Shown here: piece after piece, positions 1-64,000 of the stretch
How the letters are laid out: each line of letters begins with the position of its first letter
How positions within the stretch are numbered: the first letter of the stretch is position 1
Origin: a virus
DNA: 64,000 nt
Direction: 5' to 3' (one strand)
UHGV virus genome: UHGV-1430452
Position numbers and translations under genes: made by a program
Notes under the pieces: generated by a model
Databases searched by the model: none
Seen by the model: only the letters and a program-made list of their open reading frames with translations
Told to the model about the DNA's origin: nothing

Positions 1-107
1 GATTTCAAAATATCTTTCATGGTTAACAGCCCCTTCATTTTTTGTAATAAATCTTTCTTTACCGGAAGAGCAGGTTTTTCTTTAGTTAAATAAAAATAAG
101 TTACCAT
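1..107 (-). CDS. hypothetical protein, N-terminal part only (ORF runs off the window start)
   Basis: ATG at 105-107 on minus strand preceded by GAAAGGAA; frame stays open to position 1. Confidence 0.25.
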   Translation of the reverse strand, partial: MVTYFYLTKEKPALPVKKDLLQKMKGLLTMKDILK

Positions 108-124
108 AGACATTCCTTTCATTT

Positions 125-337
125 CTAATCCGTATATTCATGAACTGTATTTAGAACTTTACTAGCACCAGAACAACCGCCTATTTCGATAGATAACGTG
201 GCTAAATGTTCTGTTAAATACGTCGCAGCTTCAATATCGTTAACGTATTTGTTACATATGATCTGACAGGCTGCGATTCGTTTAAGCAATTCGTCCTGTT
301 TATTTTTAGTTAATAGTTTCATAACCTCTCCTTTCAT
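125..337 (-). CDS. hypothetical small protein
   Basis: 70-aa ORF, translationally coupled to upstream gene. Confidence 0.4.
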   Translation of the reverse strand: MKGEVMKLLTKNKQDELLKRIAACQIICNKYVNDIEAATYLTEHLATLSIEIGGCSGASKVLNTVHEYTD

Positions 338-705
338 TTGTATTCAAATAGCACTTGCGTATCTGGACTGCATTCTTTTCGTTCTTCTTTTTCGCAATAT
401 GGGCAACCAAACTTGTCGTAGTTTAGATGCTTACAAAATTCACAAGTTCTTAAAAACGGAACTGGAAAATTACCAAAATCCCAGAAAGATATCTCCCCGC
501 ACTTAGAACATTTATACTTAATGATTCCGTCATTATCCTCTATAAATTGTCCATTTTTAATAAGTTCGTTGATGCACTTAGGACAATATATGAAGGTATG
601 TTGTTTGTTCTTATTTCCATGTTTGATAATGAAGTCTAACATTATAGACCACACCATAATGATTATCACTGCTATTAAAATATCAATCATACTTACTCCT
701 TTCAT
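334..705 (-). CDS. membrane-anchored Cys-rich zinc-ribbon protein
   Basis: N-terminal hydrophobic helix then several CxxC pairs (CPKC, CSKC, CEFC, CPYC). Confidence 0.45.
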   Translation of the reverse strand: MKGVSMIDILIAVIIIMVWSIMLDFIIKHGNKNKQHTFIYCPKCINELIKNGQFIEDNDGIIKYKCSKCGEISFWDFGNFPVPFLRTCEFCKHLNYDKFGCPYCEKEERKECSPDTQVLFEYK

Positions 706-1205
706 CTATGCTGATCGCAGCACCCATTATCGTAATCGAATTCTTCTCGATCTAATGCGCAGTAATAGCCAGATATGTTATCGCAAGTCTCTTCATCATA
801 ATAGTCTTCAAAATCACAATGAACACACTCCCCGCAGCAATGTTTTTCTCTAATATCTTCAACATTCGCATACTCATCATCTCCGGTTAAACGTAATAAT
901 TCTTTAATCTCATCGTCTGTTAAATCGAGTTCACCAGAGTTAAGTCTACTTCTCAAATATTCTGAAAATACAACATCCGAATTACTTGTATAATCAGAAA
1001 TGATATCACCTAACTTGTCATAAGCATCCGGTCCTTCTCCATATTCCTCAGCACATTTCTTACTATTCGGAATATAGTACATACACTGATCTCCGGAAAC
1101 ATCACAATAGTATCTTCCTTCATCCGGATCAAATTTTGCAGCTTTACAAGACATAGTTTTCTCCTTTCTACAATTAACAAAATTCAAGTCCATACCAAGT
1201 ATCAT
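702..1205 (-). CDS. acidic Cys-rich hypothetical protein
   Basis: 167-aa ORF with multiple CxxC/CC motifs. Confidence 0.45.
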   Translation of the reverse strand: MILGMDLNFVNCRKEKTMSCKAAKFDPDEGRYYCDVSGDQCMYYIPNSKKCAEEYGEGPDAYDKLGDIISDYTSNSDVVFSEYLRSRLNSGELDLTDDEIKELLRLTGDDEYANVEDIREKHCCGECVHCDFEDYYDEETCDNISGYYCALDREEFDYDNGCCDQHR

Positions 1206-1458
1206 TGATTTTAGTTACTTTTAATTTGTCTTCATAATACTCGTTTTTATAATTATCAATCAGCTTCTTTTTAGCTTTTGATAAATTTGTAAACCATTCC
1301 TTATCATACATATCGTAATCCCATTCCCAACTGTCTGGTTCAGTCGCTGTACCGAAGCTATCAATAATAAAGCTATCCTTGCCTAAGAACCCGACAGTAT
1401 CGACTAAGATACCATCGTCGTAAATACAATATACTTTTCTACCAAGCTTTGGTTTCAT
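1174..1458 (-). CDS. hypothetical protein
   Basis: 94-aa ORF. Confidence 0.4.
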   Translation of the reverse strand: MKPKLGRKVYCIYDDGILVDTVGFLGKDSFIIDSFGTATEPDSWEWDYDMYDKEWFTNLSKAKKKLIDNYKNEYYEDKLKVTKINDTWYGLEFC

Positions 1459-1471
1459 AGTTTCCCCTTTC

Positions 1472-1615
1472 CTATTTATTGCTCTTTAATTCGTTAGATA
1501 ACGATAACACGATAAGTCCAGCAAATATCAACCAAGCATCCGGTGAAATATTTGAAGTCTGTGCGTTAGTTCCAAAGACAAAACATAAAATTAATAGTAT
1601 TAATATAGTAATCAT
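1472..1615 (-). CDS. small hydrophobic peptide (47 aa)
   Basis: Hand-translated MITILILLILCFVFGTNAQ...; RBS GGAAAGGA upstream; below ORF-track size cutoff. Confidence 0.3.
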   Translation of the reverse strand: MITILILLILCFVFGTNAQTSNISPDAWLIFAGLIVLSLSNELKSNK

Positions 1616-1643
1616 ATATTTATTCGAATCCTTTCCGTAAAAA

Positions 1644-1690
1644 TAAAACAAAAGAGTCTCAACTAAATATCAATCTAGTTAAGACTCCTT
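1644..1690 (-). terminator. intrinsic terminator hairpin
   Basis: Minus-strand GGAGTCTTAACT...AGTTGAGACTC stem followed by TTTTGTTTT, downstream of gene 1702..1917. Confidence 0.55.
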
Positions 1691-1701
1691 TGTGTGATAA
1701 A

Positions 1702-1917
1702 TCATCTTTTTTTAGTAATCGGAATATTCAAATTCATACCACTCTCTTTCAAATCCTTACGGACATTATCGAATTCCTCTTTCCACTTATCAGTCCAGTC
1801 TCCGGCCTTTGTCTTTTCAGGTCTTGTGAACCTGATTTTAGACAGATCGCATCCCTTTTCTTTAAGTCCGTTTGCTACTTCGATAATTTCCTTAATAATT
1901 TTTCCATCAGTATTCAT
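1702..1917 (-). CDS. hypothetical protein
   Basis: 71-aa ORF with AGGAGG RBS. Confidence 0.45.
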   Translation of the reverse strand: MNTDGKIIKEIIEVANGLKEKGCDLSKIRFTRPEKTKAGDWTDKWKEEFDNVRKDLKESGMNLNIPITKKR

Positions 1918-1950
1918 TTCAATTCCTCCTTTAATAAAAAAATGTTTTAT

Positions 1951-1977
1951 TTCATTAAAGTAGATGTTTTTTACGCG
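1951..1977 (-). promoter_or_regulatory. conserved early-gene motif copy (promoter-like)
   Basis: ttcattaaag...ttttttacgcg, divergent member of the repeated motif family; upstream of gene 1702..1917. Confidence 0.35.
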
Positions 1978-2235
1978 TTATTTCCTAATAAACTGTCCAC
2001 ATGATCCGCAATAATGATCATACTCAGCTGTAGGTATTGGTGCCTCGCATGTCGGACATAATTTAAGAGATCCCTGGTCTGGATCGTCCGCCACTCGATA
2101 TTTTAATTCACTAACTACTTCTGTAAAAAGATCGGCGTTAGGTCCACCGTTTTTAATTTCCAAATCTCTAAGTTCTCTCATTCTATTTACAATATTGATT
2201 ACTCTCTGATTTCTTTCTTCTAAATATTTTTTCAT
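1978..2235 (-). CDS. zinc-ribbon protein
   Basis: 85 aa; C-terminal CPTC...CGSC. Confidence 0.45.
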   Translation of the reverse strand: MKKYLEERNQRVINIVNRMRELRDLEIKNGGPNADLFTEVVSELKYRVADDPDQGSLKLCPTCEAPIPTAEYDHYCGSCGQFIRK

Positions 2236-2236
2236 C

Positions 2237-2851
2237 TTATTTCTCCTTTCTTACTACCCTAGCTCTCTCAAAAATATAATTGTTAATATTATCAGGACCG
2301 TTACCATAGCGTTGTACATATGGCACTCCTAAAACATTTCTACCATTTACAAATCTATGTTCTCCGATCCCGATAACTTCGTGTTTCTCATATCGTCCAC
2401 TACTATTCATAATGAACACAATATCACCGACTTTAATCTCATTTACTGGAGTTTCTACAGCATCTAGGAATTCTCCGAGCTGTTCTTTTAATGGTTGACG
2501 AATATCAATCTCTTTAAGGAATTCGTCTAGATCATAACCTTCATGATAGTCTTCACCACCAACATGTCTAACAATATCCCAGTCTTTTACGACATAAATA
2601 CCATTATCCAACCAGTAATCCTCGACTTCACTTTCCCTTACATCAGTCTCAATTCCGATAGATAAGTTTCCACCAAAGAAATTACCTACGACCTGACAGA
2701 ATCTAGCCATACCGTAGGAATCATCAAATCCTCTATGCTCTTTTAACTCACAGTATTTAAGAAATGCAGTAACGCTATCAATACCTCCATTCCAATGCAA
2801 ATATACTCCGATGTCTTTTCCTTCTGGTTTTACGATAGCTCTGTTACCCAT
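2237..2851 (-). CDS. hypothetical protein
   Basis: 204-aa ORF. Confidence 0.45.
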   Translation of the reverse strand: MGNRAIVKPEGKDIGVYLHWNGGIDSVTAFLKYCELKEHRGFDDSYGMARFCQVVGNFFGGNLSIGIETDVRESEVEDYWLDNGIYVVKDWDIVRHVGGEDYHEGYDLDEFLKEIDIRQPLKEQLGEFLDAVETPVNEIKVGDIVFIMNSSGRYEKHEVIGIGEHRFVNGRNVLGVPYVQRYGNGPDNINNYIFERARVVRKEK

Positions 2852-2874
2852 GTTAAGTCAGCTCCTAAGTTGAT

Positions 2875-3075
2875 TTATTTTAAAATGCCTTTATGTCTAC
2901 ATAACTCTAGCAACATTTCATTCTCTTCTTGTAAAGCCTCTAATTTATCGGCAGCATTCTTACAGTAAATATGAATCGCATTAGACATTTTATCCGTTTC
3001 ATCCAACGGAACTTTCGTTAATGGAAACATATTTACAAGCCAACGTAGAGACTTAGCTTCTGGTACTTCTTTCAT
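2875..3075 (-). CDS. hypothetical protein
   Basis: 66-aa ORF. Confidence 0.35.
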   Translation of the reverse strand: MKEVPEAKSLRWLVNMFPLTKVPLDETDKMSNAIHIYCKNAADKLEALQEENEMLLELCRHKGILK

Positions 3076-3281
3076 TCGTTTCTCCTTTCAAATATCAGCT
3101 CCTAATTTAGTCTATCTTTACTATTTGTTCTATGCCGCCATCCCTAAGCTCACGATTTACAACTTGTGCTCCGTAAATTTCAAAATAGTCTGATTCTACA
3201 ATTTGCAAATCCTTTGGCAATTGTTCTAAAATATCGATAAGTTCACCTACTGTCATTTAGTTTCTCCTTTCAAATATCAAC

Positions 3282-3632
3282 TCACAAATCCTCATAGCTA
3301 TGAGCAATCAATGCGTAAATACTTTTATCTAAAACAAACGCATTATCGCCATCATTTCCGAAACCGATTACTCTATGATTCTTCAAGTTGTCACCGTGGA
3401 ATTTCGCATCAATACAACTTTCATCTTTGCTAGTCTGCATAACACAAAAAGTGACATAATTATCGTTAGGAAGTTTTATAGATATAGTGTTCATCCAGTC
3501 TTTAGATTTATGGTCCAAATGAGACATATCAACTGTATAGTGATTACATTTGTTGAATGTCGGATAACCTAATTTCTCAGCTTCCTCGATTGAACATTTA
3601 GTAAATATCAATTCTTTTTGTGTTGCTTCCAT
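3282..3632 (-). CDS. hypothetical protein
   Basis: 116-aa ORF. Confidence 0.4.
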   Translation of the reverse strand: MEATQKELIFTKCSIEEAEKLGYPTFNKCNHYTVDMSHLDHKSKDWMNTISIKLPNDNYVTFCVMQTSKDESCIDAKFHGDNLKNHRVIGFGNDGDNAFVLDKSIYALIAHSYEDL

Positions 3633-3721
3633 TGTTGGTCAGCTCCCTAAGTTAGTTTTAATGCTTAACATTAAATATAAAAAGAAGAAGCCCCAGCTAA
3701 ATATAGCCAGAGCTTCATACT

Positions 3722-3976
3722 TTACTTGCAATGAAATCCCATTACTACTTTTTCTTCAGATTCATTTTCCTTATTTTCTTCCGGTTCAACTTTGATTTTC
3801 GCTTTCTCGCATACCTCCTGTGCGATTTCGTTACCTTCTTTAGCAGCAAACTTCAATGTACCAAGGCCGATACCTGTAATAACTGCCTGAGCCATTTCCG
3901 CTGCAAACTTACCCATAGCAACTCCAAATGACACTGCAAATGCTGCTTTGCGTAAATCTTTAAATTGTCCATTCAT
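3722..3976 (-). CDS. small membrane-associated protein
   Basis: 84 aa, glycine-rich hydrophobic helices; AGGAGG RBS. Confidence 0.4.
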   Translation of the reverse strand: MNGQFKDLRKAAFAVSFGVAMGKFAAEMAQAVITGIGLGTLKFAAKEGNEIAQEVCEKAKIKVEPEENKENESEEKVVMGFHCK

Positions 3977-4006
3977 TTTAAGTTCCTCCTTTAAGAAATA
4001 TAGACT

Positions 4007-4037
4007 TCATTCCATTAAAGGCGATGTTTATGTCGCG
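4007..4037 (-). promoter_or_regulatory. conserved early-gene motif copy (promoter-like)
   Basis: ttcattccattaaaggcgatgtttatgtcgcg; ~30 nt upstream of the RBS of 3722..3976. Confidence 0.45.
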
Positions 4038-4039
4038 TA

Positions 4040-4369
4040 TTATCTATTTTTCTTACCGTAAGCGGAATAATCCCTACGCTTTGGAGTTACTGGTGCTTCT
4101 GGTTTTTCCGGACTTTCTTCCACCACCTCAACAGCATCGACGGGAGTGTCTGGCTTCTCTTCTTTTTTGACTTCTCCGTATGCGCTGCTAGTCTCGACTT
4201 TCTTACCGTTAACTCTTTTCTTCCATTCACAATCAAACTCTTCATCGATGCCAGACTTGTAAGAAAACGTGCAAATATACTCCTGTCCTGTTTTTGAATC
4301 TGTGTAAATATCACCGATAGCTCCTTCTGTTCTTCTTGTTGGTGCTCCTACTCCTGTTAATTTAGCCAT
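4040..4369 (-). CDS. hypothetical protein
   Basis: 109-aa ORF, Lys/Glu/Pro-rich tail. Confidence 0.4.
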   Translation of the reverse strand: MAKLTGVGAPTRRTEGAIGDIYTDSKTGQEYICTFSYKSGIDEEFDCEWKKRVNGKKVETSSAYGEVKKEEKPDTPVDAVEVVEESPEKPEAPVTPKRRDYSAYGKKNR

Positions 4370-4388
4370 TGATATTATCCTCCATAAT

Positions 4389-4607
4389 TTAAACTTTTTC
4401 TATTTTGCATTCATCACTGAGTAACCAGTTAAGACTTACTCCAGATAAACAAGGGTGTGGTGCAAAACCAGGTAATTTGATTAATGAACCCTGCTTACTA
4501 TCGAAATAATAAATATCGTTACTCTTCTGATTTGTAAATCTGAAGTATTCAGACGGCCCAATACCGAGCCGCCTTCTGATTAAAAATATAATTAATCTAT
4601 TTAACAT
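4389..4607 (-). CDS. hypothetical protein
   Basis: 72-aa ORF. Confidence 0.3.
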   Translation of the reverse strand: MLNRLIIFLIRRRLGIGPSEYFRFTNQKSNDIYYFDSKQGSLIKLPGFAPHPCLSGVSLNWLLSDECKIEKV

Positions 4608-4622
4608 ATCGCTCCTTTCTGA

Positions 4623-5120
4623 TTACTCTTCCGGATGTTCCTCCGCTGCAAATCTGGATGAGAATCTGTCAATATCCTGAGTTACACACATTGACTGCAA
4701 ATATGCTGCACGGAATGGTTTACCGTTAATCTCAGAATCATACGGTCTGATATCAAGATCGACACTTGCAATATCAATTTCGTCGAGCATGGATACTGTT
4801 TCTTCATCAAGTTTGACTCTATTTCTACCAGACTGAAGATATACAATAGGGCCTCTGTCGTTAAATTTGACTTTAACTGGAAGATAGATAAATGGTTCAT
4901 CTCCATCTTCTCTTGGCGGTTTGATCTTTACATTCCATCCTGCTCCAAACTTATTTACATCATTCTGCAAAGCTTCTGCCATTTCTTCGTTAGGGATAAT
5001 CAAAGCGAAGTTACGGTCTCCTTCTTTGTTGAATTTACCGCCTTCTCCTCTGAAGTTTCTGAAAATGATTCTTGCGTCATCGATCTGTAATACTCCTCTT
5101 GGTGCGAATGTTAATTCCAT
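4623..5120 (-). CDS. hypothetical protein (possible ssDNA-binding protein)
   Basis: 165 aa next to the replicase; the function is a guess from context. Confidence 0.3.
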   Translation of the reverse strand: MELTFAPRGVLQIDDARIIFRNFRGEGGKFNKEGDRNFALIIPNEEMAEALQNDVNKFGAGWNVKIKPPREDGDEPFIYLPVKVKFNDRGPIVYLQSGRNRVKLDEETVSMLDEIDIASVDLDIRPYDSEINGKPFRAAYLQSMCVTQDIDRFSSRFAAEEHPEE

Positions 5121-5230
5121 AATGTTAATCTCCTTTTAAATAAATATAGTTTTTAATGGATTTGATTTAATTGCTGCGTTGGACTTTTGTTTAACTTCCT
5201 CGCATATGATTGCTCCTTTCTTGTGATAGA

Positions 5231-5270
5231 AAAACAAAAAGAGTCTCAACCATAATCGGTCAAGACTCCT
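5231..5270 (-). terminator. intrinsic terminator/attenuator hairpin
   Basis: Minus-strand GGAGTCTTGACC...GGTTGAGACTC + TTTTTGTTTT; near-duplicate of the hairpin at 1644..1690. Confidence 0.5.
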
Positions 5271-5277
5271 TATCTCT

Positions 5278-5305
5278 TCATTAAAGCCGTTGTATTTTTC
5301 GCGAT
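5278..5305 (-). promoter_or_regulatory. conserved early-gene motif copy, here immediately followed by a terminator hairpin
   Basis: ttcattaaagccgttgtatttttcgcga; lies between the stop of 5311..5601 and the hairpin at 5231..5270. Confidence 0.4.
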
Positions 5306-5310
5306 TCGTA

Positions 5311-5601
5311 CTATCGTAAAGATTTTGGGACAAGGCTTTTGATAATCTTTTTCTGATGCTCGTCCAGATCGTGATATAGAGTGAAACCCGTTGCCCCATT
5401 ATACTCATCGCCAAACTGTTTGTAGTACATAGATTGTTTCCATAACTCCGGATACTCTTTTTTGTACTTTGCGAGTTCTTTTGCTTTCTTGTCATACTGT
5501 TTATCCGAAATTATATTATTATCTAACTCGTAATAAATATATGAATGAAGTATGATATATCTTTGCAAGTAATCTATGTATTCGAGGGTTGTTAGTTCCA
5601 T
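5311..5601 (-). CDS. hypothetical protein
   Basis: 96-aa ORF. Confidence 0.4.
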   Translation of the reverse strand: MELTTLEYIDYLQRYIILHSYIYYELDNNIISDKQYDKKAKELAKYKKEYPELWKQSMYYKQFGDEYNGATGFTLYHDLDEHQKKIIKSLVPKSLR

Positions 5602-8600
5602 GGCAGCTCTACATCTTCATCATCGAATGGAATTTCCTCAGGAGATCCTTCCGGTATGTTCATGAAGTCTGGTAAATGAGAATCTCTAAAAGGAGGTTCA
5701 TGCCGATCTGAAGCATCCCAAGGCGGAGTACCAACATATGGATCGTCTGATATGAACCACTCAGCGTCTCCGTATTGACCAATAGTTTCAAGAGCATCAT
5801 CCACAAGCTTTCGATAATATGAACGATCAATATTTTCTTCATTTCCCGGAGACATCATTAACTCGGATTCAAGCCAACGGAAACCAGTTGTTCCTGTAGC
5901 TGCATAATATTTACCGTTCTGTTCTCGCATCAATAGTCCTCCACCCTTTCCAGGCTTAACCGGACAAAATTGCCCAACTTTACCTACGAAATGATAGTCA
6001 TGACCTTCAGCTATTAAATCGTTTAATCTTCGACACTCACTTTCGAAAGTTGTGTCCGATAACTTACCTTTCCTGTACTTATCTTCAAGTTTGGATAGTT
6101 CTTTTTCATACTCGGATACATCTGGAAGTTTTTCGTTCATATCCAAATATAAAGCAGATTTTACTGAGAATGCTTCGCACATATCTTTCAACTCAATTGG
6201 TTCTTTACTGAACAGTGTTTTAAATACATACGGAACTGCAAACTGTTTTCCAGTAGCTGTCCATTCTCCGGCATTCTTTCCATCTTTAAACCTAGCCACG
6301 TACACAGCATCATTTACTAAACAGAATTTTTCAAAGTTAGCCTCTGTTTCAAATGTATATCCGTATTCTTTACCGAATTTGGTTACGAAATCAATAATAT
6401 CAGGAGTAGCATCGGGTATCTTTATGGAATCTGTCTTGATATGACAAACAGTAAATCCTCGTTTCTGAACTTCTCTTTTCAATAATGTCATGAAGAGAGC
6501 TCCTCTTTTGGCAACAATGTTATCCTTATTTCTAGGATCTCTAAATTCATTTACGAAGCCAGCTGATGTCAAACCATAAATGGAATTGATAACAATCTTA
6601 AGTGCCTGCGCTAAATCAGCAGCCTGTTCTTCATTTAAGTATGGTTTCAACGCTCCACCTAATAATTGTCCAGCTGTTTCAAAGTCTTTATGCTTAATTG
6701 CAACACGAGCTTTTACAATATCCTCAAACCGTTTTGTATATTCTGGTCCAAATAGACATTCGAATATAATACTGTGAGGATGCTGAGAAGCAATGTCTCC
6801 ATCCCATACATTACCGTAATGCCCAGGTTCAGAGTAAACCCGACCGCCTTCTCCAATGGCTTCGCCTAAATATGTTGATTTACCAAACTCAAAAGTATAG
6901 CCTTTAAAGAATGGAAGAATGCTATAACCTTCTGGAAGCTTTTCGCCAGGAACGTAAGATCGATATAATGGAAGACCCTCAGAATCAAATACTCTGAAAT
7001 CATAATCATCTCCGAATTTAATTCTATATTCATCATAACGATCTGAGCTAACCGGTTCCGCCAAGTATCTATAGTTGAATACATTCTGCGGTTTTTTATT
7101 ATTTCCAAATATAATTCTTTTAGAAAGAGTATTTGTCGTATCATTAACTGTAACGTTTGTAATATCATGTAAGAGTTTTACAAGATCAACCTGAATCTGT
7201 CTAGCAACAAAGTCTGCTTTTCTTGCATTGAATACAGCTTCCGTCGCAATGACATCATTATCGCAATACTCAGCAACCTTTGCCCATAATTCTTCTGGAA
7301 CTGGTTGATCCCAAGGAAGACCAAGCTCTTGATGATGAATACCCAGTTCAATCTCCCATTTCTTTAAACTCTGTTTCACAGTTGACATATCATATACATC
7401 AATGTAACCAAGATTATATGCCTCACCAAACATGCCATTATCACGGCTTCCCTTTGGAGCATTAATAATTCTTTGAGATAACTTATATATTTCCTCATTT
7501 GTGTATCCCATAAGTCTAGCATAAATGATATGTCTGTCGTATTTACGTCCATTAAAATCAACAAGTTTAAACTTTAGAAGATTTTCTATTTCTGCTGGTG
7601 TAGGATTAATTAATCTAACTACTGTTTTTCCTTCTCCAGCAAACTTATAGTTTACCAAAAATAAATTTGGGAATACCTCACAATCATAGAATACAAGATC
7701 GTCAGTATCACCCTCATTACTTGTCTCTGAAGCCTCTTCACTCTTAAACGCCATCTGATTAACTAACTTCAAACACTCATCAGCCTGGTTACTACTACTC
7801 GCCGCCAAAGCAAATACAGCATTTTTCATATCAGACACATCATATCCAATACCACTCTCATAAGCCTCATCCAAAAGTTTCTTAATCATTTGAATACTTG
7901 GAGCTGTGTTACCCATAATTTCTTTATTCAGATGTTTCTTAAGAACGGATCTCAAATATTTCTCATTCTTAATACCATCAAAGTTAATCACATTTTTCAC
8001 CTCTTTCAACGGAAGACCTGAGCTAATTGTACGAATAACAAGATTGACACACTTAGTAAGTTTTCTTCTAAGAGATGTTTTACCGGTAAATACCTTAATC
8101 TCGATATCCTCATCAAATATACGACTTAATTCACTCACATCACCGTTATAAATATAATGAAGATGAATACCTCCACCACTTTTGCTTAACTCAGCATATG
8201 TTGGAGGCCATTTACTAGCTGCTTCAAGATTCTTCTCGAAACATTTATTACCATTCTCGTCCTTAATATCAAAGTCAATAACTACATGATTTTCAGGGAC
8301 CTTGACGTAATGAAGTTTTGATGTGTCAAGTTCTGATAGGGTAGTTGAAACTTCATCCCATGGCTTCGTCGGAGTTTCTTTTGAAGTAGCATATTGAGCT
8401 GGACAATCAGAACATTCTTTATCAAAAATAGACTCCTGTTCTTCAAATATAAGCCAGCTCTCAGTTTTCTCATCTCCAATAGGTTTCTCTGCTTTAACCT
8501 TTTTCTTCCCACCAATAGAGTCTTCGAAAATATCAGTCTTAAAACCGTCGTAATAACTCAGCAGCTTACTTCCATCTTCTTTCTCCACCTTCTCATCAAA

Positions 8601-9818
8601 TTCCAAAAAATAGTTTCTCAACTCGTCTTTGAATTTTGTCTTAGAAAATGGATACGGCACTTTTGCTTCCTCACAGTAGTTTTTATACATCTCCCATGCT
8701 GCTTTTAGCGTAGTACCATCTTCTTTCTTGAAGACACTGAATGAATCACATACGAAGTTATAAAAGTCATTAGAAGCCATAAGCATGTCCTTCGGAGCGT
8801 AAGTATCGTAATACTCTGGATCTTCTTTAAAGACTTGTAAACAATGATATGCGATTGCTCCCAACTCAAAATCAACCTGTTTGGTCAATCTACGATATTC
8901 TCGAATCGGTATCTTGTTTCCAGTAGGACGAACGTCAATCAAACGCCTTAGTAAACCAGACTTAGCATCAGTGATCTTAACAGGTGTGTTTGTACCCATA
9001 AATAAAAAACATTTGAATCTTGTTTCATATTGTCCTTTAAATTTTTCATTCATGGTCATTATCTCGTGTGAAATCACCGAGTTTAAGCGCGTATTATCTT
9101 CGATTTTTGATAAATCACCATCATGTTGTATCGCTACAAGAGGGTTATTCTTAAACGGTTCCAGAGCGAAAACATTATTCGGATTACCCAAAGCTTTTGC
9201 GTCAAAAGAACAACAATATCCTTCAAATAATTTCTCGATAATATTTATGATAGTTGATTTACCAGTACCACCAGCTCCGTAAAGCACCAGGAACTTTTGA
9301 AGTATTTTTGATTCCCCAGATACAACGGAGCCGATAGCCCATTCTATTTTACGTCGTTCTTCTTCGGAATATAGAGTACCGATGAGTTTATCCCATGCAG
9401 AAATATCGCCAGGTTCGAGAGGATACGGGAGTCTCTTGCTTGCGAAATTCTCTCTGCTTAATTCTGTGTTTGAAAATATAAGTTCATCATCGAGTACAGC
9501 AAAGTTATCACGCATCTGTTTCTGACAATATTTATGGAACTTATCGATTGAGCCACTGTCAGCATCCCACATATACTTAATTACAGGAGTACCTTCAAGA
9601 CGTCCTTCATTTTCAGCGACATATCTATCAAGTTCTCTATCTACAAGACGGGTTACATCGTCTTCATCTGTACTCCACATCTTTCGATCTTCATCCCAGA
9701 TAGCGTAAAAGTCCCTACCTCGAATCATGAGATCTTTAGATTTCAACATTTTGAACTTAGGAGAAACATCAACACTGCTTTTATTCGTCTTCGTTGATAC
9801 TGTCATGAAGTCCAACAT
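5592..9818 (-). CDS. fused replication protein: SF3-type P-loop helicase + AEP primase-like + family-B DNA polymerase with 3'-5' exonuclease
   Basis: Walker A LVLYGAGGTGKST; primase-like VIDFDIKD and GGGIHLHYIYNG; exo-like FYDCEVF and YCDNDV; PolB motif B KIVINSIYG; motif C HIKTDSIKI. Confidence 0.8.
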   Translation of the reverse strand: MLDFMTVSTKTNKSSVDVSPKFKMLKSKDLMIRGRDFYAIWDEDRKMWSTDEDDVTRLVDRELDRYVAENEGRLEGTPVIKYMWDADSGSIDKFHKYCQKQMRDNFAVLDDELIFSNTELSRENFASKRLPYPLEPGDISAWDKLIGTLYSEEERRKIEWAIGSVVSGESKILQKFLVLYGAGGTGKSTIINIIEKLFEGYCCSFDAKALGNPNNVFALEPFKNNPLVAIQHDGDLSKIEDNTRLNSVISHEIMTMNEKFKGQYETRFKCFLFMGTNTPVKITDAKSGLLRRLIDVRPTGNKIPIREYRRLTKQVDFELGAIAYHCLQVFKEDPEYYDTYAPKDMLMASNDFYNFVCDSFSVFKKEDGTTLKAAWEMYKNYCEEAKVPYPFSKTKFKDELRNYFLEFDEKVEKEDGSKLLSYYDGFKTDIFEDSIGGKKKVKAEKPIGDEKTESWLIFEEQESIFDKECSDCPAQYATSKETPTKPWDEVSTTLSELDTSKLHYVKVPENHVVIDFDIKDENGNKCFEKNLEAASKWPPTYAELSKSGGGIHLHYIYNGDVSELSRIFDEDIEIKVFTGKTSLRRKLTKCVNLVIRTISSGLPLKEVKNVINFDGIKNEKYLRSVLKKHLNKEIMGNTAPSIQMIKKLLDEAYESGIGYDVSDMKNAVFALAASSSNQADECLKLVNQMAFKSEEASETSNEGDTDDLVFYDCEVFPNLFLVNYKFAGEGKTVVRLINPTPAEIENLLKFKLVDFNGRKYDRHIIYARLMGYTNEEIYKLSQRIINAPKGSRDNGMFGEAYNLGYIDVYDMSTVKQSLKKWEIELGIHHQELGLPWDQPVPEELWAKVAEYCDNDVIATEAVFNARKADFVARQIQVDLVKLLHDITNVTVNDTTNTLSKRIIFGNNKKPQNVFNYRYLAEPVSSDRYDEYRIKFGDDYDFRVFDSEGLPLYRSYVPGEKLPEGYSILPFFKGYTFEFGKSTYLGEAIGEGGRVYSEPGHYGNVWDGDIASQHPHSIIFECLFGPEYTKRFEDIVKARVAIKHKDFETAGQLLGGALKPYLNEEQAADLAQALKIVINSIYGLTSAGFVNEFRDPRNKDNIVAKRGALFMTLLKREVQKRGFTVCHIKTDSIKIPDATPDIIDFVTKFGKEYGYTFETEANFEKFCLVNDAVYVARFKDGKNAGEWTATGKQFAVPYVFKTLFSKEPIELKDMCEAFSVKSALYLDMNEKLPDVSEYEKELSKLEDKYRKGKLSDTTFESECRRLNDLIAEGHDYHFVGKVGQFCPVKPGKGGGLLMREQNGKYYAATGTTGFRWLESELMMSPGNEENIDRSYYRKLVDDALETIGQYGDAEWFISDDPYVGTPPWDASDRHEPPFRDSHLPDFMNIPEGSPEEIPFDDEDVELPWN

Positions 9819-10029
9819 TCATCTTATGGCCTCCTTTCATTTTTTTAATATATGATTCTAATGTTTCATAGCACCAGTCATAAAAATTATGGTAAGTAAA
9901 AACAAAATCCGAGCCGCTTTTTATGCGAACTCGGACACTATCTTTACCGTTGGGGAACCAGTCTTCTACATGAATTGCAATTTCCGGAAATTGTTTGCTA
10001 AATTGTTTATATACATCTTCGTGCTTCAT
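9781..10029 (-). CDS. hypothetical protein
   Basis: 82-aa ORF. Confidence 0.4.
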   Translation of the reverse strand: MKHEDVYKQFSKQFPEIAIHVEDWFPNGKDSVRVRIKSGSDFVFTYHNFYDWCYETLESYIKKMKGGHKMNVGLHDSINEDE

Positions 10030-10038
10030 ATCTTACCT

Positions 10039-10593
10039 CTAAACAAAAGTATCTAAATACCATAACATTTGAATCCAGATTTCAAATTTACGTAAGTCAT
10101 GATCGCAATTCTTAACTCTGAATAATCCACCGCGGCCGTCGGGTTCATATTCACGTTTGAGAAATGTGTTGATCACTTCTCTAACATACTTTTTATCAAA
10201 CCTGGAATCATACATACCGCCCAAACCGAGATTTACGATCATCTTCCAGAACCATTGTCCTGTTCTATCGCCGACACTCGGATCGTCCATAATATCTTCG
10301 CAACGAATTGCAAGAGCTATTATCATTTCTAGGATACTACATGGACGAGATAACATATCGACGATAACTTCTCGGCTTTCAGGGCTGTATATTTCATAAG
10401 CAAACCGACTTCTCAGATTTTCTCCGTCAGTTTCTCTGTTCTCATCTTTTGGGATGCTGTATCTGAATTCAATCTCATGTAAATATTCCAAAAGCTTTTT
10501 ATATGAATTTGCTTTGGCATATCTACCACTGCATACCAGATTATACATCCACTCGAAATATTCTATCTCAATTTCAGTCCTCGTCACCGCCAA
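10039..10593 (-). CDS. hypothetical protein
   Basis: 184-aa ORF. Confidence 0.45.
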   Translation of the reverse strand: MAVTRTEIEIEYFEWMYNLVCSGRYAKANSYKKLLEYLHEIEFRYSIPKDENRETDGENLRSRFAYEIYSPESREVIVDMLSRPCSILEMIIALAIRCEDIMDDPSVGDRTGQWFWKMIVNLGLGGMYDSRFDKKYVREVINTFLKREYEPDGRGGLFRVKNCDHDLRKFEIWIQMLWYLDTFV

Positions 10594-11167
10594 CTACCTC
10601 GCTGTAACTTCCGTAATCTCTAAGGATTTCGTAATATGACTTAAAATTAGGATTTTTGATATACACAGTATCGTCTTCATACTCTCCGAAATGGGAAGCG
10701 AAATCCTCTCCTACCATCTCGTCAATATTACCAATTATTCTGTCACGTTCATCCGCGAGCACTCCATCACCTTCATAATATGTCAGAGTGATCATCGGAT
10801 AATCCTGCTCCCATGTCTCTTCTGGAGCAATTACTTCAGGTCCGCCCATGTCATCTGCTTCCTCCTTTTCTTTCTCTTTCATAGCCTGCTCGTTAATATA
10901 ACCGAGCTCCTGTACTTTATCTCTGATTTCCTGAACAGTAAGTTTATCCGGATTTTCAATACCATCTTTTAAACCTTCCGTTAAAGCCTCTCCAACTTTT
11001 TTACAAGCTTTGCTCTCAGAATAGCGATCCCTAAGGAATTCATTCTCTTCGGTTTTGTCAGCAATGATCTGCTCGTACTTGGTTTTAACTAACTTCCATG
11101 TTACTACCGAACCGATTGCACCTCCAGCTAAGAATATCATTCCTTTAATTAATAAATTCTTGTTCAT
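10574..11167 (-). CDS. membrane-anchored acidic protein
   Basis: N-terminal TM helix (IFLAGGAIGSVVTW) then acidic soluble region. Confidence 0.45.
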   Translation of the reverse strand: MNKNLLIKGMIFLAGGAIGSVVTWKLVKTKYEQIIADKTEENEFLRDRYSESKACKKVGEALTEGLKDGIENPDKLTVQEIRDKVQELGYINEQAMKEKEKEEADDMGGPEVIAPEETWEQDYPMITLTYYEGDGVLADERDRIIGNIDEMVGEDFASHFGEYEDDTVYIKNPNFKSYYEILRDYGSYSEVVGGDED

Positions 11168-11179
11168 TTGTTTCTCCTT

Positions 11180-11377
11180 TCACTCAGAGTATATAAGTTC
11201 GTACTCACCGCTATCATTTTGTTCCTCGTTTGGATCAGTCTTTACCGATAACACCGTCACTGCTAGTCCACCGAATAACAGTGAAATACTCATAAGAATC
11301 CCTCCTGCGATATGACGTCTTTTCTTTGTATTTAACGAATGGTCTATCATTGATAGAATTCTTCCGAGCTTCTCCAC
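11180..11377 (-). CDS. small membrane protein
   Basis: 65 aa with TM segment GGILMSISLLFGGLAVTVL. Confidence 0.35.
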   Translation of the reverse strand: MEKLGRILSMIDHSLNTKKRRHIAGGILMSISLLFGGLAVTVLSVKTDPNEEQNDSGEYELIYSE

Positions 11378-11396
11378 TTATATCTCTCCCTTTGTT

Positions 11397-11525
11397 TTAT
11401 TTAGTTGCTGTTGTAGTTTTTAAAATATGCGAATTCCCCTCAATAGGATGAGTAAGAATCATAAGTCCACTGACAAAACAAATCCCAGCAATAGTGGCAA
11501 ACGTAATTGATAACTTTTCTTTCAC
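11397..11525 (-). CDS. small hydrophobic peptide (42 aa, GTG start)
   Basis: Hand-translated KEKLSITFATIAGICFVSGLMILTH...; RBS AAAGGA; below ORF-track cutoff. Confidence 0.25.
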   Translation of the reverse strand: MKEKLSITFATIAGICFVSGLMILTHPIEGNSHILKTTTATK

Positions 11526-11773
11526 GTTAAGTCAGTCCTTTCATTCTTTTCGAACGGATTTGGTTGCAACGCTAAAACAAAGTAGTCATCGACGATTTTA
11601 GCACCTTTTACTTTGCCGATTTCAATCATTGCTTTAACTGTTGCAGTTCCACAATTCCATCTCACAGCTGCTTTTTCTGCTGAGATAAATAACGGCGTAA
11701 GATTCTGACTGAATAACTCTTTGTCTTCCAAACCGTTCTCCAAAATATAAATGATTAACTCTCTACCGGTCAT
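11522..11773 (-). CDS. HTH-like small DNA-binding protein
   Basis: 83 aa; helix-turn-helix-like stretch AEKAAVRWNCGTATVKAMIEIG. Confidence 0.4.
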   Translation of the reverse strand: MTGRELIIYILENGLEDKELFSQNLTPLFISAEKAAVRWNCGTATVKAMIEIGKVKGAKIVDDYFVLALQPNPFEKNERTDLT

Positions 11774-11925
11774 AAATCTCTCTCCATTTTTGATATATAC
11801 TCTTCAGGAAATATGGAATCGATAGACTTCAAGATGTCATTTAGATCATCTTCATCCATCGGTTCACTTAGAGTACAGGCTACTGCAATTTTTAAGTTAT
11901 TGAGTCTTTCTCGTAAATCGGTCAT
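11770..11925 (-). CDS. small acidic protein (51 aa)
   Basis: Hand-translated MTDLRERLNNLKIAVACTLSEPMDEDD...; AAGGAG RBS; ATGA overlap with next gene. Confidence 0.3.
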   Translation of the reverse strand: MTDLRERLNNLKIAVACTLSEPMDEDDLNDILKSIDSIFPEEYISKMERDL

Positions 11926-12028
11926 TCAATTCTCCTTATACTTACCCTCAGCCTCATGCACGAAGCCAAGGGTAGTCAAACATATCTCTGTAGGGATTCC
12001 CAGACCCGAGATTATCGAGTCCTGACAT

Positions 12029-12967
12029 TCAAATCATGTTGAGAATATCCCCATCCACATTGAAATCAAGAAGAATAGTTCTCTCATAACCGTTCACGAA
12101 GTTACGATTTGCCTCGTTGTAAGTGTTATAGATTCCGAAATCTACGAAATTATCACCTACTGGATGTTTCTCGTCATAAATCCATCCAACAATCTGACCT
12201 GCCTGTGTACGCGGGATTCCGAGCATATCATATACTTCATTCAGGAACAGATGACCTTTCGTTTTCAACATGTCATTTGCATAACGCTGCTGATCTTTAA
12301 GGAACATTAGATTGAATTCAGGATCTTTAGTCCATCCTGTACATCCATCATCGAAGAATTTAGCATAATCGCTGTAACTGTCGAGAGTTGCTACATTTGC
12401 TGTTTTCTTAACAGTAGTTTCTGTACCATCTTCATTTACAACAGTCTCTTCGATTTCTTTTGCTTTGATGTTGTACTTCAGTTCTTTATCAAGCTCTTCA
12501 CCAAATCTCTCAATAACACGACCACGATATTCCTTGAAGCCTTTGTCAATAGTTGCATAAGCGGCTGCAAGTGCTAAGTTACGTTTACGAAGAATATGAT
12601 GACCACTAAGAATAGCAGCGATAGAAACTGTTCCAAGGATTACTGCTGGAGCATAAAGTTTTGCTACCTTTACGGCTGTTTGAGTATACATGATAGTTAA
12701 ATCTTTCTTACCATCTTCTTCTGTGTACTCTTTACCTTCTGGAACCATATCTGGATTTTCCATAAATTCATGAATTTTCTCGATTTTTTCTTTTGGCTCA
12801 GCGAGCACCTCATCGAGTTTAGTAGTTGCTTTACATGCCATTACAGCAGAGCCAACTACACCAACAATACCTGCGCCAACCAAGATTTCAGGGCTATGCT
12901 TTTTAAATTTAAAACCTACACGATGGAGGCTTCTAGTTACTGTGTTCATAATTTCTAATTTTGCCAT
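12029..12967 (-). CDS. membrane-anchored protein, paralogue family member A
   Basis: 312 aa; shares the N-terminal block (SPEIL..G.GI.G..S.V.A.KAT.K..E) and the YAPAVILG...RxLALAAAY block with 15042..15869 and 17330..18106. Confidence 0.5.
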   Translation of the reverse strand: MAKLEIMNTVTRSLHRVGFKFKKHSPEILVGAGIVGVVGSAVMACKATTKLDEVLAEPKEKIEKIHEFMENPDMVPEGKEYTEEDGKKDLTIMYTQTAVKVAKLYAPAVILGTVSIAAILSGHHILRKRNLALAAAYATIDKGFKEYRGRVIERFGEELDKELKYNIKAKEIEETVVNEDGTETTVKKTANVATLDSYSDYAKFFDDGCTGWTKDPEFNLMFLKDQQRYANDMLKTKGHLFLNEVYDMLGIPRTQAGQIVGWIYDEKHPVGDNFVDFGIYNTYNEANRNFVNGYERTILLDFNVDGDILNMI

Positions 12968-12969
12968 GA

Positions 12970-13416
12970 TTATTTACTCTCCTTTTCTAATTCTTTACAA
13001 AATTCCATTAAACTTTTACCGCGAATAAGAATATCGTTTGGTGTTAAAACAATATCAGGTTCCTTGCTCTTATTCGGATTCTCAACATATTCAATAAGCC
13101 TATTGAGATACCACTGAGCTTTCTTTAAGTCCTCAATGCCGTTTTTCTTTTTCCAGCGACATAAATACTTCATTGCATTACCTGTACAAAATGCTTCTAA
13201 TCCGTTAAGACCATCACAAAAGGCCTCGATAACGTCGATAGTTTCGAGACCTGATTTTGACTGATAATGATCCGGATGATTCACCATATCGTTTTTGGCA
13301 ACCCATTGTGTCGGAATACAAAAAGGATCATCGCTCGTTATACAGTGTTTACAAGCTTCCGATCCCATTGTACGACCACAATTGTCACAATCATATTTGC
13401 TTTTTGTTATACTCAT
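12970..13416 (-). CDS. DUF3310-like phage protein
   Basis: HPDHYQ...GLETIDVIEAF...NAMKYLCRWKKKNGIEDLKKAQWYLNRLIE pattern recalled from the DUF3310 family. Confidence 0.5.
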   Translation of the reverse strand: MSITKSKYDCDNCGRTMGSEACKHCITSDDPFCIPTQWVAKNDMVNHPDHYQSKSGLETIDVIEAFCDGLNGLEAFCTGNAMKYLCRWKKKNGIEDLKKAQWYLNRLIEYVENPNKSKEPDIVLTPNDILIRGKSLMEFCKELEKESK

Positions 13417-13426
13417 AGTTTTCCTT

Positions 13427-13735
13427 TCAAATATAATCTTTTACCTTCTTGCCAGTGTTATAAATCTCTCGTTCGATTCCTAGACCAAAAGGTAATCTAA
13501 CACTCTCTAATTCAGACAGCATTACATAACCCCATTCCCATTCAAAAAGATGACAATAACCGTATAATAACCAGTCACCGTCATCTTGTTTTTCACCTTC
13601 TGTAATTAACCAGGTACCTGTTCCAGTTGGATTAAAATACTTAACTACTACATCAGCTTCTTCCATCTTTCCTTCCTGAGAACCAATCGGATAATTTTCA
13701 AAAGTTTTCTCCAATTCATCGGTCATTAGTAGCAT
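13427..13735 (-). CDS. hypothetical protein
   Basis: 102-aa ORF, Trp-rich. Confidence 0.4.
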   Translation of the reverse strand: MLLMTDELEKTFENYPIGSQEGKMEEADVVVKYFNPTGTGTWLITEGEKQDDGDWLLYGYCHLFEWEWGYVMLSELESVRLPFGLGIEREIYNTGKKVKDYI

Positions 13736-13767
13736 CGTAACGACACATCCTTATTGTGTATTTTTAT

Positions 13768-14376
13768 TTAGTCAATTGGCATAGCTTTTGGCAACTTAAG
13801 AACATATCCATCTTTAATTCTCACAGTCTCGGCAGTACGAATGTTTGTCCATCCGTATTTGTTACTTGTATACGGTGCTGGAAGAGCAGCCATATCATAC
13901 ATATCAGCTACAGTAACAAAGCCATATGTGTCTATAAGATCTACCATCTGTTCTCTTACAGCCTCACATTCACCGCGAGAATCAAACACAAGATCATCAT
14001 AATCAAACCGGCCTTTTGCACGTAGACCACCATCACGTCGATCGTCTTTCTTATCGTCATAATAACTTCGGTAAGATATCTTGTTCCCAGTCTTACGCTT
14101 ATTACTTCCAGAACCGCCGTAAAGAATCATGTCGGCACCATCAGTAACAATATCCAAGATTGCTTTCTTAATTGCTGGAATCAAAACATCCAAGACAATA
14201 TATGATTTAACATTAGCTGCATCTTCGGAAATGAACATGCTTGCTAATTTACGTCCTTCGTTTTTCTTCGTTTTCACTTTACCATTAACAACTTTCTGCA
14301 CCCTCTTTTCTTTCGTAGGCGCTTCAGTTGCTTTTTCTTCTTTGCTCTTATGAGAATTCGGTTGATATTCTCTCAT
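13768..14376 (-). CDS. hypothetical protein
   Basis: 202-aa ORF with basic N-terminus. Confidence 0.45.
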   Translation of the reverse strand: MREYQPNSHKSKEEKATEAPTKEKRVQKVVNGKVKTKKNEGRKLASMFISEDAANVKSYIVLDVLIPAIKKAILDIVTDGADMILYGGSGSNKRKTGNKISYRSYYDDKKDDRRDGGLRAKGRFDYDDLVFDSRGECEAVREQMVDLIDTYGFVTVADMYDMAALPAPYTSNKYGWTNIRTAETVRIKDGYVLKLPKAMPID

Positions 14377-14390
14377 TTTCTTATCACCTC

Positions 14391-14594
14391 TTAATTAACC
14401 ATTTTGATTTCACCAGGCAATGTTATCCTCACACCTGGCAATAAATTTAATTGTTTCTTAGCCTGATAAGTTAAGTTACTCCTGGCTTTTTGTTTTGATG
14501 AAGCACTTGTTTCACCCTTCCAACGATCGATCATGCATTTATCAAACGACATTACAGGACCTTCGTATGTGTATTTGTCATACTCTTCGTTCAT
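14391..14594 (-). CDS. hypothetical protein
   Basis: 67-aa ORF. Confidence 0.35.
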   Translation of the reverse strand: MNEEYDKYTYEGPVMSFDKCMIDRWKGETSASSKQKARSNLTYQAKKQLNLLPGVRITLPGEIKMVN

Positions 14595-14666
14595 TGTTAC
14601 CTCCTAGAAACAAAAAGAGAAGAGTCCCATAATTGAGACCCGTCTCTTTTTCGAATACTTTAAATG

Positions 14667-14972
14667 TTATTTCTCGGCTGCTTCCTCGTCGATTTCTTCC
14701 TCGATAACGGATTCATCTTCAGGTTCATCAACCTCTTCAACCTCGACCCATTTCAGTCTTTTCTTGGCTTTCTTCTTTTTAGGCTGCTCGTCTTTCTTTT
14801 TGGATTTGATTTTCTTGTAAGCTGCTGCTCCTAATGCAACTGCTCCAGCAATCAATCCTACTGTCAGACCGATAGCCTTTCCAGATCCACCTTCTTCTAC
14901 TGAATAGTCTTCCGGCTCCAGGTCAATAACCTCAACCTCGTTATCCATTACTTCGTCTTTGATTTCGCTCAT
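14667..14972 (-). CDS. acidic membrane protein (start moved to the ATG with an RBS)
   Basis: AGGAGG 8 nt upstream of the ATG at 14970-14972; central TM helix; the ORF-track start at 15014 overlaps the motif. Confidence 0.45.
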   Translation of the reverse strand: MSEIKDEVMDNEVEVIDLEPEDYSVEEGGSGKAIGLTVGLIAGAVALGAAAYKKIKSKKKDEQPKKKKAKKRLKWVEVEEVDEPEDESVIEEEIDEEAAEK

Positions 14973-15009
14973 AGCAAGATCCTCCTTTAAAATAATTTTA
15001 AGTATTTTC

Positions 15010-15036
15010 TTCATAAAGCACTGTGTATTTTTCGCG
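15010..15036 (-). promoter_or_regulatory. conserved early-gene motif copy (promoter-like)
   Basis: ttcataaagcactgtgtatttttcgcg upstream of 14667..14972. Confidence 0.45.
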
Positions 15037-15041
15037 TATGA

Positions 15042-15869
15042 TTAATAGTAGCTATCGAAACCATATTCCGGAGGCATCAGATGATCAATAACAATACACG
15101 GTTCATTATCTTCCGTAATTTGAGCACTATATCTCACATCGATTTTGCCTTTATCGATTCTCCAACCGATGCTATTACCAACTTCGGTATGCTTAAGACC
15201 AATTTCGTCATAGAAATCATTCAGAGAAATATACATCTCGTTACCGTTGATCATTCTCTCATTAAGAGTAAGAACAGCATTTTTAATCTTGTCGATATCC
15301 GATCTGAAATATCTGTCGGAATGACTGTCATAACACAACGTGTTACCTTTACCTGTCATGATAATCTGAGTGTCTGCAACCGGATGTTCTTCAACTTGCT
15401 TCTTAGCGACTTTATCTCTGATGTTATTTTCCTTCTTCTCTCCGATAGTCTCTACCACTTTCTCTCTGTAGTCAGACAGTGCTGTTGTAGATAACTGATA
15501 TGCTGTTGCCAATGCTGCGTTACGTCTTACATGTACGGAATTAGCACCGATAAGACAAGCGACTGACGCAATGCCAGTGATAGCTGCTGGAATATAAGGT
15601 TTCCAAGCTGCTTTTACTGTTTCGACAGGTGTGAGATTTAAAGCGTTTCTTTCGTCTTCTTCTGTGAAAATACCGCCTTCATGAGCTTCTTTCTCTTTAA
15701 ACTTCTTCTCTTCCTCGATTAACTCCATAGCTTTTGGTGTTGCTTTTACTGCAAGCACAACAGTAGATATCATACCTGCGATACCAATGCCAGTAAGAAT
15801 TTCCGGACTGCGTTTTTTCATTACATATTTTGCAGTGTTTAAAAATTTTGTTACATTTGGTTTGTTCAT
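15042..15869 (-). CDS. membrane-anchored protein, paralogue family member B
   Basis: 275 aa; same N-terminal and central blocks as 12029..12967 and 17330..18106. Confidence 0.5.
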   Translation of the reverse strand: MNKPNVTKFLNTAKYVMKKRSPEILTGIGIAGMISTVVLAVKATPKAMELIEEEKKFKEKEAHEGGIFTEEDERNALNLTPVETVKAAWKPYIPAAITGIASVACLIGANSVHVRRNAALATAYQLSTTALSDYREKVVETIGEKKENNIRDKVAKKQVEEHPVADTQIIMTGKGNTLCYDSHSDRYFRSDIDKIKNAVLTLNERMINGNEMYISLNDFYDEIGLKHTEVGNSIGWRIDKGKIDVRYSAQITEDNEPCIVIDHLMPPEYGFDSYY

Positions 15870-15958
15870 TTTTTATCTCCTTTCATGAACAGTTAAATTG
15901 TTTTTACCAAAAATCCCACTCGGGAAAATTTTGATCTTGAAAAAATAGAAATCGAAAA

Positions 15959-16030
15959 GAAACAGTGTAGGACTCGAACCCACAACCTACAGATATAAGT
16001 CTGTTGCTCTACCAATTGAGCTAACTGTTT
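15959..16030 (-). tRNA. tRNA with non-canonical 6-nt anticodon loop (anticodon unresolved; UAU or UUA are the options)
   Basis: Minus-strand fold: 7-bp acceptor AAACAGT/ACTGTTT, D-arm GCTC-AATTGGTA-GAGC, T-arm GTGGG-TTCGAGT-CCTAC; anticodon stem ACAGA/TCTGT encloses only CTTATA. Confidence 0.6.
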
Positions 16031-16080
16031 CTTCTCATAATAGCGCTTGTAAATTTCGCGAATATAGATCTTCAGAAACA

Positions 16081-16106
16081 AAAAAGAAGAACCCCGAAGG
16101 ATTCTC
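16081..16106 (-). terminator. intrinsic terminator
   Basis: Minus-strand GAAUCC-UUCG-GGGUUC hairpin followed by UUCUUUUUUG, between small gene and tRNA. Confidence 0.5.
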
Positions 16107-16277
16107 CTAGACTTTCTTCTGAAGCTCAGAAACTGCTTTCTTCAACTCTTCAAACTCCTTTTCTTTTTTCTGATCTGATAATGCACCTGCTATAGCCATA
16201 ATACCTGTTACTACAACACCTGCATATTTTCCGACAGACTTCAGAAGCGGATTATTGATAATACCTTTGAATTTCAT
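16107..16277 (-). CDS. small membrane peptide (56 aa)
   Basis: Hand-translated MKFKGIINNPLLKSVGKYAGVVVTGIMAIAGALSDQKKEKEFEELKKAVSELQKKV; GGAGA RBS. Confidence 0.4.
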   Translation of the reverse strand: MKFKGIINNPLLKSVGKYAGVVVTGIMAIAGALSDQKKEKEFEELKKAVSELQKKV

Positions 16278-16295
16278 TTTTCTCGTCTCCTTTCT

Positions 16296-16327
16296 TCATT
16301 CCATTAAAGGAAATGTTTTTGTCGCGA
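16296..16327 (-). promoter_or_regulatory. conserved early-gene motif copy (promoter-like)
   Basis: ttcattccattaaaggaaatgtttttgtcgcga. Confidence 0.45.
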
Positions 16328-16364
16328 TACCGGTTTCGCTATATCAAAATATCATCGTTTATCG

Positions 16365-16853
16365 TCACCCGTGTATGGGTAAATCCATTTTGATTTTGTC
16401 AGGATTCATAATGAGGATACTATCGCAGTCCCAGCCATACAGATCCCAATATAACTGATGATCAGCTGATAAATTTAACTCGATGGCATCATAGCCAAGT
16501 TCAATGCATTTCTCGAAATCTATCAGTGTACTTATTGATTTCCATACCGGGTCAGCAATTGTTGGAAGTTCCTTTAATTTTTCTACGGAATCTATAACGA
16601 ATATATTGGCTTCCGGAAGAGTGAATATGAAACTATTTTCTTCAATACATTCACGAAAATTTTCTCTTTCACACCAGTCTTTCCAACCTAATTTGGCATC
16701 TATCGGACTAGCCCAAAGACCTCCTCTAGGTTTAACCCAGCATTGCTCATTTTGAATAGGTTTAAATAAGTTTGGATTAAAAGTTGCATGTCCGTAATGA
16801 ATATAAATCTTGTCTTGCATATTACTATCCTTTCGTTCAAAAACATATGTCAC
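16365..16853 (-). CDS. hypothetical protein
   Basis: 162-aa ORF. Confidence 0.45.
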   Translation of the reverse strand: MTYVFERKDSNMQDKIYIHYGHATFNPNLFKPIQNEQCWVKPRGGLWASPIDAKLGWKDWCERENFRECIEENSFIFTLPEANIFVIDSVEKLKELPTIADPVWKSISTLIDFEKCIELGYDAIELNLSADHQLYWDLYGWDCDSILIMNPDKIKMDLPIHG

Positions 16854-16878
16854 TTAGTAACAAAAAGAAAAGAGGCCC

Positions 16879-17082
16879 CTATTTCAGGACCTCAAATTTC
16901 TCTTTTTTATTTTTCTTGATTTTATTCTCAACGGATTCTTTCCATTGATTCGCTTTAGTTGCCACTGCCTGTCTGACTTCTGGAATAGCAAGTGCCGAAC
17001 CGACAACCGTTACTGCCGGCACAACAATCTGTCCAATCCAAAGTCTTACTTCTCTCATAGCATCAATATTTTTGCGTTTCAT
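16879..17082 (-). CDS. small membrane protein
   Basis: 67 aa with TM helix; AGGAGG RBS. Confidence 0.4.
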   Translation of the reverse strand: MKRKNIDAMREVRLWIGQIVVPAVTVVGSALAIPEVRQAVATKANQWKESVENKIKKNKKEKFEVLK

Positions 17083-17112
17083 AGTTTTATCCTCCTTTAA
17101 AAATATAATCTT

Positions 17113-17140
17113 TTCATTAAAGGCGTTGTTTATTTAGCGA
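17113..17140 (-). promoter_or_regulatory. conserved early-gene motif copy (promoter-like)
   Basis: ttcattaaaggcgttgtttatttagcga. Confidence 0.45.
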
Positions 17141-17316
17141 GTGTAATGGATATGCTCATTGTTTAATTCGTCGAGATGTTTAATAAAATCTAAATATCTT
17201 TTATTTCGTCTATTCTCCACAAAGTTTATAACTAACCAAGCAATCCCTACGATAGGCAAGCCAACGAATACTAATAGAAATAGTAAGCATGTAATCATAG
17301 AAACAAGCGTATTCAT
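17134..17316 (-). CDS. small membrane protein (start moved to ATG with RBS)
   Basis: AAAGGAG RBS before MNTLVSMITCLLFLLVFVGLPIVGIAWLV... Confidence 0.4.
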   Translation of the reverse strand: MNTLVSMITCLLFLLVFVGLPIVGIAWLVINFVENRRNKRYLDFIKHLDELNNEHIHYTR

Positions 17317-17329
17317 AAATCTTCTCCTT

Positions 17330-18106
17330 TCAATACTCTTCGTAATCAATGAACGGCTCTGTGAAATCTACAATATAACATTCAATACCGTCGTCCATTT
17401 CTACTTTTGTATGGTGGAAATATAGCCAACCATCCCAGTACATTTCATACATCTGAGCTGCGGACCAACCCATAAATTCACCGTAATCCTGTCGATCAAT
17501 CTCTAGTAAATCGTAATAATCGTTTAAAGATGCACCACCGGATTGAGATAGCATTTTATTAATCTCATACTCTGCTCTCAATTGAGTTTCTTTCGTCACA
17601 CGGTAATAACGTTTGGAATATTCATCGTAGAATAGTGTTTTGCCATCCTCGTATTCGTCGTCATATTCTTCTTTGTCTTCTTCCTCGTAATGGTCTTTTG
17701 CTACAGCAGCACGAATGAGTTTGTCTCCGTCTTCACCATATAACTTTTTAACTTTGTTTTTGTACTCTTTGTGAGTTTGGTCTAGTAAGGCATAAGCAGA
17801 TGCGATGGCTGCTTGGGAATGTTTGTTTAATAGATTCGCGCCAAATATGCAAGCTAGGGTTCCTGTTCCAATCAATAAGGAAGGAATATATGTTGGTCCT
17901 GCTACTCGAATAGTCTCCCATTTTGTTAATTCATCTCCTTTCTCTTCTTCAGCTAGTTCAATAAGTTCCATTGCTTTCGGAGTAGCTTTAACCGCCATTA
18001 CAGCTGTACCTACCACTCCGGCAGCTCCTAATACTGTTAATATAGTAGAGCTGTTTTTCTTTACGAATCTTTTCGAAACTGTTAGTAAGTCATTCATTTC
18101 CAGCAC
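17330..18106 (-). CDS. membrane-anchored protein, paralogue family member C
   Basis: 258 aa; N-terminal block KKNSSTILTVLGAAGVVGTAVMAVKATPKAMELIE matches members A and B. Confidence 0.5.
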   Translation of the reverse strand: MLEMNDLLTVSKRFVKKNSSTILTVLGAAGVVGTAVMAVKATPKAMELIELAEEEKGDELTKWETIRVAGPTYIPSLLIGTGTLACIFGANLLNKHSQAAIASAYALLDQTHKEYKNKVKKLYGEDGDKLIRAAVAKDHYEEEDKEEYDDEYEDGKTLFYDEYSKRYYRVTKETQLRAEYEINKMLSQSGGASLNDYYDLLEIDRQDYGEFMGWSAAQMYEMYWDGWLYFHHTKVEMDDGIECYIVDFTEPFIDYEEY

Positions 18107-18216
18107 GCTCCTTGGCGATAAATTTGGTAAAAATAAAAAGAGAAAGAAAAGAGTCAGCTTGTTGTGTAAACCAAGTCTAACTCAATTCTTTTTGTCATTA
18201 TCCGAAATAACAATAT

Positions 18217-18246
18217 CCCATAACAGGTGATGTAATTTTCGCGAAT
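18217..18246 (-). promoter_or_regulatory. conserved early-gene motif copy (promoter-like)
   Basis: cccataacaggtgatgtaattttcgcgaat. Confidence 0.45.
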
Positions 18247-18248
18247 CC

Positions 18249-18470
18249 CTACTGCTCAAAAAATAAAACTACATCTACCGGATCTTTGAAGTGCTGCTCC
18301 TCCACTACTTCTTTAAATTCTTCAAATGATTCCGGTTCGTATTCTTGTAAATATAAAATCTGTTCAAGCAATCTTCCGTAAAATCCTTGAGAATTAGATA
18401 GCATTTTTACCACACCAATGACTTGTTCAACATCATAACCGTCTGCTTTCTTTTCCATAGCGTTTGCCAT
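18249..18470 (-). CDS. small acidic protein (start moved to ATG)
   Basis: AAAGGAG RBS 7 nt before the ATG at 18468-18470; the ORF-track start is a GTG upstream. Confidence 0.4.
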   Translation of the reverse strand: MANAMEKKADGYDVEQVIGVVKMLSNSQGFYGRLLEQILYLQEYEPESFEEFKEVVEEQHFKDPVDVVLFFEQ

Positions 18471-18645
18471 TTTGAACACTCCTTTAATTGGTTTTTGATA
18501 AAAATAAAAAGAGAATACAATGACTTCAGGGTCGGCCCAACGAAAACCGTTGCCCGGTGGGTAGCATGTTTTATTACGTTATTACGTGCCGCTACGCCTT
18601 CGTGTCTCACCACTGGATTTCCACCAGTATCTATCCATTGCTTTC

Positions 18646-18675
18646 TCTCATAATAGGTGATGTAATTTTCGCGAA
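18646..18675 (-). promoter_or_regulatory. conserved early-gene motif copy (promoter-like)
   Basis: tctcataataggtgatgtaattttcgcgaa. Confidence 0.5.
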
Positions 18676-18702
18676 TAGAAAAAGAAAATGCCTAGTTTTT
18701 AA

Positions 18703-18966
18703 CTAGACAAATTCTTTAATAATTATTGTTCCACCAACTACATCGATTTTTATTTTATTCATCGCTTTCAACATACTAGCCACTTTTTGCACTGGTAACT
18801 TACTTGTGAAACCATAGAACACCAAGTCGCCCATGGTATATACATGCCCTACTGAATACTTAACTTCAATATCGGCTGTATATTTGCCAAGGCAATCCAT
18901 TGCTCCTAAATTTTTCACAACTTCGTTTTTATTCGCGCATAAAGTAATTTCATATTTAGTAAACAT
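18703..18966 (-). CDS. hypothetical protein
   Basis: 87-aa ORF; AGGAGG RBS. Confidence 0.45.
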   Translation of the reverse strand: MFTKYEITLCANKNEVVKNLGAMDCLGKYTADIEVKYSVGHVYTMGDLVFYGFTSKLPVQKVASMLKAMNKIKIDVVGGTIIIKEFV

Positions 18967-18997
18967 ATAAATTCCTCCTTATTCGATTTCATTGTTT

Positions 18998-19028
18998 TTC
19001 TCATAATAGGTGATGTAATTTTCGCGAA
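18998..19028 (-). promoter_or_regulatory. conserved early-gene motif copy (promoter-like)
   Basis: ttctcataataggtgatgtaattttcgcgaa. Confidence 0.5.
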
Positions 19029-19050
19029 AACAAAAGAGAAAGGGCCCATG

Positions 19051-19191
19051 TTACTGAGCCACTTTCGCTTTCTTATGATTTTTAACTGCTTTCTTAGAAA
19101 CCTCTACTGCTTTATTCACTGCATCACTTGCCAAACTACCGACTACCAATCCGCCAGCAATCTCAATAATGTGTCTAACTAAAACATTCAT
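19051..19191 (-). CDS. small membrane peptide (46 aa)
   Basis: Hand-translated MNVLVRHIIEIAGGLVVGSLASDAVNKAVE...; AGGAGG RBS 8 nt upstream. Confidence 0.4.
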   Translation of the reverse strand: MNVLVRHIIEIAGGLVVGSLASDAVNKAVEVSKKAVKNHKKAKVAQ

Positions 19192-19224
19192 TTTAGATTC
19201 CTCCTGTTAAGCAATTTATTATCT

Positions 19225-19255
19225 TTCCATAATAGGACTTGTAATTTTCGCGAAT
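19225..19255 (-). promoter_or_regulatory. conserved early-gene motif copy (promoter-like)
   Basis: tttccataataggacttgtaattttcgcgaa. Confidence 0.5.
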
Positions 19256-19284
19256 TAAAAGAAAAGACACCGTGTTTCAGGTGC

Positions 19285-19512
19285 CTAATCCTCTGAATCA
19301 ACCATTTGTTCAATTTTCAGTAATACTTTCTGATCAATTTCTCCATCCGCATTGATATGAAATCGTATTTTACCATCCTTCATCTCAGCTTCTATCTCAC
19401 TAATACGGATGTCTGGTTTGACTCCAATATTTTTGTATATAGCTCTAGATATAAGTTTGGCTACCATACCTCTCATAAATCTAGTAGATAATTTAATTTT
19501 CATTTCGTCCAT
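19285..19512 (-). CDS. hypothetical protein
   Basis: 75-aa ORF; AGGAGG RBS. Confidence 0.45.
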   Translation of the reverse strand: MDEMKIKLSTRFMRGMVAKLISRAIYKNIGVKPDIRISEIEAEMKDGKIRFHINADGEIDQKVLLKIEQMVDSED

Positions 19513-19525
19513 AATTACCTCCTCC

Positions 19526-19557
19526 TTCTAGGTTGTTTCCTATAATAGGGGAAGTTT
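19526..19557 (-). promoter_or_regulatory. conserved early-gene motif copy (promoter-like)
   Basis: tttcctataataggggaagtttaagtcgcgaa. Confidence 0.5.
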
Positions 19558-19598
19558 AAGTCGCGAAAACAAAAGAAAGAGCAGTGGGTGACACCGCT

Positions 19599-19706
19599 CT
19601 AACTGTTTCTCAAAAATCGAATGAGAATCCATACAAGCCATAATCCTCCGGTTGCAAATACTAATACAAAGTCGATAAGCAATCCGAATAATCCACGCTT
19701 TTTCAT
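19599..19706 (-). CDS. small hydrophobic peptide (35 aa)
   Basis: Hand-translated MKKRGLFGLLIDFVLVFATGGLWLVWILIRFLRNS; AGGAGAAG RBS. Confidence 0.35.
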   Translation of the reverse strand: MKKRGLFGLLIDFVLVFATGGLWLVWILIRFLRNS

Positions 19707-19731
19707 GATTATCTTCTCCTTTCATTTTCTT

Positions 19732-19758
19732 TTCACAATAGGAGAAGTTTTTATCGCG
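19732..19758 (-). promoter_or_regulatory. conserved early-gene motif copy (promoter-like)
   Basis: ttcacaataggagaagtttttatcgcg. Confidence 0.45.
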
Positions 19759-19809
19759 TGCATTATCAGTTCCTTCAAATACAAAATAAAAGAGACCAAT
19801 CGGCCTCTC

Positions 19810-19959
19810 TTACATGTTTCGTTTAGAAAGTTCTTCTGCTACCTTCTTTGCAATCTTTTCATCCAATAACTTATCTGTACTTTGTTTCCCTGCGAATGTT
19901 AATCCCGCACTAACAATAGCTGTTATAAGCTTTGCAATTCTAATTACTTTTGGTGACAT
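19810..19959 (-). CDS. small membrane peptide (49 aa)
   Basis: Hand-translated MSPKVIRIAKLITAIVSAGLTFAGKQSTDKLLDEKIAKKVAEELSKRNM; AGGAGG RBS. Confidence 0.4.
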   Translation of the reverse strand: MSPKVIRIAKLITAIVSAGLTFAGKQSTDKLLDEKIAKKVAEELSKRNM

Positions 19960-19972
19960 AAATATACCTCCT

Positions 19973-20000
19973 TTCTATAATAGAAGAGGTTTAAATCGCG
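19973..20000 (-). promoter_or_regulatory. conserved early-gene motif copy (promoter-like)
   Basis: ttctataatagaagaggtttaaatcgcg. Confidence 0.45.
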
Positions 20001-20350
20001 CGTCTATCGAAGCAAGTTTCCCATCGTTCTCGCTTAACTGGCTTCATTTTCATAGTCCACATCATTTGTCGGACCGTTACGGTGGGATATAAACCGTTCT
20101 CAGGTTCTCCCGATCTATCCTCGAAGAACTCCAGGAATCTTTCATGTAAATATAAAGTGTCTGTCAGCCACGGATCAATCTCGCCCCACCAGGTATTTTT
20201 CGTCGCTGGATCATATCGCTGCTGAATAACAGCTAGTCCTTTTCGTCCCATTTTGAATAAAGTACATTTACTGTAAACTGGATGATCACATTCATAAGTT
20301 TCTCCGTACATCGATACATAAACTTTTGGCTTTTCGTAGTGATAACGCAT
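19991..20350 (-). CDS. hypothetical protein
   Basis: 119-aa ORF. Confidence 0.45.
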   Translation of the reverse strand: MRYHYEKPKVYVSMYGETYECDHPVYSKCTLFKMGRKGLAVIQQRYDPATKNTWWGEIDPWLTDTLYLHERFLEFFEDRSGEPENGLYPTVTVRQMMWTMKMKPVKRERWETCFDRRAI

Positions 20351-20378
20351 ATTACTATTATCCTTTCTTTAACTTTAG

Positions 20379-20408
20379 TTATATAACTTTTGTTTAAACT
20401 CTCGCGTT
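20379..20408 (-). promoter_or_regulatory. degenerate copy of the early-gene motif
   Basis: Minus-strand AACGCGAGAGTTTAAACAAAAGTTATATAAC keeps the CGCGA, AAACA and TTATAT elements. Confidence 0.3.
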
Positions 20409-20446
20409 AGGAAATATAAAAGAAGAAAAAAAAAGAAAAGACTATG

Positions 20447-20523
20447 GGAATAGCGCGGGATTCGAACCCACGACGTTGAGTTTCCTCTTATTCTTCCATT
20501 AGAACTAACCGTCTTAACTATTC
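20447..20523 (-). tRNA. tRNA-like element (good acceptor and T-arm; no canonical anticodon stem found)
   Basis: Minus-strand GAATAGT/GCTATTC acceptor, T-arm GTGGG-TTCGAAT-CCCGC, D-arm-like AGA-CGGTTAGT-TCT; central 29 nt purine-rich with only a short GAG-GAAA-CTC hairpin. Confidence 0.4.
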
Positions 20524-20570
20524 CAGAGACTTCTTCCGATATATTGCTATACGGGAATTGTTCTCTTCTT

Positions 20571-20600
20571 TTCTATAATAGGAAATGTTTATTTAGCGAA
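20571..20600 (-). promoter_or_regulatory. conserved early-gene motif copy, upstream of the tRNA-like element
   Basis: ttctataataggaaatgtttatttagcgaa, ~45 nt from the 5' end of the tRNA-like element. Confidence 0.45.
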
Positions 20601-20643
20601 AGAAAATAGCCCAGGCGTTTAACCCGAGCTAATTCTCTTAAAC

Positions 20644-21012
20644 TTATTCGTTACCATTGAGTTTCTCAATAGCTTCAACCTTCCTGCTGTCAAACATCGT
20701 AGAATTTACAATACTCATCACAGCTTTGTAATATGTTTTCGGCTGATCCTTCTTGAGCAACTCTATCGCCTGAACTTTACGACTATCAAACATGCTGCTG
20801 TTCATTATCGAAGCTACCGCACTGTCATAATCTGCTGTGCTAAATATATCCGCTAATAAATCAACTTCATATGTGTCCTGTTTTCGTTTCTTTTCACGCA
20901 ATACAACTGCCACAATTGGAATCGCAATACCAATCCCATTTGCTACATATTCTGTGATTTTCCATAAACTCTCTTTTGTTTTCTCGCTAGTTAAAACTTC
21001 TTTGATTTTCAT
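20644..21012 (-). CDS. membrane protein with internal duplicated segment
   Basis: 122 aa; TM helix; SIMNSSMFDSRKVQAIELL and SIVNSTMFDSRKVEAIEKL repeats. Confidence 0.45.
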   Translation of the reverse strand: MKIKEVLTSEKTKESLWKITEYVANGIGIAIPIVAVVLREKKRKQDTYEVDLLADIFSTADYDSAVASIMNSSMFDSRKVQAIELLKKDQPKTYYKAVMSIVNSTMFDSRKVEAIEKLNGNE

Positions 21013-21035
21013 ATCAATAACCTCCTATAAGTTTA

Positions 21036-21066
21036 TTCTCATAACAGGCGTTGTAATAATAGCGAA
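21036..21066 (-). promoter_or_regulatory. conserved early-gene motif copy (promoter-like)
   Basis: ttctcataacaggcgttgtaataatagcgaa. Confidence 0.45.
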
Positions 21067-21112
21067 AAAGAAGAGCCTAAGTCATTTCGACTCAAGCCCT
21101 TCCATTTTGAAA

Positions 21113-21496
21113 TTACTTTTTTGGGAGTAACTTCTGAATGAATCCTCGACCCATTATTGTTGTGATGGTTCCAGTCTCTTCGAATTTGATAGACTTGATT
21201 GTGCCCCAGATAGTAACCGCTGTCGGTATAACAATACCCGCTCCTGTTAAGCAATTCTTAACAACTCGATCTTTTCGTTCATCTTTAAGCTGCTCTGCTC
21301 TTAATTCAGCATCAACATTTTGCTGATCCTTTTTAAGTTCTTGTTCAGCCTTAATTTTCTCAAGTTCGATTGCTCGATCACATAACTTTGTCAGGCCGTC
21401 TACCGTATTTTTGTACTTATCTGTACCTACTTCAAGTTTTCCTAACTCTTCGAATTCGTCCTGAATCTCATCTTTTAATAATGTTTCAATACTCAT
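21113..21496 (-). CDS. membrane protein with coiled-coil N-terminus (start moved to ATG with RBS)
   Basis: AGGAGG before MSIETLL...; C-terminal TM helix. Confidence 0.45.
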   Translation of the reverse strand: MSIETLLKDEIQDEFEELGKLEVGTDKYKNTVDGLTKLCDRAIELEKIKAEQELKKDQQNVDAELRAEQLKDERKDRVVKNCLTGAGIVIPTAVTIWGTIKSIKFEETGTITTIMGRGFIQKLLPKK

Positions 21497-21520
21497 TTTG
21501 AACTCCTCCTTATATTCGTA

Positions 21521-21549
21521 TTTCATAATAGGGAATGTTATTTTTGCGA
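21521..21549 (-). promoter_or_regulatory. conserved early-gene motif copy (promoter-like)
   Basis: tttcataatagggaatgttatttttgcga. Confidence 0.45.
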
Positions 21550-21747
21550 CAGATCTACTCTAAGCATTACGTGTTTATCTTTTCGTAGCTTATATGCCTT
21601 ACCACTATCTATTTCTAAAAATAAATACGGTGCTGAGTCTGGATCTGAGCTGTCTACTTTCAGTGTGCCGATTGGCTTTTTTACTAAGAGTGTCGTTGCC
21701 ACAACTGCACCTATCAGCATACCTACTAATAAAAATAAAAGTTCCAC
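21538..21747 (-). CDS. small membrane protein (GTG start)
   Basis: GGAGG RBS then GTG; ELLFLLVGMLIGAVVATTLLVKK... Confidence 0.35.
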   Translation of the reverse strand: MELLFLLVGMLIGAVVATTLLVKKPIGTLKVDSSDPDSAPYLFLEIDSGKAYKLRKDKHVMLRVDLSQK

Positions 21748-21766
21748 TACGCTACTTCCTCCTTTC

Positions 21767-21789
21767 TTCAATAGAATTGTTTTATCGAA
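21767..21789 (-). promoter_or_regulatory. weak copy of the early-gene motif
   Basis: ttcaatagaattgttttatcgaa. Confidence 0.3.
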
Positions 21790-21907
21790 AACTCCCTCCC
21801 GGGAAATTTTCACTTTAGAATTTTAATATTGTTTCCTGTCACCTATGTACGGAATATCTATTCTAGATTAGAGTTTGTTTTAATCTAGGTTAAAGAAAAA
21901 AGAGAGC

Positions 21908-22144
21908 CTAAGCCCTCTTATCTGTCATAAAACTTGGTAACTGAAGTTCTGGTTTATAAGTCATTAACTCTGCTTCATATAGCCTCATGATAATAGCTAT
22001 CTCATCTTCATGAATACTTTTTATCAACTTAAAGACTTTATCATAATCAACATCTGATTTATTCTTCATTTGACAAATATAATCCACGAGTCTGGTATAC
22101 TTATCATCCGCAGTTCCTATCATTGCCGCAAATTTAACTTCCAT
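21908..22144 (-). CDS. hypothetical protein
   Basis: 78-aa ORF; AGGAGG RBS. Confidence 0.45.
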   Translation of the reverse strand: MEVKFAAMIGTADDKYTRLVDYICQMKNKSDVDYDKVFKLIKSIHEDEIAIIMRLYEAELMTYKPELQLPSFMTDKRA

Positions 22145-22176
22145 AATTTATCCTCCTTAAATTTAAAGTTTTATGT

Positions 22177-22206
22177 TTCTATAAAGTAGTATGTATTTTT
22201 GGCGAA
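22177..22206 (-). promoter_or_regulatory. conserved early-gene motif copy (promoter-like)
   Basis: ttctataaagtagtatgtatttttggcgaa. Confidence 0.45.
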
Positions 22207-22225
22207 AAAGAAAAGAAGAGACCGA

Positions 22226-22426
22226 TTAGGCCTCCTCTTTAAATAACTCAGGGTATTTCTCCATCAGTTCTTTTCTGTCTCGTTCAATGTCTTTTTCTAT
22301 ATGCTCGATTTCTGCTTCCAATTTACCTGTGCTTTTACCTAAACGGTAACCCAGATAAGATCCTACAGCATAAACCAATCCGGCATATAAACCAAAACCT
22401 AAACCAGCTTTTAAATTAGCTTTCAT
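22226..22426 (-). CDS. small glycine-zipper membrane protein
   Basis: 66 aa; AGLGFGLYAGLVYAVGSYLG then a charged helix. Confidence 0.45.
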   Translation of the reverse strand: MKANLKAGLGFGLYAGLVYAVGSYLGYRLGKSTGKLEAEIEHIEKDIERDRKELMEKYPELFKEEA

Positions 22427-22447
22427 GATAGATCACTCCTATAATTT

Positions 22448-22477
22448 ATTCTCATAATAGGCGTTGTTTTAGTCGCG
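22448..22477 (-). promoter_or_regulatory. conserved early-gene motif copy (promoter-like)
   Basis: ttctcataataggcgttgttttagtcgcga. Confidence 0.5.
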
Positions 22478-22657
22478 ATCATCAAACGGTACTTCTATGT
22501 TTTCAATCTCGTCAGAAATAATCTCCCCGTCACCGATAAGTAGTTCTCTTTTGTTTATTTGATTAACGCTAGTTCGATATATACCCTCAGCTACTGCTAG
22601 TCCGATAAATGTACTTACTCCCCAAAGAATTCCTTTGATTAATTTATTAGTATCCAT
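22469..22657 (-). CDS. small membrane protein (start moved to ATG)
   Basis: GAGAGGAAA RBS before MDTNKLIKGILWGVSTFIGLAVAEG... Confidence 0.4.
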   Translation of the reverse strand: MDTNKLIKGILWGVSTFIGLAVAEGIYRTSVNQINKRELLIGDGEIISDEIENIEVPFDDRD

Positions 22658-22737
22658 TTTGAATTTTCCTCTCATGATATATTCTCTATTGGAAATCAAA
22701 AGGAAGAGTATCTGCATAGATACCCGCCTTTTTGTTT

Positions 22738-22953
22738 TTAATTATTGCTTGTGGTCCAACCCATGTTGTTCTGTGTGAATGAGTTGTTAATGCCGTTGAT
22801 AGTTCTTACTCTATCCTCGTACAATGAATTGTCGCTAATGATGCTAACTCCGAATTTCCATTTGAAGTCTGGAATTTCGTTAGCTGCTTTCATAGCTTCA
22901 TCCCATTTCTCAAGGAAGACTTCTATCGCATATCCTCTCTCTACACTATCCAT
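22738..22953 (-). CDS. hypothetical protein
   Basis: 71-aa ORF; GGAGGG RBS. Confidence 0.45.
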   Translation of the reverse strand: MDSVERGYAIEVFLEKWDEAMKAANEIPDFKWKFGVSIISDNSLYEDRVRTINGINNSFTQNNMGWTTSNN

Positions 22954-22987
22954 GTCGTTACCCTCCTTTATAATAATTTTCTATAAA

Positions 22988-23017
22988 GGAGCGTGTAATT
23001 TTCGCGAATATCTAATC
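22988..23017 (-). promoter_or_regulatory. conserved early-gene motif copy (promoter-like)
   Basis: ttctataaaggagcgtgtaattttcgcgaa. Confidence 0.5.
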
Positions 23018-23056
23018 CCGTGCATTAATCAACTTCAGATTCTCACTTCGTTCTAA

Positions 23057-23476
23057 TCAATCCCTAGCATTCGATAGCAGCCAAAAGAACCTTCTGTACC
23101 TGTCGTAATACATGTCTCTACCGCACGGAATATCTAACTTTGACCGCAGGTAAGTATACGATAAACCCTCTGTAACCGCTTTTAAAATGTAATCGTACAA
23201 ATAACGGTCTGCATCCAAAGCTATCCTCTCGATTAGATCGATTTTCTCTTTATAATAAGCTCTCAAGATTGCTCTCTTACCTGTTGGATCACCAGGCATA
23301 TTGCTCGTTGGGATTTTCTCGATCATGGATAACGGTACAGAATGATCGTTAAAAGCAGCATAAGCACTCTTCCATATCGGATACTGTAAACAAAAATGTT
23401 TTAGTTCGTAATATCGATGTTTGCTAATCCAGTATTTGTTGTTCTCAGACAGCTCTGGACGTATTCTTGTTGCCAT
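23057..23476 (-). CDS. hypothetical protein (possible transcription regulator)
   Basis: 139 aa, third gene of the Cro-side operon; regulator role is a guess from context. Confidence 0.3.
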   Translation of the reverse strand: MATRIRPELSENNKYWISKHRYYELKHFCLQYPIWKSAYAAFNDHSVPLSMIEKIPTSNMPGDPTGKRAILRAYYKEKIDLIERIALDADRYLYDYILKAVTEGLSYTYLRSKLDIPCGRDMYYDRYRRFFWLLSNARD

Positions 23477-23615
23477 TTTGATTTTTCTCCTTCAATTTAT
23501 TCTTCCTGCATTTATCTGCTTTCTTCATAAATTTAACAGTGGCTTTTTCCAACTTCTCTCTATCAACTTCTCCATAAACATTAACGATAGCATTCTTATA
23601 ACGGTATGTTTCCAT
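23445..23615 (-). CDS. small basic protein (56 aa)
   Basis: Hand-translated METYRYKNAIVNVYGEVDREKLEKATVKFMKKADK...; coupled to the stop of the Cro-like gene; weak RBS. Confidence 0.25.
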   Translation of the reverse strand: METYRYKNAIVNVYGEVDREKLEKATVKFMKKADKCRKNKLKEKNQNGNKNTSRAV

Positions 23616-23617
23616 CA

Positions 23618-23827
23618 CTATTTACTCCGTGATAAGAATATGTCCAATGCTTCTAGGTTAGTTAATCCAAGAACCTCTTTTAACTTAGCCGCTTCATTTA
23701 CCGTAAATGCATCAAATCCATTTAGCTTACGATAAAAAGAAGATCTGTTGATGTCGATCAGATCAGCGGTCTTAGCCACGTTCAATCCCTTTTCGACTAT
23801 CTTGCCTTTTAATTTATTCGCATTCAT
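23618..23827 (-). CDS. Cro/excisionase-like HTH protein
   Basis: HTH LNVAKTADLIDINRSSFYRKL; divergent from the XRE repressor gene; GAGAGGTG RBS before MNANK. Confidence 0.6.
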   Translation of the reverse strand: MNANKLKGKIVEKGLNVAKTADLIDINRSSFYRKLNGFDAFTVNEAAKLKEVLGLTNLEALDIFLSRSK

Positions 23828-24052
23828 GCACATCACCTCTCGCTGTATTTGTCGCTTATCTGCAACAACACGAGAATATCACCAGCTTACTTTTTCTGTC
23901 AATAACTTTTTCGCATAAAACGAAAACGATTTATTCTAGAATACAATTTATTTGCATATATGCGATTTTGTGTGTATCATATGGATTGATAAGAGAAGAA
24001 TAAGAAAGAGTCCTAAGACTCATCTTCGCGATAGTATAAAGGAGTTAACCGA
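23828..24052. promoter_or_regulatory. lysis/lysogeny switch region with divergent promoters and palindromic operator candidates
   Basis: Between divergent HTH genes; palindrome GCATATATGC at 23954-23963, TGTGTATCATATGG -10-like element, GAGTC-CTAA-GACTC hairpin at 24009-24022. Confidence 0.5.
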
Positions 24053-24649
24053 ATGACAATAGGACAAAAAATAAAAGAATTACGCAATCAACTTAATATG
24101 TCGGTGGATGATCTTGCTGTGAAACTGGGTAAGAACCGTGCGACTATCTACCGCTATGAACGAGGAGATATCGAGAACCTCCCTCTCGATGTACTAGAAC
24201 CATTAGCAAATGCTCTTGAGACCACACCTGGTTATTTAATGGGATGGGAAGAAACTACGAAAAAGAAAGAGCCTTCAATTATCGATGAAGTTACCATGGG
24301 TGACGTTTTTAAAGCGTTACGTCTAGGAAGTAATTTATCGATAGAGGAATTTTCGCATGAGATTGGATTATCTGCCCAAGACATAAGCAATTATGAAGCA
24401 GGAAAGACTCCTATACCTGTAAATATAATTAATCTTGTTGCTGATTTCTTTGGCATATCAATAGCGGAAATAGTTAAGGCACACAAAAACAGCGAAAATA
24501 GAACGCCTTCTGGTTTCGAAATGAAAAAGGAACGATTTGAACGTTTTAAAGTTTGGAATAAAGAGTTTGGACGAATACATTTTACTGATGAAGAAATCAA
24601 TAAAATAATGGAATATACAAGGTTCTTACTTAGCCAAAGAAGACAGTAA
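24053..24649 (+). CDS. XRE-family repressor with two tandem HTH domains
   Basis: IKELRNQLNMSVDDLAVKLGKNRATIYRYERG and FKALRLGSNLSIEEFSHEIGLSAQDISNYEAG. Confidence 0.8.
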   Translation: MTIGQKIKELRNQLNMSVDDLAVKLGKNRATIYRYERGDIENLPLDVLEPLANALETTPGYLMGWEETTKKKEPSIIDEVTMGDVFKALRLGSNLSIEEFSHEIGLSAQDISNYEAGKTPIPVNIINLVADFFGISIAEIVKAHKNSENRTPSGFEMKKERFERFKVWNKEFGRIHFTDEEINKIMEYTRFLLSQRRQ

Positions 24650-24734
24650 GTCTACATAGGTTTACTCTATTTAAAGGAGGTGATGCCTGAATTCAGTTCA
24701 TCGTAGAATTTACATCAAAGGAAAGGTGGAACCA

Positions 24735-26312
24735 ATGACAACGTTTGATATGAACAACGCTGTAGACAATGCGTTCGGTATGGACGTATATGCTATCTAT
24801 CTTCGGAAAAGTCGAGCCGATGTAGAAGCAGAAAAACTTGGAGAAGGAGAAACACTAGCAAGGCATAGAAAGATACTAACAGAACTTGCTGCTAGAAAAG
24901 GATTGTATATCGGTAAGATTTACGAGGAAATTGTATCTGGTGAAACAATCGAAGCTAGACCTGAAATACAAAAACTGATAGAAGATTGTTATAAAGGGAA
25001 ATATAGAGGAATCCTAATAGTAGAAGTTACTCGTCTATCTCGTGGTAATCAAGGAGACGCTCAAAAAATACTCGACTGTCTCAAATATTCGAATAGAAAC
25101 AATGGTGTATTAGTTATCACTCCTACTAAGACTTATGACGTTGCACACAGCCAAGAAGACGAAGAATATATGGAGTTTGAATTGTTTATGTCTCGTCGAG
25201 AATATAAGATGATTCAAAAGCGTATGGATCGTGGCCGTAAACAAGCAGTCGTAGAAGGAAACTTCATGGGTAGTTACCGTCCCTATGGATATGACATCTT
25301 AAAAACCAAGACCGGACGAACACTTATACCGAATGAAGATGAAGCTCCTATCGTGAAAATGATTTACGAATGGACAGTTAACGATAATTTATCTCCTTTC
25401 AAGATAGCTGAGCGTTTAACTAATATGGGTGTTCCTACTTATTATGGTGAGAAGGATTGGTCTAAAGAAACAGTTAAAACCATTTTGACGAATCAGACAT
25501 ACATGGGTAAAGTTCGTTGGAATGATCGAATGACTGTTAAGACTATGGTCGACGGAGAACTTAAAGCTACACGACCTCGTTCAAATCATTCCGATCACTT
25601 CATGCTATATGATGGAAAACATATGAAACACGCACTCGTCGACGAAGAAACATTCAAAGCAGCCTCCTCTCGCTTTCATAACGATAGGACAAGATCAAAT
25701 CTAAAACTTGTTAATCCTCTTGCAGGACTTCTATTTTGTAAGAAATGTGGTAAATCTATGGGTTATCAATCATATAGACATAAGAAAAACGGACCAATGG
25801 ATCGATACAATCATAGACAGTCTGCTAATGGATGCAAGGTTAAGTCAGCAGTTGCTGAGGATGTTATAAAAGCTGTTATACATGCTTTGAAACTTTATAT
25901 AGAAGATTTCGAATTTAAGTTAGACAACACTCCAGATGTTGACGAAAATTCAATCAATACGCAGCTCGAAGCTTTACAAAAAGAAATACGAAAATCCGAA
26001 CGAAAACTTGCTAAGCTATTCGATTCTTGGGAAGATGAGAAGATAACAGATAATGAATTTGTTCAAAGGAAAGCCGTCCATAATCAGAAGATAGAAAATA
26101 TAAAGAGGCAAATGGAAGAACTCGAATATTCGATACCAGAAAGAGAAGAATATGAGGATAAAATAATATTGCTGTCTGAAGCACTTGTCGCTATCACAGA
26201 CGAATCGCTTGACGCAGATATTAAGAACGAGTATCTTAAAAGAATCATTGATAGAATAGAGTTTAGTAGAGAGAATAACTCAGAGTTTATACTAGATATA
26301 GACTTATGCTAA
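24735..26312 (+). CDS. int: large serine recombinase (integrase)
   Basis: N-terminal catalytic region YLRKSRAD...ARHRKIL; recombinase domain; zinc ribbon CKKCGKSMG...CKVKS; C-terminal coiled-coil; ~525 aa. Confidence 0.85.
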   Translation: MTTFDMNNAVDNAFGMDVYAIYLRKSRADVEAEKLGEGETLARHRKILTELAARKGLYIGKIYEEIVSGETIEARPEIQKLIEDCYKGKYRGILIVEVTRLSRGNQGDAQKILDCLKYSNRNNGVLVITPTKTYDVAHSQEDEEYMEFELFMSRREYKMIQKRMDRGRKQAVVEGNFMGSYRPYGYDILKTKTGRTLIPNEDEAPIVKMIYEWTVNDNLSPFKIAERLTNMGVPTYYGEKDWSKETVKTILTNQTYMGKVRWNDRMTVKTMVDGELKATRPRSNHSDHFMLYDGKHMKHALVDEETFKAASSRFHNDRTRSNLKLVNPLAGLLFCKKCGKSMGYQSYRHKKNGPMDRYNHRQSANGCKVKSAVAEDVIKAVIHALKLYIEDFEFKLDNTPDVDENSINTQLEALQKEIRKSERKLAKLFDSWEDEKITDNEFVQRKAVHNQKIENIKRQMEELEYSIPEREEYEDKIILLSEALVAITDESLDADIKNEYLKRIIDRIEFSRENNSEFILDIDLC

Positions 26313-26373
26313 ATGGTGGCTTTGCTGCCTGTAAGACCTGCACTAAAATGGTGTAGGTAACTTTTTCCCCGAC

Positions 26374-26421
26374 ATATATATCATGGTTGTGTTTCTTTTA
26401 TATCGCCACCATGATATATAT
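26374..26421. repeat. 14-bp perfect inverted repeat with 20-bp spacer (candidate attP core or operator)
   Basis: ATATATATCATGGT at 26374-26387 and its reverse complement ACCATGATATATAT at 26408-26421. Confidence 0.4.
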
Positions 26422-26468
26422 CACAGGGAAACTATTCTAAACGTTGATATATCAAGGAGGAGATATAC

Positions 26469-26720
26469 ATGAGAATAGTATGGAAAGACAGTGCGCCTAA
26501 AACAAAACCTTGGTTGACGTTCAAATATAGAGAACATATCGTTAGCCAATATGGAGATGGATGGATTACCGATATACCTGGTGATAACAATATCTATTTT
26601 CCGAGAGAGTGTGCTTATAATGCAATCGATAAGTCTCTAGGTGGAAAGACACGAAAAGCTAATCCTCAAAGACATAAATTAGGAATAAAAGTTATTGGTA
26701 GAAAGGACGATGTATCATGA
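26469..26720 (+). CDS. small protein, tandem paralogue 1
   Basis: 83 aa MRIVWKDS...GDNN.Y...NAID; GGAGG RBS. Confidence 0.55.
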   Translation: MRIVWKDSAPKTKPWLTFKYREHIVSQYGDGWITDIPGDNNIYFPRECAYNAIDKSLGGKTRKANPQRHKLGIKVIGRKDDVS

Positions 26721-26968
26721 GAATCGTATGGAAAGATAGTCATAAGCCAAAAGAATATGAACCTATGAAATATCGAAATATTTACATCTTCGGTACTCCT
26801 GAAGGATGGGAAGTAAATATAAAAGGAGATAATAATCTATACAAGACTCATTACTGTGCTATGAATGCGATTGATGATTACTTTGGAGATTTTGGAGAAC
26901 GTGGTACAGAAAAACGTAAACGATATGGAATACAAATAATAGGTAAGAAAAATGATGAGACTGCATGA
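26717..26968 (+). CDS. small protein, tandem paralogue 2
   Basis: 83 aa, also starts MRIVWKDS; ATGA overlap with paralogue 1. Confidence 0.55.
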   Translation: MRIVWKDSHKPKEYEPMKYRNIYIFGTPEGWEVNIKGDNNLYKTHYCAMNAIDDYFGDFGERGTEKRKRYGIQIIGKKNDETA

Positions 26969-26977
26969 ATCTCAAAA

Positions 26978-27011
26978 GCCACTTCCTTTTCTGGAGGTGG
27001 CATATTTTTAT
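26978..27011. terminator. bidirectional terminator between convergent genes
   Basis: GCCACTTCC-TTTTCT-GGAGGTGGC hairpin + ATATTTTTA. Confidence 0.5.
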
Positions 27012-27016
27012 CTAGG

Positions 27017-27568
27017 TTAGACATTTCTATTTTCGTATGACGTAAATTTTACATTTGTGTACTCGTTAACCAAAAAGCTACATGCTTCATTAACTGTTTT
27101 AACGACGGATTCCCCTTCTATATAACTCTGATAATTCCTTCTTTGATTTTCAAATTTAAGATCAGGTTCAACCATGGTATCTACACTTAACCATATTAGT
27201 TCCGTAGTATAGTCTTCGGTAAAATATCCTTTTATAAAAACCTCTTTCTTTCCAACCGTTCCGATTAGTTTTATAAACGACATATCATGCTTCGTCAGAT
27301 TAAACGCATATCTTATTCCTTTTACATATTGCCCGCCAAGTTTCCTCGACTTAATTGTTTCATAGTAATTATCTTTATTGTTGTTCTTTTTATGCCACTC
27401 ATCCGATATACAAATCCACATTAAAAGTTCGCTTAAAGTTGCAACCATGGATATGCTATTTTGTTTGTCGCTTGTGCTTAAATATTCATGAAATCTTTTA
27501 TGAGATTCTCTTAATCCATGGTTTATATACATTAGCCTAAATTCTTCGACACTATTCATTATCTGCAT
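27017..27568 (-). CDS. moron-like hypothetical protein
   Basis: 183 aa, visibly AT-rich, bracketed by terminators at 27632-27662 and 26978-27011, GGAGG RBS. Confidence 0.5.
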   Translation of the reverse strand: MQIMNSVEEFRLMYINHGLRESHKRFHEYLSTSDKQNSISMVATLSELLMWICISDEWHKKNNNKDNYYETIKSRKLGGQYVKGIRYAFNLTKHDMSFIKLIGTVGKKEVFIKGYFTEDYTTELIWLSVDTMVEPDLKFENQRRNYQSYIEGESVVKTVNEACSFLVNEYTNVKFTSYENRNV

Positions 27569-27631
27569 TCCTCCTTTTATCGTAATATTCGACCATATAG
27601 GAGAAATTTCCTTTTAACCATATGAAGAAAA

Positions 27632-27662
27632 ATAAAAGGGGCTGTTTTATTCGCCCCAATTA
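27632..27662 (-). terminator. intrinsic terminator
   Basis: GGGGC-N10-GCCCC hairpin flanked by A/T runs. Confidence 0.6.
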
Positions 27663-27664
27663 TT

Positions 27665-27973
27665 TTACATCTTGTGTGAAATCTCCTCGCAATGCTTTTC
27701 CAATGATTTGATTCGTTCTTCGTGACCCTGATTTTGAATTTTCAGCTCGTCTATTTCAGATCCATGATTCGTAACCCGAGTCTTCAAGTTATTAATCATC
27801 TCGGTCAAGAAGTTTATAGTCGCGTTGAGTTTGATTATGTTTTCGTTTAGCTTTTCGATAGGCTCATTTTTAGAATGTTCTTCCTGAGTAATATCCTTCC
27901 TCAGTTTCATATAGAAAGCGAACACTGAGCCTATGACTGTTAAGACAATGATTATAACTTGATTCTCTGCCAT
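27665..27973 (-). CDS. membrane-anchored coiled-coil protein (lysis-associated?)
   Basis: N-terminal TM helix VIIIVLTVIGSVFAFYM then coiled-coil; next to holin. Confidence 0.35.
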   Translation of the reverse strand: MAENQVIIIVLTVIGSVFAFYMKLRKDITQEEHSKNEPIEKLNENIIKLNATINFLTEMINNLKTRVTNHGSEIDELKIQNQGHEERIKSLEKHCEEISHKM

Positions 27974-27975
27974 AG

Positions 27976-28269
27976 TTATTTTTCCTTCGCTGTATTATTA
28001 TCGTCTTTCTTACCTTCTACAAATCTACTAAATCCCTGATGTAGACCTGTAGATGCCAGACCCATAACTGCACCATATACGATGGAATCGACAGAGATGC
28101 CGCTTACTGCCGTATTCAATGCTGCGCCGACAACAGCCAGGATGACTGGAATATCGTCGTTAGGGATACGTTTTAAAAAAGTCGCATGTTTGATGATATA
28201 TCCAACCACCAGACAAGCGACCATTACTACAAGTACGAAATGTTCAGTTAAAATTTTTGCGAAATCCAT
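27976..28269 (-). CDS. holin
   Basis: 97 aa with two to three TM helices and a charged C-terminal tail. Confidence 0.6.
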   Translation of the reverse strand: MDFAKILTEHFVLVVMVACLVVGYIIKHATFLKRIPNDDIPVILAVVGAALNTAVSGISVDSIVYGAVMGLASTGLHQGFSRFVEGKKDDNNTAKEK

Positions 28270-28293
28270 TTTGAATTACCTTCCTTTCTTTTA

Positions 28294-28929
28294 CTAATTA
28301 ACTTTTTCCCATCCAGCAGGATATGCCTCAGGGGAGTACACGTTGTTATCGATAAGTGAAACGTACTTCTCGTTATTGAATGTTATCTTATCTCCCTTTT
28401 TATATGCCGTCTCAGCGTTGATCGGCTGTTTAAATTCTGGATACTCAACGTTAGGATCTGAGATTTCAACATACAAGGACGGAGAAACATCCGGCTTCCA
28501 TTCTTCAGTAGATGTGAACGGATCTGACGCGACAACCTTATAGAATTTATCCTGATAGATAAAGCGATCTCCTTTGCTATATGTAACTCCCACAACATAT
28601 TCCGGATACATATATCTCATAATATAAGCATCTTTGTCAGAAGCTTGTTTAAGTGTAAGATCGAACTGCAACTCTTCAAGTTTCTTAGTTCCTTCTTCGA
28701 TAGCTGCTTCTTTTTCTTTTTCTTTCAGGATATTATTGTAATGCTCTTCGTCATAAACTAGATGGTATTTCTTATCCTCTTCGTTAAGTTTCAAAGCATA
28801 ACAATGTAATTTGGAAAGATCCACAACAGTATCATCGAGAATCGCACAAATATAATTATTGCGTAATTGACGAAGAGAAATGTTAGTTATCTCTCCATTG
28901 ACGTTTTCCGCTTCAACATAAACATTCAT
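28294..28929 (-). CDS. hypothetical protein with C-terminal YxKGD repeats
   Basis: 211 aa; YSKGDRFIYQDKFYKV and YKKGDKITFNNEKYVS repeats. Confidence 0.4.
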   Translation of the reverse strand: MNVYVEAENVNGEITNISLRQLRNNYICAILDDTVVDLSKLHCYALKLNEEDKKYHLVYDEEHYNNILKEKEKEAAIEEGTKKLEELQFDLTLKQASDKDAYIMRYMYPEYVVGVTYSKGDRFIYQDKFYKVVASDPFTSTEEWKPDVSPSLYVEISDPNVEYPEFKQPINAETAYKKGDKITFNNEKYVSLIDNNVYSPEAYPAGWEKVN

Positions 28930-28945
28930 TGCTCATCACCTCCCC

Positions 28946-29281
28946 TTAAACATCAACAGCCCCCGTATAGGAAGGCTGAGTTTTTAACCAATCGTATGCA
29001 TTTTGAATTAGATCGCCTATAAGTAGTTTCTGAGCCTCATCCCATTCAATGCTAAGATAATCCATGTTGGTGTATGGAAAAGATGGCTCTCCTATGATTC
29101 TACCAGCCATATAATCCTTATCGTATTGACGACCTTCTTTATCAATGTACGATTCTACAATAATAGTAGCTCGCTGATTAATTTCTACGTTAATGGCGGC
29201 AATATGATGATAGCTTACTACTACACCATTAGCGGTTTTAATGTTTACTTCTATAGCCAAAATATCACTCCTAAACTCCAA
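28946..29281 (-). CDS. small protein downstream of the fibre gene (possible fibre chaperone), paralogue of 31724..32005
   Basis: 111 aa; shares the SYIDKEG/SYIDEHAR and YDWLKTQP/YEYLKTLP blocks with 31724..32005. Confidence 0.4.
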   Translation of the reverse strand: MEFRSDILAIEVNIKTANGVVVSYHHIAAINVEINQRATIIVESYIDKEGRQYDKDYMAGRIIGEPSFPYTNMDYLSIEWDEAQKLLIGDLIQNAYDWLKTQPSYTGAVDV

Positions 29282-31703
29282 TTACTTGTCTAAGAACAAA
29301 CCTGTTATTGGTATAAGCAACTCCATTGTTTCCCTGTCCGGTATAGTTATTTTCAACCCCACCGGTGAGTTTGCCATCAGATATGTTCAATACTTTAACA
29401 CTCGCATATCCGCAAACTTCAGACATAAGCGTGAAACACCACGGTTTTCCTGAGTATGTAGAAACAGCGCTTTTAGGCACGAAGAAGCTATGTAATCTTG
29501 TATTAGTAGCAGACCCATTATAATAGTCAGAGAATATCAATACGATTCCATGAGGTTGATTTGATACAGGGCTACTAAAAGTTATGGTATGAGTATTACT
29601 CGGCCATAAACTTCCGGTCCATAGTGTATTATTTGTAAACCTTTCGGTAACTGAACCTCTTACAAAGCCATTATCAGCAGTAAACGTCATAGCAGTTCTG
29701 ATACTGTGAGGGGAATATGAATCTGTTGGGGTCATGAGAAAATAATTTTCGCTACTCCCATCAACTTTTCTAGCAAACATTTTTACTGTAGGACTGACTC
29801 CTCCTCTATCCCCTTTAACGCTAACATAAGAAGCCACACCATCGTGTGACTCAAAATTTGCTAACATATCAGCAATATCTGCTCTTAATACCACGCGATA
29901 CTCTCCATCATAGCGGCTAGTGTAAATTGTTTCAGTAGTTGAGGCAGCATTAGCTTCGTATGTAATGATTGGATCATCATCATCTTCGAAATAAACGAGA
30001 ACATCGTCTGTAAATGCTTCATCGTTTTCGATGACTAAAGTACCTTTTACAGTAGATATCTTACCTCTACCGTTATTCATGGATATTACTGTATTATCTG
30101 AATTTTTCCCGAGATCTATTAACGATTCACCAAAAGTAGCCAACTCAGTAATTCCGTTTCTCATTTCGATGTCTGTACTACTAATAAGAATATTTCTGCC
30201 AAGAGTTGATGTTCTCTTATCAGCAACCATAAGTCCATTAGCATCGAAACCGAGGAAGTTTGTAGCGGTTTTAGCAGCTTCTACAGCCTGACCATAAGGA
30301 TCAATCCAGCTACTCCATGTTGAAGTTGAAGTTCCAACACGCCAATATTCTTTTCCAGTACCTTCGACTTTGGCTGTCTGTCTCGGATATCCTCCGCTAG
30401 TATCTTTGTACGGCATATCAGTTCGTAAATGACAGTAAGTCCCTACTCCAGACAATCCTATAGTAGAACAATACTTGAATTCGGCAACTGATGTACTAGG
30501 ATAATTATTTATGTAATATAGCGGCGGGTAATTCGAATTTTTGGTATCTTTTACGTCAAGTCCGTCGCCTTTTGGTCCTTGTGGTCCAGTAGGTCCTTGT
30601 GGTCCTGTTGCGCCTGTACTACCAGTTTCTCCTCGTGGTCCAGTAGGTCCTTGTGGTCCAGTGGCTCCTGTGGCTCCGGTGTTACCAGTAATACATACAC
30701 CATTAGATGATGGAGTATATGATGTAGTGTTGTCTGTGTACGTTACCAGTGTTCTTCTCCAAATATACTTTCCATCAGCCCACGTAGGTTGACTCGTACT
30801 CCATGATCCACCTGTTAATGTTGTCGGGGAATTGGATGAATAGAACTGTTCTTGTGTACTTTTTATGGTAGAACCCAGTGTTACGCTCAATCCATTAGCA
30901 GTCTGTTCTAGAGTAGAGACCTCGCCTTCCAAATCTGTTACTTTCGAACTTAAACCACTGGCAGTCTGTTCTACCGTACTAACCCTGTTTCCAAGAGAAG
31001 TAGTTTCCTGTACATTTGCTTCTATTCTGTCAGCATTTTGATCGATACTGGATTTAGCGTTTGTTAGATCTGTAGTGAGCTTCGATACATCCGAAGTTAA
31101 GCCATCAGCAGTCTGTTCAAGCGTGCTTGTCCTGACACCTAATTCATTTGTGGCGTTCACATTTGCTGTAATACGTTCTCTTTCTATGTTCAGATCAGCT
31201 TCGTACTCCGTTCTGAGGTCATTCACGGCTTCCCATGAACTATCACAAACTGGGCTTGTGTATGCATTTGACGTTGGGTTCTTATACGTAATGAGATATC
31301 TCGTCCATAAATACATACCAGTAGACCAGGTAGGCATGGAAGTTACCCATGACCCGCCTGTCTGTGTTGTTTTGGAAGTGCTTAAATAATATTGCTGAGT
31401 GATGCTATCAATGCCAGTACCAGTAGGACCCTGAGATCCTGTTGCCCCGTCGGTTCCATTCTTAGGTATGTAAGATACTGAATATGTTGTAGATGTATCA
31501 CCCTCTGTATATGTAATGACGGTTCTGCTCCACAAATACTGTCCAGGTGATACAGAGGGGATTGTCGTACTCCATGTACCGTTTGGAGGATTTGTGCCTG
31601 ACGTACCAGCCTGATAAGTTATGACTGTGGATGTAATTCCCTTGCCGTCTATTCCGTCTATAATGTCCGAGATAGTAACCTCGGCTTTAGCTATCACAGC
31701 CAA
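29271..31703 (-). CDS. tail fibre protein with collagen-like Gly-X-Y repeats
   Basis: 810 aa; GATGSQGPTGTG and GATGATGPQGPTGPRGETGSTGATGPQGPTGPQGPKGDG; heptad-like segments. Confidence 0.65.
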   Translation of the reverse strand: MAVIAKAEVTISDIIDGIDGKGITSTVITYQAGTSGTNPPNGTWSTTIPSVSPGQYLWSRTVITYTEGDTSTTYSVSYIPKNGTDGATGSQGPTGTGIDSITQQYYLSTSKTTQTGGSWVTSMPTWSTGMYLWTRYLITYKNPTSNAYTSPVCDSSWEAVNDLRTEYEADLNIERERITANVNATNELGVRTSTLEQTADGLTSDVSKLTTDLTNAKSSIDQNADRIEANVQETTSLGNRVSTVEQTASGLSSKVTDLEGEVSTLEQTANGLSVTLGSTIKSTQEQFYSSNSPTTLTGGSWSTSQPTWADGKYIWRRTLVTYTDNTTSYTPSSNGVCITGNTGATGATGPQGPTGPRGETGSTGATGPQGPTGPQGPKGDGLDVKDTKNSNYPPLYYINNYPSTSVAEFKYCSTIGLSGVGTYCHLRTDMPYKDTSGGYPRQTAKVEGTGKEYWRVGTSTSTWSSWIDPYGQAVEAAKTATNFLGFDANGLMVADKRTSTLGRNILISSTDIEMRNGITELATFGESLIDLGKNSDNTVISMNNGRGKISTVKGTLVIENDEAFTDDVLVYFEDDDDPIITYEANAASTTETIYTSRYDGEYRVVLRADIADMLANFESHDGVASYVSVKGDRGGVSPTVKMFARKVDGSSENYFLMTPTDSYSPHSIRTAMTFTADNGFVRGSVTERFTNNTLWTGSLWPSNTHTITFSSPVSNQPHGIVLIFSDYYNGSATNTRLHSFFVPKSAVSTYSGKPWCFTLMSEVCGYASVKVLNISDGKLTGGVENNYTGQGNNGVAYTNNRFVLRQVIGV

Positions 31704-31723
31704 ATAACATCACTGTCCTTTCT

Positions 31724-32005
31724 CTAAATATCTGTAGCTCCCTCGAATTCAGGAAGTGTTTTAAGATACTCATATGCAAGTTCAATTGTCATATTAGGAC
31801 TATAATCTGTCTCATAAGTCTTGCTCTTTTTATAAGCAACAGAATCGAATGTGTCTTTTTCGTCATTCCTTGCATGTTCATCAATGTATGAGAGAACCGC
31901 TATGGAATTCTGCCGATTGATTGTCGACTGAATAAATAAGATTCTATGATAGTTTGTAGTAACGCCGTCCAGTTGTTTAATAGCTTTACATAATGCCATA
32001 ATCAT
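31724..32005 (-). CDS. small protein downstream of a fibre gene (possible fibre chaperone)
   Basis: 93 aa; paralogue of 28946..29281. Confidence 0.4.
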   Translation of the reverse strand: MIMALCKAIKQLDGVTTNYHRILFIQSTINRQNSIAVLSYIDEHARNDEKDTFDSVAYKKSKTYETDYSPNMTIELAYEYLKTLPEFEGATDI

Positions 32006-32013
32006 CAGTCTCC

Positions 32014-33798
32014 TTAACTAAAAGTAATCTTTCCGTCCCAATATATACCAATAGCATCATTGTTTGTTACATTTGTTGTGTTAGTAAAAACTACTTTAAT
32101 ATAAACACCAACTCCATATGTAGCGTACGTATCATATGAATCGGGTTTCACATAAACAGAAGCAGCCGATCCGTGTGTATACTTAGTGTTCTGCCTTAAT
32201 ACAAAACCGTCCAAACTGGTAGCCGTTGCAGTTGGTGATCCTATTATTGGTTTTGACATAGGAACCCAGAATGAAATATCTCTGCCGGAATTAGTCACAT
32301 AACCAGCAGTTCGTAATGTTATCGAAATGGTATCTCCACGCGAATAATATGGTTTGTATGTACCTGGACTAGCCAAGTCACTAATACCAAATGTTATGTT
32401 ATGACCATAAATATTCGTGTTGCCCGTTCTAGCATCCCAGTTTCCATACCCGACAATAGTATTACCATATTGGTTCTGAGCCTGGAATGCTTCGTGATAA
32501 GTCCCATCGGTAGCATTTTTAGCTATAATGGAATTCGGAGAATCCAGAACCACATCTTGCCTAAAATAAGCTTTATAATTAACATCAAAAGCGTCATTTA
32601 ACTCAGCTGGTTTACCAATTGATACACCTTTTCCTCCAGCTTTAAAGTCGATAGGAAATCTAGCACCACCAAGAGTTTTCTTAACCGATGTAGTACCATT
32701 CTTACTATCAGTTACTTTAATTGTGAATTCATAAGATTTATCAACGTTTAACGCATTATCTCCTACTACTACAGAAGCGCTTCCACTATTACCAGATGCA
32801 GAGATGGTTTTCGTGTTGGTCAACCATGACACAGTTACTGATGTTACCGGGTTTGATCCGGTTAACTGACTACAAGACCAATTAAATGTAATCTTACAAT
32901 AAGTTCCGGTTTCCTGTGTCGTACCGCTTGAATTACAACGAGTAACTTTCACGCTTGATATAGTTGGAGGCTTATACGCAAGTTCCCATACAGCGTAAAG
33001 AGTAATAGCAGCATTTGAAGTATAGTTAGCTCCTGCCGCATAAGCTACAGCACCTGTCGCAGACTTAGCCCAACCTTTAAAGTTATAGTTCGTCCTGGTA
33101 GGTTTAGTAGTTGATAATTTAAGAGTTACACCGTACGTTTTCGTTTGCTGTGCAGGTGCTCCACTTCCTCCGTTAGCATTATAAGTAACTTTGTAAGTGA
33201 TAGCCTGCCATACCGCATAAAGAGTAACACTCGCATTTGCTGTATAACTTGCCCCAGCAGCATAAGCCACACCCCCAGTAGAAGATGTGGCCCAACCTTT
33301 AAATGTATATCCTGTTCTCGTAGGTTTTGTAGACGATAATGTAATGTTTGTTCCATGCCATTTTGTCTGTTGAGATGGAGCACCTGAACCTCCGTTTGCG
33401 TTATAACTAATCTTATAGGAAGTTTTAGCCGCAACCGAGATCGATCCACTGGCAGTCTTAGTTCCAGCGTAGGTTCCGCTCCATGTGAAATTCATTTCAA
33501 AGGAGAACCACAAAGCGATAGATCTTGCTGATGTTCCCTTTGTAATAGTTACGGTTCCACTTGTAATTGTCTGAGAACTTTTACCACCTATGGAGAATGT
33601 TCCAGATTTAACAACTTTACCATCTATTTTGACACTGTAATTTTTCGCAACGCTAGAGTTAACAGTATATCCATGAGTTACCCATTTGAGTGTCCAAGAA
33701 AGTGTGGCAGTGGTTGCAGTACTACTTGACTGAGTTACTACAAGTTGAACCTGCGGACAGGATGAACTACCAAATTGTGCCGTTGTTAAAGTTGCCAT
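32014..33798 (-). CDS. tail/receptor-binding protein with two Listeria-Bacteroides (Flg_new-type) repeats
   Basis: Two copies of Y.(I/V).YNANGGSGAP.QQTK...KPTRT.Y.FKGWA.S.TG.VAYAAGA.YT.NA..TLYAVW. Confidence 0.55.
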   Translation of the reverse strand: MATLTTAQFGSSSCPQVQLVVTQSSSTATTATLSWTLKWVTHGYTVNSSVAKNYSVKIDGKVVKSGTFSIGGKSSQTITSGTVTITKGTSARSIALWFSFEMNFTWSGTYAGTKTASGSISVAAKTSYKISYNANGGSGAPSQQTKWHGTNITLSSTKPTRTGYTFKGWATSSTGGVAYAAGASYTANASVTLYAVWQAITYKVTYNANGGSGAPAQQTKTYGVTLKLSTTKPTRTNYNFKGWAKSATGAVAYAAGANYTSNAAITLYAVWELAYKPPTISSVKVTRCNSSGTTQETGTYCKITFNWSCSQLTGSNPVTSVTVSWLTNTKTISASGNSGSASVVVGDNALNVDKSYEFTIKVTDSKNGTTSVKKTLGGARFPIDFKAGGKGVSIGKPAELNDAFDVNYKAYFRQDVVLDSPNSIIAKNATDGTYHEAFQAQNQYGNTIVGYGNWDARTGNTNIYGHNITFGISDLASPGTYKPYYSRGDTISITLRTAGYVTNSGRDISFWVPMSKPIIGSPTATATSLDGFVLRQNTKYTHGSAASVYVKPDSYDTYATYGVGVYIKVVFTNTTNVTNNDAIGIYWDGKITFS

Positions 33799-35171
33799 TA
33801 TGAATCACTTCCTTTCCAAATGAGACCCATGTTACCGTTACTGCGCTCTGCAAATGCAAATCCGCCAAATGCTAATTCATCCTCAACTTCTGCTTTTCCG
33901 ATTTTTAACGATTGGTTAGTTACATATGCCGGGACGGTTGTACCATCCATGAATTTTATAGCTGTATTGGTGATTAGAACTTTAAACGAACTCTCATTTC
34001 CAAGCTCAATGCACGGTTCGTCTCCATCAGTTGTGATTCGAATATAATTCGTTAACTCTTCCAAACCTGTCACAGCATTTTCCAATGCAGTGATATCTCC
34101 ACCTTGAGCGTCAATATCATTCTCCAAAGACTTTATTCCATCAATAGCATTCTGTAATTGAGTTAAAGTCTCACCCATAGAAAATATCCATCCACTTGAT
34201 GTTTGCTCCATTAACGAAGCTCCGCTACCGTCAACAACCATGGTAGATATTGAATCAGCTATCTGTGAAATCCTAGATTCTGCTTGTTCGATACGTTCAG
34301 TCAATCTATCGGCTGCATCTTGAGCAGCATTTTCCGCTGCTTCTAAGCCATTAGATGACGCTAAATCTTCCGGAGCCGGTGTCCAGTCGGTTGCTTTGTT
34401 TCCGAGTTCGAATTTAACATTTCGAATTTTGCAACCTACCTGTGTTGGACAATATATCTCTATTTTGTTACTACTAATCAAGTCAGTTCCTTCTTCTCCT
34501 TTATCAGCAACGGTAATGTCCAATTCTTGATGTACCCAAGTAGTTCCAACAGCCTGGATTGAATTGTTTATAGTCATTACATATCTGGGTGTTCCGTTCG
34601 TATTATATACATTGCAAGTTGTACTTCCGTTTGGACTAACGATATCAAAACTCATTTTGACTTTTTCCCCAACGAAGTTACTCATAGGAACTGTCAGATT
34701 ATAAAATTGTGAAAAAGAACCTGTATCTTGATATGTTGCTAAGACATATTCATTATTTTCATCAAATGGTAAACCACTACGACCATCACCATCATAATCA
34801 ACGTCTCTTGTTCCGAAATAGTTTCTTCCTCCTATTTCAAGTCCGTCAATCTTATTATTAGTGCTATTCGCAGTGTTCTGTGCATTAACCGCTTTGTTGT
34901 ATGCCTGCTTCGCCGCTTCATACGAGCTCGATTTCGAAACTGACGAATATCTAAAATTCCCATTTGTAAATACAGTACAATCCACGAAATATAAAGTATT
35001 AGTAGATCCAGCACTGTATGAAGGTTCCGTCAATGACCAATTACCGCCTGGCGGATTACTTGTGGGTTTGGCCGGGATGTTGGTAGTAGACGATTGTAAC
35101 AGATAATATCGAGTTACAGATTCTATATCAACGATATGGGATATTGTTATCTCGGCCTTCCCCCTAATCAT
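33798..35171 (-). CDS. tail fibre / baseplate protein
   Basis: 457 aa in the fibre block; coiled-coil segment. Confidence 0.45.
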   Translation of the reverse strand: MIRGKAEITISHIVDIESVTRYYLLQSSTTNIPAKPTSNPPGGNWSLTEPSYSAGSTNTLYFVDCTVFTNGNFRYSSVSKSSSYEAAKQAYNKAVNAQNTANSTNNKIDGLEIGGRNYFGTRDVDYDGDGRSGLPFDENNEYVLATYQDTGSFSQFYNLTVPMSNFVGEKVKMSFDIVSPNGSTTCNVYNTNGTPRYVMTINNSIQAVGTTWVHQELDITVADKGEEGTDLISSNKIEIYCPTQVGCKIRNVKFELGNKATDWTPAPEDLASSNGLEAAENAAQDAADRLTERIEQAESRISQIADSISTMVVDGSGASLMEQTSSGWIFSMGETLTQLQNAIDGIKSLENDIDAQGGDITALENAVTGLEELTNYIRITTDGDEPCIELGNESSFKVLITNTAIKFMDGTTVPAYVTNQSLKIGKAEVEDELAFGGFAFAERSNGNMGLIWKGSDS

Positions 35172-35181
35172 ATTAAGCTCC

Positions 35182-36306
35182 TTACTGCTCTAACTGAGCG
35201 GTATAAACTACAGAATTAGTAACCTCAGCCGCTGATACGCTCAATGTCTTACTGGTTTTAATTGCTGTAGTTGATCCCTGTTTATACCATTTAATACTTC
35301 CAAGAGATCCGCATACTCCGGCGTCCGTGATTGACTGTTCAATAGCGCCTTTAAATACATGAGCTGTTAATACAGTAGAGCCGGAATTGTTCTTAAATAT
35401 AGTTCCGTTTGAGGAAGTAATGGTAATTGTAATAGCATCAGCTCCAGCATTACCCTGAGCACCTGTTGCTCCATGAGTTCCGATGATTGCTGGAGTAGAA
35501 GAAGCTGTCTGACCATTTGTATATGTAGTCTTCTGATATGACCAAATATATTTGTTTGTTGTTGTAGTTGCTGTCGGTGTAGTTGACCATCCACTTGTAG
35601 ATGTAGTCACTCCACTTGATGCGGATGTTGTAAGGTAGAAAGTTTCAACCTTCGATATGCCATTACCTGTAGCACCTGTCTGACCTGTAGCTCCTGTTGC
35701 CCCATGAGTACCAATAATGACAGGTGTGGTTGTGGTCGGAGAACCTGTAGTATACGAAATTTTCTGATAACTCCACAAATATTTGTTAGTTGTTGTAGTG
35801 GACTGCATTGATGTTGTCCATCCGGTAGTAGAAGTAGTAACACCAGAAGGAGATGATGAAGCCAGGTAGTAGGTTTCAACTCCCGTAATACCTTTTCCCG
35901 GAGATCCAGTAGCTCCTGTCTGTCCAGTTGCTCCTGTCTGCCCCTTCATCGCTACCGCAAACGAGAACTTCTTATTTACGGTGATTCCATCCACTACTAC
36001 AGGTATTGTAGCCTCACAAGCTTCTGTAATTGCAGCTGTTGTTGTGAATGTTATTTTCACGGCTGATGTTCCACTGTTTGCCACAGATGCACTAATTCCT
36101 TCTGGACAAGTTATATTAGCTGCTGTAACACTAACCGATGAACACTGATTTGTTCCGCAGAATGCAACAGCTTCTGTAGTACAAGTCAGACCAGTAGCTG
36201 TACCGCTAGTACCTCCAACAAAAGTGTAAGCTTCACTAGTTAACATGACTGAATACGCGTCTGTAACGTCTATAATCGTAATCTGATCAGCTGATCTAAT
36301 TGCCAT
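35182..36306 (-). CDS. tail fibre protein with GxT repeats and internal duplication
   Basis: 374 aa; GQTGATGQTGATG; duplicated block YLWSYQKISYTTG...IIGTHGATGATGQTGATG. Confidence 0.5.
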   Translation of the reverse strand: MAIRSADQITIIDVTDAYSVMLTSEAYTFVGGTSGTATGLTCTTEAVAFCGTNQCSSVSVTAANITCPEGISASVANSGTSAVKITFTTTAAITEACEATIPVVVDGITVNKKFSFAVAMKGQTGATGQTGATGSPGKGITGVETYYLASSSPSGVTTSTTGWTTSMQSTTTTNKYLWSYQKISYTTGSPTTTTPVIIGTHGATGATGQTGATGNGISKVETFYLTTSASSGVTTSTSGWSTTPTATTTTNKYIWSYQKTTYTNGQTASSTPAIIGTHGATGAQGNAGADAITITITSSNGTIFKNNSGSTVLTAHVFKGAIEQSITDAGVCGSLGSIKWYKQGSTTAIKTSKTLSVSAAEVTNSVVYTAQLEQ

Positions 36307-36324
36307 TTTGATTTTCCTCCCTTA

Positions 36325-37899
36325 TTAAACAATTAATTGACATAGAAATGTGATTTTTGTATCGACGTCTTCAGGACTTAGTGTGAAGGTAAAACCATCG
36401 TTGCCAAGTCGCTCATCGTCGGCTGATATAACTCCAAATGAATCGTCATTAAGTCGTTGCCAGCTCCATTCAAGGTATGCACCAGGACCAACTGCCTCTT
36501 TAAGGGTTTTCATATCTGTAATTCTTCTGCTTCCACGATAAATAACCGCCGATAATACGGTGGCTACTTGATCGTTCTTAAATACAGTTCCTCTCGATGA
36601 TTCAATCCTCAAAAGAGTTGTTACTTCATCCTCAATCTGGGTCATATGATTTTTGATGCTATCAATCTCTTCTTGAAGACTTGGACCGCTGCTACCACCA
36701 GCAGACATTGATATGCTGTTTGCTGATATTTCGAGCTTATAAGTACCGTCTTCTGTTTTATAATATTTCAAGAAATTGCTAGAGTCTCCGAAAGCTATTT
36801 GCCCCTCATTATCGAGATAAATACCACGAGTATTGTTATCTACAGTCTCTTTAACTCCAGAATATATGGAATTGTTTGTTATATTAAGTCCACCAATAGT
36901 TGCGCCAAAAGCAACCAAATCGCTAACTGATATCTTCTCTGCTGTTACTGATTTCGCTCTAATGACTTGTCCATTAAGGCTGTTATAATCAGTTTGTTCG
37001 GCTTCTGTGGTAACTCCATCTGTATTAAGTTTGTAATATAGACCGTCTTCACCTTTCACCACTAACTTATCAGCAACAATAGTATTGGCTTCAATCATGT
37101 CACCACGGATAGTAACACCGACCAACTCTCCTGTGAGCGTTTGATCTCCTACAACCAAATCTTTAATAAGACCACTTTCAGTAAATAAGTTTGTAATAGC
37201 AGCTTTTCCGATATTGGAAAAATCGATATTGGCATATTTACCGTCAAGGTTGGCAATTGTAGCGTTGATGGCAGTTAAATCCTCTGTGGTAAGATTCTTG
37301 AAGTTACCAAAGTCAGATTCTAAATTATGAATATTAGCGTCGACAGCTTCCAGACTTCCTATTGTCGCGTATTTAATATCAGCTATATCGGCATCGAGTT
37401 TCTTAGCGTTTAAGTTTTCTATTTCCGCAGAATTAGCGGTTAGTTTCCCTTCAATTGTTGCATCATTGGCTTTTAATGTTTCAATATCGGCTTTGCTAGC
37501 AGTCAATGTATCTTTAATAGTCACATTATCACTGACTAAGTCATCGATACGACCCATCTGAGCATCGAATTCTTTAGTACTTACTTTGTCAGCAATTACT
37601 ATTTCGAATTCTGATATTTGATCACCAATTTCCGTAACAACTTTATTACTAGCCGACGGGGATGACGTGCTACCAGTGACAGTCGCAGAATGGTCTTTAA
37701 TTGTCACAATAACTCGGTCACCGTTTTCTACTACTGTAGTAGATTTCATAGGTGTTAATAGATCAGACCCATCAAGCTTTACAAATTTCTCACCATTGTA
37801 ATCGACTATTGTTCCAAAAGAGGTGCTTTCGGAAGGTTCCTTTTTGGTATCTTTAGTCGCTTTTACGAATTGTGATATCAAATCGCTAGAGAGTCCCAT
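36325..37899 (-). CDS. minor tail structural protein (coiled-coil)
   Basis: 524 aa; long coiled-coil, position in tail block. Confidence 0.45.
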   Translation of the reverse strand: MGLSSDLISQFVKATKDTKKEPSESTSFGTIVDYNGEKFVKLDGSDLLTPMKSTTVVENGDRVIVTIKDHSATVTGSTSSPSASNKVVTEIGDQISEFEIVIADKVSTKEFDAQMGRIDDLVSDNVTIKDTLTASKADIETLKANDATIEGKLTANSAEIENLNAKKLDADIADIKYATIGSLEAVDANIHNLESDFGNFKNLTTEDLTAINATIANLDGKYANIDFSNIGKAAITNLFTESGLIKDLVVGDQTLTGELVGVTIRGDMIEANTIVADKLVVKGEDGLYYKLNTDGVTTEAEQTDYNSLNGQVIRAKSVTAEKISVSDLVAFGATIGGLNITNNSIYSGVKETVDNNTRGIYLDNEGQIAFGDSSNFLKYYKTEDGTYKLEISANSISMSAGGSSGPSLQEEIDSIKNHMTQIEDEVTTLLRIESSRGTVFKNDQVATVLSAVIYRGSRRITDMKTLKEAVGPGAYLEWSWQRLNDDSFGVISADDERLGNDGFTFTLSPEDVDTKITFLCQLIV

Positions 37900-37905
37900 T
37901 AAATA

Positions 37906-38982
37906 TCACCCCCATAATTTAGTTGTAAATACAGCTTTCTCTGTAACTGGACATCCAGGCTCACATTTGATAGATTGACTAACAACTTTGGCTTTTATGT
38001 TACTTATTCCAGCTCGTTTATAGTTAAGACGTACACAATCATTTAACCGTACAGGACAATACGCGTGAGTATATGTCACCGTATATTCAAGGCAGGACAC
38101 TTCACGGAGTAATTGCTCTGCATATTTTTGAATCTGTGATTCGGTCGGTATACCTGACAAGCTAGGATTAGTCACTCGATGTAAAATCTCTCGACCGCGA
38201 TTGATAGTAGAAGTTGGACTATTTTCGTCGTCATTAACTGCCCTACCGTAATAAATATCGTTAGCGTCAGAGTATACTACCTCAACAACATTCGGTATTC
38301 CGTACAGATCATGATTTACTGTTATCTCAGGATACAAGATAGAACTATTATTATCATCATAGGTATGAACAGGTTGCAAAGAGGCCGTATCCTGATCGGG
38401 AGCGAAAAGAATACGACCTAATTCGTCTAAACTAAGTTTATATTTTGCATTTGATATCAAATCCGAAGTAAATGTTATCCAAGTATCATCCGTGTTTGCT
38501 ACAAAATCGTTATATAATTCAGTCTCATTGTCTGCTTTTATAACTGGTGCTCTTACGTTGTCACGACATATCTGATAGGCCATTTTCATGATGTTCTCGC
38601 CTTTTAATATGGAATATCCAAGAGGTGGTGGATTCTCCTTTAACTCAATCAGTGGTGTGTAAGCGTCAAGAGTGTTGTCTTGTTTCTTACCGTCGAATGA
38701 TGAGGATGGGGTTTGAACTAAGTAAGTGCCTAGAGGATGTTTCTCAGTTAATCCATTTTGAATCGTAATGAGATAAACCCTCACATAGCACTCACCGATA
38801 GTTTCCGTAATATCTAATGTAGCTGATCCAAGTGTTTCAGCCCCTGAGTCTCTGGAAATAGAACACGATTTCACGGTATCTATTCGTTTCATATCTTTCC
38901 ATGTGCCTGGATCGACTATATAGTATTCAAATGTCTGTTCCATCGACTTAGTCCAATCTGGCATATCAGATACCTCCTTCAA
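37906..38982 (-). CDS. tail/baseplate component
   Basis: 358 aa directly after the distal-tail-like gene. Confidence 0.4.
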   Translation of the reverse strand: MKEVSDMPDWTKSMEQTFEYYIVDPGTWKDMKRIDTVKSCSISRDSGAETLGSATLDITETIGECYVRVYLITIQNGLTEKHPLGTYLVQTPSSSFDGKKQDNTLDAYTPLIELKENPPPLGYSILKGENIMKMAYQICRDNVRAPVIKADNETELYNDFVANTDDTWITFTSDLISNAKYKLSLDELGRILFAPDQDTASLQPVHTYDDNNSSILYPEITVNHDLYGIPNVVEVVYSDANDIYYGRAVNDDENSPTSTINRGREILHRVTNPSLSGIPTESQIQKYAEQLLREVSCLEYTVTYTHAYCPVRLNDCVRLNYKRAGISNIKAKVVSQSIKCEPGCPVTEKAVFTTKLWG

Positions 38983-41545
38983 CTCTTGTTATGTCTAGAG
39001 TAACCGGAATAGTGACATCGGAATGTTTCTGATTAAAAGATACAGTGATGTTTGCCCAATAGCCGCTTCCGGACGGTTCCCTAACATACACATCACCCAT
39101 CCATACGGATAAACGCCGTAATGCATAAAGAGTCTCTTTGTCTTCCTTAGGAATAACCATATTCCAAGTTGCAGAAGCGCCAACATGAGTGCCATAATAA
39201 CTAACCGGATACTTTCTTCCGATATAATTTACGAGTGTACTATCCGGTTTGTTATTGTCTGATACATCAATGTTGTAAGGGATTTTCAGCATCGAACCTA
39301 CCCATGGAGGAGTTTCGAGTTCTTCGTCTTCAGTTGTGTTAAAATTGGTCCATTCATCGTCCCACTGAATTATTACGGAATTGCCTCCTACTGGATACCC
39401 AGGTGGATCATAGTAACTAACAGAACCTGTACTTTTCGATGTGGCGACAATTCTATATCGCGCGTAATCTAAAGCTGGGTGTGGATCAGTTACGTATGAT
39501 TCATCTAAAGGAGATAGACCGGTAGCTAGCTCGGTAAATGTTCCATCAAACTCTTTCCTATAAACCGATAGCTCAACATCGGCCACAGCTTCCGACATTT
39601 CGTTCAAACAATATGGACTTATGTATGCTGTGTATGTTTCTTCGTCAATTCCTATTTCTGCATCCGGTTCATATGTGAATTCAGTCCATGATACATCGAA
39701 TTCTAATTCCGCTTCTGACGTAAGACCGGAATCCATAGAAGCAGTGCATTTAACTGTATAGCTGATGGCATTTTCGAGATCTATACTATGTGCAGAGATC
39801 TCCAATAACAACTGCTCTTTAGTGTCAAAGTACTGAGAATATAATGCTTCTCCTGCGTTTATTATTTTCTCATTGCCTATTTCATCAACTGTTGTGTAAA
39901 CTTCATTCGATGTTATTTCAACATGATATCCAATTGGCATCTGAGTGTTAGGACCAGTTTCACACTTAAGATAAATAGGAAACGAATTTACTGTAGTGAT
40001 AATATTATTTTGATTATCAGTCAAATTCATGGACAATGTGGCCGGAGCATAAACGTTAACTGTTCTCTGTATCGACCAATCGCCATACTGTTTAGTTACA
40101 CCAGCAGTTCTAACTCGCCACTTTATAACAGTGCCTTCTTTGTATTGGGTAGTATCCACAGAATAGAAACTGGTTCTATCTTTATCTTCTTCGACATTGG
40201 TATTTTCTATAGTGTGGGTTATTTTTTCTTCATCATAATATATCTCTAATTCAGCAAACGTCTGACTAGAGCCGTCTTCCGCATTATGAACCCAATATAG
40301 AAGTAACTCTTCCCCAGTAATCGCGGTAGTTGTTGAAGACCATGTTGTAGGAGCTGATGGACTTTTACCAATAACTATGGATTTAATCGATGTCCATGAC
40401 GATTCTCCATTATCGTTTACAGCTCGTACTCTAAAGAAATATTCCTGTCCTGATTCCATCCCGGTTATCTGAGCATATTGGTAAGCAGTAGATGTCACGC
40501 TTTTAACCTCTCCAGGATTTTGATCGAAATACGATTGTTTTGTTGTATATTCGATAGTAAAGCTTGTAGCATTCTCTACTTTTTCCCATTTAAGCTGCAC
40601 AGACGTGTCCGACGTAGCCTTGATGAAAATTATTTCTTTAGGAGCTGCTGGTACTGTTCCTGCTGAATTCGAGTAATCAGACCATTCGCCATAGATTTTA
40701 TCGCTTCCGTATAGGTTCACTGCTCTACAACGAACTCTGTAGTCTGAACCTGGATTAATAGTAAAAGACGCCACAGCTCTACAGGTCTGAACCTTTACTG
40801 TCGACGTCTTAAACCGAGTTGCCCCACTATAAACTTCAAAAGCGATCTGGTCAGTTCTAGGATCATCAATGTTATCGATAGTTGCTGTTAATGTGTACTT
40901 ATCGATTTTTACACTTGGTGCATTAGGCTTAGCAGGAGGATTACCTGCAAAATTCAAGTATGCACTAGCTTTAGTGGCAGTCCAATAAGCAACGTCTTTA
41001 CCATTCACCTTATGCTTTTTAGCGACAGGTTTAACATATACCATGACACTTATCGCATTTGACGGGACGGTGTATGTAGATTGGTGTACTTTTTCTTGTG
41101 AATTACTTCCTACAAAAAATATTCCATCACCAGTGCTATAACGCCATTCAACTTGATAATAATCTACATAAGAGGTAGCTCTTGGTGCTGCGAAAAAAGA
41201 TACTGACCTGGTTCCATCACCGAAGTCAGTACCACTTCCATCTTTTATCAGATATCCGACATTTATAGCGGACTGAATATTATGAGTACCACTTTTATTC
41301 CTGCCTAGAACAGCTCTTGCTCCTTTAATCTGAGTAATTTTCCATGTCTCATTAAAAACCCAGGAGGAAATGCTAACACCGTTATACCATGTAGCACCAC
41401 TTTGAATTGTTACCCATTCGCCTACTCGATAGTTTCCAATTTGTTCTGCATATATTTTTGCCGGTTCTTTAAAGTCCCATGTAGCGTAATATGTACTATC
41501 TGTACCAGACTGAAGCGCTAATTTAAGATTGGTAACTGACGCCAT
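38966..41545 (-). CDS. tail tip protein with fibronectin-III-like domains (distal tail protein-like)
   Basis: 859 aa immediately after tape measure; FN3-like segments (SVQLKWEKV...YFFRVRAVNDNGESSW). Confidence 0.45.
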   Translation of the reverse strand: MASVTNLKLALQSGTDSTYYATWDFKEPAKIYAEQIGNYRVGEWVTIQSGATWYNGVSISSWVFNETWKITQIKGARAVLGRNKSGTHNIQSAINVGYLIKDGSGTDFGDGTRSVSFFAAPRATSYVDYYQVEWRYSTGDGIFFVGSNSQEKVHQSTYTVPSNAISVMVYVKPVAKKHKVNGKDVAYWTATKASAYLNFAGNPPAKPNAPSVKIDKYTLTATIDNIDDPRTDQIAFEVYSGATRFKTSTVKVQTCRAVASFTINPGSDYRVRCRAVNLYGSDKIYGEWSDYSNSAGTVPAAPKEIIFIKATSDTSVQLKWEKVENATSFTIEYTTKQSYFDQNPGEVKSVTSTAYQYAQITGMESGQEYFFRVRAVNDNGESSWTSIKSIVIGKSPSAPTTWSSTTTAITGEELLLYWVHNAEDGSSQTFAELEIYYDEEKITHTIENTNVEEDKDRTSFYSVDTTQYKEGTVIKWRVRTAGVTKQYGDWSIQRTVNVYAPATLSMNLTDNQNNIITTVNSFPIYLKCETGPNTQMPIGYHVEITSNEVYTTVDEIGNEKIINAGEALYSQYFDTKEQLLLEISAHSIDLENAISYTVKCTASMDSGLTSEAELEFDVSWTEFTYEPDAEIGIDEETYTAYISPYCLNEMSEAVADVELSVYRKEFDGTFTELATGLSPLDESYVTDPHPALDYARYRIVATSKSTGSVSYYDPPGYPVGGNSVIIQWDDEWTNFNTTEDEELETPPWVGSMLKIPYNIDVSDNNKPDSTLVNYIGRKYPVSYYGTHVGASATWNMVIPKEDKETLYALRRLSVWMGDVYVREPSGSGYWANITVSFNQKHSDVTIPVTLDITRVEGGI

Positions 41546-41549
41546 TAGC

Positions 41550-44500
41550 TTATATCCTCCTTTCTATCACGGCTGCTCTTACAATTTCTTTAACAGCTTC
41601 TGTAATATTGCTTCCATCATCATAAGTAAGACCGTTAATGTTATATGAAACACCACCAACATTACCTAAGTCTTTACGAAGTCTGTTTATTGCTGAAACA
41701 ACATCATCCATAGATCCATTTTGAATTCTTTCACCCATCATAGAATTTATGGTGTTTAGTCTTGACATTACTCCCAATGTAGGAGTTCCATTCAACATGC
41801 CGTTAATTGCACTAGCTCCAGATTTAATATCAGACAAATCAAGGACTGGTCTTATTGTCGGCTGAGTGTTGATATCTCCGTCAAGAAGACTCGAAATTCT
41901 CGACATTGCTGTTTGAGTACTGTTAACAGCGTTATCGGACATTCTAGAAATAGATTGTTTCACTAATCCTCCGAACATACCGATACCCTTAGCAAATCCA
42001 ATAGGAACATATGAACCTATTTTCATGAACACCCTTGAAGGTGAATGAATAGCAAGATTAGCCCTAGCTGCTGCCGATGCTGCCGCTGCCATTGAAGCTG
42101 CTGCATTTGCCGCCGACCAAATGTTCGCTTGAATACCTGCTACAAATCCGCTAGCTACATAAGATCCAGAACTATAAAAGCTTGAATAATATCCTCTAGT
42201 AGAAGATACTGCTGAAGACAATATCGACGTTGTTGTGTTCACAACACTTGAAGCTCTACTTCGCATACCGTTTACGAATTGTGTCATTAAAGCAACGCCA
42301 TTAGTTCCAAATACGGATCTTTTACTGCTAATAGCTTTAAGCATCGAGTTGATAATATTGGTAGCTGTTGATGTTACCAATGCTTGTTTTGATTTCAAAC
42401 CATTAGAGAAAGATGTAATTAAGTTCGATCCAATGTTCGACATCTTAGACGTTGAACCACTAAATGATTTAGTAATACTATTCATAGAAGTTTGACCCAA
42501 AGTAGATACAGCAGTTTTAAACGATGCTACGCCGCTTGTGTTAAGTCCGGCCAAACTACTAATAAAATTCTTAATCTTAGTAGCCGCTGTTATAGAGCTA
42601 GATATTGATCCGACATTTATACCTGCAACAGAATCAGAGTAACTTTTTAAAGTACTTCCGATAGTTCCTATCTTAAAGTTTGAAACTCCACTAGAATCCA
42701 AACTTGATAGTCCCTGAATAAAAGTCTTTAATCTATTTGCCGCAGTAACAGAAGATGTAACTTTACCAGAGTCCACATTTTCAACCGACTTAGAGTAGCT
42801 CTTCAAAGTAGTTCCAATAGATCCTATTTTGAAGTTACTAACACCACTACTATCCAATCCCGTAAGACTTGATACAAAATTTCTAAGTCTATTTGCTGAT
42901 GATATGGATGATGAGACTATACCCGGGTCCATATCTTTAACGGAGTTTCCGTAGTCCTGCATAGCCTTACCTATGGAATTAATCTTGAAGTTTTCAATAC
43001 CGCTTGTATCAAGACCCACCAGACTAGCTATTAAACTCTTAAGTCTTAAAGCTACTGAGACTGCTGTGTTTACTTTAGCGATATCGATATCGGCTACAGA
43101 TTCTCCGAACTTACCTATAGCCTGTCCAATATTAACCAAATGACCGTCTCCGGCTCCAACACCTGCAAAGCTACTAACACCACTTGCATCGAGATCGGCT
43201 AAAGCGGTAATCAGGTTTTTAATCCTATAAGCGGCTGTTATGGCGGTGTTTATACCATCAGAGTTTATGTTTGCAGCGTCTGTTGAGAATGTAGTCATGG
43301 CCGAGCTGAATTTTTCGACGTATTTTGAGAATTCCTCAAGATTCATCTTACCGTCAAACCAGCCTTCTTCTGGAAGGGCTTCTTGAAGAGCTATAATAGC
43401 GCTACCTGCATTCGTTACGGATGTTACGACTGCTTCCGATATACCGTCCTCTCCCATTCCGGTTTTAAGTTTGCCCATAGCTGTAGCAAATTGACCTATG
43501 TTTTCGCCAAAAGTTCCTAAGTCATCTTTTCCGGTAAACCAGTCGATTACTCCTCCCATATTCTCAAGAGAAGATTGTAATCCAGCAAGTTTAGTAGCCG
43601 CATTTATAATAGAAGTAATTGAATCATCATCTATTTTTGTATCTCCTAAATCGGCAAAAGCAGTTTTCATCGATCCCATAAAGCTAGCGACACTAGACCC
43701 AAAAGTCCCTAAGTCGTCCCTTCCAGTGAACCAGTCAACCACTCCTCCTATATTTTCAAGCGATGACTGCAAGCCTGATAATTTAGTAGCTGCGTCGATG
43801 ATTATGCCGATTGCTTCGGTATTTATTTTGACTCCGTCTAAGCTTGAAAATGCTTTTGTCATAGATCCTATAAATAGACCTATATTTACACCAAATGTGC
43901 CGAGGTCGTCTCTACCTTTAAACCAGCTTATTACTCCACCTATTGGTTCGAGTGCTGACTGCAATCCTGCTAATTTAGTTGATCCATCGATAATGGTAGT
44001 CAAAGCTTCAGAATTAAATTCAACACCATCAAGACTCTGAAAAGCAGTTTTCATAGAGAATATAAATTGAGCTACGTTTGTTCCAAAAGTTCCAAGATCA
44101 TCTCTACCTTTAAACCAACTTATTACTCCGCCTATAGGTTCCAATGACGATTGTAAATTAGCTAGAATAGTAGTAGCACTTATTATTGCGGTTAATCCTT
44201 CTGTGTTTAAAGTAATTCCTTCTAGATCAGAGAACGCAACTTTCATGGAAGATATGAATTCTCCTACACTTTCTCCAAATGTGCCGAGGTCGTCTCTACC
44301 TTTAAACCAGCTTATTACTCCGCCTATTGGTTCAAGGCTAGATTGAAGTTTACTCAGTTCAGCAGCTCCAGTAATGATCGATGTTAAAGCTTCCGTATTG
44401 AAGGATACTCCGTCAAGACCTAGAAAAGCATTCTTCATTGAGAATATAAATTGACCGACGTTAGTTCCGAAAGTCGCGAGGTCATCCCTGCCAGAGAACC

Positions 44501-47500
44501 AATCCATAACACCGCCTATAGGCTCCAATGACGATTGTAATTCGCTAAGTTTCGTTGCTACATTTATCACAGCGCCCATTGCCGCCTCGTCTATTGTGAT
44601 TCCAGCAGAAGCTTGCGATATCGCTTTCATAGCATTGAAGAACGCAACACCATCGGTCTCAAACTTCTCCATAGAAGTACCACCGAGAGTGAATATGTCA
44701 GCGATAGAAGTACCAACTGTTGTAAATCCTATCTCTGCCATAGCACTCATTAAATCGGACACGCCATCGAAAGATCCTGATTTAATACCACTAGCATTTT
44801 CGCTTGCTATAGCTAGTTTGTCCATGAAATCAGCAATATTTTGACCTATTTCCGGTAAACTTCCGGTAATACCTTCTCCGATTCCTCCTATGAATGCTCC
44901 GATTCCTTTGCCGATTGCGTTTCCTATTTTTCCTAATAATCCACCGCCAGCTTCAACAAGGGACGAAAAACCTGGAATTTTAGATAACCCACCGATTGCT
45001 GCCAGAAGTACTGCTATCTCAGCTATTACAGCACCAACGGCTAATACTCCGGTCATTGCTGGGCCGGCTAAAGCTCCAGCTCCGGCGAATACTTTCATCA
45101 ATATTCCGATTACTCCGAATGCACCTATGCCTTTTAGCATAGTATCCATATCTAAATTGCCTATCGAATCGACGATACCTTTGACAACTTGTCCGACAAA
45201 ATTCATTATTGCCGATATTAATTCTGGAGTATGCTCGGCAAGACTATTAATAACTCCGATTATAAAACCGAGAAGTGAATCGACAATCTGTGGTGCATAC
45301 TGTTCTAATGCGTCTAAAACGCCTAAGAGCAGTTTCAGAAAACTTTCAGCCAATTGAGGTGCATATTCTCCTATAACTTTTGCGATTTCGACGATACCTC
45401 GACCTATTACTTCAGCAATTTGTGGAATCAATCCTAAAATACCGGTGATTATAACTGTTATTGATGCGACAAGCGCTGTGGCACCAGCAGTTCCAGCAGT
45501 AGCAAGAGCTGTGAATCCAGCTGATAGAGCAAGTATACCAACGCCAATTCCAGCTATAGCTACAGCAAATATAGCCATCGCAGCGGATAAACCAAGTATT
45601 GCCGGAGTGAGTGGACTCAGAAGAGCTCCAGCTACTCCTATTACTACAAAGGCTCCAGCAAGAGTTACGAGACCTTTTACTATGCTCTCCCAACTCATAG
45701 ATCCTAATGATTTCAATACAGGTGTTAAAATTGCTAATCCAGCAGCTGCAACAACTAATGCGGCAGACCCCTTAAGAGATCCACTCATGGCTTTTAATCC
45801 AATAGATAGCTCGACCAAAGCTATTCCAAGTACAACGAGTCCTTTTCCTATACTCTCCCAGCTCATCGATCCTAATGATTTTAAGACTGGAGTTAATATA
45901 GCAAGTGCTGACGCCATCAAAAGCATTTGACCGCCGAACTTAGCGATAGATCCACTACCCTTGCTCATAATTTTAGAAGCTAACACCAGCATTGTAACAA
46001 TACCTAATATTCCAGCTCCACCTTTAGCTAATTCGTTCCAACTCATAGAACCCAAACTCTTACCAACAGCAGCCAAAATGCCAACCGCAGCTGACATGAT
46101 AAGCATCTGTCCAGCAAATTTGGTTATAGACTTACTTTCAGTATTCATGAGTTTGGCAGCACCAACTAATATAGCGACTATTCCTAATATTCCGGCCCCA
46201 CCTTTGGCTAATTCTTCCCAACTCATTGAACTGAGAATTTTAGCGACTCCAGATAACGCTGCTATTGCTGCTGATAATATAAGCATCTGTCCAGCAAATT
46301 TGGTTATAGACTTACTTTCGGTATTCATAAGTTTAGCAGCCGCGACGAGTATAGCTACCATTCCACCAATACCAACGAGGCCTTTTGCTACACCGTTCCA
46401 ATCAAGTCCAGCTATAATTTTCATAGCGCCTGCTAATATAAGAATAGCTGCTCCGAGTCCAATCATCTGAACAGTTCTAGCTATACCTGACAAACTTGAT
46501 ACTATACCAGATAAAGGTTTGACACTTTTGCTGTTTATTTTTTCAAGCACTGCTAATGCAGATATCAACTCTACAAACAAACCGCCTATTGCGCCTAAAG
46601 AACTTCCGAGTTTATCCTCGTCTATTCCAGATATGACAAAAAGAGCCGCTGCCAGTATTCCAATAGCACCCGCTATTTTTAGCAATGTTCCGGCTTTAAG
46701 ATTCTGTTGCCATGATTCCAAACTTCCCTTAACGCCATCAAGTATTTTTTTAACGTTATCTAAGAAACTTATTTTTTCGAATGGATCAGATAATCCTTTA
46801 ATAAAGTTTCTTATGGCTAGTAATATTCCAGCAAACAATCCGCTGTTTAATACTTCGAAAATATCGCCTTTACCAAAGGCATCGGCTATCATATTACCTA
46901 TATCGGAAAAAGCTTCTCCGATGGCCGCGCCAACCGACTTTATAGTGTTCCATAGACCGGAAAAGAAGCCAAGAAAACCTTGAAGTGTAGGAGAAATCTT
47001 AAAACTCTCAATAAGTGAGCGTCCAAACTCTGCTATTTTTGAAATCCCGTTGCTAAGAAATCCAACAATTTTATCAACTGCGTCGCCAAACAGATTTCCT
47101 TCTACTATGGAGTCTCTCACATTCGAGATAAAATCTCCAAAAGAACTCGTTGCATCCAGTATTCCTCCACCAAGTCCGGTGAAGTTTCCAATAATATCTA
47201 GAGCGCCTTTTCCAACAGCTTTAAAAGCCTCTATAACAATATCGATAGCGGAAAAGATTCCTTTAAATGTAGATTTTATTTTAGATGCAGCGCCTTCACT
47301 TACTTTTAAAGTATCAGTGAAAGCTTTGAATCTATCAATCATACTTACTACTTGGTCGACTGTAGTAGGTGGAAATATCTCTCTAAAAGCTTCTTTTATC
47401 GGTTTTATTATATCTCCAAGGAATTTGAATATATTTTTCAAACCCTCTATAATTTTTTCTCTACCGCCAAGCTCGGTTATTCCATCGATAAGACCATCTA

Positions 47501-49097
47501 TGTTGTCTTTTAATTTATTCGTAGATTCGTTTGCTTCATTTAGCGCTTTTAATGTAGCGTCATCAACGATACCTGTTATTTCTAAATCGTTAGCTTCCTG
47601 AAAAGCTTTAATAGCTGACTCTGTGGCACTTCCGAAAATTCCATCAGCACCAGAATCGCCAATATCATAGTTAAGGCTTTGTAATGCTTTTTGTACTTTT
47701 GTTACGTCGTCTCCTGTATTACCTTTCGATAAACCGGCTTCGACTCCACTTAAATCTACAAGTTCGCCTTTTAATCCGCTAACAGCTTCTTTTAAAATAT
47801 CAGAAGATATGGCACCAGATTGAAAAGCTTTTTCTAGAGAACCATATTTTTTTATGATCTCGTCCATATTAACGCCATGGTCCTCAGCAATCGATCTAAC
47901 TTTTTCCTCAAAAGTATCGGTTTCTACACCAGCTTCATTTATTTTTTTTACAAGCTTATCCCAGTTAGAAGACATCGCGCCTTCCAATAATTCGTTACGA
48001 GATTTCGCTGATGATTCAACCATCTTTCCAATGGTATCTGAAATTCCAGTGAACAATTCTTTGGAGTCTTCAAAATCACCGACAAGTATTCTCCAAGTTT
48101 GACCCCATCCAGATTGGAGAGATTCTTTTACCGTATCTATCAGCTGTGTGAATGTTTTTACTTTTGTAGCAGCGTCTTCAGCGTCCTTCGCTAAAGCCAT
48201 AATATCGTTTGCTTGAGATTCGCTATAACCTTGGGCAATAAGATCGGCCTTACTATATGCGCCAGACAATTGGTTAAGAGTTTCAGTTAATACCTCGGTC
48301 GTTAACCATTCACCTTTTGTTAGGCTTTCTCTAAAGCTGCCATATGTATCAATAGCTTGTTTAGCGCCTGTTCCCAAAAGTTCAGACGTTCTAACAAGTG
48401 CGTCCTGAAATACCTTACCACCCATACCGGCATTAACAACTGAGTTCCAGTCCATAAGACTAACTTTACCTGCCGCCAATGCCTGAGAAAGCTGATACAT
48501 CGCAGTAGATGCCTGTTGAGAAGTTGATCCAGAAACTGCGGCCAAGTTCGCAATACCTTTAATAGCATTAACTGAGGTATCAAGTTTTACACCAGCTGCT
48601 GTAAACGTACCGATATTACGAGTCATTTCCGTAAAATTGTAAATCGTCTTATCGGCATATGTATTTAGCTCATCTAAAGCCTTATTTACAATATCAACAT
48701 TAGTGCCTTCCTGCCTTGTATTGGATAGAATTGTCTGAATAGCACCAATCTGAGTTTCGTATTCTTGGAAACCGCTTTTAACCGGATCTATAGTTAATGC
48801 TGATATCATACGTTTACCAGTGTTAACAGCCTGGTTAGTGATGTTTGCTAAAGCAGTTACACCAGCGACCTGTAGTGCTGAAAATTTAGCCTGAACTGTC
48901 TCTATACCACTGCTCATTCCTGCAAAGCTAACACCTTTAGCAGCCTTACCGACATTCTCCAACCCTTTGGAGGCACCAGATAGATTTAACTTTTGTTTGA
49001 GCTTATCGAGAGTTGACATACTGGTTGCGACTCCGCTCTCAAACTGCTTATTGTCGAACCGCATCTCCAAGACTCTGTTGTCAATAGTCGTACTCAT
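41550..49097 (-). CDS. tape measure protein (2515 aa) with internal repeats and a peptidoglycan-binding domain
   Basis: N-terminal tape-measure domain (GFQEYETQIGAIQ...MYQLSQALAAGKVSLMDWNS); PG_binding_1-like segment DDVTKVQKALQSLNYDIGDSGADGIFGSATESAIKAFQ; repeated ISWFKGRDDLGTFG and TM-rich blocks. Confidence 0.85.
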   Translation of the reverse strand: MSTTIDNRVLEMRFDNKQFESGVATSMSTLDKLKQKLNLSGASKGLENVGKAAKGVSFAGMSSGIETVQAKFSALQVAGVTALANITNQAVNTGKRMISALTIDPVKSGFQEYETQIGAIQTILSNTRQEGTNVDIVNKALDELNTYADKTIYNFTEMTRNIGTFTAAGVKLDTSVNAIKGIANLAAVSGSTSQQASTAMYQLSQALAAGKVSLMDWNSVVNAGMGGKVFQDALVRTSELLGTGAKQAIDTYGSFRESLTKGEWLTTEVLTETLNQLSGAYSKADLIAQGYSESQANDIMALAKDAEDAATKVKTFTQLIDTVKESLQSGWGQTWRILVGDFEDSKELFTGISDTIGKMVESSAKSRNELLEGAMSSNWDKLVKKINEAGVETDTFEEKVRSIAEDHGVNMDEIIKKYGSLEKAFQSGAISSDILKEAVSGLKGELVDLSGVEAGLSKGNTGDDVTKVQKALQSLNYDIGDSGADGIFGSATESAIKAFQEANDLEITGIVDDATLKALNEANESTNKLKDNIDGLIDGITELGGREKIIEGLKNIFKFLGDIIKPIKEAFREIFPPTTVDQVVSMIDRFKAFTDTLKVSEGAASKIKSTFKGIFSAIDIVIEAFKAVGKGALDIIGNFTGLGGGILDATSSFGDFISNVRDSIVEGNLFGDAVDKIVGFLSNGISKIAEFGRSLIESFKISPTLQGFLGFFSGLWNTIKSVGAAIGEAFSDIGNMIADAFGKGDIFEVLNSGLFAGILLAIRNFIKGLSDPFEKISFLDNVKKILDGVKGSLESWQQNLKAGTLLKIAGAIGILAAALFVISGIDEDKLGSSLGAIGGLFVELISALAVLEKINSKSVKPLSGIVSSLSGIARTVQMIGLGAAILILAGAMKIIAGLDWNGVAKGLVGIGGMVAILVAAAKLMNTESKSITKFAGQMLILSAAIAALSGVAKILSSMSWEELAKGGAGILGIVAILVGAAKLMNTESKSITKFAGQMLIMSAAVGILAAVGKSLGSMSWNELAKGGAGILGIVTMLVLASKIMSKGSGSIAKFGGQMLLMASALAILTPVLKSLGSMSWESIGKGLVVLGIALVELSIGLKAMSGSLKGSAALVVAAAGLAILTPVLKSLGSMSWESIVKGLVTLAGAFVVIGVAGALLSPLTPAILGLSAAMAIFAVAIAGIGVGILALSAGFTALATAGTAGATALVASITVIITGILGLIPQIAEVIGRGIVEIAKVIGEYAPQLAESFLKLLLGVLDALEQYAPQIVDSLLGFIIGVINSLAEHTPELISAIMNFVGQVVKGIVDSIGNLDMDTMLKGIGAFGVIGILMKVFAGAGALAGPAMTGVLAVGAVIAEIAVLLAAIGGLSKIPGFSSLVEAGGGLLGKIGNAIGKGIGAFIGGIGEGITGSLPEIGQNIADFMDKLAIASENASGIKSGSFDGVSDLMSAMAEIGFTTVGTSIADIFTLGGTSMEKFETDGVAFFNAMKAISQASAGITIDEAAMGAVINVATKLSELQSSLEPIGGVMDWFSGRDDLATFGTNVGQFIFSMKNAFLGLDGVSFNTEALTSIITGAAELSKLQSSLEPIGGVISWFKGRDDLGTFGESVGEFISSMKVAFSDLEGITLNTEGLTAIISATTILANLQSSLEPIGGVISWFKGRDDLGTFGTNVAQFIFSMKTAFQSLDGVEFNSEALTTIIDGSTKLAGLQSALEPIGGVISWFKGRDDLGTFGVNIGLFIGSMTKAFSSLDGVKINTEAIGIIIDAATKLSGLQSSLENIGGVVDWFTGRDDLGTFGSSVASFMGSMKTAFADLGDTKIDDDSITSIINAATKLAGLQSSLENMGGVIDWFTGKDDLGTFGENIGQFATAMGKLKTGMGEDGISEAVVTSVTNAGSAIIALQEALPEEGWFDGKMNLEEFSKYVEKFSSAMTTFSTDAANINSDGINTAITAAYRIKNLITALADLDASGVSSFAGVGAGDGHLVNIGQAIGKFGESVADIDIAKVNTAVSVALRLKSLIASLVGLDTSGIENFKINSIGKAMQDYGNSVKDMDPGIVSSSISSANRLRNFVSSLTGLDSSGVSNFKIGSIGTTLKSYSKSVENVDSGKVTSSVTAANRLKTFIQGLSSLDSSGVSNFKIGTIGSTLKSYSDSVAGINVGSISSSITAATKIKNFISSLAGLNTSGVASFKTAVSTLGQTSMNSITKSFSGSTSKMSNIGSNLITSFSNGLKSKQALVTSTATNIINSMLKAISSKRSVFGTNGVALMTQFVNGMRSRASSVVNTTTSILSSAVSSTRGYYSSFYSSGSYVASGFVAGIQANIWSAANAAASMAAAASAAARANLAIHSPSRVFMKIGSYVPIGFAKGIGMFGGLVKQSISRMSDNAVNSTQTAMSRISSLLDGDINTQPTIRPVLDLSDIKSGASAINGMLNGTPTLGVMSRLNTINSMMGERIQNGSMDDVVSAINRLRKDLGNVGGVSYNINGLTYDDGSNITEAVKEIVRAAVIERRI
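43300..46400. repeat. in-frame tandem repeats inside the tape measure gene
   Basis: Recurrent protein blocks (PIGGVISWFKGRDDLGTFG x5-6; GILGIVAILVGAAKLMNTESKSITKFAGQMLI x2-3) and matching DNA periodicity; boundaries approximate. Confidence 0.5.
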
Positions 49098-49471
49098 ATC
49101 TTAGTAACCTCCCTCCAGGCCTCTTCTGCCATTTTGTCAAAAATAGGCTGAATCGCAGGATTGATATAATCTCTCCCTTGAACCCAGCCTCCAGTACCAG
49201 TCCCATGACCATATTGCAAAATAATAGCGATTGGTACACCTTTATTAATGTTAGAGTTTGTAAAAGTAATCTTTGCTGATCCGGATGTATTCTCAATTTC
49301 GTATCCCCACGATTTAGCAGTCAATCCAGATTCTACAGGAGTAGCAGACATAAGAGCAGCCACCCCTTCCCGACCATATTTGTCGAGTACGCTGAGCTTT
49401 GCATTCCCTTTAAGTTTCTCAAAATATCGAGTAACTTTAGAGAAGTCTCCCTTATGTCTGAAACTAATCAT
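49094..49471 (-). CDS. tail-module hypothetical protein
   Basis: 125 aa, 4-nt overlap with the tape measure start. Confidence 0.35.
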   Translation of the reverse strand: MISFRHKGDFSKVTRYFEKLKGNAKLSVLDKYGREGVAALMSATPVESGLTAKSWGYEIENTSGSAKITFTNSNINKGVPIAIILQYGHGTGTGGWVQGRDYINPAIQPIFDKMAEEAWREVTKI

Positions 49472-49486
49472 TTTGATCTTTCTCCT

Positions 49487-51205
49487 TTACAGTAGCTCGT
49501 TAACTCGATCCTGAATTTTCTGAATCATGTTGTGATCGTATCCAGCTTTTGCGAGGGCATTAATTCGTGCATCTCCATTACCGTATTTTCCGGCAATGAC
49601 ATCACGGGCTACATTATCAATCACTATCTGATTTACTTTCTTCTGCACAGTGTCTGGATTATAACCAGCTTTCTTGAGAGCAGACACACGAGCATCACCA
49701 TTACCCCATTTTCCAGCTAAAACCTCTTTAGCTACTTCATCGATAGATTTAGTAGGTTTTGCAGGAGCTTTAAGTAGTTCATTCACTTTCTTCTGTACAG
49801 TGTCTGGATTATAACCAGCTTTCTTGAGAGCAGACACACGAGCATCACCATTACCCCATTTTCCAGCTAAAACCTCTTTAGCTACTTCATCGATAGATTT
49901 AGTAGGTTTTGCAGGAGCTTTAAGTAGTTCATTCACTTTCTTCTGTACAGTGTCTGGATTATAACCAGCTTTCTTGAGAGCAGACACACGAGCATCACCA
50001 TTACCCCATTTACCGGCGATTACTTCTTTAGCAATTTCATCGATAGATTTGGTCGGTTTTGGCGTAGATGTAGGTTTAGATGTTGGTGCTGGTGTGGAAG
50101 AACTTTTCGCATATTTTGGTCTAGCAAAACCACGAATCATACCCCAGCCAACCGGAATGGTACGTCTTGCTACTGCTTCTCCTCTGTTACCTTCAATCGC
50201 TGTGATTTGTCCGTTTGAAACAGATTCCACATACCCGATATGATCAGAATATCCGTCGTTTGGCTGAGTCTTATCATCCCAGTTATAAACAATTACATCA
50301 CCAGGTTTCGGAGTAATGGTGCCGTCCTCGACCCAAATGCCTTTCTGCTTAAAAATCTTAATATGTTCCTCACAACCAACTTCTGTACCGATGAGATCGA
50401 CTGCTCCGGATTTGATAGCTGCTGCTGATACTGTACAATCACACCATTCATCATTAGGTTTAATAGCGTATCCGCGAGCCAAAGGTTTGTGAGAATTATA
50501 GATGTTAAGAATCTCAATATATTTACCGTTAGCTTCAGAATAACCGAGCCAACTTCTCATAACATTAAGAACGTCCTGTGCTGTTACACCCAATTCCGTA
50601 TCCTCCTGTTTTCCGTAAAAATAGTTCATGTCGACTTTACCTTTAATACCGCCTACAGTTCCGGAACTCGTATACTGATGAACCAAACAACCGTAATCTG
50701 CTTTTCCGTTATAATCAGCGAGCCAGAATTTGTACTGTTTAATCAGATCATGATTATACCAATTTCGATAGTAGTCGATATTTGCGTAGATTCCAGCTTT
50801 GTATCCCTGAGATTCTACGTACTCACAAAAGATTCTTGTAAAGTTATTACATTCATTTTTACCAAGTCTCACACCTTTTGCAGCTGCTTTCTTGACTGTG
50901 TCATATTCGAAATCTGCGAAGATGATTGTGTTTTTATCAAGACCAGCTTTTCTAACAACATCAACACAGAATTTTGCTTCGTCAAGTGCGCCCTGTTCGT
51001 TTAAGGCATAAATAAAATGGTAAGTTCCTATAATCGGAATCTTGTTGTTTTTACACCCATTGACATACTCATAGAATTTTGAATCTACTGTCTTCCTGTA
51101 AGAAGATCTAAGAATCGCGAACTCTATTCCGGAGGACTTGACTTTAGAAAAATCTACATCTCCCTGCCAATAGCTGATATCAATTCCTTTCTTCACAATC
51201 ATCAT
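49487..51205 (-). CDS. peptidoglycan hydrolase: GH25 muramidase + CHAP-like domain + four CW_7 cell-wall-binding repeats
   Basis: GIDISYWQG GH25 N-terminus; Cys/His segment DEWCDCTVSAA...SDHIGYV...IEGN; 4x IDE(V/I)AKEV(L/I)AGKWGNGDAR(V/I)SALKKAGYNPDTVQKKVN. Confidence 0.8.
   Translation of the reverse strand: MMIVKKGIDISYWQGDVDFSKVKSSGIEFAILRSSYRKTVDSKFYEYVNGCKNNKIPIIGTYHFIYALNEQGALDEAKFCVDVVRKAGLDKNTIIFADFEYDTVKKAAAKGVRLGKNECNNFTRIFCEYVESQGYKAGIYANIDYYRNWYNHDLIKQYKFWLADYNGKADYGCLVHQYTSSGTVGGIKGKVDMNYFYGKQEDTELGVTAQDVLNVMRSWLGYSEANGKYIEILNIYNSHKPLARGYAIKPNDEWCDCTVSAAAIKSGAVDLIGTEVGCEEHIKIFKQKGIWVEDGTITPKPGDVIVYNWDDKTQPNDGYSDHIGYVESVSNGQITAIEGNRGEAVARRTIPVGWGMIRGFARPKYAKSSSTPAPTSKPTSTPKPTKSIDEIAKEVIAGKWGNGDARVSALKKAGYNPDTVQKKVNELLKAPAKPTKSIDEVAKEVLAGKWGNGDARVSALKKAGYNPDTVQKKVNELLKAPAKPTKSIDEVAKEVLAGKWGNGDARVSALKKAGYNPDTVQKKVNQIVIDNVARDVIAGKYGNGDARINALAKAGYDHNMIQKIQDRVNELL
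49530..50130. repeat. 150-bp tandem DNA repeat (about 4 copies, two identical) encoding the CW_7 repeats
   Basis: Copies starting 49681 and 49831 are identical over ~150 bp; flanking copies diverged. Confidence 0.8.
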
Positions 51206-51762
51206 CCTTTCGAATTGAATTTCTTTCTTCGAGCTGCATTCATTTCAGCATAACGACTCATTAATTCTCGCTTACTTGTCTGTTTAGGTGGCTCATTGTG
51301 AGCACTACATACCCTTATCAAAGTAATAAGTCTATTAAGATGCCATTTTTCACACTCAAATGGAATATTGTTTGCAATCATCCAATAATATATAAGCTCT
51401 GACGTTATGATCTCTCGATTTTTCTTTCCAGATCTTCTGTCATTGATAGTAGTTGCTGTCATTGGAGCATAAATATAGTCAGTTATTTGCTTTAAGTTAT
51501 CTTCACTTAACCGACCATACACACTTGGATCAACATTCTTATTGAGTGTCATACACCTTATGTAATCTATTGTTTCTTCAATGGTTTTCTCTTTATTTGT
51601 ATAAAAAGGTTTACACCATTTTGATTCCCATTTTGAAAGAGAGATGAGTGAATGTTCTAATTGTAGTGTCTGCTCTTTCTGAGCTGGCACGGGTATAAAC
51701 ACTTGATTTCCTTCATCCCATAATTCGTCAGCTTCTCTAGCAGGTACTATAATCTGAATCAT
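51202..51762 (-). CDS. tail-module hypothetical protein
   Basis: 186 aa; GGAGGG RBS. Confidence 0.4.
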   Translation of the reverse strand: MIQIIVPAREADELWDEGNQVFIPVPAQKEQTLQLEHSLISLSKWESKWCKPFYTNKEKTIEETIDYIRCMTLNKNVDPSVYGRLSEDNLKQITDYIYAPMTATTINDRRSGKKNREIITSELIYYWMIANNIPFECEKWHLNRLITLIRVCSAHNEPPKQTSKRELMSRYAEMNAARRKKFNSKG

Positions 51763-51791
51763 TACTCATCCCTCCATTGTGTTCGAATTTA

Positions 51792-52205
51792 TTAAGCTCC
51801 TGGAAGCAGATTCTTTGAATTAGCTTCCTGTGCAACATCAGCCGGAACGATGCCGTTAATAAATGCCGCTGCTGCTTCTGCGTCTGTAGCAAGTTCCATG
51901 AAGAGTGTGGAATAAGCTTCTGTCTGTGAAAACTTTCTTGACAGTGGTCTTCCGTCCTCATCAAGTTTCATGAAACCTTTACCATCCGGAGCCTTTTCTC
52001 CATATGCTTTAAGAATAAGATCTTTAAAGATAGCTACGATTGTCGGAGTATCCTGTGCTGCCACGACTTTCTCAATCATCTCAGCGAATCCACCAACTGT
52101 AGATAATTCCATCTCCATAATTTCTGCTTTAGAAAGGTTGAAGTAATATGTATCTTCTCTTTCTACTCCGTTGTAATCTGTGTATTTAATAGCTTTTTTT
52201 AACAT
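51792..52205 (-). CDS. putative tail assembly chaperone
   Basis: 137 aa acidic protein directly after the major tail protein gene. Confidence 0.4.
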   Translation of the reverse strand: MLKKAIKYTDYNGVEREDTYYFNLSKAEIMEMELSTVGGFAEMIEKVVAAQDTPTIVAIFKDLILKAYGEKAPDGKGFMKLDEDGRPLSRKFSQTEAYSTLFMELATDAEAAAAFINGIVPADVAQEANSKNLLPGA

Positions 52206-52241
52206 GTTGTTCTCCTTTCAATTTTTCAACGTTTAATAATT

Positions 52242-52276
52242 AAAAAAAAAGACCCCACCTATTGCTAAGCGGGGCC
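52242..52276 (-). terminator. intrinsic terminator after major tail protein gene
   Basis: Minus-strand CCCCGC/GGUGGGG stem followed by a run of 9 U. Confidence 0.6.
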
Positions 52277-52301
52277 TATCGTTATTCCATTACTTAGTTA
52301 C

Positions 52302-52967
52302 TTACGCACCTGTCGTAGTTTTCATCATAGTAGCAACCTCATCCGGGAGTGGAAGTCTTGCTTCTGTATCCTCGTCACCGTAAAGAACTGCCTCCAGTGC
52401 TGCCAGTTTAGTTGGATCAGCTGTGGTAGAGTCGATTATGAGATGAGATGTAGGTTTGAAATTAGCTACAGATACCGGAGTAGTACTACACTCCCAGGAC
52501 ATAGTAGCCGCTTCCGGACTATCATTTACAGTCGCACGAGATACTTCGGAAGGAGCTGCAAGAGCACCGTATACCAGATGCAGTTTGTAACCATGTGATT
52601 CGCCCTCTGTATCATTACCAATAAGGCTTCGATAAGATAAACCGAAATTTTTACGTTTCTGCTGTCCAATCTTAACGCCGGTTGCAATTTCTCCTTCACC
52701 GTTACATTCTGCGAATTCATCGGGATACATATAAGCTTCGATTGTGAAACCAAATTCCTCAGCGGACATAAGTGTCACATACTTAATGTTATCTGCATAG
52801 AGCGGTGTCGGTTCTGCTCCAGATGGTGATTCTGTTACAGCTGTAAGACCATTCCATGCTGCTCCTTTCGGATAGTTTCCATCAGTTCCCATTGGATAAA
52901 TTACGCCATGATCGACGCCAGTTTCAAACAAACGTTCGCCTGTTGCGTCCCATACAAGTTTAGCCAT
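52302..52967 (-). CDS. major tail protein
   Basis: 221 aa, position between head-tail genes and chaperone, followed by a strong terminator. Confidence 0.5.
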   Translation of the reverse strand: MAKLVWDATGERLFETGVDHGVIYPMGTDGNYPKGAAWNGLTAVTESPSGAEPTPLYADNIKYVTLMSAEEFGFTIEAYMYPDEFAECNGEGEIATGVKIGQQKRKNFGLSYRSLIGNDTEGESHGYKLHLVYGALAAPSEVSRATVNDSPEAATMSWECSTTPVSVANFKPTSHLIIDSTTADPTKLAALEAVLYGDEDTEARLPLPDEVATMMKTTTGA

Positions 52968-52981
52968 ATTTGATTTCCTCC

Positions 52982-53302
52982 TTAATAATATAGCGTTAAT
53001 ACATCGTGATTGAGATTATCGGCTTTATACAGCCTATCGTAAGAGCAGTATGGAAGTTCCATAAGCTTCTGTATAACAGGATTATCCGGTAATTTACTAA
53101 TCACGGTAATGTCATATTTCCTACGTGTTAAATATGTTGAGTTGTTAGCTTTCATGGTTTCGATATCACTTAATGAATACACAATAGCTGGATAACTCAT
53201 TTGAAGTGACGCTGGGGGTTGATAGAAAACCTGGTTACTACCAAGAAGTTCTTCAAGTTTCGCTTGTAGTTCTAATCTACTAGCCACGCCACACACCCCC
53301 AA
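52982..53302 (-). CDS. head-tail joining protein (putative)
   Basis: 106 aa between capsid and tail genes. Confidence 0.35.
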   Translation of the reverse strand: MGVCGVASRLELQAKLEELLGSNQVFYQPPASLQMSYPAIVYSLSDIETMKANNSTYLTRRKYDITVISKLPDNPVIQKLMELPYCSYDRLYKADNLNHDVLTLYY

Positions 53303-53597
53303 TCGATAATATCAGTCTAGGATACTGAACTTCGACGTCTGTCACTTTCCATTTCTCATTTGAGAATTCAATCCAAGTCATGGCAGATACATGATCTCTG
53401 GCGTAGGGATCGGCCACTATACTAATCTGGTTTGAGATATTAATATCATCGTTAACGTTTCCAGAATTCTGCCGTTTCCACCGATTGCTCATGATATCAC
53501 CAAAATACTGACGTTCGACGATTTCATCTTCTATCCAGACACCAGGCTCAACCTCGCCAGTATAAGTAAATCCGATCTTCCCACACCATTTATTCAT
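53280..53597 (-). CDS. head-tail joining protein (putative)
   Basis: 105 aa directly after the capsid gene. Confidence 0.35.
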   Translation of the reverse strand: MNKWCGKIGFTYTGEVEPGVWIEDEIVERQYFGDIMSNRWKRQNSGNVNDDINISNQISIVADPYARDHVSAMTWIEFSNEKWKVTDVEVQYPRLILSIGGVWRG

Positions 53598-53621
53598 GTT
53601 CTATCACTCCATTTTGAATTG

Positions 53622-55559
53622 TTAGGCAGTTTCTTTCACGAATTCAAGAGCTACTGCGGAATACGGTTTAACAAGTGTACCGGAGCAACGTGTCTCCATA
53701 AGATACTTCTGCTTGTTGTAATCGATATCGAAATCATCGAAGAAGTTGATTTCTCCACCCTTATCTGTACCTACGTTGTAATCTTTAAGATTTACATAGA
53801 TACCAGCAAGCTCATATGTCTTATTTTCATCGTCTGTTCTTGTAAGACCTTCCATTACCGGAACCGGAACGATTTCTCTTACGCGAAGAGATGCTGCAAG
53901 TTTCTGTACGCTATCATAGATAACACGTCCGTTTGTATCTTCAATGAGCAAGCAATCTGTAAGCATATCCTCAGACATGAACATATCAGGGTTGCCAGAT
54001 CCTTTATAATTCTTTCTGGATTTGATGCAAGCTTTGATGAATGCCTTAGCTTTCTCTTCAGCAGTAGCGGAATCGCTTACATTGATAGCTGCTTTAACTG
54101 TGAAAAGATCTTCCATCTTCCAGATAGGTCTGATGCAGTCCTCATTGATTTTATCGTTAGCCTCTTCAACCGGATCTCTTCCATCACCGATAAGGAATGC
54201 GCGAGCAAGTTCCTCATCAAGCATCATACGAACTTCTCTCTTCAGCCATGGAAGAATATCGAAATCTGTAATATCAAGCATGTCATCGCGATCTAATGCC
54301 TGTTTCTTGTATACAGTTGTTGGATTTGTTACACGTTTGAGAAGCTTAAATACTTCTTCAATTTTAAGTTTGCCTTTCTGGTATCCCTTTGCTCTAGCCT
54401 GTGCTGCTGTGATGTCAGCAAAGATAGTTTTGATACGGGAGAACGGTGTGTGATGTACTCCGCCAAGTACTTTTGATACCCAATCGTCATTACGTTTGAT
54501 AAATTCCGGTTCATTGTTAAGATTCTTTGCATCCGGGAATAAGATGTCAATGTCTGTGATACCATGAGCAAGCACTGCCTCTTTAAGAGAACCTGAGCGT
54601 TTCGCATCTTCGAAAATCGCAGTCATCTCGGAGTGTGTAAGCACATCATCTGCCATAGGGGTTTCATTGTCGAATACGTTGTGTTTCATATTTTTGTTTC
54701 CTCCTTCATTTTCATCATCTTCTTCGGTTTCAACACCAGCATCTTCTAATGCCTGTCCGATCATAGCGTACACAACAGTTTTCTGTTTCTCAGAAAGAGT
54801 GTTGAATACATCAGCTACAGTTTCTTCTTTGTTTTCTCCCTTTGTTTCTTCCTCGGCATGTTTTACTTCTTCCTCAGAATGGGTTACTTCTTCTTTGTCT
54901 GGTTTATCATCGTTTTCTTCTTTGATACCAGCATCTTCTAATGCCTGTCCGATCATAGCGTACACAACAGTTTTCTGTTTTTCAGAAAGAGTGTTGAATA
55001 CATCAGCTACAGTTTCGTCCTTATTTTCTTCGGCATTATGTTTTTTGGTTTCTTCTGCCATTTTTTCTTCTCCTTTCTCAGAAGTATCTGCGTGGAACAA
55101 TGACTCCACATTTTCGATATATTCGCCTGAGCTGATATATCCCTCTTCATAAGAATCTTCGCCATGCATCATGACAGACTCTATTACTGCGCCTGGATTA
55201 GCACCAGCTAAAACCAAACTAAGCTCACGAATGACTCCGTGAACTACATTACTTCCCTGCTGTTTAAGTCTGTTGGCATATATGGAAAATCTATTCACAT
55301 CACCATGCTGAACCAGCAATTTAGCATTCTGCCCTGATTCCGTATCGTTAAATGTGCAATATGCATACACACCTTCGTCCCTGTTTTCCAGCAAGGCATG
55401 ACCGAGCACTTCATCTACGCTATTATGCTGATGATTCCAAACTAACGGTACAGTTTCACCATCGCACTCTTTGAATGCATCTTTCATGATGACTCTACCG
55501 TCCGCACACAGCATGTCAGCTTTAGTAGCCCAGCCAGAACAATCATATGACTTAGCCAT
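53622..55559 (-). CDS. prohead protease - scaffold-like linker - major capsid protein fusion
   Basis: N-terminal prohead-protease-like region (VPLVWNHQ...FSIYA...ELSLVLAGANPGAVI); acidic linker with duplicated ETVADVFNTLSEKQKTVVYAMIGQALEDAG; ~350-aa C-terminal capsid-like domain. Confidence 0.6.
   Translation of the reverse strand: MAKSYDCSGWATKADMLCADGRVIMKDAFKECDGETVPLVWNHQHNSVDEVLGHALLENRDEGVYAYCTFNDTESGQNAKLLVQHGDVNRFSIYANRLKQQGSNVVHGVIRELSLVLAGANPGAVIESVMMHGEDSYEEGYISSGEYIENVESLFHADTSEKGEEKMAEETKKHNAEENKDETVADVFNTLSEKQKTVVYAMIGQALEDAGIKEENDDKPDKEEVTHSEEEVKHAEEETKGENKEETVADVFNTLSEKQKTVVYAMIGQALEDAGVETEEDDENEGGNKNMKHNVFDNETPMADDVLTHSEMTAIFEDAKRSGSLKEAVLAHGITDIDILFPDAKNLNNEPEFIKRNDDWVSKVLGGVHHTPFSRIKTIFADITAAQARAKGYQKGKLKIEEVFKLLKRVTNPTTVYKKQALDRDDMLDITDFDILPWLKREVRMMLDEELARAFLIGDGRDPVEEANDKINEDCIRPIWKMEDLFTVKAAINVSDSATAEEKAKAFIKACIKSRKNYKGSGNPDMFMSEDMLTDCLLIEDTNGRVIYDSVQKLAASLRVREIVPVPVMEGLTRTDDENKTYELAGIYVNLKDYNVGTDKGGEINFFDDFDIDYNKQKYLMETRCSGTLVKPYSAVALEFVKETA
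54736..55018. repeat. ~90-bp duplicated module inside the capsid fusion gene
   Basis: Near-identical DNA at 54736-54825 and 54929-55018. Confidence 0.7.
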
Positions 55560-55598
55560 TTTGATTTTCTGCCTCCTTTTTAATTAACTTAAACTGCA

Positions 55599-55865
55599 TT
55601 AAACCGAAGCAGTGAAAGTAACAGCTGTTGAACTTCCATCACTAGCGATAAGACCAGTAGACTTAAGGCATACCGGTTTGTAATATGTATCTGTCATGTA
55701 AACAGTTACTCCTTTAAGGAATAACTCCTGGAGATCTTCCTTCATGACTTTCTCCGCTTTTGCTTCCTTATCGTAGAACAGAACTTTTGAAGAATTTGCA
55801 TATAAAACAACTGTTTTTACAAACTTTTCATCATATGCTGCATTAACTGTTTCTCTTTTAGCCAT
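55599..55865 (-). CDS. hypothetical head protein (start moved to ATG with RBS)
   Basis: GGAGG RBS before MAKRETVNAAYDEK... Confidence 0.35.
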   Translation of the reverse strand: MAKRETVNAAYDEKFVKTVVLYANSSKVLFYDKEAKAEKVMKEDLQELFLKGVTVYMTDTYYKPVCLKSTGLIASDGSSTAVTFTASV

Positions 55866-55908
55866 AATTATTTTCCTCCATTTGTTAATAATGTGTATTG
55901 TTTCACAA

Positions 55909-57180
55909 TCATAGGTCCGAAATTGGTGTGTCACCTAATGAGGGTTCTTCCTCTGGTGGAATATCTTCTTCACTTATATCCGGAGTTGGATTCAATCCAG
56001 TTCCTGTTTGATTGATGTTGCTATTTACTAACTGGTCAGCTTTTGGATCATCTGATGGTTTCATACCAATAATCTGTCGAACCTCATTAGCTGTAAGTAT
56101 TTCATTCTGCGTAAACACTCCAGCGATTTCAGCCAGTTTACTAAGAGGAACGAGTCTAAACGAATCTCTGAAGAATTTGATAGTCTGATTCTGAGATCGT
56201 GCTGTCTTTGTTAAAAACTTGCGTTTCATCTCATCGACGATTGCTGCGACAATTGGCTCAATAGTCCTTGAATAGTAGTTCAGCATTTCTTCTTCGCTCG
56301 CTGATCCATCGAGTATCGCCTGTGTGATTCCAAGCTGGCTGTATAGTTGAGCAGTTAGATATTCCACTTGTTTCATCAGGTTATTGTCGAGAGGTCTGTT
56401 TAACTGCACTATCTTTTCAGTTCCATCAACATAGCCAATACCGTAAGTGGAACCGCTTAGCTGTTGCTCCAGGTCCGCACGTCTTTCATTAGCTAGTTTT
56501 CGCCGAGCTTCAGATTTAATAGAATATGGTAGCTGAATAATCATGTCCAATTTTCCACTACTGATACGTTCGTCCATTCTATCGAGAAGGGCAAGTTTTC
56601 GCGTAAGACGCTGCATGGTAGAATTATGCTCATTGATAACCGCATATAAAGGATTCTCAACTATAGCTACCATTTTCTTTTCAAGCTTAATGTCTTCTCG
56701 TTCTCCTGTTCGTTCATTGTAAACTCTAACTTTCACATGGTTTGGATACCATTCAAGAATTTTACCAGTTCGCATGGAAAGTATTTTATATGATTCAGTT
56801 TGAGATGGATCTATATCTGTATCAACAGGAACTATTGCTACACAGCCCTCGTCAAGCATAGACATAACGATATCTTGTGTGAATGCTCTACCAGTCTGAT
56901 CGATATTCGCTTCAAGATTCAGACATTTATTAAGAGTCGAATCAATCTTTTCTATAAATCTACCGTTACTGTCTATACGACAGTGATTAATATTTATAGA
57001 AGAGACATCCAAAGCTATTCGATTAAAAATAGCAGTAACAACAGATCGCTCATTACCCCTAGTGAATCTCGGCCTATCCGGTCTATTTGAATATCCTGGA
57101 CCAATGTTACGAGAGTCATATGTCGGATCTCGGTTCATGAAAGCATTCCACGAATGCCGAAGTCTATCTATAAAATCCAT
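55909..57180 (-). CDS. portal protein
   Basis: 423 aa, between terminase and capsid genes; acidic C-terminus. Confidence 0.55.
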   Translation of the reverse strand: MDFIDRLRHSWNAFMNRDPTYDSRNIGPGYSNRPDRPRFTRGNERSVVTAIFNRIALDVSSININHCRIDSNGRFIEKIDSTLNKCLNLEANIDQTGRAFTQDIVMSMLDEGCVAIVPVDTDIDPSQTESYKILSMRTGKILEWYPNHVKVRVYNERTGEREDIKLEKKMVAIVENPLYAVINEHNSTMQRLTRKLALLDRMDERISSGKLDMIIQLPYSIKSEARRKLANERRADLEQQLSGSTYGIGYVDGTEKIVQLNRPLDNNLMKQVEYLTAQLYSQLGITQAILDGSASEEEMLNYYSRTIEPIVAAIVDEMKRKFLTKTARSQNQTIKFFRDSFRLVPLSKLAEIAGVFTQNEILTANEVRQIIGMKPSDDPKADQLVNSNINQTGTGLNPTPDISEEDIPPEEEPSLGDTPISDL

Positions 57181-57194
57181 TTTGATTTTACCTC

Positions 57195-57791
57195 CTATGG
57201 TGTTGATGGATTAAGACTTTCAGCGATTTTAGCGTCTATGTATGAATGTATTTCAGCTATATCCGCTTCCGTCCAATAATCAGTACCTCTGACAGGTGTC
57301 TTCCCATCAGTACCAGGATCTCCTTTTGGTCCAGCATCACCAGTATCACCTTTTGGTCCCTGAACACCCTGTTCACCTTGAGGTCCGGTTAATCCTGTAT
57401 CTCCCTTTGGACCCTGAATACCTTGTTCACCTTGAGGTCCAGTAGCTCCGGTATCACCTTTTGGTCCCTGGATACCCTGTTCACCTTTCGGGCCTGTAGC
57501 TCCGGTATCACCTTTCGGACCTTTAAGACTAGCTAACCATTCAGTCTCGCTTCCTTCGAAACCAGTAGAAAGCGCTACTTGATAAGCAGAATCACCTGGA
57601 TCTCCTTTTTCACCAGGAGGGCCAGGAGTGGTTGAACCAGTTCCTCCGTTAGTAATGAGCTCGCATAATTCCCAAAGCAATTCTTCAGCTCTAGACTGAG
57701 GTCTCGGCAATCCTTCAGTACCTTTCTGTAAGATAGTATTTTTCATATATTCTTCAAATCTACTATCCGGTATGTATGTTTCATCGATCAT
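57195..57791 (-). CDS. collagen-like repeat protein
   Basis: 198 aa; GPKGDTGATGPKGEQGIQGPKGDTGATGPQGEQGIQGPKGDTGLTGPQGEQGVQGPKGDTGDAGPKGDPG. Confidence 0.55.
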   Translation of the reverse strand: MIDETYIPDSRFEEYMKNTILQKGTEGLPRPQSRAEELLWELCELITNGGTGSTTPGPPGEKGDPGDSAYQVALSTGFEGSETEWLASLKGPKGDTGATGPKGEQGIQGPKGDTGATGPQGEQGIQGPKGDTGLTGPQGEQGVQGPKGDTGDAGPKGDPGTDGKTPVRGTDYWTEADIAEIHSYIDAKIAESLNPSTP

Positions 57792-57809
57792 TTTGTCACC
57801 TCTAAGTGC

Positions 57810-58055
57810 TTAGAGTTCAATTCCTTCAATGGCTGCTCTTACCTCAAGACATCTGAGATACTCGCCCATGTAACGTTTCTGCTCCTGAAGTTTTGCTATC
57901 GGGCAAGTTGGTTTGAAGTCGAGAACTCCTGCTTCATGTTTTACAAGCATCTGATGTAATTTGTCATATCGAATCTTTGTCTGATAATACTCAGCTTTAA
58001 AACGATCTTTATAATCGGAACTATTCATAAGTTCAATCGTGTCTTTTAACTCCAT
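57810..58055 (-). CDS. hypothetical protein
   Basis: 81-aa ORF; AAGGAGG RBS. Confidence 0.4.
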   Translation of the reverse strand: MELKDTIELMNSSDYKDRFKAEYYQTKIRYDKLHQMLVKHEAGVLDFKPTCPIAKLQEQKRYMGEYLRCLEVRAAIEGIEL

Positions 58056-58144
58056 TTTGAATTTACCTCCTTATCTTATTTACGGCCGCCTTTCTTACCG
58101 CCTTTTCCTTTACGTCCACCTTTACATGCCATAGTTTTTCACCT

Positions 58145-59878
58145 CTATTCAAAAGCATCCTTGTTCAGTTTATAAGCAACGAACGCATCCATAAGTGCTG
58201 CAACGCAGTCAATCTTATGCTCTCGTTTGCGTTTATAAAGTTTTCTGTTACCGTTGGTGTCTTCAAGGGTGATACAGTTTCCCATAGCAAACGACATGAT
58301 CTCTTCATCGAATCGAAGCATTCTCTCTTCAGAAAGGTTCTTTAATTCTCCAAGAGGAATAGATTCTGTCTTTGCTCCCTGAATTACTTTCTCAATACCA
58401 AACGGACCATTCTCGGTTTCCCATCTATTAACAAATTCCTTTGCTCCATACGGGTCAAAGCCGAAACACCGAACATCGTAATCACTATCGATAATATGTT
58501 TATCCAGATCGTCGTAAACTTGCATCATATCGAGGATCGCACCGTCGAGAACTATCAAACTACCTTCATTCATAAACTGATCGTATTTCGTCCGCATAGC
58601 TGCTGGTAATTTCATCAGAGTTAATGAAGAAATATAGTTTCTAGTCTTAATACCGAACGTTCCATCCTGTAAAGGGAACATAAATGAGAATGAGCAAAAG
58701 TCGTCTCCCTGCGATAAGTCTGCTCCCATAGCACAAGGTAATCCCCAGTAATCTCTACGTCTATGAGGTATTGTCTCTTCATAAGTAAAGTAATAGGTAT
58801 AACCTTCCAACGGGATTCCAAATCTTTTCGCAAGAATATCGTTCTTTGCTGCTGGGTTCTGTTCGGCTCTTTCCACGTCAAGCTGATATGCTTCAGGGCT
58901 AACGGTCTTTCCAATATTCGGATTAGCCTTAAGCCACATTTCTGGATTTCCTACTTCCTCAATATCATCGAGCTTATACCACCAGATTGATACGTGAGGA
59001 TTAGTGTACTCGTCTCGAAGAATCTTAGATAATTCCATTTTGATTGTGTCGCCGCTACCATTTCGTACAGTACCTTCTGAACTGGTTGCCACAATAAGAT
59101 AATCATCATTTTTTGAGGCACCCTGTTCAACAGCACCAACGACGTCTTCTCGTACATCTCCTGATAGCCATTCATCTATAGTGGAGATCTTATCTCTTCG
59201 TGACTGCAATTTATCGATGGACATTGGTAGAACTTCGATTATTGAATTTGTAAGGAAGTTCTCTACACCCTTTTTCGTACTAGCTAACTTCTGTCGATTC
59301 GCCCTTGAGCCTGTAGTATTCTGTAAAGAGCCCTCTGTTAAGAATTTAAACAAAGGACCTCTAGCTCTTGCTATAGCTGTACGAATAGGAGCTAATGTTG
59401 CTTCTGATTGTCTCATTGTCGGCGCGGTTACTAATTGCTGAGTAGTACTCGTGTCGACATTTAAAAAATAAGCCTGAATACATGCCGCATACATCGATTT
59501 AGCAGCACCTCTGGCTACGATCAAATACTGTTTGTTAACCAGTCGTTTCTTAATTCTCTTGGTAACATATCGTCCTTCGTCGTAGTCATAGACTGATCGT
59601 TCAACGAAGTAATACCAACCGAAAATCTGTTCCGCCCAAAGTTTAAACGAATCAAGTAAATGTAGATCTTCGCCATCAGTTAATGTGAGTTCGTTCTCAC
59701 AATAATTAATAAAACCCTGGATCGCTTGGTCGTCATACCAAATTCCAGGGTTAGCTATAAGATCATCTATTCGATTCATCTCCATCGAGATTTCTTTACA
59801 TATTGGGATTTCTCCTCGCATGACCGCCTCTCTAAAGCGGCCGTAATATTTCGGAACAGCCGTGTTTGAAAGACTCAT
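58145..59878 (-). CDS. terL: terminase large subunit
   Basis: 577 aa; Walker A-like LIVARGAAKSMYAA; ATPase and nuclease halves in the usual order. Confidence 0.8.
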   Translation of the reverse strand: MSLSNTAVPKYYGRFREAVMRGEIPICKEISMEMNRIDDLIANPGIWYDDQAIQGFINYCENELTLTDGEDLHLLDSFKLWAEQIFGWYYFVERSVYDYDEGRYVTKRIKKRLVNKQYLIVARGAAKSMYAACIQAYFLNVDTSTTQQLVTAPTMRQSEATLAPIRTAIARARGPLFKFLTEGSLQNTTGSRANRQKLASTKKGVENFLTNSIIEVLPMSIDKLQSRRDKISTIDEWLSGDVREDVVGAVEQGASKNDDYLIVATSSEGTVRNGSGDTIKMELSKILRDEYTNPHVSIWWYKLDDIEEVGNPEMWLKANPNIGKTVSPEAYQLDVERAEQNPAAKNDILAKRFGIPLEGYTYYFTYEETIPHRRRDYWGLPCAMGADLSQGDDFCSFSFMFPLQDGTFGIKTRNYISSLTLMKLPAAMRTKYDQFMNEGSLIVLDGAILDMMQVYDDLDKHIIDSDYDVRCFGFDPYGAKEFVNRWETENGPFGIEKVIQGAKTESIPLGELKNLSEERMLRFDEEIMSFAMGNCITLEDTNGNRKLYKRKREHKIDCVAALMDAFVAYKLNKDAFE

Positions 59879-59921
59879 GATGTTTTTCTCCTGTTTTATT
59901 TTGTGTTCTATTTAGCACACT

Positions 59922-60494
59922 TTAACGACCATAACGAGCATTGTTCAATATTCTTGACACATAGGTTCGTCCAGTCTTTTTGTATGCTTCTTGAGATTCG
60001 AGCAACATAGCATCTGCCTTATCAGATAATCTTGAAGCATCTTCGAACATTTTATTATACTCCTTAGCATCTGCTGTTTTGTTCTGTGCAGAAGCTATAA
60101 ATCTTGAAACTGCGTTTTTACCAAGTTTCTTGCGCTGCTCTTTAACCTGATTCCACTTTGCATCAGCAACATCACTAGCTTTTGATGCTGCATCAACCTT
60201 TTTAGAATAATCTTTTACTGCTGATTTTTTGGCATCTACTTTCGCTTTCTTTATGTCGGCTTTTGCTTCTCTTAAAGAAGCCTTAGCTGCATCTCTTTGG
60301 ATCTTATTACCTTTTCGAATAGCTCCAATACCGTTCAACTGACCAGAATTCCTAGCTGCTTTACGAGCTTCTAATCCATCAGCTCTGGCTTTCTTAGAGG
60401 CTTGTCTAAAGGTCGGCTGATCGCTTCTCCTTCTAACTCCCCACTTCATGCCTTTTACACCGTAGTGCATTAATTTGTCATCATAGTATCCCAT
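59922..60494 (-). CDS. leader-sharing paralogue 4 (190 aa, Lys/Ala-rich coiled-coil)
   Basis: N-terminus LMHYGVKGMKWGVRRR shared with the three genes upstream; sits in the usual small-terminase slot. Confidence 0.5.
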   Translation of the reverse strand: MGYYDDKLMHYGVKGMKWGVRRRSDQPTFRQASKKARADGLEARKAARNSGQLNGIGAIRKGNKIQRDAAKASLREAKADIKKAKVDAKKSAVKDYSKKVDAASKASDVADAKWNQVKEQRKKLGKNAVSRFIASAQNKTADAKEYNKMFEDASRLSDKADAMLLESQEAYKKTGRTYVSRILNNARYGR

Positions 60495-60523
60495 TTTGAA
60501 TTTTCACCTCTTATCTCAAATAG

Positions 60524-61660
60524 TTATGTGTTCCCGGACAGCATCCCAATGATTTCTCTATCCGATAGTTTCGTGTTCGGATGTTGTTTACGATAATTAT
60601 TTATCGCTTTTGTGTTAAAAGCATATGATACTCCTACTGGAACAGTTGCTCCCAAAGCATACGTAGCTCCCTTTTTTGAGCCAGTTATTATTTTGTTGAC
60701 GTAGTCTTCAGCTTTCTGTATTTTCTTAGCTTGATCAAGATTCTTTGAAATCTCATCAACCGTTAATTCTCTAAAATTAGTTACAGAAATCTTTCCTTTC
60801 GCATCAAATACTATGAGAGGATTTTTTGTCTTGTAGTCATTAAACTTCATATCGTTAATGTCTTGAATAGCATTATATCCTTTTGATTTCATAGCACTAT
60901 AAAATGTTTTGGATGAATATGAATCATGATTCCCAGCTAATTTAGAATTGAAATTTTCATACAGTTTTGATAACTCACTATCTGTATACGTTCCGAATTT
61001 AGCAAATCTTATAGGCTTTTCATTCGAACTTATAGAGCTTGGTAGATTATGTACATACTCTGCGAACTTTTTATCATTCTTATAAAGATCTTTGAATACT
61101 TTCTTCGCATTATTCTTAGAAGCAACTTTGACATCATCTTTAACTAATAAAGACATCACATATGCTTTTCCAGTCTGTTGATATCGTTCTCTACCAAGTT
61201 TACCTGCATATTTTATGTTATCGGTTTTCTTGTATGAAGCGAAGAAATTATCGTATAACTTTCCTCCGGTATCTTTCATCTCTACTCGTTGCAACAACTT
61301 TCCAGACTTTATAGTTTTATCACAGTAATCTTTAATGTACTTATTTGTTGCATATGCAGCTATCGAAGCAACTGTGATACCGGCTGTTATGGCTATGATT
61401 TTCTCAGTTTTGATACGTCTATCAGCCGCCATCTTAGCCTGTTTAGGACTCATCCCTTTGCTAATATACTTAGATTCAATCCTCGATCTGTGACTCGATC
61501 TATTTGTGCTCTTATCGGATTCGTTTTGGTATTTATTCTTTCCAGCATTAGTGAGAGAACCGTCTTTATTTTGGTAACGTCTTATTCCCCATTTCATGCC
61601 TTTTACACCGTAATGGTAGAGTTCATCTGTAGAAGTTATTCTTGAAATTGCATACTCCAT
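60524..61660 (-). CDS. leader-sharing paralogue 3 (378 aa)
   Basis: N-terminus ELYHYGVKGMKWGIRRYQNKDGSLT; C-terminal block homologous to paralogue 2. Confidence 0.5.
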   Translation of the reverse strand: MEYAISRITSTDELYHYGVKGMKWGIRRYQNKDGSLTNAGKNKYQNESDKSTNRSSHRSRIESKYISKGMSPKQAKMAADRRIKTEKIIAITAGITVASIAAYATNKYIKDYCDKTIKSGKLLQRVEMKDTGGKLYDNFFASYKKTDNIKYAGKLGRERYQQTGKAYVMSLLVKDDVKVASKNNAKKVFKDLYKNDKKFAEYVHNLPSSISSNEKPIRFAKFGTYTDSELSKLYENFNSKLAGNHDSYSSKTFYSAMKSKGYNAIQDINDMKFNDYKTKNPLIVFDAKGKISVTNFRELTVDEISKNLDQAKKIQKAEDYVNKIITGSKKGATYALGATVPVGVSYAFNTKAINNYRKQHPNTKLSDREIIGMLSGNT

Positions 61661-61677
61661 TTTGACTCACCTACCTC

Positions 61678-62736
61678 TTAACTCAAATACTTATCAAGTT
61701 TACGGTTCACATAAGAATCGCACTCCGACACACTCTTCGTTCCGAGCTTAGATACGAAACCAACTGTATTAGCTCCGATTTCCTTAACGATTCTTTCTGA
61801 ATTGTATTTTCGATACAGCTTGTCTACAATTTTAGGATTCGCTTCGGTTACAGACTGAAGTTTCACCGAATCTGTATCAAACACAATCATAGGTCTTTTC
61901 GCATGATAACTTGAATACTCCTTATCGTTATAGTCAAGTAAAGCATTATAACCTTTCTTCTTTAACTCTGAGTAGAAACGATTTTGTGCAGCTATCTCTT
62001 GTTGATTATGGTTTACAAGGGATAGATTCAGAGCCTTATAGATAGCCACCTTTTCAGAATTTCTAAGTTTACTTGGATCTTTCTCCAAAGCATTTTGAGC
62101 TTGTTTAAATAGAACCTGTTGAGTAGGTCGCCGCATCTTCTCTTTAGAGTCAGCTATCGAAGCCTCTACATTCTTCTTAAACTCTGGCTCTTTCAATAAG
62201 TTTGCGGTTATGTAGCCAGCGTTCTCATCTGACGGAACTTTCAACTTCTTCACAGTTTCCAGTTTCAACTGATAAACCTTCATATTATTGCTTTTATCTC
62301 TTAGAGATTTTGCAACGTTGAAATCTTCCTCACTGCCGGTTGCCTCAGCCTGTTTCTCAGCACGTCTTGCATCCGAAGCAGCTCTACTCGTAAGATTCTT
62401 ACCAAATAATCCGAGATACTTATCCATGTCTTTCTTTTTATATGTAGCGTAGAATGCGAAATTCTCGAATTCTTTTGAAGTCTGGATTCGAGCGAATGTA
62501 GTACCTTTTCTTAAATATGTATCAACGTACTGCTTACCTGTGACTTGAGTTTTGACAGTGTTTTTTAATTCAGAAACTTTCATACTCATTAACGTAGTCT
62601 TTTTCTGTGTGATATGAGTATCTGAAGAATTCTGATATCGTTTCTTACCAGATGGTGTCAATGTTCCGTCAGCATACTGATATCTCCTAACACCCCACTT
62701 TTGACCTTTAACGCCGTGATGATAAAGTTCTTCCAT
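61678..62736 (-). CDS. leader-sharing paralogue 2 (352 aa)
   Basis: N-terminus MEELYHHGVKGQKWGVRRYQYADGTLT. Confidence 0.5.
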   Translation of the reverse strand: MEELYHHGVKGQKWGVRRYQYADGTLTPSGKKRYQNSSDTHITQKKTTLMSMKVSELKNTVKTQVTGKQYVDTYLRKGTTFARIQTSKEFENFAFYATYKKKDMDKYLGLFGKNLTSRAASDARRAEKQAEATGSEEDFNVAKSLRDKSNNMKVYQLKLETVKKLKVPSDENAGYITANLLKEPEFKKNVEASIADSKEKMRRPTQQVLFKQAQNALEKDPSKLRNSEKVAIYKALNLSLVNHNQQEIAAQNRFYSELKKKGYNALLDYNDKEYSSYHAKRPMIVFDTDSVKLQSVTEANPKIVDKLYRKYNSERIVKEIGANTVGFVSKLGTKSVSECDSYVNRKLDKYLS

Positions 62737-62739
62737 AAC

Positions 62740-63285
62740 TTACTTACCACTTAGCGCTTTGATGGCTAAAGCAATGCTTAATGCCGACCCGGTTACTGCT
62801 AAAACATCACCGGTGGTTTCTAGCATTCTACTAGCATACTCGCGTCCTTTCGTGGTTTTTTGAGGAGCAAACATATCATTATATTGTTTCTCCAAAAGAG
62901 CTCTATTAATCTGATCACGCATTTCTTTATCGGTCATGTTGCTTAAGTCCATCTTTTGTTTCGGATTATTTCTGATAGACTTATCGGTCATGGTCTTTAT
63001 ATTACGGCTCAGTCCAGCAGTAGCATCGGTCAAAGATTTGGTTCTTTCCAAGTCTTCTTTAACATATCGTCTAGCATCTGCTATGTTGTCAGTTCGACCG
63101 TTCTTTTTAGACTGCTTATAATAAGTACCAGTAGACTCATCATACTTATTAAATTCTTTTTCTCTAGAGTCTCTTTCATATCTCTTCTGACCTTTTTCAG
63201 TAAGAGTACCATCCTTGTTCTGGTATCTTCTTACTCCCCATTTCATGCCTTTAATTCCATGATGATAGAGTTCATTATTGTCCAT
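62740..63285 (-). CDS. leader-sharing paralogue 1 (181 aa)
   Basis: N-terminus NELYHHGIKGMKWGVRRYQNKDGTLT; C-terminal hydrophobic helix. Confidence 0.5.
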   Translation of the reverse strand: MDNNELYHHGIKGMKWGVRRYQNKDGTLTEKGQKRYERDSREKEFNKYDESTGTYYKQSKKNGRTDNIADARRYVKEDLERTKSLTDATAGLSRNIKTMTDKSIRNNPKQKMDLSNMTDKEMRDQINRALLEKQYNDMFAPQKTTKGREYASRMLETTGDVLAVTGSALSIALAIKALSGK

Positions 63286-63640
63286 TTTGAATTACCTCCT
63301 TTCCAGTTTGTTCTGCCTCCACATTAAGTCTCCATTCAAGCTCGTTGATCATCTGTTTCATGGCTTCCATTACAGCAGAGCTAAGAGGAGGATCGAAAAT
63401 AAGTCTAACCTTTAGATACATATAGGTTTTTACAGCCTCGAAGTTTTTGTTATCGGTCGGAAGAAATTCATCCCATGTAGTAAACTTATCCGTGATATGA
63501 AATCCATTACTAGGACCAACTCCCAACTGACTAAGTATCATGAATACAGAATTGATATGCATGATGATATCAGAATCAAAGTGCTCATAATCTTCTGTTA
63601 TACCGAGCATCTTTTTAACTGATGTAAGTATACTTTCCAA
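63275..63640 (-). CDS. gp6-like head-tail connector / DNA-packaging family protein (putative)
   Basis: 121 aa; N-terminal pattern SVKKMLGITEDYEHFDSDIIMHINSVFMILSQ resembles the gp6-like connector family. Confidence 0.35.
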   Translation of the reverse strand: MESILTSVKKMLGITEDYEHFDSDIIMHINSVFMILSQLGVGPSNGFHITDKFTTWDEFLPTDNKNFEAVKTYMYLKVRLIFDPPLSSAVMEAMKQMINELEWRLNVEAEQTGKEVIQNGQ

Positions 63641-63657
63641 TATTCACACCTCCTTCG

Positions 63658-63951
63658 CTATCGTTTCCAGGGACAAGTGTCATTTGGTTTTCGTTCTATT
63701 GGTTCTGTTATAAGTAAGCTCTCGTCTCCGTAGTGAATAGCGTTGTGGGTATTGAGTGTTGTAGAAATTACATTCTCTGGATCGAATACTTTCGGATCTC
63801 GTAGAAGAACGTCTTCTACTGAAATTGGATTTATATGATGCACGAGGATCTTACCCACTATCTCATAACCTTCACAGGCCAAATCACAGCCATTATCTCG
63901 AATAATTATTTCGTTACGAAAGCGCTTCCATTCTGTCGTACGATAAAGCAT
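63658..63951 (-). CDS. HNH endonuclease
   Basis: 97 aa; Cys pair CDLACEGY, HHINPI, NTHNAIH; packaging-module position. Confidence 0.7.
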   Translation of the reverse strand: MLYRTTEWKRFRNEIIIRDNGCDLACEGYEIVGKILVHHINPISVEDVLLRDPKVFDPENVISTTLNTHNAIHYGDESLLITEPIERKPNDTCPWKR

Positions 63952-64000
63952 CTGATTTAAATATCGATCATAGCCGAATGTCTCAACACCAACTTGTCCG

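Follow-up and report, generated by a model that had tools for sequence, protein, structure and literature searches.

The T4 species 1 and 2 RNAs (rnaC and rnaD) are small stable RNAs encoded in the tRNA cluster of the phage, and their function is not known. They have a length of ~120–140 nt, are co-transcribed with tRNAs, and are matured by tRNA-processing enzymes. The phage-encoded RNA described here appears to resemble them in these respects. The likeness is one of description, and no relationship in sequence or structure is expected: the host range differs, the RNA described here folds into a four-way junction with a probable pseudoknot, and its conservation across phages is far stronger. 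GOLLD and ROOL are ncRNAs with complex folds from phages and prophages of Firmicutes, where they are also often found beside tRNAs. However, they have lengths of about 600–800 nt, in contrast to ~135 nt for the RNA described here, which matches no Rfam family, neither at the gathering thresholds nor at E-values up to 10.

Other described systems share the organization of the transcription unit. At the lambda pR′ promoter, a short terminated RNA, the lambda 6S RNA, is made, and the downstream genes are reached by read-through only, as may also be the case in the window analyzed here. In contrast to the present RNA, lambda 6S RNA is a by-product of Q-regulated antitermination and has no conserved fold of its own, while the RNA described here is conserved even where nothing downstream shares its transcription unit. 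In the P1/P7 c4 and P4 CI RNAs, MALAT1-mascRNA, and the MHV68 tRNA-miRNA units, an adjacent tRNA-like fold sets the mature ends, and the same probably applies to some copies of the RNA described here. The c4 and CI RNAs differ from it, i.e. they are antisense RNAs of about 70–80 nt that act via exposed loops, and no Rfam family was matched, which would cover a c4 model if Rfam includes one. The phi29 pRNA is also a phage RNA of about 120–170 nt that is transcribed from an early promoter and has paired 5′- and 3′-ends, and the covarying loop–loop pairs reported below could in principle be intermolecular, as in pRNA. However, Rfam gave no match, the phage under study has a conventional large terminase and portal and a much larger genome, and the RNA is also found in prophages.

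The locus and its promoter-like motif

The DNA analyzed here, called the window in the following, has a length of 64,000 nt and is derived from the UHGV virus genome UHGV-1430452. Its genes include those for a primase-polymerase fusion, a large terminase, a portal, a head protease, tail proteins, and an endolysin. Among deposited sequences, the nearest relatives are “Bacteriophage sp.” entries from human faeces that lack annotation. The element is located on the minus strand, like all genes in this part of the window. The features of the locus are, in the direction of transcription:

18689..18709, minus strand: hairpin and T-tract terminator of the preceding 87-aa gene, a terminator-like site (TGTCTAGTTAAAAACTAGGCA + TTTTCTTTTT) and the upstream boundary of the transcription unit of the RNA
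18649..18675, minus strand: promoter-like motif TTCGCGAAAATTACATCACCTATTATG, an exact copy of the 27-nt consensus, repeated in the window
18509..18649, minus strand: structured ncRNA, full-length match to the covariance model R1 (161.7 bits, E = 1.2e-44)
18497..18511, minus strand: T-tract CTTTTTATTTTTATC, which abuts helix P1, a presumed intrinsic termination site (a T-run is found 3′ of P1 in homologs)
18479–18485, minus strand: RBS AAAGGAG, serving the 76-aa gene
18249..18470, minus strand: 76-aa gene (73 aa from the ATG at 18470), an ORF with an RBS and without a promoter motif of its own

We regard it as fairly probable that 18509–18649 on the minus strand is an independent gene for a stable, structured ncRNA of ~135 nt, which is not a dedicated leader of the 76-aa gene and which probably acts in trans. 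A Pfam search with the product of the 76-aa gene gave no match.

The sequence-only reading of this DNA had pointed out that the motif lies unusually far upstream of the next gene and that the region in between is rich in GC, and both observations hold. Between the end of the motif and the ATG at 18470 lie 178 nt, compared to 22–36 nt for six other copies, behind which the start codons carry a Shine-Dalgarno sequence. The GC content of the core (18509–18649) is 48.2%, compared to 36.1% in the surrounding 8 kb. This value belongs to the top 0.2% of all 141-nt segments in the 8 kb and to the top 1.3% in the whole window.

The 27-nt motif has four copies with three or fewer mismatches in the window, compared to 0 expected by chance, and looser criteria yielded 11 copies. 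A short hairpin and a T-tract are found upstream of each copy, and a consensus scan identified eight terminator-like sites, compared to 2.0 expected. The copy at 16036–16062 ends 5 nt upstream of a tRNA gene, so that transcription most likely starts just after the motif. A sigma-70 scan for TTGACA-like and TATAAT-like hexamers that are separated by 16–18 nt did not call the motif upstream of the RNA. The only overlap of a scan result with any motif copy is a 9/12 match at 19218–19245, which involves different hexamers. The motif contains TATTAT, but the conserved upstream box TTCGCG is only 14 nt away. As the motif has no canonical sigma-70 match, its putative function as a promoter is deduced solely from its position, i.e. 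behind terminators, in front of RBSs, and in one case 5 nt upstream of a tRNA gene.

The order of promoter, hairpin with T-tract, and ORF is found twice more in the window, in both cases with plain hairpins (18107–18218 and downstream of 5279–5305), so that leaky termination looks like a general habit of gene expression. The 76-aa ORF has no promoter, and therefore it is presumably expressed by read-through of the terminator.

Distribution and conservation of the RNA family

Blastn searches for near and distant matches of the region in 50,697 GenBank phage records were negative. The first homologs were found when the loci around relatives of the neighboring DUF6353 protein were scanned with nhmmer, which revealed the element in five other viral contigs, at varying distances from the anchor genes. 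Pattern scans identified 25, 12, and 3 viral loci in IMG/VR contigs. They also picked up 71 contigs from metagenomes, which mostly carry a human-gut label, and 7 contigs from bacterial genomes. In total, the family has about 110 loci. All seven true bacterial carriers belong to the Oscillospiraceae or Clostridiales; among them are Muriventricola aceti and Clostridiales bacterium CCNA10, the latter with a complete genome. Since copies are located in bacterial chromosomes, at least some of the carrier phages seem to be temperate. The other 13 of the 20 pattern hits in genome contigs (in Desulfobulbaceae, Synergistaceae, Alphaproteobacteria, Verrucomicrobiota, and others) arose by chance in GC-rich coding sequences and fail the covariance model, and the idea of a widespread bacterial RNA, which these off-clade hits had briefly suggested, was dropped. 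L137, L212, and L213 were removed as chance matches likewise.

The covariance model R1 matches the true members end to end, with 124–170 bits for every complete copy and 88 bits for one copy without the 3′ part, and it has a single match within the window. No divergent subtypes were found by scans in which P2–P4 were left unconstrained, indicating that the family is narrow and tight. The alignment A4 contains 92 sequences, 48 of them distinct, and includes the window copy. The mean identity of the core is 91%, and 51 of the 125 core columns are invariant, 24 of which are unpaired. The adjacent DUF6353 protein, in comparison, is only 36–56% identical in most relatives of the same phage group. 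A conservation of the RNA of ~90% where proteins have diverged to about 40% identity indicates that the fold is under very strong selection. The near-invariance of the ~24 unpaired core nucleotides suggests that the function resides in the folded RNA itself.

Overlapping ORFs without an RBS had been noted before. The 68-aa ORF that overlaps the RNA region starts with GTG and indeed lacks an RBS, and indels of 17, 2, 1, and 3 nt among the homologs disrupt its frame; the overlapping ORFs are therefore not coding. Thus, the region does not encode a protein, and of the two roles that had been proposed from the letters alone, i.e. a small RNA or a cis-regulatory RNA, the former is now strongly supported: the unit is non-coding, its structure is conserved, it carries a promoter motif of its own and a 3′ U-tract, and it is present in many genomes.

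A literature search for sequence strings returned PCR primers only and no description of the RNA, and a check of 200 of the 408 files of the catalogue of Fremin et al. 2021 gave no occurrence of the RNA. With no match in Rfam 15, the family seems to be previously uncatalogued, although it may be listed in two big catalogues of candidate structured RNAs, one built from IMG/VR and one from human microbiomes.

Secondary structure and covariation

The fold is a four-way junction with a closing helix P1, a T-loop-like hairpin P2, a long P3 with a bulge, and P4. Its elements are, from the 5′- to the 3′-end:

18635..18646, minus strand: 5′ strand of P1, AGAAAGCAAUGG; 10 of the 12 P1 pairs show compensatory changes
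18629..18634, minus strand: J1/2, AUAGAU, unpaired and nearly invariant (columns 17–19, 21, and 22 are invariant)
18612..18628, minus strand: P2 hairpin, ACUGG-UGGAAAU-CCAGU; 3 of 5 pairs with compensatory changes, 100% paired
18556..18611, minus strand: P3, with the base GGUG/CACC, the bulge, the helix GCGUAGCGG/CAUGCUACC, and the tip hairpin; covariation
18598..18607, minus strand: P3 bulge, AGACACGAAG, 10 nt, invariant; ACGA at 18600–18603 is the 5′ strand of the predicted pseudoknot
18576–18587, minus strand: P3b, an optional tip hairpin; C-G to A-U covariation, deleted in L040
18529..18555, minus strand: P4, putative outer helix GGG/CCC and inner helix CGGUUU/GGGCCG; the inner helix covaries at two positions
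18539–18543, minus strand: P4 loop, UCGUU, 3′ strand of the predicted pseudoknot; covarying pairs with the P3 bulge
18524..18528, minus strand: J4/1, UGAAG, invariant (columns 127–130)
18512..18523, minus strand: 3′ strand of P1, UCAUUGUAUUCU, which pairs with 18635–18646

In a MAFFT alignment of 16 sequences, pairing is present in 96.9% of the cells, and compensatory changes in 18 of the 41 pairs. None of 500 column shuffles reached any of these measures, and slid controls had values of 30–50% paired. For the 48 distinct sequences, the values are 96.7% paired cells and 25 of 46 pairs with compensatory changes; again none of 500 shuffles was as good, and slid controls reached 36–52%. The larger alignment was fitted to the model and thus leans towards the structure, whereas the MAFFT alignment is independent of it. 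The structure belongs to the gene strand, because 97.0% of the cells pair on this strand, compared to 85.0% on the opposite strand, and because 272 cells are G-U. Folding of the single sequence was not significantly better than that of shuffles (z = −0.86). Therefore, thermodynamics alone proves nothing, and the case for the structure is built on conservation and covariation.

The outer part of P1 tracks the promoter-proximal purine run of each clade, which suggests selection for a helix that takes in the 5′-end of the transcript. The P2 loop has the consensus UGRRAAU, with the variants UGGAAAU, UGAAAAU, and UGGGAAU. It follows the sequence rules of a T-loop (the loop is closed by a G-C pair, U1 and A5 are invariant, and position 4 is always a purine), and thus it is predicted to form a T-loop module. 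All 48 distinct sequences have GG-UG(G/A)(A/G)AAU-CC at P2, which is the pattern of the P4/L4 T-loop hairpin of the cobalamin riboswitch, GGUGnnAAUCC. Both hairpins are located on four-way junctions with long-range loop contacts. However, the Rfam models of the cobalamin class gave no match at E-values up to 10, B12-box sequences are absent from the RNA, and it has no consistent downstream gene. Therefore, the resemblance is that of a shared building block and not of membership.

The base helix of P3 covaries as GGUA/UACC and AGUG/CACU, and for this reason GGUG/CACC was preferred to a small GUG/CAC hairpin proposed by RNAalifold. P3a has five compensatory pairs, including 62–84, which was found with a mutual-information scan. 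In the inner helix of P4, G-C is replaced by A-U in L181, L145, and L166 at one position and in L182 at the other, while the outer GGG/CCC is devoid of any compensatory change among the 48 distinct sequences. The mutual-information scan also yielded the pairs 51–109 and 48–113, which join the P3 bulge to the P4 loop. Instead of A-U, the former is C-G in L055 and L182, and the latter is G-C in L181 and L040. The pseudoknot would comprise four pairs, ACGA with UCG-U, of which 98.9% are paired, with single mismatches in L001 and L145. With two covarying positions, each in about two sequences, the support for this pseudoknot is moderate.

These results also sort the three hairpins of the sequence-only reading, all of which exist in the window sequence. 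ACUGG-UGGAAAU-CCAGU (18612–18628) and GUAGC...GCUAC (within 18560–18597) are kept in the homologs with compensatory changes. The third, CAACG-GUUUU-CGUUG, is broken in L001, L040, and L017 and thus lies outside of the conserved fold. Its place is taken by CGG(UUU)/(GGG)CCG together with the probable loop–bulge pseudoknot.

Genomic contexts of the RNA and of the 76-aa gene

We compared 62 distinct contexts, which fall into the following arrangements:

(a) promoter, RNA, and T-tract, with another promoter and a gene of the DUF6353 type behind them: found most often
(b) promoter, RNA, T-tract, followed by an RBS and a promoterless ORF: includes the window; depending on the phage, the ORF is one of at least five unrelated ones
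(c) promoter, tRNA or tRNA-like element, RNA, T-tract: including L183
(d) promoter, RNA, mini tRNA-like module, T-tract: L082, L138, L145, L147, L166, and L174
(e) RNA, T-tract, promoter, tRNA: L017, L131, and L181

Most loci have their own promoter motif and T-tract. Downstream of the RNA, most relatives have a new promoter, a tRNA gene, or, before the T-tract, a mini tRNA-like module. This module, which is present in arrangement (d), consists of an acceptor arm and a T arm, without an anticodon arm. A T-rich run is found behind P1 in every homolog without a 3′ tRNA-like module, otherwise the T-tract is located behind the module. In arrangement (d), P1 is therefore separated from the U-tract, and the core is equally conserved, so that the conserved function is probably not the control of termination.

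In L183, a tRNA identified with Rfam (10536–10607) is directly followed by the RNA (10608–10748), with zero spacer. The start or the end of P1 coincides exactly with the borders of the flanking tRNA-like modules, which would fit a maturation by RNase P and RNase Z at these borders. The companion tRNA-like genes have “anticodon loops” of 5, 6, 8, or 18 nt.

The 76-aa gene also occurs without the RNA upstream. Its homolog in L082 is preceded by a promoter, a tRNA-like gene with an 18-nt anticodon loop, and a T-tract, and its homolog in L083 has its own promoter motif 36 nt upstream. Thus, the slot upstream of the 76-aa gene holds different non-coding cassettes in different phages. Together with the variable downstream partners of the RNA, this speaks against a conserved role as the cis-regulatory leader of this gene, the second of the two proposed roles.

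Comparison with known RNA classes and alternative explanations

An Rfam scan had been suggested for the region. None of the 4227 covariance models of Rfam 15 matched the element or the homologous loci of bacteria and phages at the gathering thresholds. At E-values up to 10, searches with the element alone and with the most divergent homolog returned noise only, e.g. a partial group II intron hairpin with 9 bits. Resemblances to 5S rRNA, RNase P J18/2, the SRP Alu domain, SAM-I, glycine, and hammerhead RNAs were dropped because they had no support from covariance models.

The first alternative is a cis-acting riboswitch or attenuator, in which a ligand or protein would stabilize the AU-rich P1 and cause termination at the U-tract, while the unbound RNA would allow read-through into the ORF. 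The RNA has features of aptamer grade, i.e. the four-way junction, the T-loop-like hairpin, the probable pseudoknot, and 24 invariant unpaired core positions. The 3′ strand of P1 (18512–18523) is directly followed by CUUUUUAUUUUU. Furthermore, an RBS with a promoterless ORF lies within ~15–30 nt in the window, L001, L087/L200, L149, L185, and L150/L088/L179, and such an ORF behind a T-tract is a layout that is also expected of a cis-acting attenuator. Unlike a typical riboswitch, the RNA has no consistent location in the 5′-UTRs of functionally related genes: the ORFs directly downstream belong to at least five unrelated families, and a new promoter motif intervenes in most loci. In the six contexts with a mini tRNA-like module between P1 and the T-tract, P1 is no terminator stem, but conservation of the core is the same, and elsewhere a tRNA precedes the RNA within one transcript. 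No alternative antiterminator pairing was seen by inspection, and the read-through at plain hairpins elsewhere in the window points to a general habit rather than to control by a ligand. Taken together, a riboswitch or attenuator is unlikely.

We give less credit to a degenerate tRNA or a tRNA-like decoy, whose cloverleaf topology would mimic a tRNA for tRNA enzymes or defence nucleases of the host. A four-way junction with a closing stem and three arms, one of them a T-loop-type hairpin, could be read in this way, and the RNA shares its cassettes with tRNAs and aberrant tRNA-like genes, one of which occupies the same slot in L082. However, ARAGORN did not call the element in the window, where it found only the tRNA at 15958–16031, and the Rfam tRNA model RF00005, which matches the neighboring tRNAs, had no match to the element even at E-values up to 10. 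The lengths of arms and junctions are unlike those of tRNAs, the T-loop hairpin is the first arm and not the third, and there is no CCA or discriminator context. This explanation is thus quite improbable.

A slim chance is left for processive antitermination by an RNA of the kind known from HK022 put or Bacillus EAR, which would stay on the polymerase and overcome the terminators between small early genes. It would account for the position of the RNA immediately downstream of a putative strong promoter, for the excess of terminator-like sites (eight versus two expected), and for the lack of a promoter at the downstream ORF. It is at odds with the conserved U-tract right behind the RNA and with the fresh promoters that follow in most relatives. 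In addition, processing at the tRNA-like modules on its flanks would detach the RNA from the polymerase, and no similarity to any Rfam family was seen at E-values up to 10.

A self-cleaving ribozyme or another processing element that trims polycistronic non-coding transcripts has a still slimmer chance. Phage genomes are rich in small ribozymes, the core of the RNA is highly conserved and probably pseudoknotted, and the RNA is embedded in transcripts with several RNAs, in which the P1 boundaries coincide with the module boundaries. However, the flanking tRNA-like modules already supply sites for RNase P and RNase Z, and nothing needs processing in the simplest units, such as the window and L001. 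No Rfam ribozyme family was matched, and no conserved candidate cleavage site was found outside of P1. Lastly, a chance GC-rich spacer or an unannotated small protein gene, for which only the unremarkable single-sequence fold and the overlapping GTG ORF could be quoted, is refuted by covariation at about 110 homologous loci and by the indels that break the frame of this RBS-less ORF.

Proposed life of the RNA

The independent, probably trans-acting ncRNA is thus the explanation that we favor. Transcription would start a few nucleotides past the conserved promoter-like motif, and the first transcribed, purine-rich bases would form the 5′ strand of P1. The RNA would then fold into the four-way junction, with the P3 bulge pairing with the P4 loop as a pseudoknot, and the pyrimidine-rich 3′ strand of P1 would close the molecule right before the U-run, at which most transcripts would end. 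A fraction of the polymerases may read through at this site, which would be the sole source of transcription for the promoterless 76-aa ORF. In related phages, tRNA-processing enzymes would cut the RNA from polycistronic non-coding transcripts at the flanking tRNA or mini tRNA-like modules.

One structural property counts against this explanation, i.e. an AU-rich P1 that closes a multibranch loop of 110 nt is unusual for an efficient intrinsic terminator. The consensus terminator scan, which covers loops of 3–8 nt, did not call P1 with the U-tract.

An action in trans is probable by exclusion. The junctions and loops are invariant, and no exposed “seed” with variable flanks is present, suggesting recognition of a macromolecule or ligand rather than antisense pairing. 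The RNA would most likely bind a conserved macromolecule of the host or the phage in trans, possibly a small ligand, and it may act early in infection or from a prophage.

Implications

The RNA is a new, intricately folded family and not a regulator that is dedicated to the adjacent gene. Riboswitch-grade structured RNAs are rare in phages, and most of them have led to new biochemistry. A further-reaching possibility is a new ligand-binding or catalytic RNA class of gut phages, i.e. an orphan aptamer acting in trans, a riboswitch with P1 as the terminator, or a self-cleaving ribozyme; we consider this unlikely. An orphan aptamer in trans might, for example, sequester a metabolite of the host or a nucleotide used in immune signalling. 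If such a class existed, the tRNA-like companions would join the RNA in one phage RNA toolkit against the tRNA-centered machinery or defences of the host. As copies are present in the cultured bacteria Clostridiales bacterium CCNA10 and Muriventricola aceti H5_61, the RNA is accessible to experiments. For genome annotation, the lesson is that the “long leaders” of this phage group are exchangeable ncRNA cassettes. The aberrant tRNA-like companions hint at an RNA-based module for host takeover or counter-defence in abundant phages of human-gut Clostridia.

Mini tRNA-like modules and further RNAs joined to the main RNA

At several of the homologous loci (viral contigs, gut metagenomes and Oscillospiraceae/Clostridiales genomes, designated by L numbers), mini tRNA-like modules are joined directly to the main RNA, i.e. 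the structured non-coding RNA of ~135 nt, inside one transcription unit:

L082, 2696-2745: mini tRNA-like module immediately 3′ of the main RNA
L138, L145, L174, L166 and L147: modules immediately 3′ of the main RNA
L108, L176, L179 and L142: modules immediately 5′ of the main RNA

The modules have no anticodon arm; each combines an acceptor stem with a T arm (GGUUCGAnUCC), and some also carry a D arm. They were called by neither ARAGORN nor Rfam, and they resemble "punctuation" marks for processing by RNase P/Z.

In some relatives, other unclassified structured RNAs share the transcription unit, where they follow the promoter and precede the main RNA (L096/L114/L151; L170/L154; L184, L185 and L196). 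Some of these upstream modules contain a GGAAAUCC-type hairpin, e.g. GAGGAAAUCCGACGGGUUGUGACC in L096, which is reminiscent of P2, the T-loop-like hairpin of the main RNA. Each may belong to a further family of RNAs or be a distant paralog.

Abnormal anticodon loops in tRNA genes

Abnormal anticodon loops recur in tRNA genes of phages and prophages that carry the main RNA. ARAGORN lists these genes as "tRNA-???" and gives them anticodons of 2 or 4 bases:

Window, 15958-16031, (-): stem ACAGA/UCUGU, 6-nt loop CUUAUA
L001 (the closest relative), 6243-6316: abnormal loop
L121, 6121-6193: 6-nt loop UGAAAU
L122, 499-571: 6-nt loop UGAAAU
L183, upstream of the main RNA: 5-nt loop CCAAA
L084, L085, L086, L094, L105, L107, L108, L130, L131, L132 and L135: abnormal loops

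A copy of the promoter-like motif ends 5 nt ahead of the window tRNA. The abnormal-loop tRNAs obtain good tRNA scores with Rfam, but they could not perform normal decoding. At L082, a tRNA at 3839-3922 (Rfam, 37.9 bits) has an 18-nt "anticodon loop" bearing an insertion (CGGAAGCCGAUGGUGUAA). This tRNA occupies the slot upstream of the homolog of the 76-aa gene, the slot that is filled by the main RNA in the window.

Further non-coding elements in the window

Three additional regions of the window have a motif copy followed by structured elements:

20437-20600, (-): non-coding cassette, motif copy 20574-20600, then a structured RNA of ~130 nt
18107-18245, (-): second long "leader", motif copy 18219-18245, then two hairpins
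~5205-5305, (-): third promoter, terminator and ORF arrangement, looser motif copy 5279-5305 with 7 mismatches

At its end, the RNA of the first cassette has a tRNA-like acceptor, GGAAUAG/CUAUUCC, together with a tRNA-like T arm, GUGGG-UUCGAAU-CCCGC; a long T-tract follows. The cassette has a fold z-score of -2.94 and is homologous to L083 ~3795-3915, and neither ARAGORN nor Rfam made a call.

The second hairpin of the leader, GAGUUAGaCUUG/CAAGCUGACUC, is followed by UUUUCUUUCUCUUUUUAUUUUU, and directly after this comes the RBS belonging to gene 17330-18094 (DUF6353). The leader shares the tail TCTCTTTTTATTTTTA with the putative terminator of the main RNA, and its conservation is limited to L001. 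It would either act as an attenuator or give rise to a short terminated transcript. In the third arrangement, the hairpin GGAGUCUUGACC/GGUUGAGACUC and UUUUUGUUUUU lie immediately after the motif copy and are followed by an RBS.

Genomic neighbours and promoter types

The non-coding RNA region is flanked by two paralogous DUF6353 genes (Pfam PF19880):

15042-15869, (-): E = 4e-89
17330-18094, (-): E = 1e-58

In the relatives, a DUF6353-type gene is the most common protein-coding neighbour downstream of the main RNA.

A sister clade (L084/L085/L090-type loci) uses a second promoter type, CCGCAGAWTTTGCAAATTCCTTTATGGAG. Its main RNA promoter is preceded by a possible operator, the 12-nt inverted repeat TTTCTAACTTAG...CTAAGTTAGAAA, whose two halves match perfectly. 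The motif at 18649-18675 and at ten other window sites is non-canonical, its conserved TTCGCG box lying only 14 nt upstream of TATTAT. Together with the sister-clade type, this sequence pattern points to a sigma specificity that is either particular to the phage or unusual for the host.

Follow-up and report, generated by a model that had tools for sequence, protein, structure and literature searches.

A conserved tRNA-like small RNA that lacks an anticodon in the early region of gut phages

Analysis of the window, the whole 64,000-nucleotide stretch of the viral genome UHGV-1430452, revealed a tRNA-like element of 79 nt on the minus strand (GGAATAGTTAAGACGGTTAGTTCTAATGGAAGAATAAGAGGAAACTCAACGTCGTGGGTTCGAATCCCGCGCTATTCCC) that has a conserved non-cloverleaf fold and no anticodon. 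We consider with moderate confidence, from sequence comparisons, that it is a stand-alone early phage gene whose ~80-nt RNA evolved from the phage's tRNA-like family, lost decoding and would act in trans as a tRNA-shaped mimic. The acceptor and T-arm sequence signature alone is not decisive; the chance rate of a 7-bp acceptor stem with a T-arm was 0.28 per dinucleotide-shuffled window, and 51 of 200 such windows contained the signature one or more times. What is decisive is conservation and covariation in nine homologs. Several G.U pairs in the alignments of the body and of a hairpin in its leader arise solely when the minus strand is read, which identifies minus as the RNA strand. The coding-potential check found no open reading frame of at least 20 aa across the element. 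Cross-lineage conservation, compensatory changes and its own transcription signals, which are among the generic marks of a functional structured non-coding RNA gene, were present. The features of the unit are listed in Table 1.

Table 1. Features of the transcription unit in the window
Feature	Position	Strand	Details
Hairpin terminator of upstream 122-aa gene	20607..20631	-	Terminator scan and sequence; TAGCTCGGGTTAAACGCCTGGGCTA followed by T-run; 5' boundary of the unit
Early-promoter motif copy	20575..20600	-	Box TTCGCT (20600..20595), 14-nt spacer, TATTAT (20580..20575)
5' leader, ~44 nt	20525..20568	-	Placed by promoter geometry; predicted start ~7 nt past the -10 box
Leader hairpin	20534..20557	-	UUCC-C-GUAUA-GCAA-UAUAU-C-GGAA; C.C mismatch invariant
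tRNA-like small RNA body	20446..20524	-	79 nt including discriminator C at 20446; model R1 scores and structure test
Acceptor stem, 5' strand	20517..20524	-	GGAATAGT; pairs with 20454..20447
Acceptor stem, 3' strand	20447..20454	-	GCTATTCC; CCA not encoded
Helix X, 5' strand	20510..20513	-	GACG; within the inner, duplicated former acceptor strand AGACGGT
Helix X, 3' strand	20472..20475	-	CGUC; former variable loop; abuts T-stem
D-arm	20490..20505	-	GUUC(U)-AAUGGA-(A)GAAU; G18-G19 in loop; Rfam tRNA alignment of L093 and pairwise sibling-tRNA alignments
Truncated anticodon arm	20478..20487	-	Stem GAG/CUC, 3 bp; GAAA cap; anticodon absent
T-arm	20455..20471	-	GUGGG-UUCGAAU-CCCGC; canonical T-loop; 100% paired, three compensatory pairs
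U-run	20418..20439	-	TTTTCTTTTTTTTTCTTCTTTT; likely end of transcription unit

The nine distinct homologs were found on separate human-gut and ruminant-gut phage contigs and form a small set in which some sequences are closely related. The pattern searches that were used fixed parts of the sequence, which was mitigated by four different anchors; the pattern-scan loci L081-L083, L085, L090 and L095 were left out as unrelated tRNAs or sequences. No match to the locus was obtained among GenBank phages by megablast and blastn, and an exact 25-mer scan of viral contigs gave no match, as L001 differs at one position (G/A). In relatives with coding DNA at 64-75% identity, the element was 89-91% identical to the window. 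Our own covariance model of the element (R1) gave scores of 98-109 bits in the nine homologs and no more than 37 bits for other tRNA and tRNA-like genes. The genes flanking the element differed among phages, and this change of position relative to the neighbor genes indicates that it moves as a cassette.

Examination of the nine-homolog alignment revealed pairing in 98.7% of cells and compensatory changes in seven pairs, spread over the acceptor, helix X, the D-stem and the T-stem. None of 500 shuffles matched the observed values, slid controls fell to 35-55% paired, and RNAalifold reproduced the same fold independently. Pairing between the acceptor strands GGAATAG and CTATTCC was perfect, and the acceptor stem as a whole was paired in 95.8% of cells, with a compensatory change of the terminal G-C pair to A-U in L091. 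Across the nine homologs this terminal (-1:73-type) pair was G:C in five, G.U in two, A-U in one and a G/A mismatch in one. The 4-bp helix X was 100% paired, and its support comprised a single compensatory event, a C-G to U-A change in L093 (pair 14:53). The D-arm helix GUUCU/AGAAU (5 bp), which has compensatory changes at two pairs (L094 and L096), was shifted 9-10 nt from its normal tRNA position; 11 nt (UAA, the helix X strand GACG, and GUUA) separate it from the acceptor, compared with 2 nt (U8, N9) in tRNA. The T-loop of L096 reads UUAGAAU, with C56 changed to A. T-stem variants match the T-arms of sibling tRNA-like genes, and some of the 'compensatory' changes there could for this reason be gene conversion instead of independent mutation. 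Helix X as drawn displaces the D-arm, and the D-loop/T-loop elbow may then not be formed in this model.

The anticodon arm was reduced to a stump with an invariant stem, to which a fourth G-C pair was added in L087, L094 and L096, and with loops of GAAA, AAAA, GUAAAA, GUAAUA or UUAAAA; no 7-nt loop with U33 was found anywhere in the element. This loop was the sole freely varying part, and the D-arm, T-arm and helix X were conserved, a pattern that fits selection on the body and not on a 'payload' at its tip. The parts kept are the upper body of a tRNA, namely the acceptor/T helix together with the D- and T-loops. These results refine a preliminary description of the locus, which had proposed a 7-bp acceptor stem, the T-arm as given in Table 1 and a purine-rich center of ~29 nt with no 5-bp anticodon helix. 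The T-arm was as claimed and 100% paired in the homologs, a 5-bp anticodon helix with a 7-nt loop is indeed absent from the tRNA register, and the acceptor stem is perfect, although a U.G pair extends it to 8 bp. The center is not structureless; it holds the displaced D-arm and the 3-bp mini-hairpin, and the earlier hand fold was incomplete in missing this shifted arm and the 3-4 bp stump. Its suggestion of a tRNA that folds unusually agrees with the conserved non-cloverleaf fold.

We also compared the element with known RNA classes. ARAGORN at default settings made no call in the window or any homolog, and neither the window nor the 8 homolog loci scanned yielded an Rfam match at the gathering threshold. 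The best clan match in the window was tRNA-Sec at 19.2 bits, compared with a gathering score of 47, and the best Rfam tRNA score was 25.3 in L093, compared with a threshold of 29. No predictor yielded the standard cloverleaf that had been named in advance as evidence against the unusual fold. With the tRNA family (RF00005) the element shares an acceptor stem of 7 pairs plus a -1:73-type pair, and a T-arm with a 5-bp stem, a 7-nt UUCRANY loop and G53-C61; its anticodon arm departs from the family, with a 3-4 bp stem and loops of 4-6 nt and variable sequence. It is distinguished from tmRNA by its length of 79 nt and by an A-U pair at 3:70 in all nine homologs in place of G3:U70, and a tmRNA search of the window by ARAGORN was negative. 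The 8/5 branch of tRNA-Sec (RF01852) was present without its UCA anticodon loop and long variable arm; this branch, of 13 bp compared with 12 bp in allo-tRNAs and E-loop tRNAs, is likewise not joined by the anticodon arm and the long variable arm (for Ser identity) of that class. The Y RNA-like YrlA class gave no Rfam match at E <= 10, and the termini of the element lie at the acceptor stem, an end that is closed in YrlA, where the termini instead form a stem that binds Ro.

Several other readings of the locus were rejected. A mini-ORF (ATG-GAA-GAA-TAA) acting as a mini-tmRNA was set aside, as L084 and L092 have ACG in place of the ATG, and G3:U70 is absent. When AGACGGU was taken as the acceptor of an inner-register cloverleaf, 73% of cells were paired, two positions were unpaired in 8-9 of nine homologs, and no compensatory change was seen. 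The center was also considered as a novel 'payload' of two hairpins that might offer Hfq (ARN)n or CsrA GGA sites; this reading was dropped because the Rfam and pairwise alignments identified hairpin 1 as the D-arm and hairpin 2 as the anticodon-arm stump with its freely varying loop. An attP site or integration remnant is unlikely: both acceptor strands are present, the covariation is of RNA type and includes G.U pairs, and the integrase, a serine recombinase, lies 4 kb from the element.

The element is part of a unit with its own transcription signals. A promoter-like motif is present in at least 11 copies in the early region (repeat families D1 and D2, 11 copies each), with TTCGCGAA as the upstream box in most copies, and the exact promoter pattern occurred 6 times compared with 0.18 expected. 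The motif copy that the preliminary description had placed upstream of the element was confirmed with both its boxes; the -10 box ends 50 nt before the element, and eight of the nine homologs have the motif 5' of the element. In ~665 kb of related DNA the leader hairpin occurred only at 8-9 nt 5' of the tRNA-like element, with 100% of cells paired in its alignment and compensatory changes in two pairs. It was missing in L091, where the element sits behind another tRNA-like unit. The conserved stem sequence of this hairpin hints at a role beyond simple removal by RNase P. A T-run was located 3' of the element in all homologs. The next promoter motif lies directly behind the U-run in L087, L091, L092, L093, L094 and L096; in the window and L084, a 119-aa gene lies ~70 nt downstream of the unit.

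Sequence comparisons support an origin of the element within the family of tRNA-like genes that the phage itself carries, in keeping with the tRNA-derived RNA that had been proposed with a putative regulatory role; both the inner strand and the D-arm align to this family. The sibling scaffold consists of G-1, AAACAGT, its complement ACTGTTT and C73 (window copy 16031..15958), and pairwise alignments showed the inner strand AGACGGT to be homologous to AAACAGT, the acceptor strand of the siblings. The 5' strand of the acceptor was duplicated in tandem, and the inner copy supplies the helix X partner for the former variable loop. Siblings share with the element the promoter motif, location in the minus-strand early region, the extra -1:73 pair, the T-arm and a D-arm of the form UA-GYUC-xAAUGGxA-GARC-A. 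In contrast to the element, they are cloverleaves without a leader, and their -10 box lies 5-8 nt ahead of the first base; the duplicated 5' strand, helix X, anticodon-arm stump and leader hairpin are particular to the element. Canonical siblings carry G-1:C73 with Thr anticodons (UGU/CGU). In some sibling units of related phages the body was kept and the anticodon arm was replaced by tetraloop-capped stems or 6-nt loops.

Codon reading is impossible for this RNA because the anticodon is absent. RNase P, RNase Z and the CCA-adding enzyme recognize the acceptor/T-arm half of tRNA, and CCA-less precursors with U-rich trailers are processed by Firmicute RNase Z. The sequence most likely specifies a tRNA-shaped mimic that engages a tRNA-binding protein once RNase P and RNase Z have matured it. 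The precursor would be handled like a CCA-less tRNA, with RNase P taking off the leader, RNase Z cutting past the discriminator and before the U-rich trailer, and CCA then being added. The mature RNA would act in trans by its tRNA shape, occupying a host or phage protein that reads the tRNA body and not the anticodon; its most likely role would be that of a decoy or competitor of a tRNA-targeting host factor in early infection. Both tRNA-targeting defenses and phage tRNA counter-measures are on record (PMC10264068, PMC11555353, PMC13096335). Literature searches that covered tRNA mimics and decoys of phages, T4 stable RNAs and 6-nt anticodon loops turned up no description of this RNA, and no tRNA-related enzyme, including transferases and synthetases, was found encoded in the window. 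Endolysin domains indicate a Gram-positive host, which makes the 'Bacteroidales MAG' label of L093 a probable mis-binning. More tentatively, the element and its tetraloop-capped and 6-nt-loop siblings may form an undescribed class of promoter-driven, anticodon-less tRNA mimics that serve in counter-defense as decoys for immune nucleases or toxins with which Gram-positive gut bacteria target tRNAs. In their logic, such decoys would resemble the RNA anti-CRISPRs that imitate crRNA repeats.

The alternative that survives best, although we regard it as unlikely, is a cis-acting tRNA-like element that processes, terminates or stabilizes neighboring early mRNAs, with an excised RNA that has no role of its own. 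The U-run behind every copy and the short distance to the 119-aa gene in the window and L084 are compatible with this explanation, as is the placement of sibling tRNA-like units, 13 of 43 of which precede a DUF6353 gene by 10-90 nt, a gap that leaves no room for a separate promoter. Plant-mitochondrial t-elements provide a precedent (PMC1920247). However, downstream genes have their own promoter in each of the phages with a motif directly behind the U-run, the neighbor genes vary among phages, and a conserved D-arm, helix X and dedicated leader hairpin would be superfluous for a bare cleavage signal. Less probable still is a charged, non-translating carrier, aminoacylated via acceptor-end identity (for example by HisRS through G-1:C73), whose amino acid would be donated, sequestered or used for signaling off the ribosome. 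The first stem pair corresponds to the sibling -1:73 pair, and E. coli HisRS charges irregular G-1 tRNAs with Thr anticodons, as borne by the canonical siblings, that are unused in translation (PMC5389517). Against this, the pair was not kept as G:C in four of the nine homologs, the absence of G3:U70 and of a long variable arm makes the AlaRS, SerRS and LeuRS routes unlikely, CCA is not encoded, and the window has no transferase or synthetase genes.

A decaying tRNA pseudogene that lost its anticodon arm and hitch-hikes without function is improbable and largely refuted. It would account for the truncated anticodon arm, the degenerate anticodon loops of siblings and the failure of all tRNA detectors, and the preliminary description had listed a degenerate tRNA among its options; the element is nonetheless the most conserved segment among divergent relatives, and each helix that varies shows compensatory changes, among them helix X, which is foreign to any tRNA. 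Its promoter, leader hairpin (except in L091) and U-run were kept across lineages, and it was relocated as an intact cassette. The CI RNA of satellite phage P4 is an RNase P-processed phage regulatory RNA and the precedent for an antisense regulator, matured by tRNA enzymes, that pairs with phage or host transcripts. Such a role is very unlikely here: the strongly conserved center consists of the structural D-arm and helix X, which leaves no conserved single-stranded stretch of more than 6 nt, and the complement of GGAAGAATAAGAGG occurs twice in the window (the element itself included) compared with 0.85 expected, a chance level. A decoding tRNA of exotic fold, with codons read by the AAYGGA loop or the mini-hairpin loop, is effectively refuted on anatomy, since despite canonical Thr(UGU/CGU) tRNAs among the siblings and a wobble-like U/C at one loop position, the AAYGGA loop aligns with the D-loop (Y being position 17), the arm at the anticodon position has 3-4 bp and 4-6-nt loops of unrelated sequence with no 7-nt U33 loop, and Rfam and ARAGORN scores were below threshold.

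The usual explanation for tRNA genes in phages is codon supply or, lately, the replacement of host tRNAs cut by defense nucleases. In this element and a set of its siblings a tRNA body is under clear selection with the anticodon discarded, which separates 'tRNA shape' from 'decoding' as the trait selected. If the tRNA-shaped mimic is a decoy or competitor, it would represent counter-defense at the RNA level by gut phages that infect Gram-positive bacteria. Phage annotation pipelines overlook the class, since all nine copies go unannotated by ARAGORN and Rfam; the covariance model R1 recovers the copies cleanly. The fold is that of a natural tRNA core rebuilt through a 9-10-nt duplication, and is relevant for tRNA engineering.

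The Bacillus cereus tRNA-Other is a tRNA-derived pseudo-tRNA small RNA of a Gram-positive bacterium that is non-decoding and acts outside translation. It resembles the element in its tRNA derivation and loss of decoding; in contrast, it is chromosomal, forms a cloverleaf with an anticodon-like arm, has no sequence relation to the element and lacks a leader hairpin and helix X. The tRNA-like domain of tmRNA similarly has an acceptor stem and T-arm, carries in place of the normal core a helix that meets the T-stem with its 3' strand, and dispenses with anticodon decoding, but tmRNA is ~360 nt long with G3:U70 and a tag frame, whereas the 79-nt element has neither and retains a full D-arm. MALAT1 mascRNA is a tRNA-like processing by-product. 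Irregular 'E-loop'/'G-1' tRNAs and allo-tRNAs, some of them in phages, are charged and unused in translation (Mukai et al. 2016, PMC5389517, which also mentions tRNA-Other). Like the element, they have an extra segment between the acceptor and D-stem, or G-1 (there with Thr anticodons; PMC5389517). However, they have 8/4 or 9/3 branches and an anticodon arm, compared with the 8/5 branch and absent anticodon of the element, and only in the element does the extra segment pair with the variable loop. Plant mitochondrial t-elements are tRNA-like processing signals (PMC1920247). The t-elements and mascRNA, which RNase P and RNase Z recognize, share with the element a tRNA shape and a defective or short anticodon arm; they lie within longer transcripts, where they direct end formation, whereas the element is a self-contained unit from promoter to U-run.

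The acceptor stem and T-arm claimed in the preliminary description were both present on the minus strand. The 7-bp acceptor stem (GGAATAG/CTATTCC) was perfect, with a U.G pair adding an eighth base pair, the T-arm (GUGGG-UUCGAAU-CCCGC) was canonical, and a motif copy was located upstream as described (TTCGCT at 20600..20595 and TATTAT at 20580..20575). Because the signature of a 7-bp acceptor plus T-arm occurred 0.28 times per shuffled window, the sequence observation taken alone is suggestive, not decisive. ARAGORN made no call at the element with default settings, and under relaxed settings it gave nothing better than a poor fold whose "anticodon loop" had 6 nt. At the Rfam gathering threshold the sole match in the window was the other tRNA, not the element; in a permissive scan of the element the best tRNA-clan match was tRNA-Sec (19.2 bits; gathering score 47). 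Standard tools are blind to this gene: neither ARAGORN nor Rfam produced a standard cloverleaf, the outcome that the preliminary description had set as refuting, and the finding stands. It is real and better than first supposed: a tRNA-like small-RNA gene that is conserved, has been rebuilt and lacks an anticodon.

Coordinates of the element and associated features (window positions unless a retrieved locus, L, is named)
Feature	Position	Strand	Remark
Element	20524..20446	minus
Hairpin terminator of the upstream gene	20631..20607	minus
Divergent HTH-repressor/serine-integrase module	~24.0-26.3 kb
Early region	~23.9 to 13 kb	minus	leftward from repressor/integrase module; small genes without known function
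Promoter-like motif copies	~15000-23020, e.g. 18642-18682, 18995-19035, 19221-19261, 22446-22486		at least 11 before early genes
Repeat family D4 (AAAAAGAGAAGAG-type runs)	14605-14637, 16855-16887, 18134-18166, 20423-20455	plus
Window sibling	15958-16031	minus	Rfam 62 bits; sole tRNA called by tools
DUF6353 genes (three paralogs; predicted membrane proteins, phrog_2152)	12029-12967, 15042-15869, 17330-18106	minus
Example sibling units	L029 3705-3776; L059 3861-3936; L027 2061-2138 and 3390-3476; L075 3863-3955

Homologs were sought with the downstream 119-aa gene as bait, which retrieved 80 related phage loci, one of them (L001) carrying the element. DNA-pattern scans of IMG/VR, metagenomes and GTDB genomes used four different anchors (acceptor plus T-loop; AGACGGTTAGTTC; GGAAGARTAAGAG...CTCAACGTC; the D-arm) and, last, the leader hairpin alone. 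Nine distinct variants were obtained, originating in human-gut samples and in a single assembly of water-buffalo rectum: the window (= L088), L092, L084 (= L001 = L089), L086, L087, L091, L093, L094 and L096; L081-L083, L085, L090 and L095 proved unrelated. The set of nine is small, some sequences are closely related, and the anchors fix parts of the sequence in homologs found by scans; L094 and L096, recovered by the leader hairpin alone, still scored 98-102 bits with the body model. In divergent relatives the element was 89-91% identical to the window copy, compared with 64-75% for common coding DNA, and was the most conserved stretch of the locus. The 119-aa gene sits upstream of the element in L093, and in L087 and L091 the element lies upstream of a homolog of window ORF 18249-18479; since neighbours differ between phages, the element moves as its own cassette.

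The single-sequence MFE fold had a z-score of -2.9 (2 of 200 shuffles folded equally well), and RNAalifold on the alignment returned the same non-cloverleaf fold: an 8-bp acceptor, helix X (4 bp, GACG/CGUC) with its 3' strand adjoining the T-stem, two hairpins within helix X, and the T-arm. Standard pairs filled 98.7% of cells across the nine sequences, and seven pairs had both-sided changes (one in the acceptor, one in helix X, two in the first hairpin and three in the T-stem). The observed paired fraction, compensatory-pair number and covariation score were matched by 0 of 500 shuffles, counts that are not probabilities, and sliding the partners by 1-3 columns reduced pairing to 35-55%. Helix X has a single compensatory event, in L093, where C-G is cleanly replaced by U-A. 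T-stem variants coincide with sibling T-arms, and gene conversion may contribute to them. Several invariant or frequent G.U pairs become C.A mismatches on the other strand, so the RNA that functions is the one read from the minus strand. A covariance model made with seven of the nine sequences scored the subfamily at 98-109 bits and all other tRNA or tRNA-like genes at ≤37 bits (~0.7 Mb of related DNA), a gap that makes the subfamily a discrete RNA family. The homolog in L096 (3371-3451, minus strand) has the T-loop UUAGAAU, a C56 to A change that would disrupt the G19-C56 elbow pair, and its D-loop has no matching change; the D-loop/T-loop contact may be dispensable in this RNA.

The centre had been described as lacking an anticodon helix; it indeed holds no usable anticodon, but alignments to the Rfam model and pairwise to siblings (related tRNA and tRNA-like genes of the same phage group) revealed a D-arm and a 3-4 bp stump. 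The two inner hairpins were initially read as a new module, which was dropped after these alignments showed a shifted tRNA register. With the permissive Rfam tRNA model L093 scored 25.3 bits (threshold 29) at a register offset of 10 nt, and the sibling alignments gave the same register. Read in this way, AGACGGU matches the acceptor strand AAACAGU of the siblings, UA-GUUC-UAAYGGAA-GAAU-A spans what in them is U8-A9, D-stem, D-loop with G18-G19, D-stem and A26 (position 17 being the variable Y), and ACGUC is the variable loop. The second hairpin, only 3-4 bp long with GAAA, AAAA, GUAAAA, GUAAUA, UUAAAA or GUUA loops, occupies the anticodon-arm position. The actual partner of the 3' end is the outer strand GGAAUAGU, similar to the acceptor AGAAUAGA of the L039 tRNA-Thr(CGU); the inner strand as acceptor gave only 73% pairing and zero compensatory changes. 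Register and pairing thus identify a tRNA with a tandem double 5' acceptor strand (GGAAUAGUUA followed by AGACGGUUA); a duplication could have produced it, or recombination involving two sibling genes. Recruitment of the inner copy to the variable loop forms helix X, and the anticodon arm is reduced to a stump with no part usable as an anticodon.

The window (38% G+C) represents a tailed temperate phage or a prophage, and among its genes are those for the large terminase, a portal, a head protease, tail proteins and a primase-polymerase; its endolysin domains (GH25, CHAP, CW_7) point to a Gram-positive host. Its closest database relatives are uncultured human-faecal phages, and no DNA match to the locus was found among GenBank phages. 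L093 (JAFZDU010000001.1, a 70.9-kb contig labelled Bacteroidales MAG) shares the early region of the window phage; given the latter's endolysin, that assignment is probably wrong and the contig probably a mis-binned phage. In front of most early genes stands a ~30-nt motif comprising TTCGCGAA, a 13-14 nt spacer, TATTAT and a purine-rich start, with 11 copies in repeat families D1/D2 and 6 exact cores versus 0.18 expected. This spacing is tighter than a standard -35/-10 promoter allows. The palindromic box could bind the HTH repressor (24053-24649) as its operator, or be the site of a phage-specific factor. The D4 runs correspond to pyrimidine-rich tails at the ends of minus-strand early transcription units, and since leaders begin purine-rich, a unit's leader and trailer are often complementary.

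In the element's unit, the upstream terminator and promoter motif are followed by a predicted ~44-nt leader beginning ~7 nt past the -10 box. Its hairpin (YUCC-C-GUAY...RUAU-C-GGAR) was 100% paired, with two compensatory pairs and an invariant C.C mismatch, and was confined to 8-9 nt upstream of the element in ~665 kb of related DNA searched. A U-run lies 3' of every copy, directly followed by the next promoter motif in six homologs. In L091 another tRNA-like unit takes the place of the leader, at a distance of 13 nt from the element, which argues that the functional mature form is the tRNA-like body, freed by tRNA-type processing. That unit (~819-930, minus strand; ...GGUGGUUCGAGUCCACCCGGCUCGC), of a different kind and forming a two-unit cluster with the homolog, also occurs in L074 (2107-2172). 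No ORF of ≥20 aa spans the element, a mini-ORF (ATG-GAA-GAA-TAA) was not kept in L084 and L092, and independent gene callers placed no coding sequence in the interval.

Promoter-driven tRNA-like units sharing one scaffold (G-1 + AAACAGU...ACUGUUU + C73) are numerous in related phages and were found in L005, L014, L015, L022, L024, L026-L039, L043, L046-L068, L075, L077 and others. Their D and T arms are canonical and their anticodon arms highly variable: few have canonical Thr loops (UGU, CGU; two in the listed loci), most carry 6-nt loops (e.g. AUUUCC, AUUUCU, GCUUUU, UUAAUA), and further forms show GAAA or GAUA tetraloops on 8-bp stems, a 15-nt loop on a 7-bp stem, or inserts (one form reaching 93 nt). 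Several escape ARAGORN. The lineage thus keeps the tRNA body and lets the anticodon go. In the window sibling a perfect 5-bp stem carries a 6-nt loop (CUUAUA) and G-1:C73 forms an extra pair; ARAGORN gives it a two-base anticodon ('tRNA-??? anticodon (ta)'). The -10 box of its motif ends only 5-6 nt before the first base, so its primary transcript is probably leaderless. A DUF6353 gene lies 89 nt downstream. Among relatives, a same-strand DUF6353 gene was downstream of all 43 ARAGORN-called units, in 13 at ≤100 nt, where space for a separate promoter is absent; this suggests a module of tRNA-like unit and DUF6353. An uncalled unit in L093 (~6085-6165, plus strand), directly past the homolog and another promoter motif, combines an acceptor helix of 9-12 bp (GAGAGAAUGAUA/UAUCAUUCUCUU) with a D-like hairpin, a hairpin of 4-6 bp and a T-arm; a DUF6353 gene lies 3' of it.

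The element is a conserved, structured RNA gene with its own signals and is incapable of decoding. RNase P, RNase Z and the CCA-adding enzyme recognise the acceptor/T-arm half of tRNA, which is intact here. RNase P would mature the 5' end and, because CCA is not encoded and the trailer is U-rich, RNase Z would cut after the discriminator, followed by CCA addition. Selection acts on the body (acceptor, T-arm, D-arm, helix X) and leaves the former anticodon-arm tip free to vary; the element contains no conserved single-stranded stretch of >6 nt, and a window search found no antisense target. Action through protein recognition of the tRNA shape is therefore the best-supported reading. We favour the hypothesis that the RNA would serve as decoy or competitor, given that it is probably expressed early, together with genes likely to act in host takeover, and that phage tRNAs counter a growing number of tRNA-targeting defences (PMC10264068, PMC11555353, PMC13096335). 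A cis processing or termination element of the t-element type (PMC1920247) is weakened by the downstream genes' own promoters. A charged, non-translating carrier has precedent in irregular G-1 tRNAs that HisRS charges and translation leaves unused (Mukai et al., PMC5389517), but only 5 of the 9 homologs have G:C at the G-1:C73-type pair, and this role is improbable. An antisense regulator is very improbable, with no seed region in the element and no target found in the window, a pseudogene is contradicted by conservation and covariation, and an exotic decoding tRNA is excluded by the anatomy.

In the searchable literature no account was found of this architecture or of phage anticodon-less tRNA mimics. 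By the Rfam or predictor definition it is not a tRNA, as it lacks a proper anticodon arm and its scores are under threshold; its D-arm is present and co-varies, with 11 nt rather than 2 nt between it and the acceptor. Membership tests placed it in none of tmRNA, tRNA-Sec, allo-tRNA or YrlA. Its working would be closest to that of the known non-decoding tRNA derivatives, namely B. cereus tRNA-Other, the irregular E-loop/G-1 tRNAs, mascRNA and t-elements.

Follow-up and report, generated by a model that had tools for sequence, protein, structure and literature searches.

The perfect inverted repeat downstream of the large serine integrase gene very probably represents the attachment site (attP) of this integrase, at which the phage, a phage of gut Clostridia, would integrate into the host gene for exodeoxyribonuclease III (xth). 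This reading is based on sequence comparison. The initial annotation had already regarded the repeat as a candidate attP, an imperfect palindrome of ~50 bp adjoining the serine integrase. The proposal is now supported by 37 phage-form sites and by the junctions of 11 integrated relatives; the latter are all outside the lineage of the window, i.e. the whole stretch of 64,000 nt analysed here. Taken together the proposed attP exhibits the defining features of an attP of large serine integrases in gene context, size, symmetry and central dinucleotide, with the hybrid junctions being contributed by relatives only. We infer from this comparison that the integrase of the window acts on 26373-26422 and on xth.

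The integrase gene and the inverted repeat

The window consists of phage DNA throughout and nearly all genes are located on the minus strand. Early genes are found at 1-23836, lysis and structural genes at 27017-63640, both mainly on the minus strand. A protein of 2515 aa is encoded at 41550-49097; its 2620-aa counterpart in two related contigs (L027/L028) has a tape-measure domain. A short plus-strand block comprises a double-HTH regulator (24053-24649), the integrase gene and two 83-aa paralogues (26469-26968). As the integrase gene neighbours the lysis module, the DNA of the window is in the unintegrated arrangement. A megablast search with 24000-27600 as query found no counterpart among deposited phage genomes. 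Metagenomes in which the phage is present include JGI 3300045988 and ERZ19693800.

Two further observations concern the surroundings of this block. Three direct copies of 14-mers resembling TAATTTATTCGCAT are located at 23810-23963, in and around the gap that separates the two divergent HTH genes (minus strand, 23618-23836; plus strand, 24053-24649). They probably serve as operators in the lysis-lysogeny switch. Moreover ARAGORN predicts a tRNA-like gene with a two-base anticodon (tRNA-???) at 15958-16031 on the minus strand.

The integrase shows the domains Resolvase (PF00239), Recombinase (PF07508) and Zn_ribbon_recom (PF13408), all above the Pfam cut-offs, and matches the integrase family PHROG 95 with E = 2e-91. 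Its true start is probably ATG 24735, since an identical protein found in public metagenomes (P0001) has 525 aa. The integrase family is very large in gut metagenomes, and a protein search led to thousands of relatives. The features of the region are as follows.

24735..26312, plus strand: large serine integrase, 525 aa, from ATG 24735 (the mechanical open reading frame begins at GTG 24726)
26336..26368, plus strand: terminator-like hairpin of the integrase gene, a stem-loop at 26336-26358 followed by AACTTTTTCC, from the terminator scan
26364..26373, no strand: outer extension of the repeat, pairs with 26422-26431, present in the window and its closest relative only
26373..26422, no strand: proposed attP, ~50 bp, two 25-bp half-sites flanking the crossover dinucleotide, placed by symmetry and by the junctions of relatives
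26374..26396, no strand: integrase-proximal half-site (P' in the sense of the target gene), 14-bp arm 26374-26387 and inner 9 bp TGTGTTTCT
26397..26398, TT on the plus strand and AA on the minus strand: predicted crossover dinucleotide, exact symmetry centre, kept at 11 junctions
26399..26421, no strand: integrase-distal half-site (P), inner 9 bp TATATCGCC and 14-bp arm 26408-26421
26469-26720 and 26717-26968, plus strand: tandem pair of 83-aa paralogues (MRIVWKDS...) beyond attP

The arms of the repeat read ATATATATCATGGT (26374-26387) and, as its reverse complement, ACCATGATATATAT (26408-26421), separated by a 20-nt spacer (26388-26407). Both arms lie within the 156-bp gap from the integrase stop at 26312 to the next ATG at 26469, and the proposed attP begins 61 bp past the integrase stop codon. 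The description given in the initial annotation, a perfect 14-bp inverted repeat with arms 20 bp apart at 26374-26421 in the gap behind the integrase, is thus exact on re-reading of the sequence. In a repeat search each arm can be extended to 24 nt (26364-26387 and 26408-26431), with 88% complementarity. No other perfect inverted repeat of at least 14 bp with a spacer of at most 40 nt exists in the 64-kb window, and 100 first-order Markov simulations yield a mean of 0.01 such repeats per 64 kb by chance.

On the minus strand of the window the site reads ATATATATCATGGT GGCGATATA AA AGAAACACA ACCATGATATATAT. The inner 9 bp of the P half, GGCGATATA on this strand, mimic Gly-Asp-Ile codons. The central dinucleotide is non-palindromic, as directional recombination requires. 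The outer extension at 26364-26373 probably lies outside the site, since the symmetry beyond ±25 is low across the relatives.

Compared to the closest relative L001, the window exhibits an insertion of ~34 nt past the 3' end of the integrase gene (26300-26352). It resembles a partial duplication (GACTTATGCTAAATGGTG.. vs GACCTGCACTAAAATGGTG). Insertions at the integrase 3' end are likewise found in L012/L018 and L014/L015.

Attachment sites and junctions of related phages

Loci of related phages were collected by scans of viral contigs, look-ups of identical proteins and a pattern scan of metagenomes. The same ~50-bp pseudo-palindrome is found downstream of the integrase gene in 37 phage-form loci (29 unique sites) with integrases 53-92% identical to that of the window. 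It is located either directly after the integrase gene or beyond a phage-borne xth fragment. The architecture is a 14-bp arm, 9 bp, AA, 9 bp and the complementary 14-bp arm, with the arm consensus ATATNTATCATGGT and inner 9 bp similar to GGCGATATA before and to NNNAGCACA after AA. AA is present at the centre in 37/37 sites, whereby the site finder demanded AA or TT at this position. On the strand opposite the integrase the element reads in this standard order in 35 of the 37 sites.

The arms vary between lineages yet are complementary within each site. Among the 29 unique sites the complementarity of the half-sites is 1.0 at ±7, 0.97 at ±9 and 0.66-1.0 at ±14 to ±24, and drops to 0.3-0.55 beyond ±25. 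The palindrome hence comprises ~50 bp with two half-sites of ~25 bp. The attP half-site of phage A118 is 25 bp in size and is contacted along its full length by the recombinase and zinc-ribbon domains (PMC3783163); the symmetry of the sites described here ends at ~±25, which equals this size.

Integrated relatives were found by scanning species-representative genomes with an integrase alignment, in addition to the viral scans. A scan with the single sequence had found no relatives, as its peptide patterns were too specific. Eleven loci were obtained, namely L029, L032 and a group of nine that carry an xth fragment (L022, L030, L031, L035, L038, L046, L047, L056 and L060), with integrases 53-73% identical to that of the window. 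In 11/11 the central AA marks the exact point up to which the locus resembles the phage form. One half-site is kept, and sequence of the host exodeoxyribonuclease III gene (xth/exoA), at the Cys-Gly-Asp-x-Asn codons, takes the place of the other one. AA is retained at all hybrid junctions and represents the start of the Asn codon in the host. Prophage junctions mapping elsewhere had been named beforehand as evidence against an attP; all 11 fall on the exact symmetry centre of the homologous repeat.

The nearest integrated relative sharing the architecture of the window is L029, an Oscillospiraceae MAG with an integrase 72% identical. The order is integrase, terminator hairpin, P' arm, a host gene on the minus strand encoding ..KKPVIYCGDL-N, and a cysK-like host gene. 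The interrupted gene reads ...DEKKPVIYCGDLN, followed by ITHPSYIH encoded by the phage arm. In the Lawsonibacter MAG L032 the integrase gene and terminator are followed by the P arm GATATGTATCATGGT and then by GGCGATATA-AA-CGTGGCTCAC. Here the host part is xth from GDINVAH to the stop on the plus strand, with metF-like and metH-like (methionine-synthase-like) genes behind it. The attP of L062, GATATGTATCATGGT GGCGATATA AA CATCGCCCA TCCATCATACATAT, shares P half and orientation with L032, and CATGGTGGCGATATAAA on the minus strand of the window is identical to the P half both at the L032 junction and in the L062 attP. In the group of nine the host sequence ...TGCGGAGAYCTG-AA is joined to the phage P' arm. 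One of them, L031, is the isolate Hominisplanchenecus faecis CLA-AA-H246, in which truA and ecf transporter genes follow. For the L022 prophage (contig CBDRPB010000061.1, 168 kb) the far end is predicted to contain P arm-AA-CGT..., the xth 3' part and the small gene.

In lysogens of the same orientation the integrase-proximal half stays beside the integrase gene (..TATCACCCATCCATCATATATAC in L029 and ..AGAATCACAGCCATCATCTAAAC in L031, corresponding to AGAAACACAACCATGATATATAT in the window; the L031 junction reads AA-AGAATCACAGCCATCATCTAAAC vs AA-AGAAACACAACCATGATATATAT). The centre is flipped relative to the integrase gene in L010 and L062 (both phage form) as well as in the integrated L032. 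In L032 xth is located on the integrase strand, in all other integrated relatives on the opposite one. The orientation of the asymmetric centre hence predicts the orientation of xth in lysogens.

The host B half-sites read GGNGAYNTN-AA, in the same register as P. The inner half-sites of attP and attB share GGNGAYNTN|AA|NNNNGCNCA, including G at -9/-7 and C at +7/+9. In the published view (PMC3783163) the positions read by the recombinase domain are the same in both sites, and the shared inner positions fit this view. An attB is expected to be shorter than attP, about 40 bp, and to have its zinc-ribbon motif 5 bp nearer the centre. The B half-sites follow P in register over the inner ~13 bp; no zinc-ribbon motif shifted by 5 bp was recognised by eye in the few B half-sites and the one B' half-site (L032). 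In the window the inner 11 bp of the centre on the minus strand, GGCGATATAAA, copy the Gly-Asp-Ile-Asn/Lys codons of xth. At the L032 junction these 11 bp recur unchanged, and they match the L035 host half-site (TGCGGCGATATGAA / GGCGATATGAA) at 10/11 positions.

In many relatives the integrase stop abuts or overlaps the 3' end of an xth gene in tail-to-tail arrangement. A junction at the integrase stop codon, which would contradict the attP, was considered and discarded: the adjacent xth is partly phage-borne and the true junction is located at the first GD motif. The 271-aa protein of L031 aligns to Bacillus subtilis ExoA (PDB 5cfe) in two pieces, residues 1-145 corresponding to ExoA 1-146 and residues 156-270 to ExoA 136-251. 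KKPVIxCGDL is thus duplicated with a linker of 10 residues. Eight phage-form loci (L033, L034, L039, L045, L050, L051, L053 and L061) carry ~115 codons of the xth 3' half beside the integrase gene with attP beyond, and in fragment carriers the distance from the integrase gene to attP amounts to ~340-370 bp. In place of the NVAH of canonical ExoA the phage-borne copy has NVAA(N/T). Integration of such phages would fuse the host xth 5' half in frame to the phage-borne 3' half via the P' arm. The resulting hybrid xth contains a linker of ~10 residues encoded by the attP arm.

It is unlikely, albeit conceivable, that the site is an attP but that the lineage of the window uses another target than xth, or that it integrates rarely and is maintained as an episome. 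Contigs with an integrase at least 77% identical (about 25, among L001-L021, L023-L028 and L063-L069) are all unintegrated, and look-ups of the close integrases P0001, P0012, P0019, P0025 and P0035 gave phage-form contigs only. Exact-pattern scans for the predicted attL of this lineage (see below) found none in metagenome or viral contigs. The attR pattern gave none in viral contigs, and its single match in metagenomes is another intact attP, that of L062. Moreover the outer arms, which probably set the specificity, differ from those of the integrated relatives. However, the inner 11 bp of the window correspond to xth codons in the manner described above, the centre is kept by relatives across 53-92% integrase identity, and xth is the target in every integrated relative. 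Lengths of 80-100 kb are reached by several of the contigs whose integrase is at least 77% identical, pointing to a genome of about this size.

Small genes and hairpins next to the repeat

For the small 83-aa genes on the far side of attP neither Pfam nor PHROG gave a family. Homologues occupy the position behind attP in 26/28 phage-form loci, and 8/8 integrated loci examined lack them behind the integrase gene. Since the small gene follows attP, integration moves it to the prophage end opposite the integrase gene. The small genes are candidates for a directionality factor or for genes expressed only from the circular form.

Could the palindrome mainly serve as operator or promoter of the two small genes, bound by a dimeric regulator such as the double-HTH protein at 24053-24649? 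The repeat is located 47 bp upstream of the first small gene, a partial third copy of the arm motif (GATATATCA, 26446-26454) adjoins the ribosome-binding site, and the small gene is always linked to the site. We nevertheless consider this very unlikely. In 11 genomes the element is cut in the middle and fused to host xth, which would not happen to an operator, and the linkage is expected anyway of a gene flanking attP. Moreover no sigma-70-like promoter is predicted in 26313-26468, and in several relatives only about 10-20 bp lie between arm and ribosome-binding site. The repeat may have a secondary role in the expression of the small genes.

A terminator had been regarded as less likely in the initial annotation owing to the missing U-run, and this view holds: no T-run follows the repeat on either strand, the repeat is absent from the list of the terminator scan, and the integrase gene owns a separate terminator hairpin upstream of it. 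The latter (26336-26358) is located between integrase stop and repeat and has a T-run; its RNA fold amounts to -13.2 kcal/mol with z = -3.4. An equivalent hairpin overlaps or comes after the integrase stop in relatives without xth fragment, and in L001 and most relatives the stop codon is located inside the hairpin loop. The repeat itself differs from an intrinsic terminator by an A+T-rich stem and a 20-nt loop in addition to the lack of a T-run.

As an RNA hairpin (terminator, attenuator or processing site) in the transcript of the integrase gene or of the small genes the repeat would fold well on both strands (-26.9 and -28.8 kcal/mol, z about -6) and its arms covary between relatives, but such a function is highly improbable given the canonical terminator directly upstream and the loop sequence, which is conserved yet found in flipped orientation, while covariation of a palindrome is just as expected for the binding site of a protein dimer. 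Mismatched positions in the 29 sites (35 G-T, 34 A-C and 121 other) display no wobble bias, i.e. not the strand-specific tolerance of G-U pairs that marks a structured RNA. A plus-strand RNA hairpin had been suspected from G-U-looking inner bases; the count over all sites is without strand bias, and the idea was dropped.

A separate G+C-rich hairpin with T-run is found at 26978-27001, in the 48-bp gap between the plus-strand small genes and the lysis module, which is on the minus strand. This hairpin is probably a terminator. It was detected on the plus strand only, and judged from its position between converging genes it could be active both ways.

Predicted integration into xth and comparison with known systems

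For attP as the function of the repeat we propose the following course of integration. Two integrase subunits would bind the two half-sites of ~25 bp each, whereby the zinc-ribbon domain would recognise the conserved outer arms (TATNTATCATGG) and the recombinase domain the inner 9-10 bp; we infer this assignment of domains to parts of the site. The attP complex would pair with integrase-bound attB in xth/exoA at the Lys-Pro-Val-Ile-x-Cys-Gly-Asp-x-Asn-Val-Ala-His codons. Staggered cuts would occur at the central dinucleotide, which reads AA along xth and TT in the window (26397-26398). The crossover would correspond to the first two bases of the conserved Asn codon in the GDxN active-site motif. 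The half-sites would rotate and then rejoin.

As the window phage and L029 are without xth fragment, integration would simply split the gene; for the window the 5' part is predicted to end with ...CGDxKETQP and a stop codon. The integrase gene would face the xth 5' part across attL and the small genes would adjoin attR. The predicted attL of the window is ...TGYGGNGAYNTN-AA-AGAAACACAACCATGATATATATG..., i.e. 26374-26397 joined to the reverse complement of ...TGYGGNGAYNTNAA. The predicted attR is ...GATATATATCATGGTGGCGATATA-AA-YGTNGCNCAY..., i.e. 26398-26421 (minus strand) joined to AAYGTNGCNCAY.

The system resembles the A118/U153 (LI) integrase of Listeria phage, which integrates into comK (PMC3783163; PMC3556126). 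Common features are a large serine integrase containing the recombinase and zinc-ribbon domains, an attP in the form of a pseudo-palindrome with half-sites of ~25 bp and a non-palindromic central dinucleotide, a site adjoining the integrase gene, and a target inside a protein-coding gene that is split on integration. In contrast, the sequence differs, the target is xth instead of comK, the inner part of the window attP copies ~11 bp of target codons, and the enzyme of the window is known from its sequence alone. According to PMC5499854 and PMC5025042, SPbeta with SprA (attB in spsM) and the skin element with SpoIVCA (sigK) interrupt a coding gene that is restored by excision. Serine integrase and interrupted coding gene are shared with the window. 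However, excision of SPbeta and skin is tied to sporulation and has known directionality factors (SprB), whereas in the window only the small genes beside attP are candidates. The integrase gene of the Roseburia intestinalis phage Shimadzu itself contains the crossover, whereby the last 22 integrase residues are altered (bioRxiv 10.1101/575076). Shimadzu, a gut Lachnospiraceae phage, is likewise a temperate phage of gut Clostridia; it encodes a large serine integrase, and its att site is situated at the 3' end of the integrase region. The window differs in that the crossover is predicted 85 bp past the stop codon and would not alter the integrase.

Phage 21 and e14 use tyrosine integrases with a long shared core and integrate into icd, thereby supplying an alternative icd 3' end. 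Relatives with xth fragment are similar, as they restore the target gene on integration. Unlike phage 21 and e14 they use a serine integrase, and the replacement of ~115 codons is joined via an arm-encoded linker of ~10 residues; the window phage is without replacement. A link of exodeoxyribonuclease III to an attB of serine integrases was not found in open-access papers or supplementary tables, and the supplementary files of a survey of large serine recombinases (PMC10083194) list no exonuclease III target.

The kind of element is ordinary. Added interest comes from the active-site codon of a DNA-repair gene as target and from the spare xth half of the sister phages. With the crossover placed to the dinucleotide, the analysis yields a concrete attP/attB pair that can be tested, for a serine integrase family which is very abundant in human-gut phages, and the pair could serve as a new orthogonal integrase tool. 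A broader scenario is possible, though rather doubtful. Therein the GDxN codons of exonuclease III would offer a widespread family of gut-Clostridia phages a nearly universal integration target in several bacterial families, with two strategies coexisting, i.e. splitting the gene, as the window phage would, or providing a replacement 3' half that leads to a hybrid enzyme. Reversible excision could then switch base-excision repair and mutation rate as in active lysogeny, and the small genes could represent a new type of directionality factor. For the window phage itself, lysogeny is predicted to inactivate the host exonuclease III. Relatives with the spare half-gene would avoid this loss of xth, which offers a natural comparison of whether the disruption of the gene matters to the host.

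Follow-up and report, generated by a model that had tools for sequence, protein, structure and literature searches.

The window, a 64,000-nt stretch of virus genome UHGV-1430452, carries two small genes, ORF A and ORF B, downstream of a repressor-like gene and an integrase gene. The repressor-like gene (24053–24649, + strand) encodes 198 aa with two HTH_3 domains (Pfam HTH_3, E 4e-24), and the next gene (24726–26312, + strand) encodes a large serine integrase of 528 aa with the Pfam domains Resolvase, Recombinase, and Zn_ribbon_recom. The ~156–157 nt between the integrase stop at 26312 and ORF A hold a terminator-like hairpin and a 68-bp imperfect inverted repeat. The hairpin, located by a consensus scan of the + strand (ACCTGCAC..GTGTAGGT at 26336–26358, then AACTTTTT, ending at 26368), is a candidate terminator that probably ends the integrase transcript, and an equivalent hairpin and T run follow the integrase in relatives. 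The inverted repeat (26364–26431), which we identify below as attP, has arms of 24 nt each (26364–26387 and 26408–26431) that are 88% complementary, and its core is TGTGTTTCTT/TTATATCGCC, with the crossover TT at ~26397–26398. In Rfam, this repeat gave only sub-threshold matches to miRNA hairpins. Elsewhere in the window, ARAGORN reported a tRNA-like gene at 15958–16031 (− strand), labeled “tRNA-???” with its anticodon given as “ta.”

ORF A (26469–26720, + strand) is the first gene past attP and encodes a basic protein of 83 aa behind a strong ribosome-binding site read from the sequence (AAGGAGGAG, 26454–26462, + strand). ORF B (26717–26968, + strand) encodes a second protein of 83 aa that, judged from composition, is close to neutral. 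Because the start of ORF B overlaps the stop of ORF A in an ATGA, translation of the two is probably coupled. Past ORF B, a second terminator-like hairpin (GCCACTTCC..GGAGGTGGC, 26978–27001, nine pairs of which six are G-C) is followed by a T run up to 27011 on the + strand and lies between ORF B and the convergent gene orf183. The original prediction described two ATGA-overlapping 83-aa genes with a common MRIVWKDS start and common GDNN.Y and NAID blocks, followed by a terminator and lying on the same strand as the repressor and integrase. The coordinates proved exact, and all of these features were recovered, but it had overlooked the hairpin and the inverted repeat between the integrase and ORF A.

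The two proteins are 42% identical over their full length of 83 residues (BLASTP, E 7e-21), which as an alignment score is far above chance. In a collection of 5.8 billion proteins, relatives of 80–90 residues formed ~135 clusters at 90% identity, all unnamed or labeled “hypothetical,” and an exhaustive profile search of 1.84 billion representatives yielded 98 representatives at 50% identity. Invariant positions of the family include W5, R21, G31, W32, D39, Y43, A49, N51, D54, G58, G72, and G77. Among orthologues, dN/dS was 0.02–0.22 for ORF A and ORF B alike, so purifying selection on each is strong. On all these grounds, the two are real protein-coding genes.

The genes had also been called tandem-duplicated. 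They do form a paralogous tandem pair, but the duplication is ancient, with A-type and B-type copies falling into separate clades of a neighbor-joining tree and the A-type gene preceding the B-type gene in every tandem locus (the window, L006–L011, L014–L026, and L034). ORF A is an A-type member and ORF B a B-type paralogue. Single-copy phages mostly carry a B-type gene, the phage encoding protein P0082 carries an A-type gene, and in L022 and L034 a decayed A copy sits beside an intact B copy. The fixed order, taken together with the single-copy phages, indicates that the pair is old and maintained, yet that either member can suffice. This pattern fits overlapping function with some specialization. 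We rejected a toxin-antitoxin reading of the ATGA-overlapped pair because ORF A and ORF B are paralogous to one another.

Families gave the pair no function, in line with what had been said of it originally. Our profile search found no match for ORF A or ORF B in Pfam, PHROGs, NCBIfam, or PADLOC, and the sole family-library match, to DUF6065 (E 0.19), was at chance level. A PDB sequence search with the family profile returned nothing at E ≤ 10, and we found no sequence or fold similarity to PHROGs or PDB entries. AlphaFold2 predicted the same small fold for both proteins (each pLDDT 77, pTM ~0.6), with strands near residues 17–20, 23–28, 31–34, and 41–43, helices at 46–57 and 66–71, and a last strand at 75–78. 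This predicted fold of β-sheet plus helices is not a Xis-type winged helix, and neither protein matched excisionase or HTH models in Pfam, NCBIfam, or PHROG. An AP2/ERF DNA-binding domain was likewise considered and rejected, as an AtERF1 domain aligned at the helix without significance.

The exhaustive profile search also matched large repeat proteins (SHIRT and Listeria-Bacteroides repeat proteins, one of them 5525 aa). We rejected these giant proteins as homologues because their scores added up many individually weak repeats, each matching a GW..P..Y hairpin motif at an i-Evalue ≥ 1e-4. The window itself encodes, at 29271–31703 (− strand), an 810-aa tail-fibre-like protein with collagen repeats and repeated G.W.T..P......Y.W.R motifs, and it was a hairpin motif like that of this protein that produced the spurious summed matches.

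Two genomic states of the attP region

The identical family protein P0082 occurs in two contexts among the relatives. In L002 and L003, the gene order is repressor, serine integrase, P0082, and convergent lysis genes. In L001 and L004, bacterial genes (GDPD and a truncated MFS transporter) precede P0082 and the same lysis genes. L001 and L002 are identical rightward of the center of the inverted repeat (CCATCATTCATGTGC ATCTT/TTATA GCACAAACATGATGG) and unrelated leftward of it, and in two further pairs, L021/L023 and L025/L026, homology breaks at the same central TT(T)A. We therefore have a phage form and an integrated form in three sets of relatives (L002/L003 vs. L001/L004, L021 vs. L023, and L025 vs. 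L026), and the core TYTTTTAYA is common to all relatives. On the strength of these breakpoints, the inverted repeat at 26364–26431 is attP.

In the integrated form, the small gene is the first gene at the prophage end opposite the integrase, which lies tens of kilobases away, and it sits beside split host genes. These are mostly the exonuclease III gene, xth, interrupted at its NVAH motif. In the cases seen, the host DNA upstream of the integrated small gene was a gene fragment on the opposite strand. In L006, the window's own P′ arm (TTATATCGCCACCATGATATATATCACAGGG) is joined at the core to a host-type xth fragment ending in the NVAH codons. Given this junction and the location of most integrated relatives in xth, the window phage probably targets xth as well. 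The window and all copies of the exact phage found in human-gut metagenomes have the attP form; a P′-arm search of metagenome and viral contigs and a look-up of the exact protein returned attP forms only and no integrated copy of this phage.

Between attP and ORF A, a perfect palindrome, TTGATATATCAA (26444–26455), abuts the ribosome-binding site. It has no second copy with fewer than 2 mismatches in the 64 kb, and thus no tie to the repressor/cro region of the window. Related elements, AACGTTGnTATTATA and CCTTGATATATCAA, occupy the same place in some relatives and are absent from others. An operator and an extended −10 element (TGnTATATC) are both conceivable readings of TTGATATATCAA, and we conjecture that, along with the TGnTATTAT-type elements of some relatives, it may act as a promoter or operator. 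A clear conserved promoter or repressor-operator copy upstream of the family genes was not found in the window or its relatives, and in some relatives the ribosome-binding site follows the P′ arm after only ~10 nt. Exact matches to ATATATCAWGG number three in the 64 kb and are confined to 26376–26457; each attP arm contains one, and the other overlaps the ribosome-binding site of ORF A. In addition, 26394–26419 in the P′ arm region is 81% complementary to 26447–26472, and a transcript reading through could therefore hide the ribosome-binding site of ORF A along with its start codon. L002 has a similar echo (ATGTGC..TTTATA).

Conservation of the cassette across relatives

We assembled 62 loci from metagenomes, MAGs, and IMG/VR, including 36 distinct phage-form integrase/small-gene pairs. 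Every phage-form locus had the same order, namely an integrase homologue (57–98% identity, same strand), a hairpin with a T run, attP, and a family gene. The small gene began 25–100 nt past attP, and in all 36 distinct phage-form loci it lay 60–100 nt from the attP core. When the test was reversed, each of the 21 IMG/VR integrase relatives with enough downstream DNA carried a family gene, and even a divergent family copy (MRIIGKDS...) was found beside a 62%-identical integrase. Integrase-less loci fell into three groups: prophage left ends, contigs starting at the small gene, and derivatives that have lost the lysogeny module (L015 and L022, for example). Co-occurrence of the small gene with this integrase clade is strict.

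The surroundings are mosaic. The repressor, cro, orf183, an XhlA-like gene, and the holin occur only in subsets of loci and are replaced or absent elsewhere, and many loci that have both the integrase and the small gene lack the repressor-like gene in particular or carry another gene in its place. Judged by gene content, the conserved unit is the cassette and not the neighborhood. Integrase and small-protein distances were correlated (Mantel r 0.88 and 0.46, p ≤ 5e-4), a measure that shows co-inheritance rather than contact. The gene orf183 (27017–27568, − strand) is convergent with ORF B, lies between it and the lysis genes, and drew no hits from Pfam, NCBIfam, or PADLOC. Only the closest relatives, L006–L010, have it, which is the pattern expected of a true accessory gene.

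A candidate directionality role for ORF A and ORF B

Among the roles raised in the original prediction, recombination directionality is the one that the evidence favors most. We propose that ORF A and ORF B represent a previously undescribed family of recombination directionality factors (RDFs) belonging to this large serine integrase clade, a reading that infers function from position and that we consider to have about an even chance of being correct. The small genes and a large serine integrase are carried by the same phage. Support for the RDF reading comes from the fixed position past attP in 36/36 phage-form loci, from the 21/21 result of the reverse test combined with mosaic flanks around a constant cassette, and from the finding that P0082 lies beside either the integrase or split host genes, with the break at the center of the inverted repeat. 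The co-variation of integrase and small-protein distances is a further argument, as are the layout of known Bacillus subtilis phages and the precedent of a phage with two RDFs, both compared below. Several points weaken the RDF reading. The genes are oriented unlike sprB, nothing phage-borne lies upstream of them in the prophage, no conserved promoter or operator was found, and linkage alone could explain their co-inheritance with the integrase.

The window shows the unintegrated phage, with integrase, terminator, attP, ORF A, and ORF B in that order. Crossover at the central TT of attP, with host xth as the most likely target, would place the integrase at one prophage end and ORF A and ORF B at the other, where they would be the first genes inside attL and would point inward. 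Under the RDF reading, and by analogy with known serine-integrase RDFs, the small proteins would on induction bind to the integrase where its second DNA-binding domain meets the coiled coil. This binding would switch the integrase from attP × attB integration to attL × attR excision. The two copies could be redundant, divide the labor, or form a heterodimer.

The closest layout that we know of is that of the B. subtilis phages SPβ and phi3T, in which the prophage has the integrase gene at one end and the RDF gene at the other, with only attP between them after excision (PMC6957869). The SPβ factor, SprB, has 58 aa and no similarity to known proteins, and sprB is transcribed together with upstream phage genes after DNA damage (PMC4191935). 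An SPβ-type prophage splits a host protein-coding gene, and the cassette is thought to be mobile between otherwise different phages (PMC6957869, PMC4191935). As in SPβ sprA-attP-sprB, attP in the circular form of our phages has a large serine integrase on one side and a very small orphan protein on the other, the two lie at opposite prophage ends once integrated (seen in all three sets of relatives), and the flanks are mosaic. Still, the resemblance is one of arrangement, and we found no homology of ORF A or ORF B to SprB. There are two paralogous small genes here rather than one, and they run from attP toward the prophage interior, in contrast to sprB, which shares a transcript with phage genes upstream of it. 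The host also differs, being of a gut Clostridia lineage (one locus is labeled Oscillospiraceae), and integration is usually into xth instead of spsM or kamA.

A precedent for two factors serving one integrase is the Int30 phage, whose two RDFs are similar in sequence and predicted structure and are both active with a single large serine integrase (Shin et al., NAR 2025, PMC12286644). The window phage likewise combines one large serine integrase with two similar small genes, here candidate RDFs. However, the listed N-termini of the Int30 factors, MDSKTFKSGRVTIVIHS and MSVIKQTSSDKDTKI, are unrelated to MRIVWKDS, and in a comparison of N-termini none of the ~70 RDFs predicted or verified in that study (PMC12286644) begins like ORF A or ORF B. 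Known RDFs are hard to find because they have no common fold or sequence motif and usually neither synteny with nor a fixed position relative to their integrase (PMC12286644). The lack of a family match is therefore what would be expected of a new RDF. The locus tags of the Int30 genes, RS27795 and RS27775, suggest that they are non-adjacent, whereas the window genes overlap and their order is kept across divergent phages.

Two small adjacent genes are also a feature of the fdxN element of Anabaena, where excision by the large serine recombinase XisF needs the accessory genes XisH and XisI. XisH and XisI are not known to be paralogous, and both exceed ORF A and ORF B in size. The window integrase matches the NCBIfam XisF model weakly (E 6e-20, far below the cut-off), and we found no sequence relation between ORF A or ORF B and XisH or XisI.

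If the RDF reading is true, this clade would provide a new set of integrase, RDF, and att sites along with a positional rule of its own, and a natural case of two conserved paralogous factors in which to study the evolution of directionality control. Large serine integrases are widely used in genome engineering, and their “reverse gear” requires the cognate directionality factor. Here, an integrase clade of human-gut phages has a candidate factor at a fixed and recognizable position after attP, and the att sites can be read from natural attP/attL pairs. If the reading is false, one would still have to account for why an orphan family is so strictly linked to an integrase.

Other explanations place the small proteins at the same position with a different task. 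The proteins could be small DNA-binding regulators or architectural factors that act at the att-proximal palindrome or the P′ arm, whether for autoregulation or to control transcription entering from attL, and make no direct contact with the integrase. We consider this account unlikely, if worth keeping in view. Accessory “moron” genes expressed in lysogens to benefit the host or the prophage, with roles such as superinfection exclusion, anti-defence, or lysogenic conversion, are also an unlikely explanation. In temperate phages of Gram-positive bacteria, morons are classically found between attP and the lysis module, and ORF A and ORF B form their own small transcription unit with a terminator. 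However, morons differ among related phages, whereas this gene is constant across the integrase clade down to 57–62% identity, and real neighbors such as orf183 come and go. In addition, ORF A and ORF B have no PADLOC match, and their sequences contain no signal peptide or membrane segment.

Two further proposals keep the integrase as the partner, and we judge each to be quite improbable. The first is a two-component switch, in which expression of ORF A and ORF B would be wired to the recombination state, either by integrase occupancy or by the exchange of the P arm for host DNA, and in which the paralogues would have separate tasks (one activating attL × attR and the other blocking attP × attB) or form a heterodimer. 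Genes of the ORF A/B type start within 10–70 nt of the P′ arm. This spacing would make both the integrase-binding site and the crossover point overlap with the promoter or leader of the genes. In the second, the proteins would modulate the integrase as it works toward integration or once excision is over, for example by blocking re-integration or integration by a superinfecting relative, and would be made by read-through from the integrase only while attP is intact. In the circular form, the small genes do lie downstream of the integrase and co-oriented with it, no independent promoter was identified in short-spacer relatives, and inhibition of attP × attB is already known for RDFs (PMC12286644). 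Yet the terminator hairpin past the integrase is conserved in relatives, and this proposal supplies no directionality factor for excision, even though attL × attR recombination is beyond large serine integrases acting alone (PMC12286644).

Finally, it is extremely improbable that the small genes are, as originally suggested, the last cistrons of a repressor-integrase operon that is constitutive in lysogens: they are on the strand of both genes and a terminator follows ORF B, but attP and a terminator-like hairpin separate ORF A from the integrase, no uninterrupted transcription unit is left intact in the lysogen, and integrated relatives carry the genes tens of kilobases from the integrase, beside host DNA. 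The accompanying argument that co-orientation made expression in lysogens probable fails for the same reason, since integration puts the integrase and the small genes at opposite prophage ends and co-orientation with the repressor is then uninformative about lysogen expression.

Rearrangements near the cassette

L006 carries a 4.7-kb segment (5165–10000 of that locus) between its integrase and its A/B pair. At the left junction, which is a hybrid site, a window-type P arm and core run into a P′ arm of another type, and a third family gene, B-type, comes next. At the right junction, a host-type xth 3′ fragment is joined at the NVAH codons to a window-type P′ arm. Within the segment there are also a DUF7211 gene and an ORF in which a stray IRVLWKDS fragment occurs. 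The segment appears to have arisen either from integrase-mediated recombination of attP with an attL-like site or from host-DNA capture.

Natural deletion and fusion products were also seen near the cassette (P0197, P0185, P0211, and P0172, as well as L015, L022, and L034). P0197 joins the integrase N-terminus to the C-terminus of the small-protein family, and other examples include an integrase C-terminus with a B-type copy and truncated A copies. We rejected P0197, P0185, P0211, and P0172 as domain fusions and read these chimeras as deletion products. Some phages have no repressor, integrase, or attP and still carry the small genes. Judging from these products, the cassette region seems prone to rearrangement.

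In seven relatives (L021, L024, L025, L030, L033, L035, and L052), an xth fragment of ~400 nt lies on the opposite strand between the integrase stop and attP. The fragment covers the gene from about KPIIxCGDLNVA through the C-terminus and is absent from the window phage. After integration it may stand in for the host 3′ end that has been displaced, or it may be a relic.
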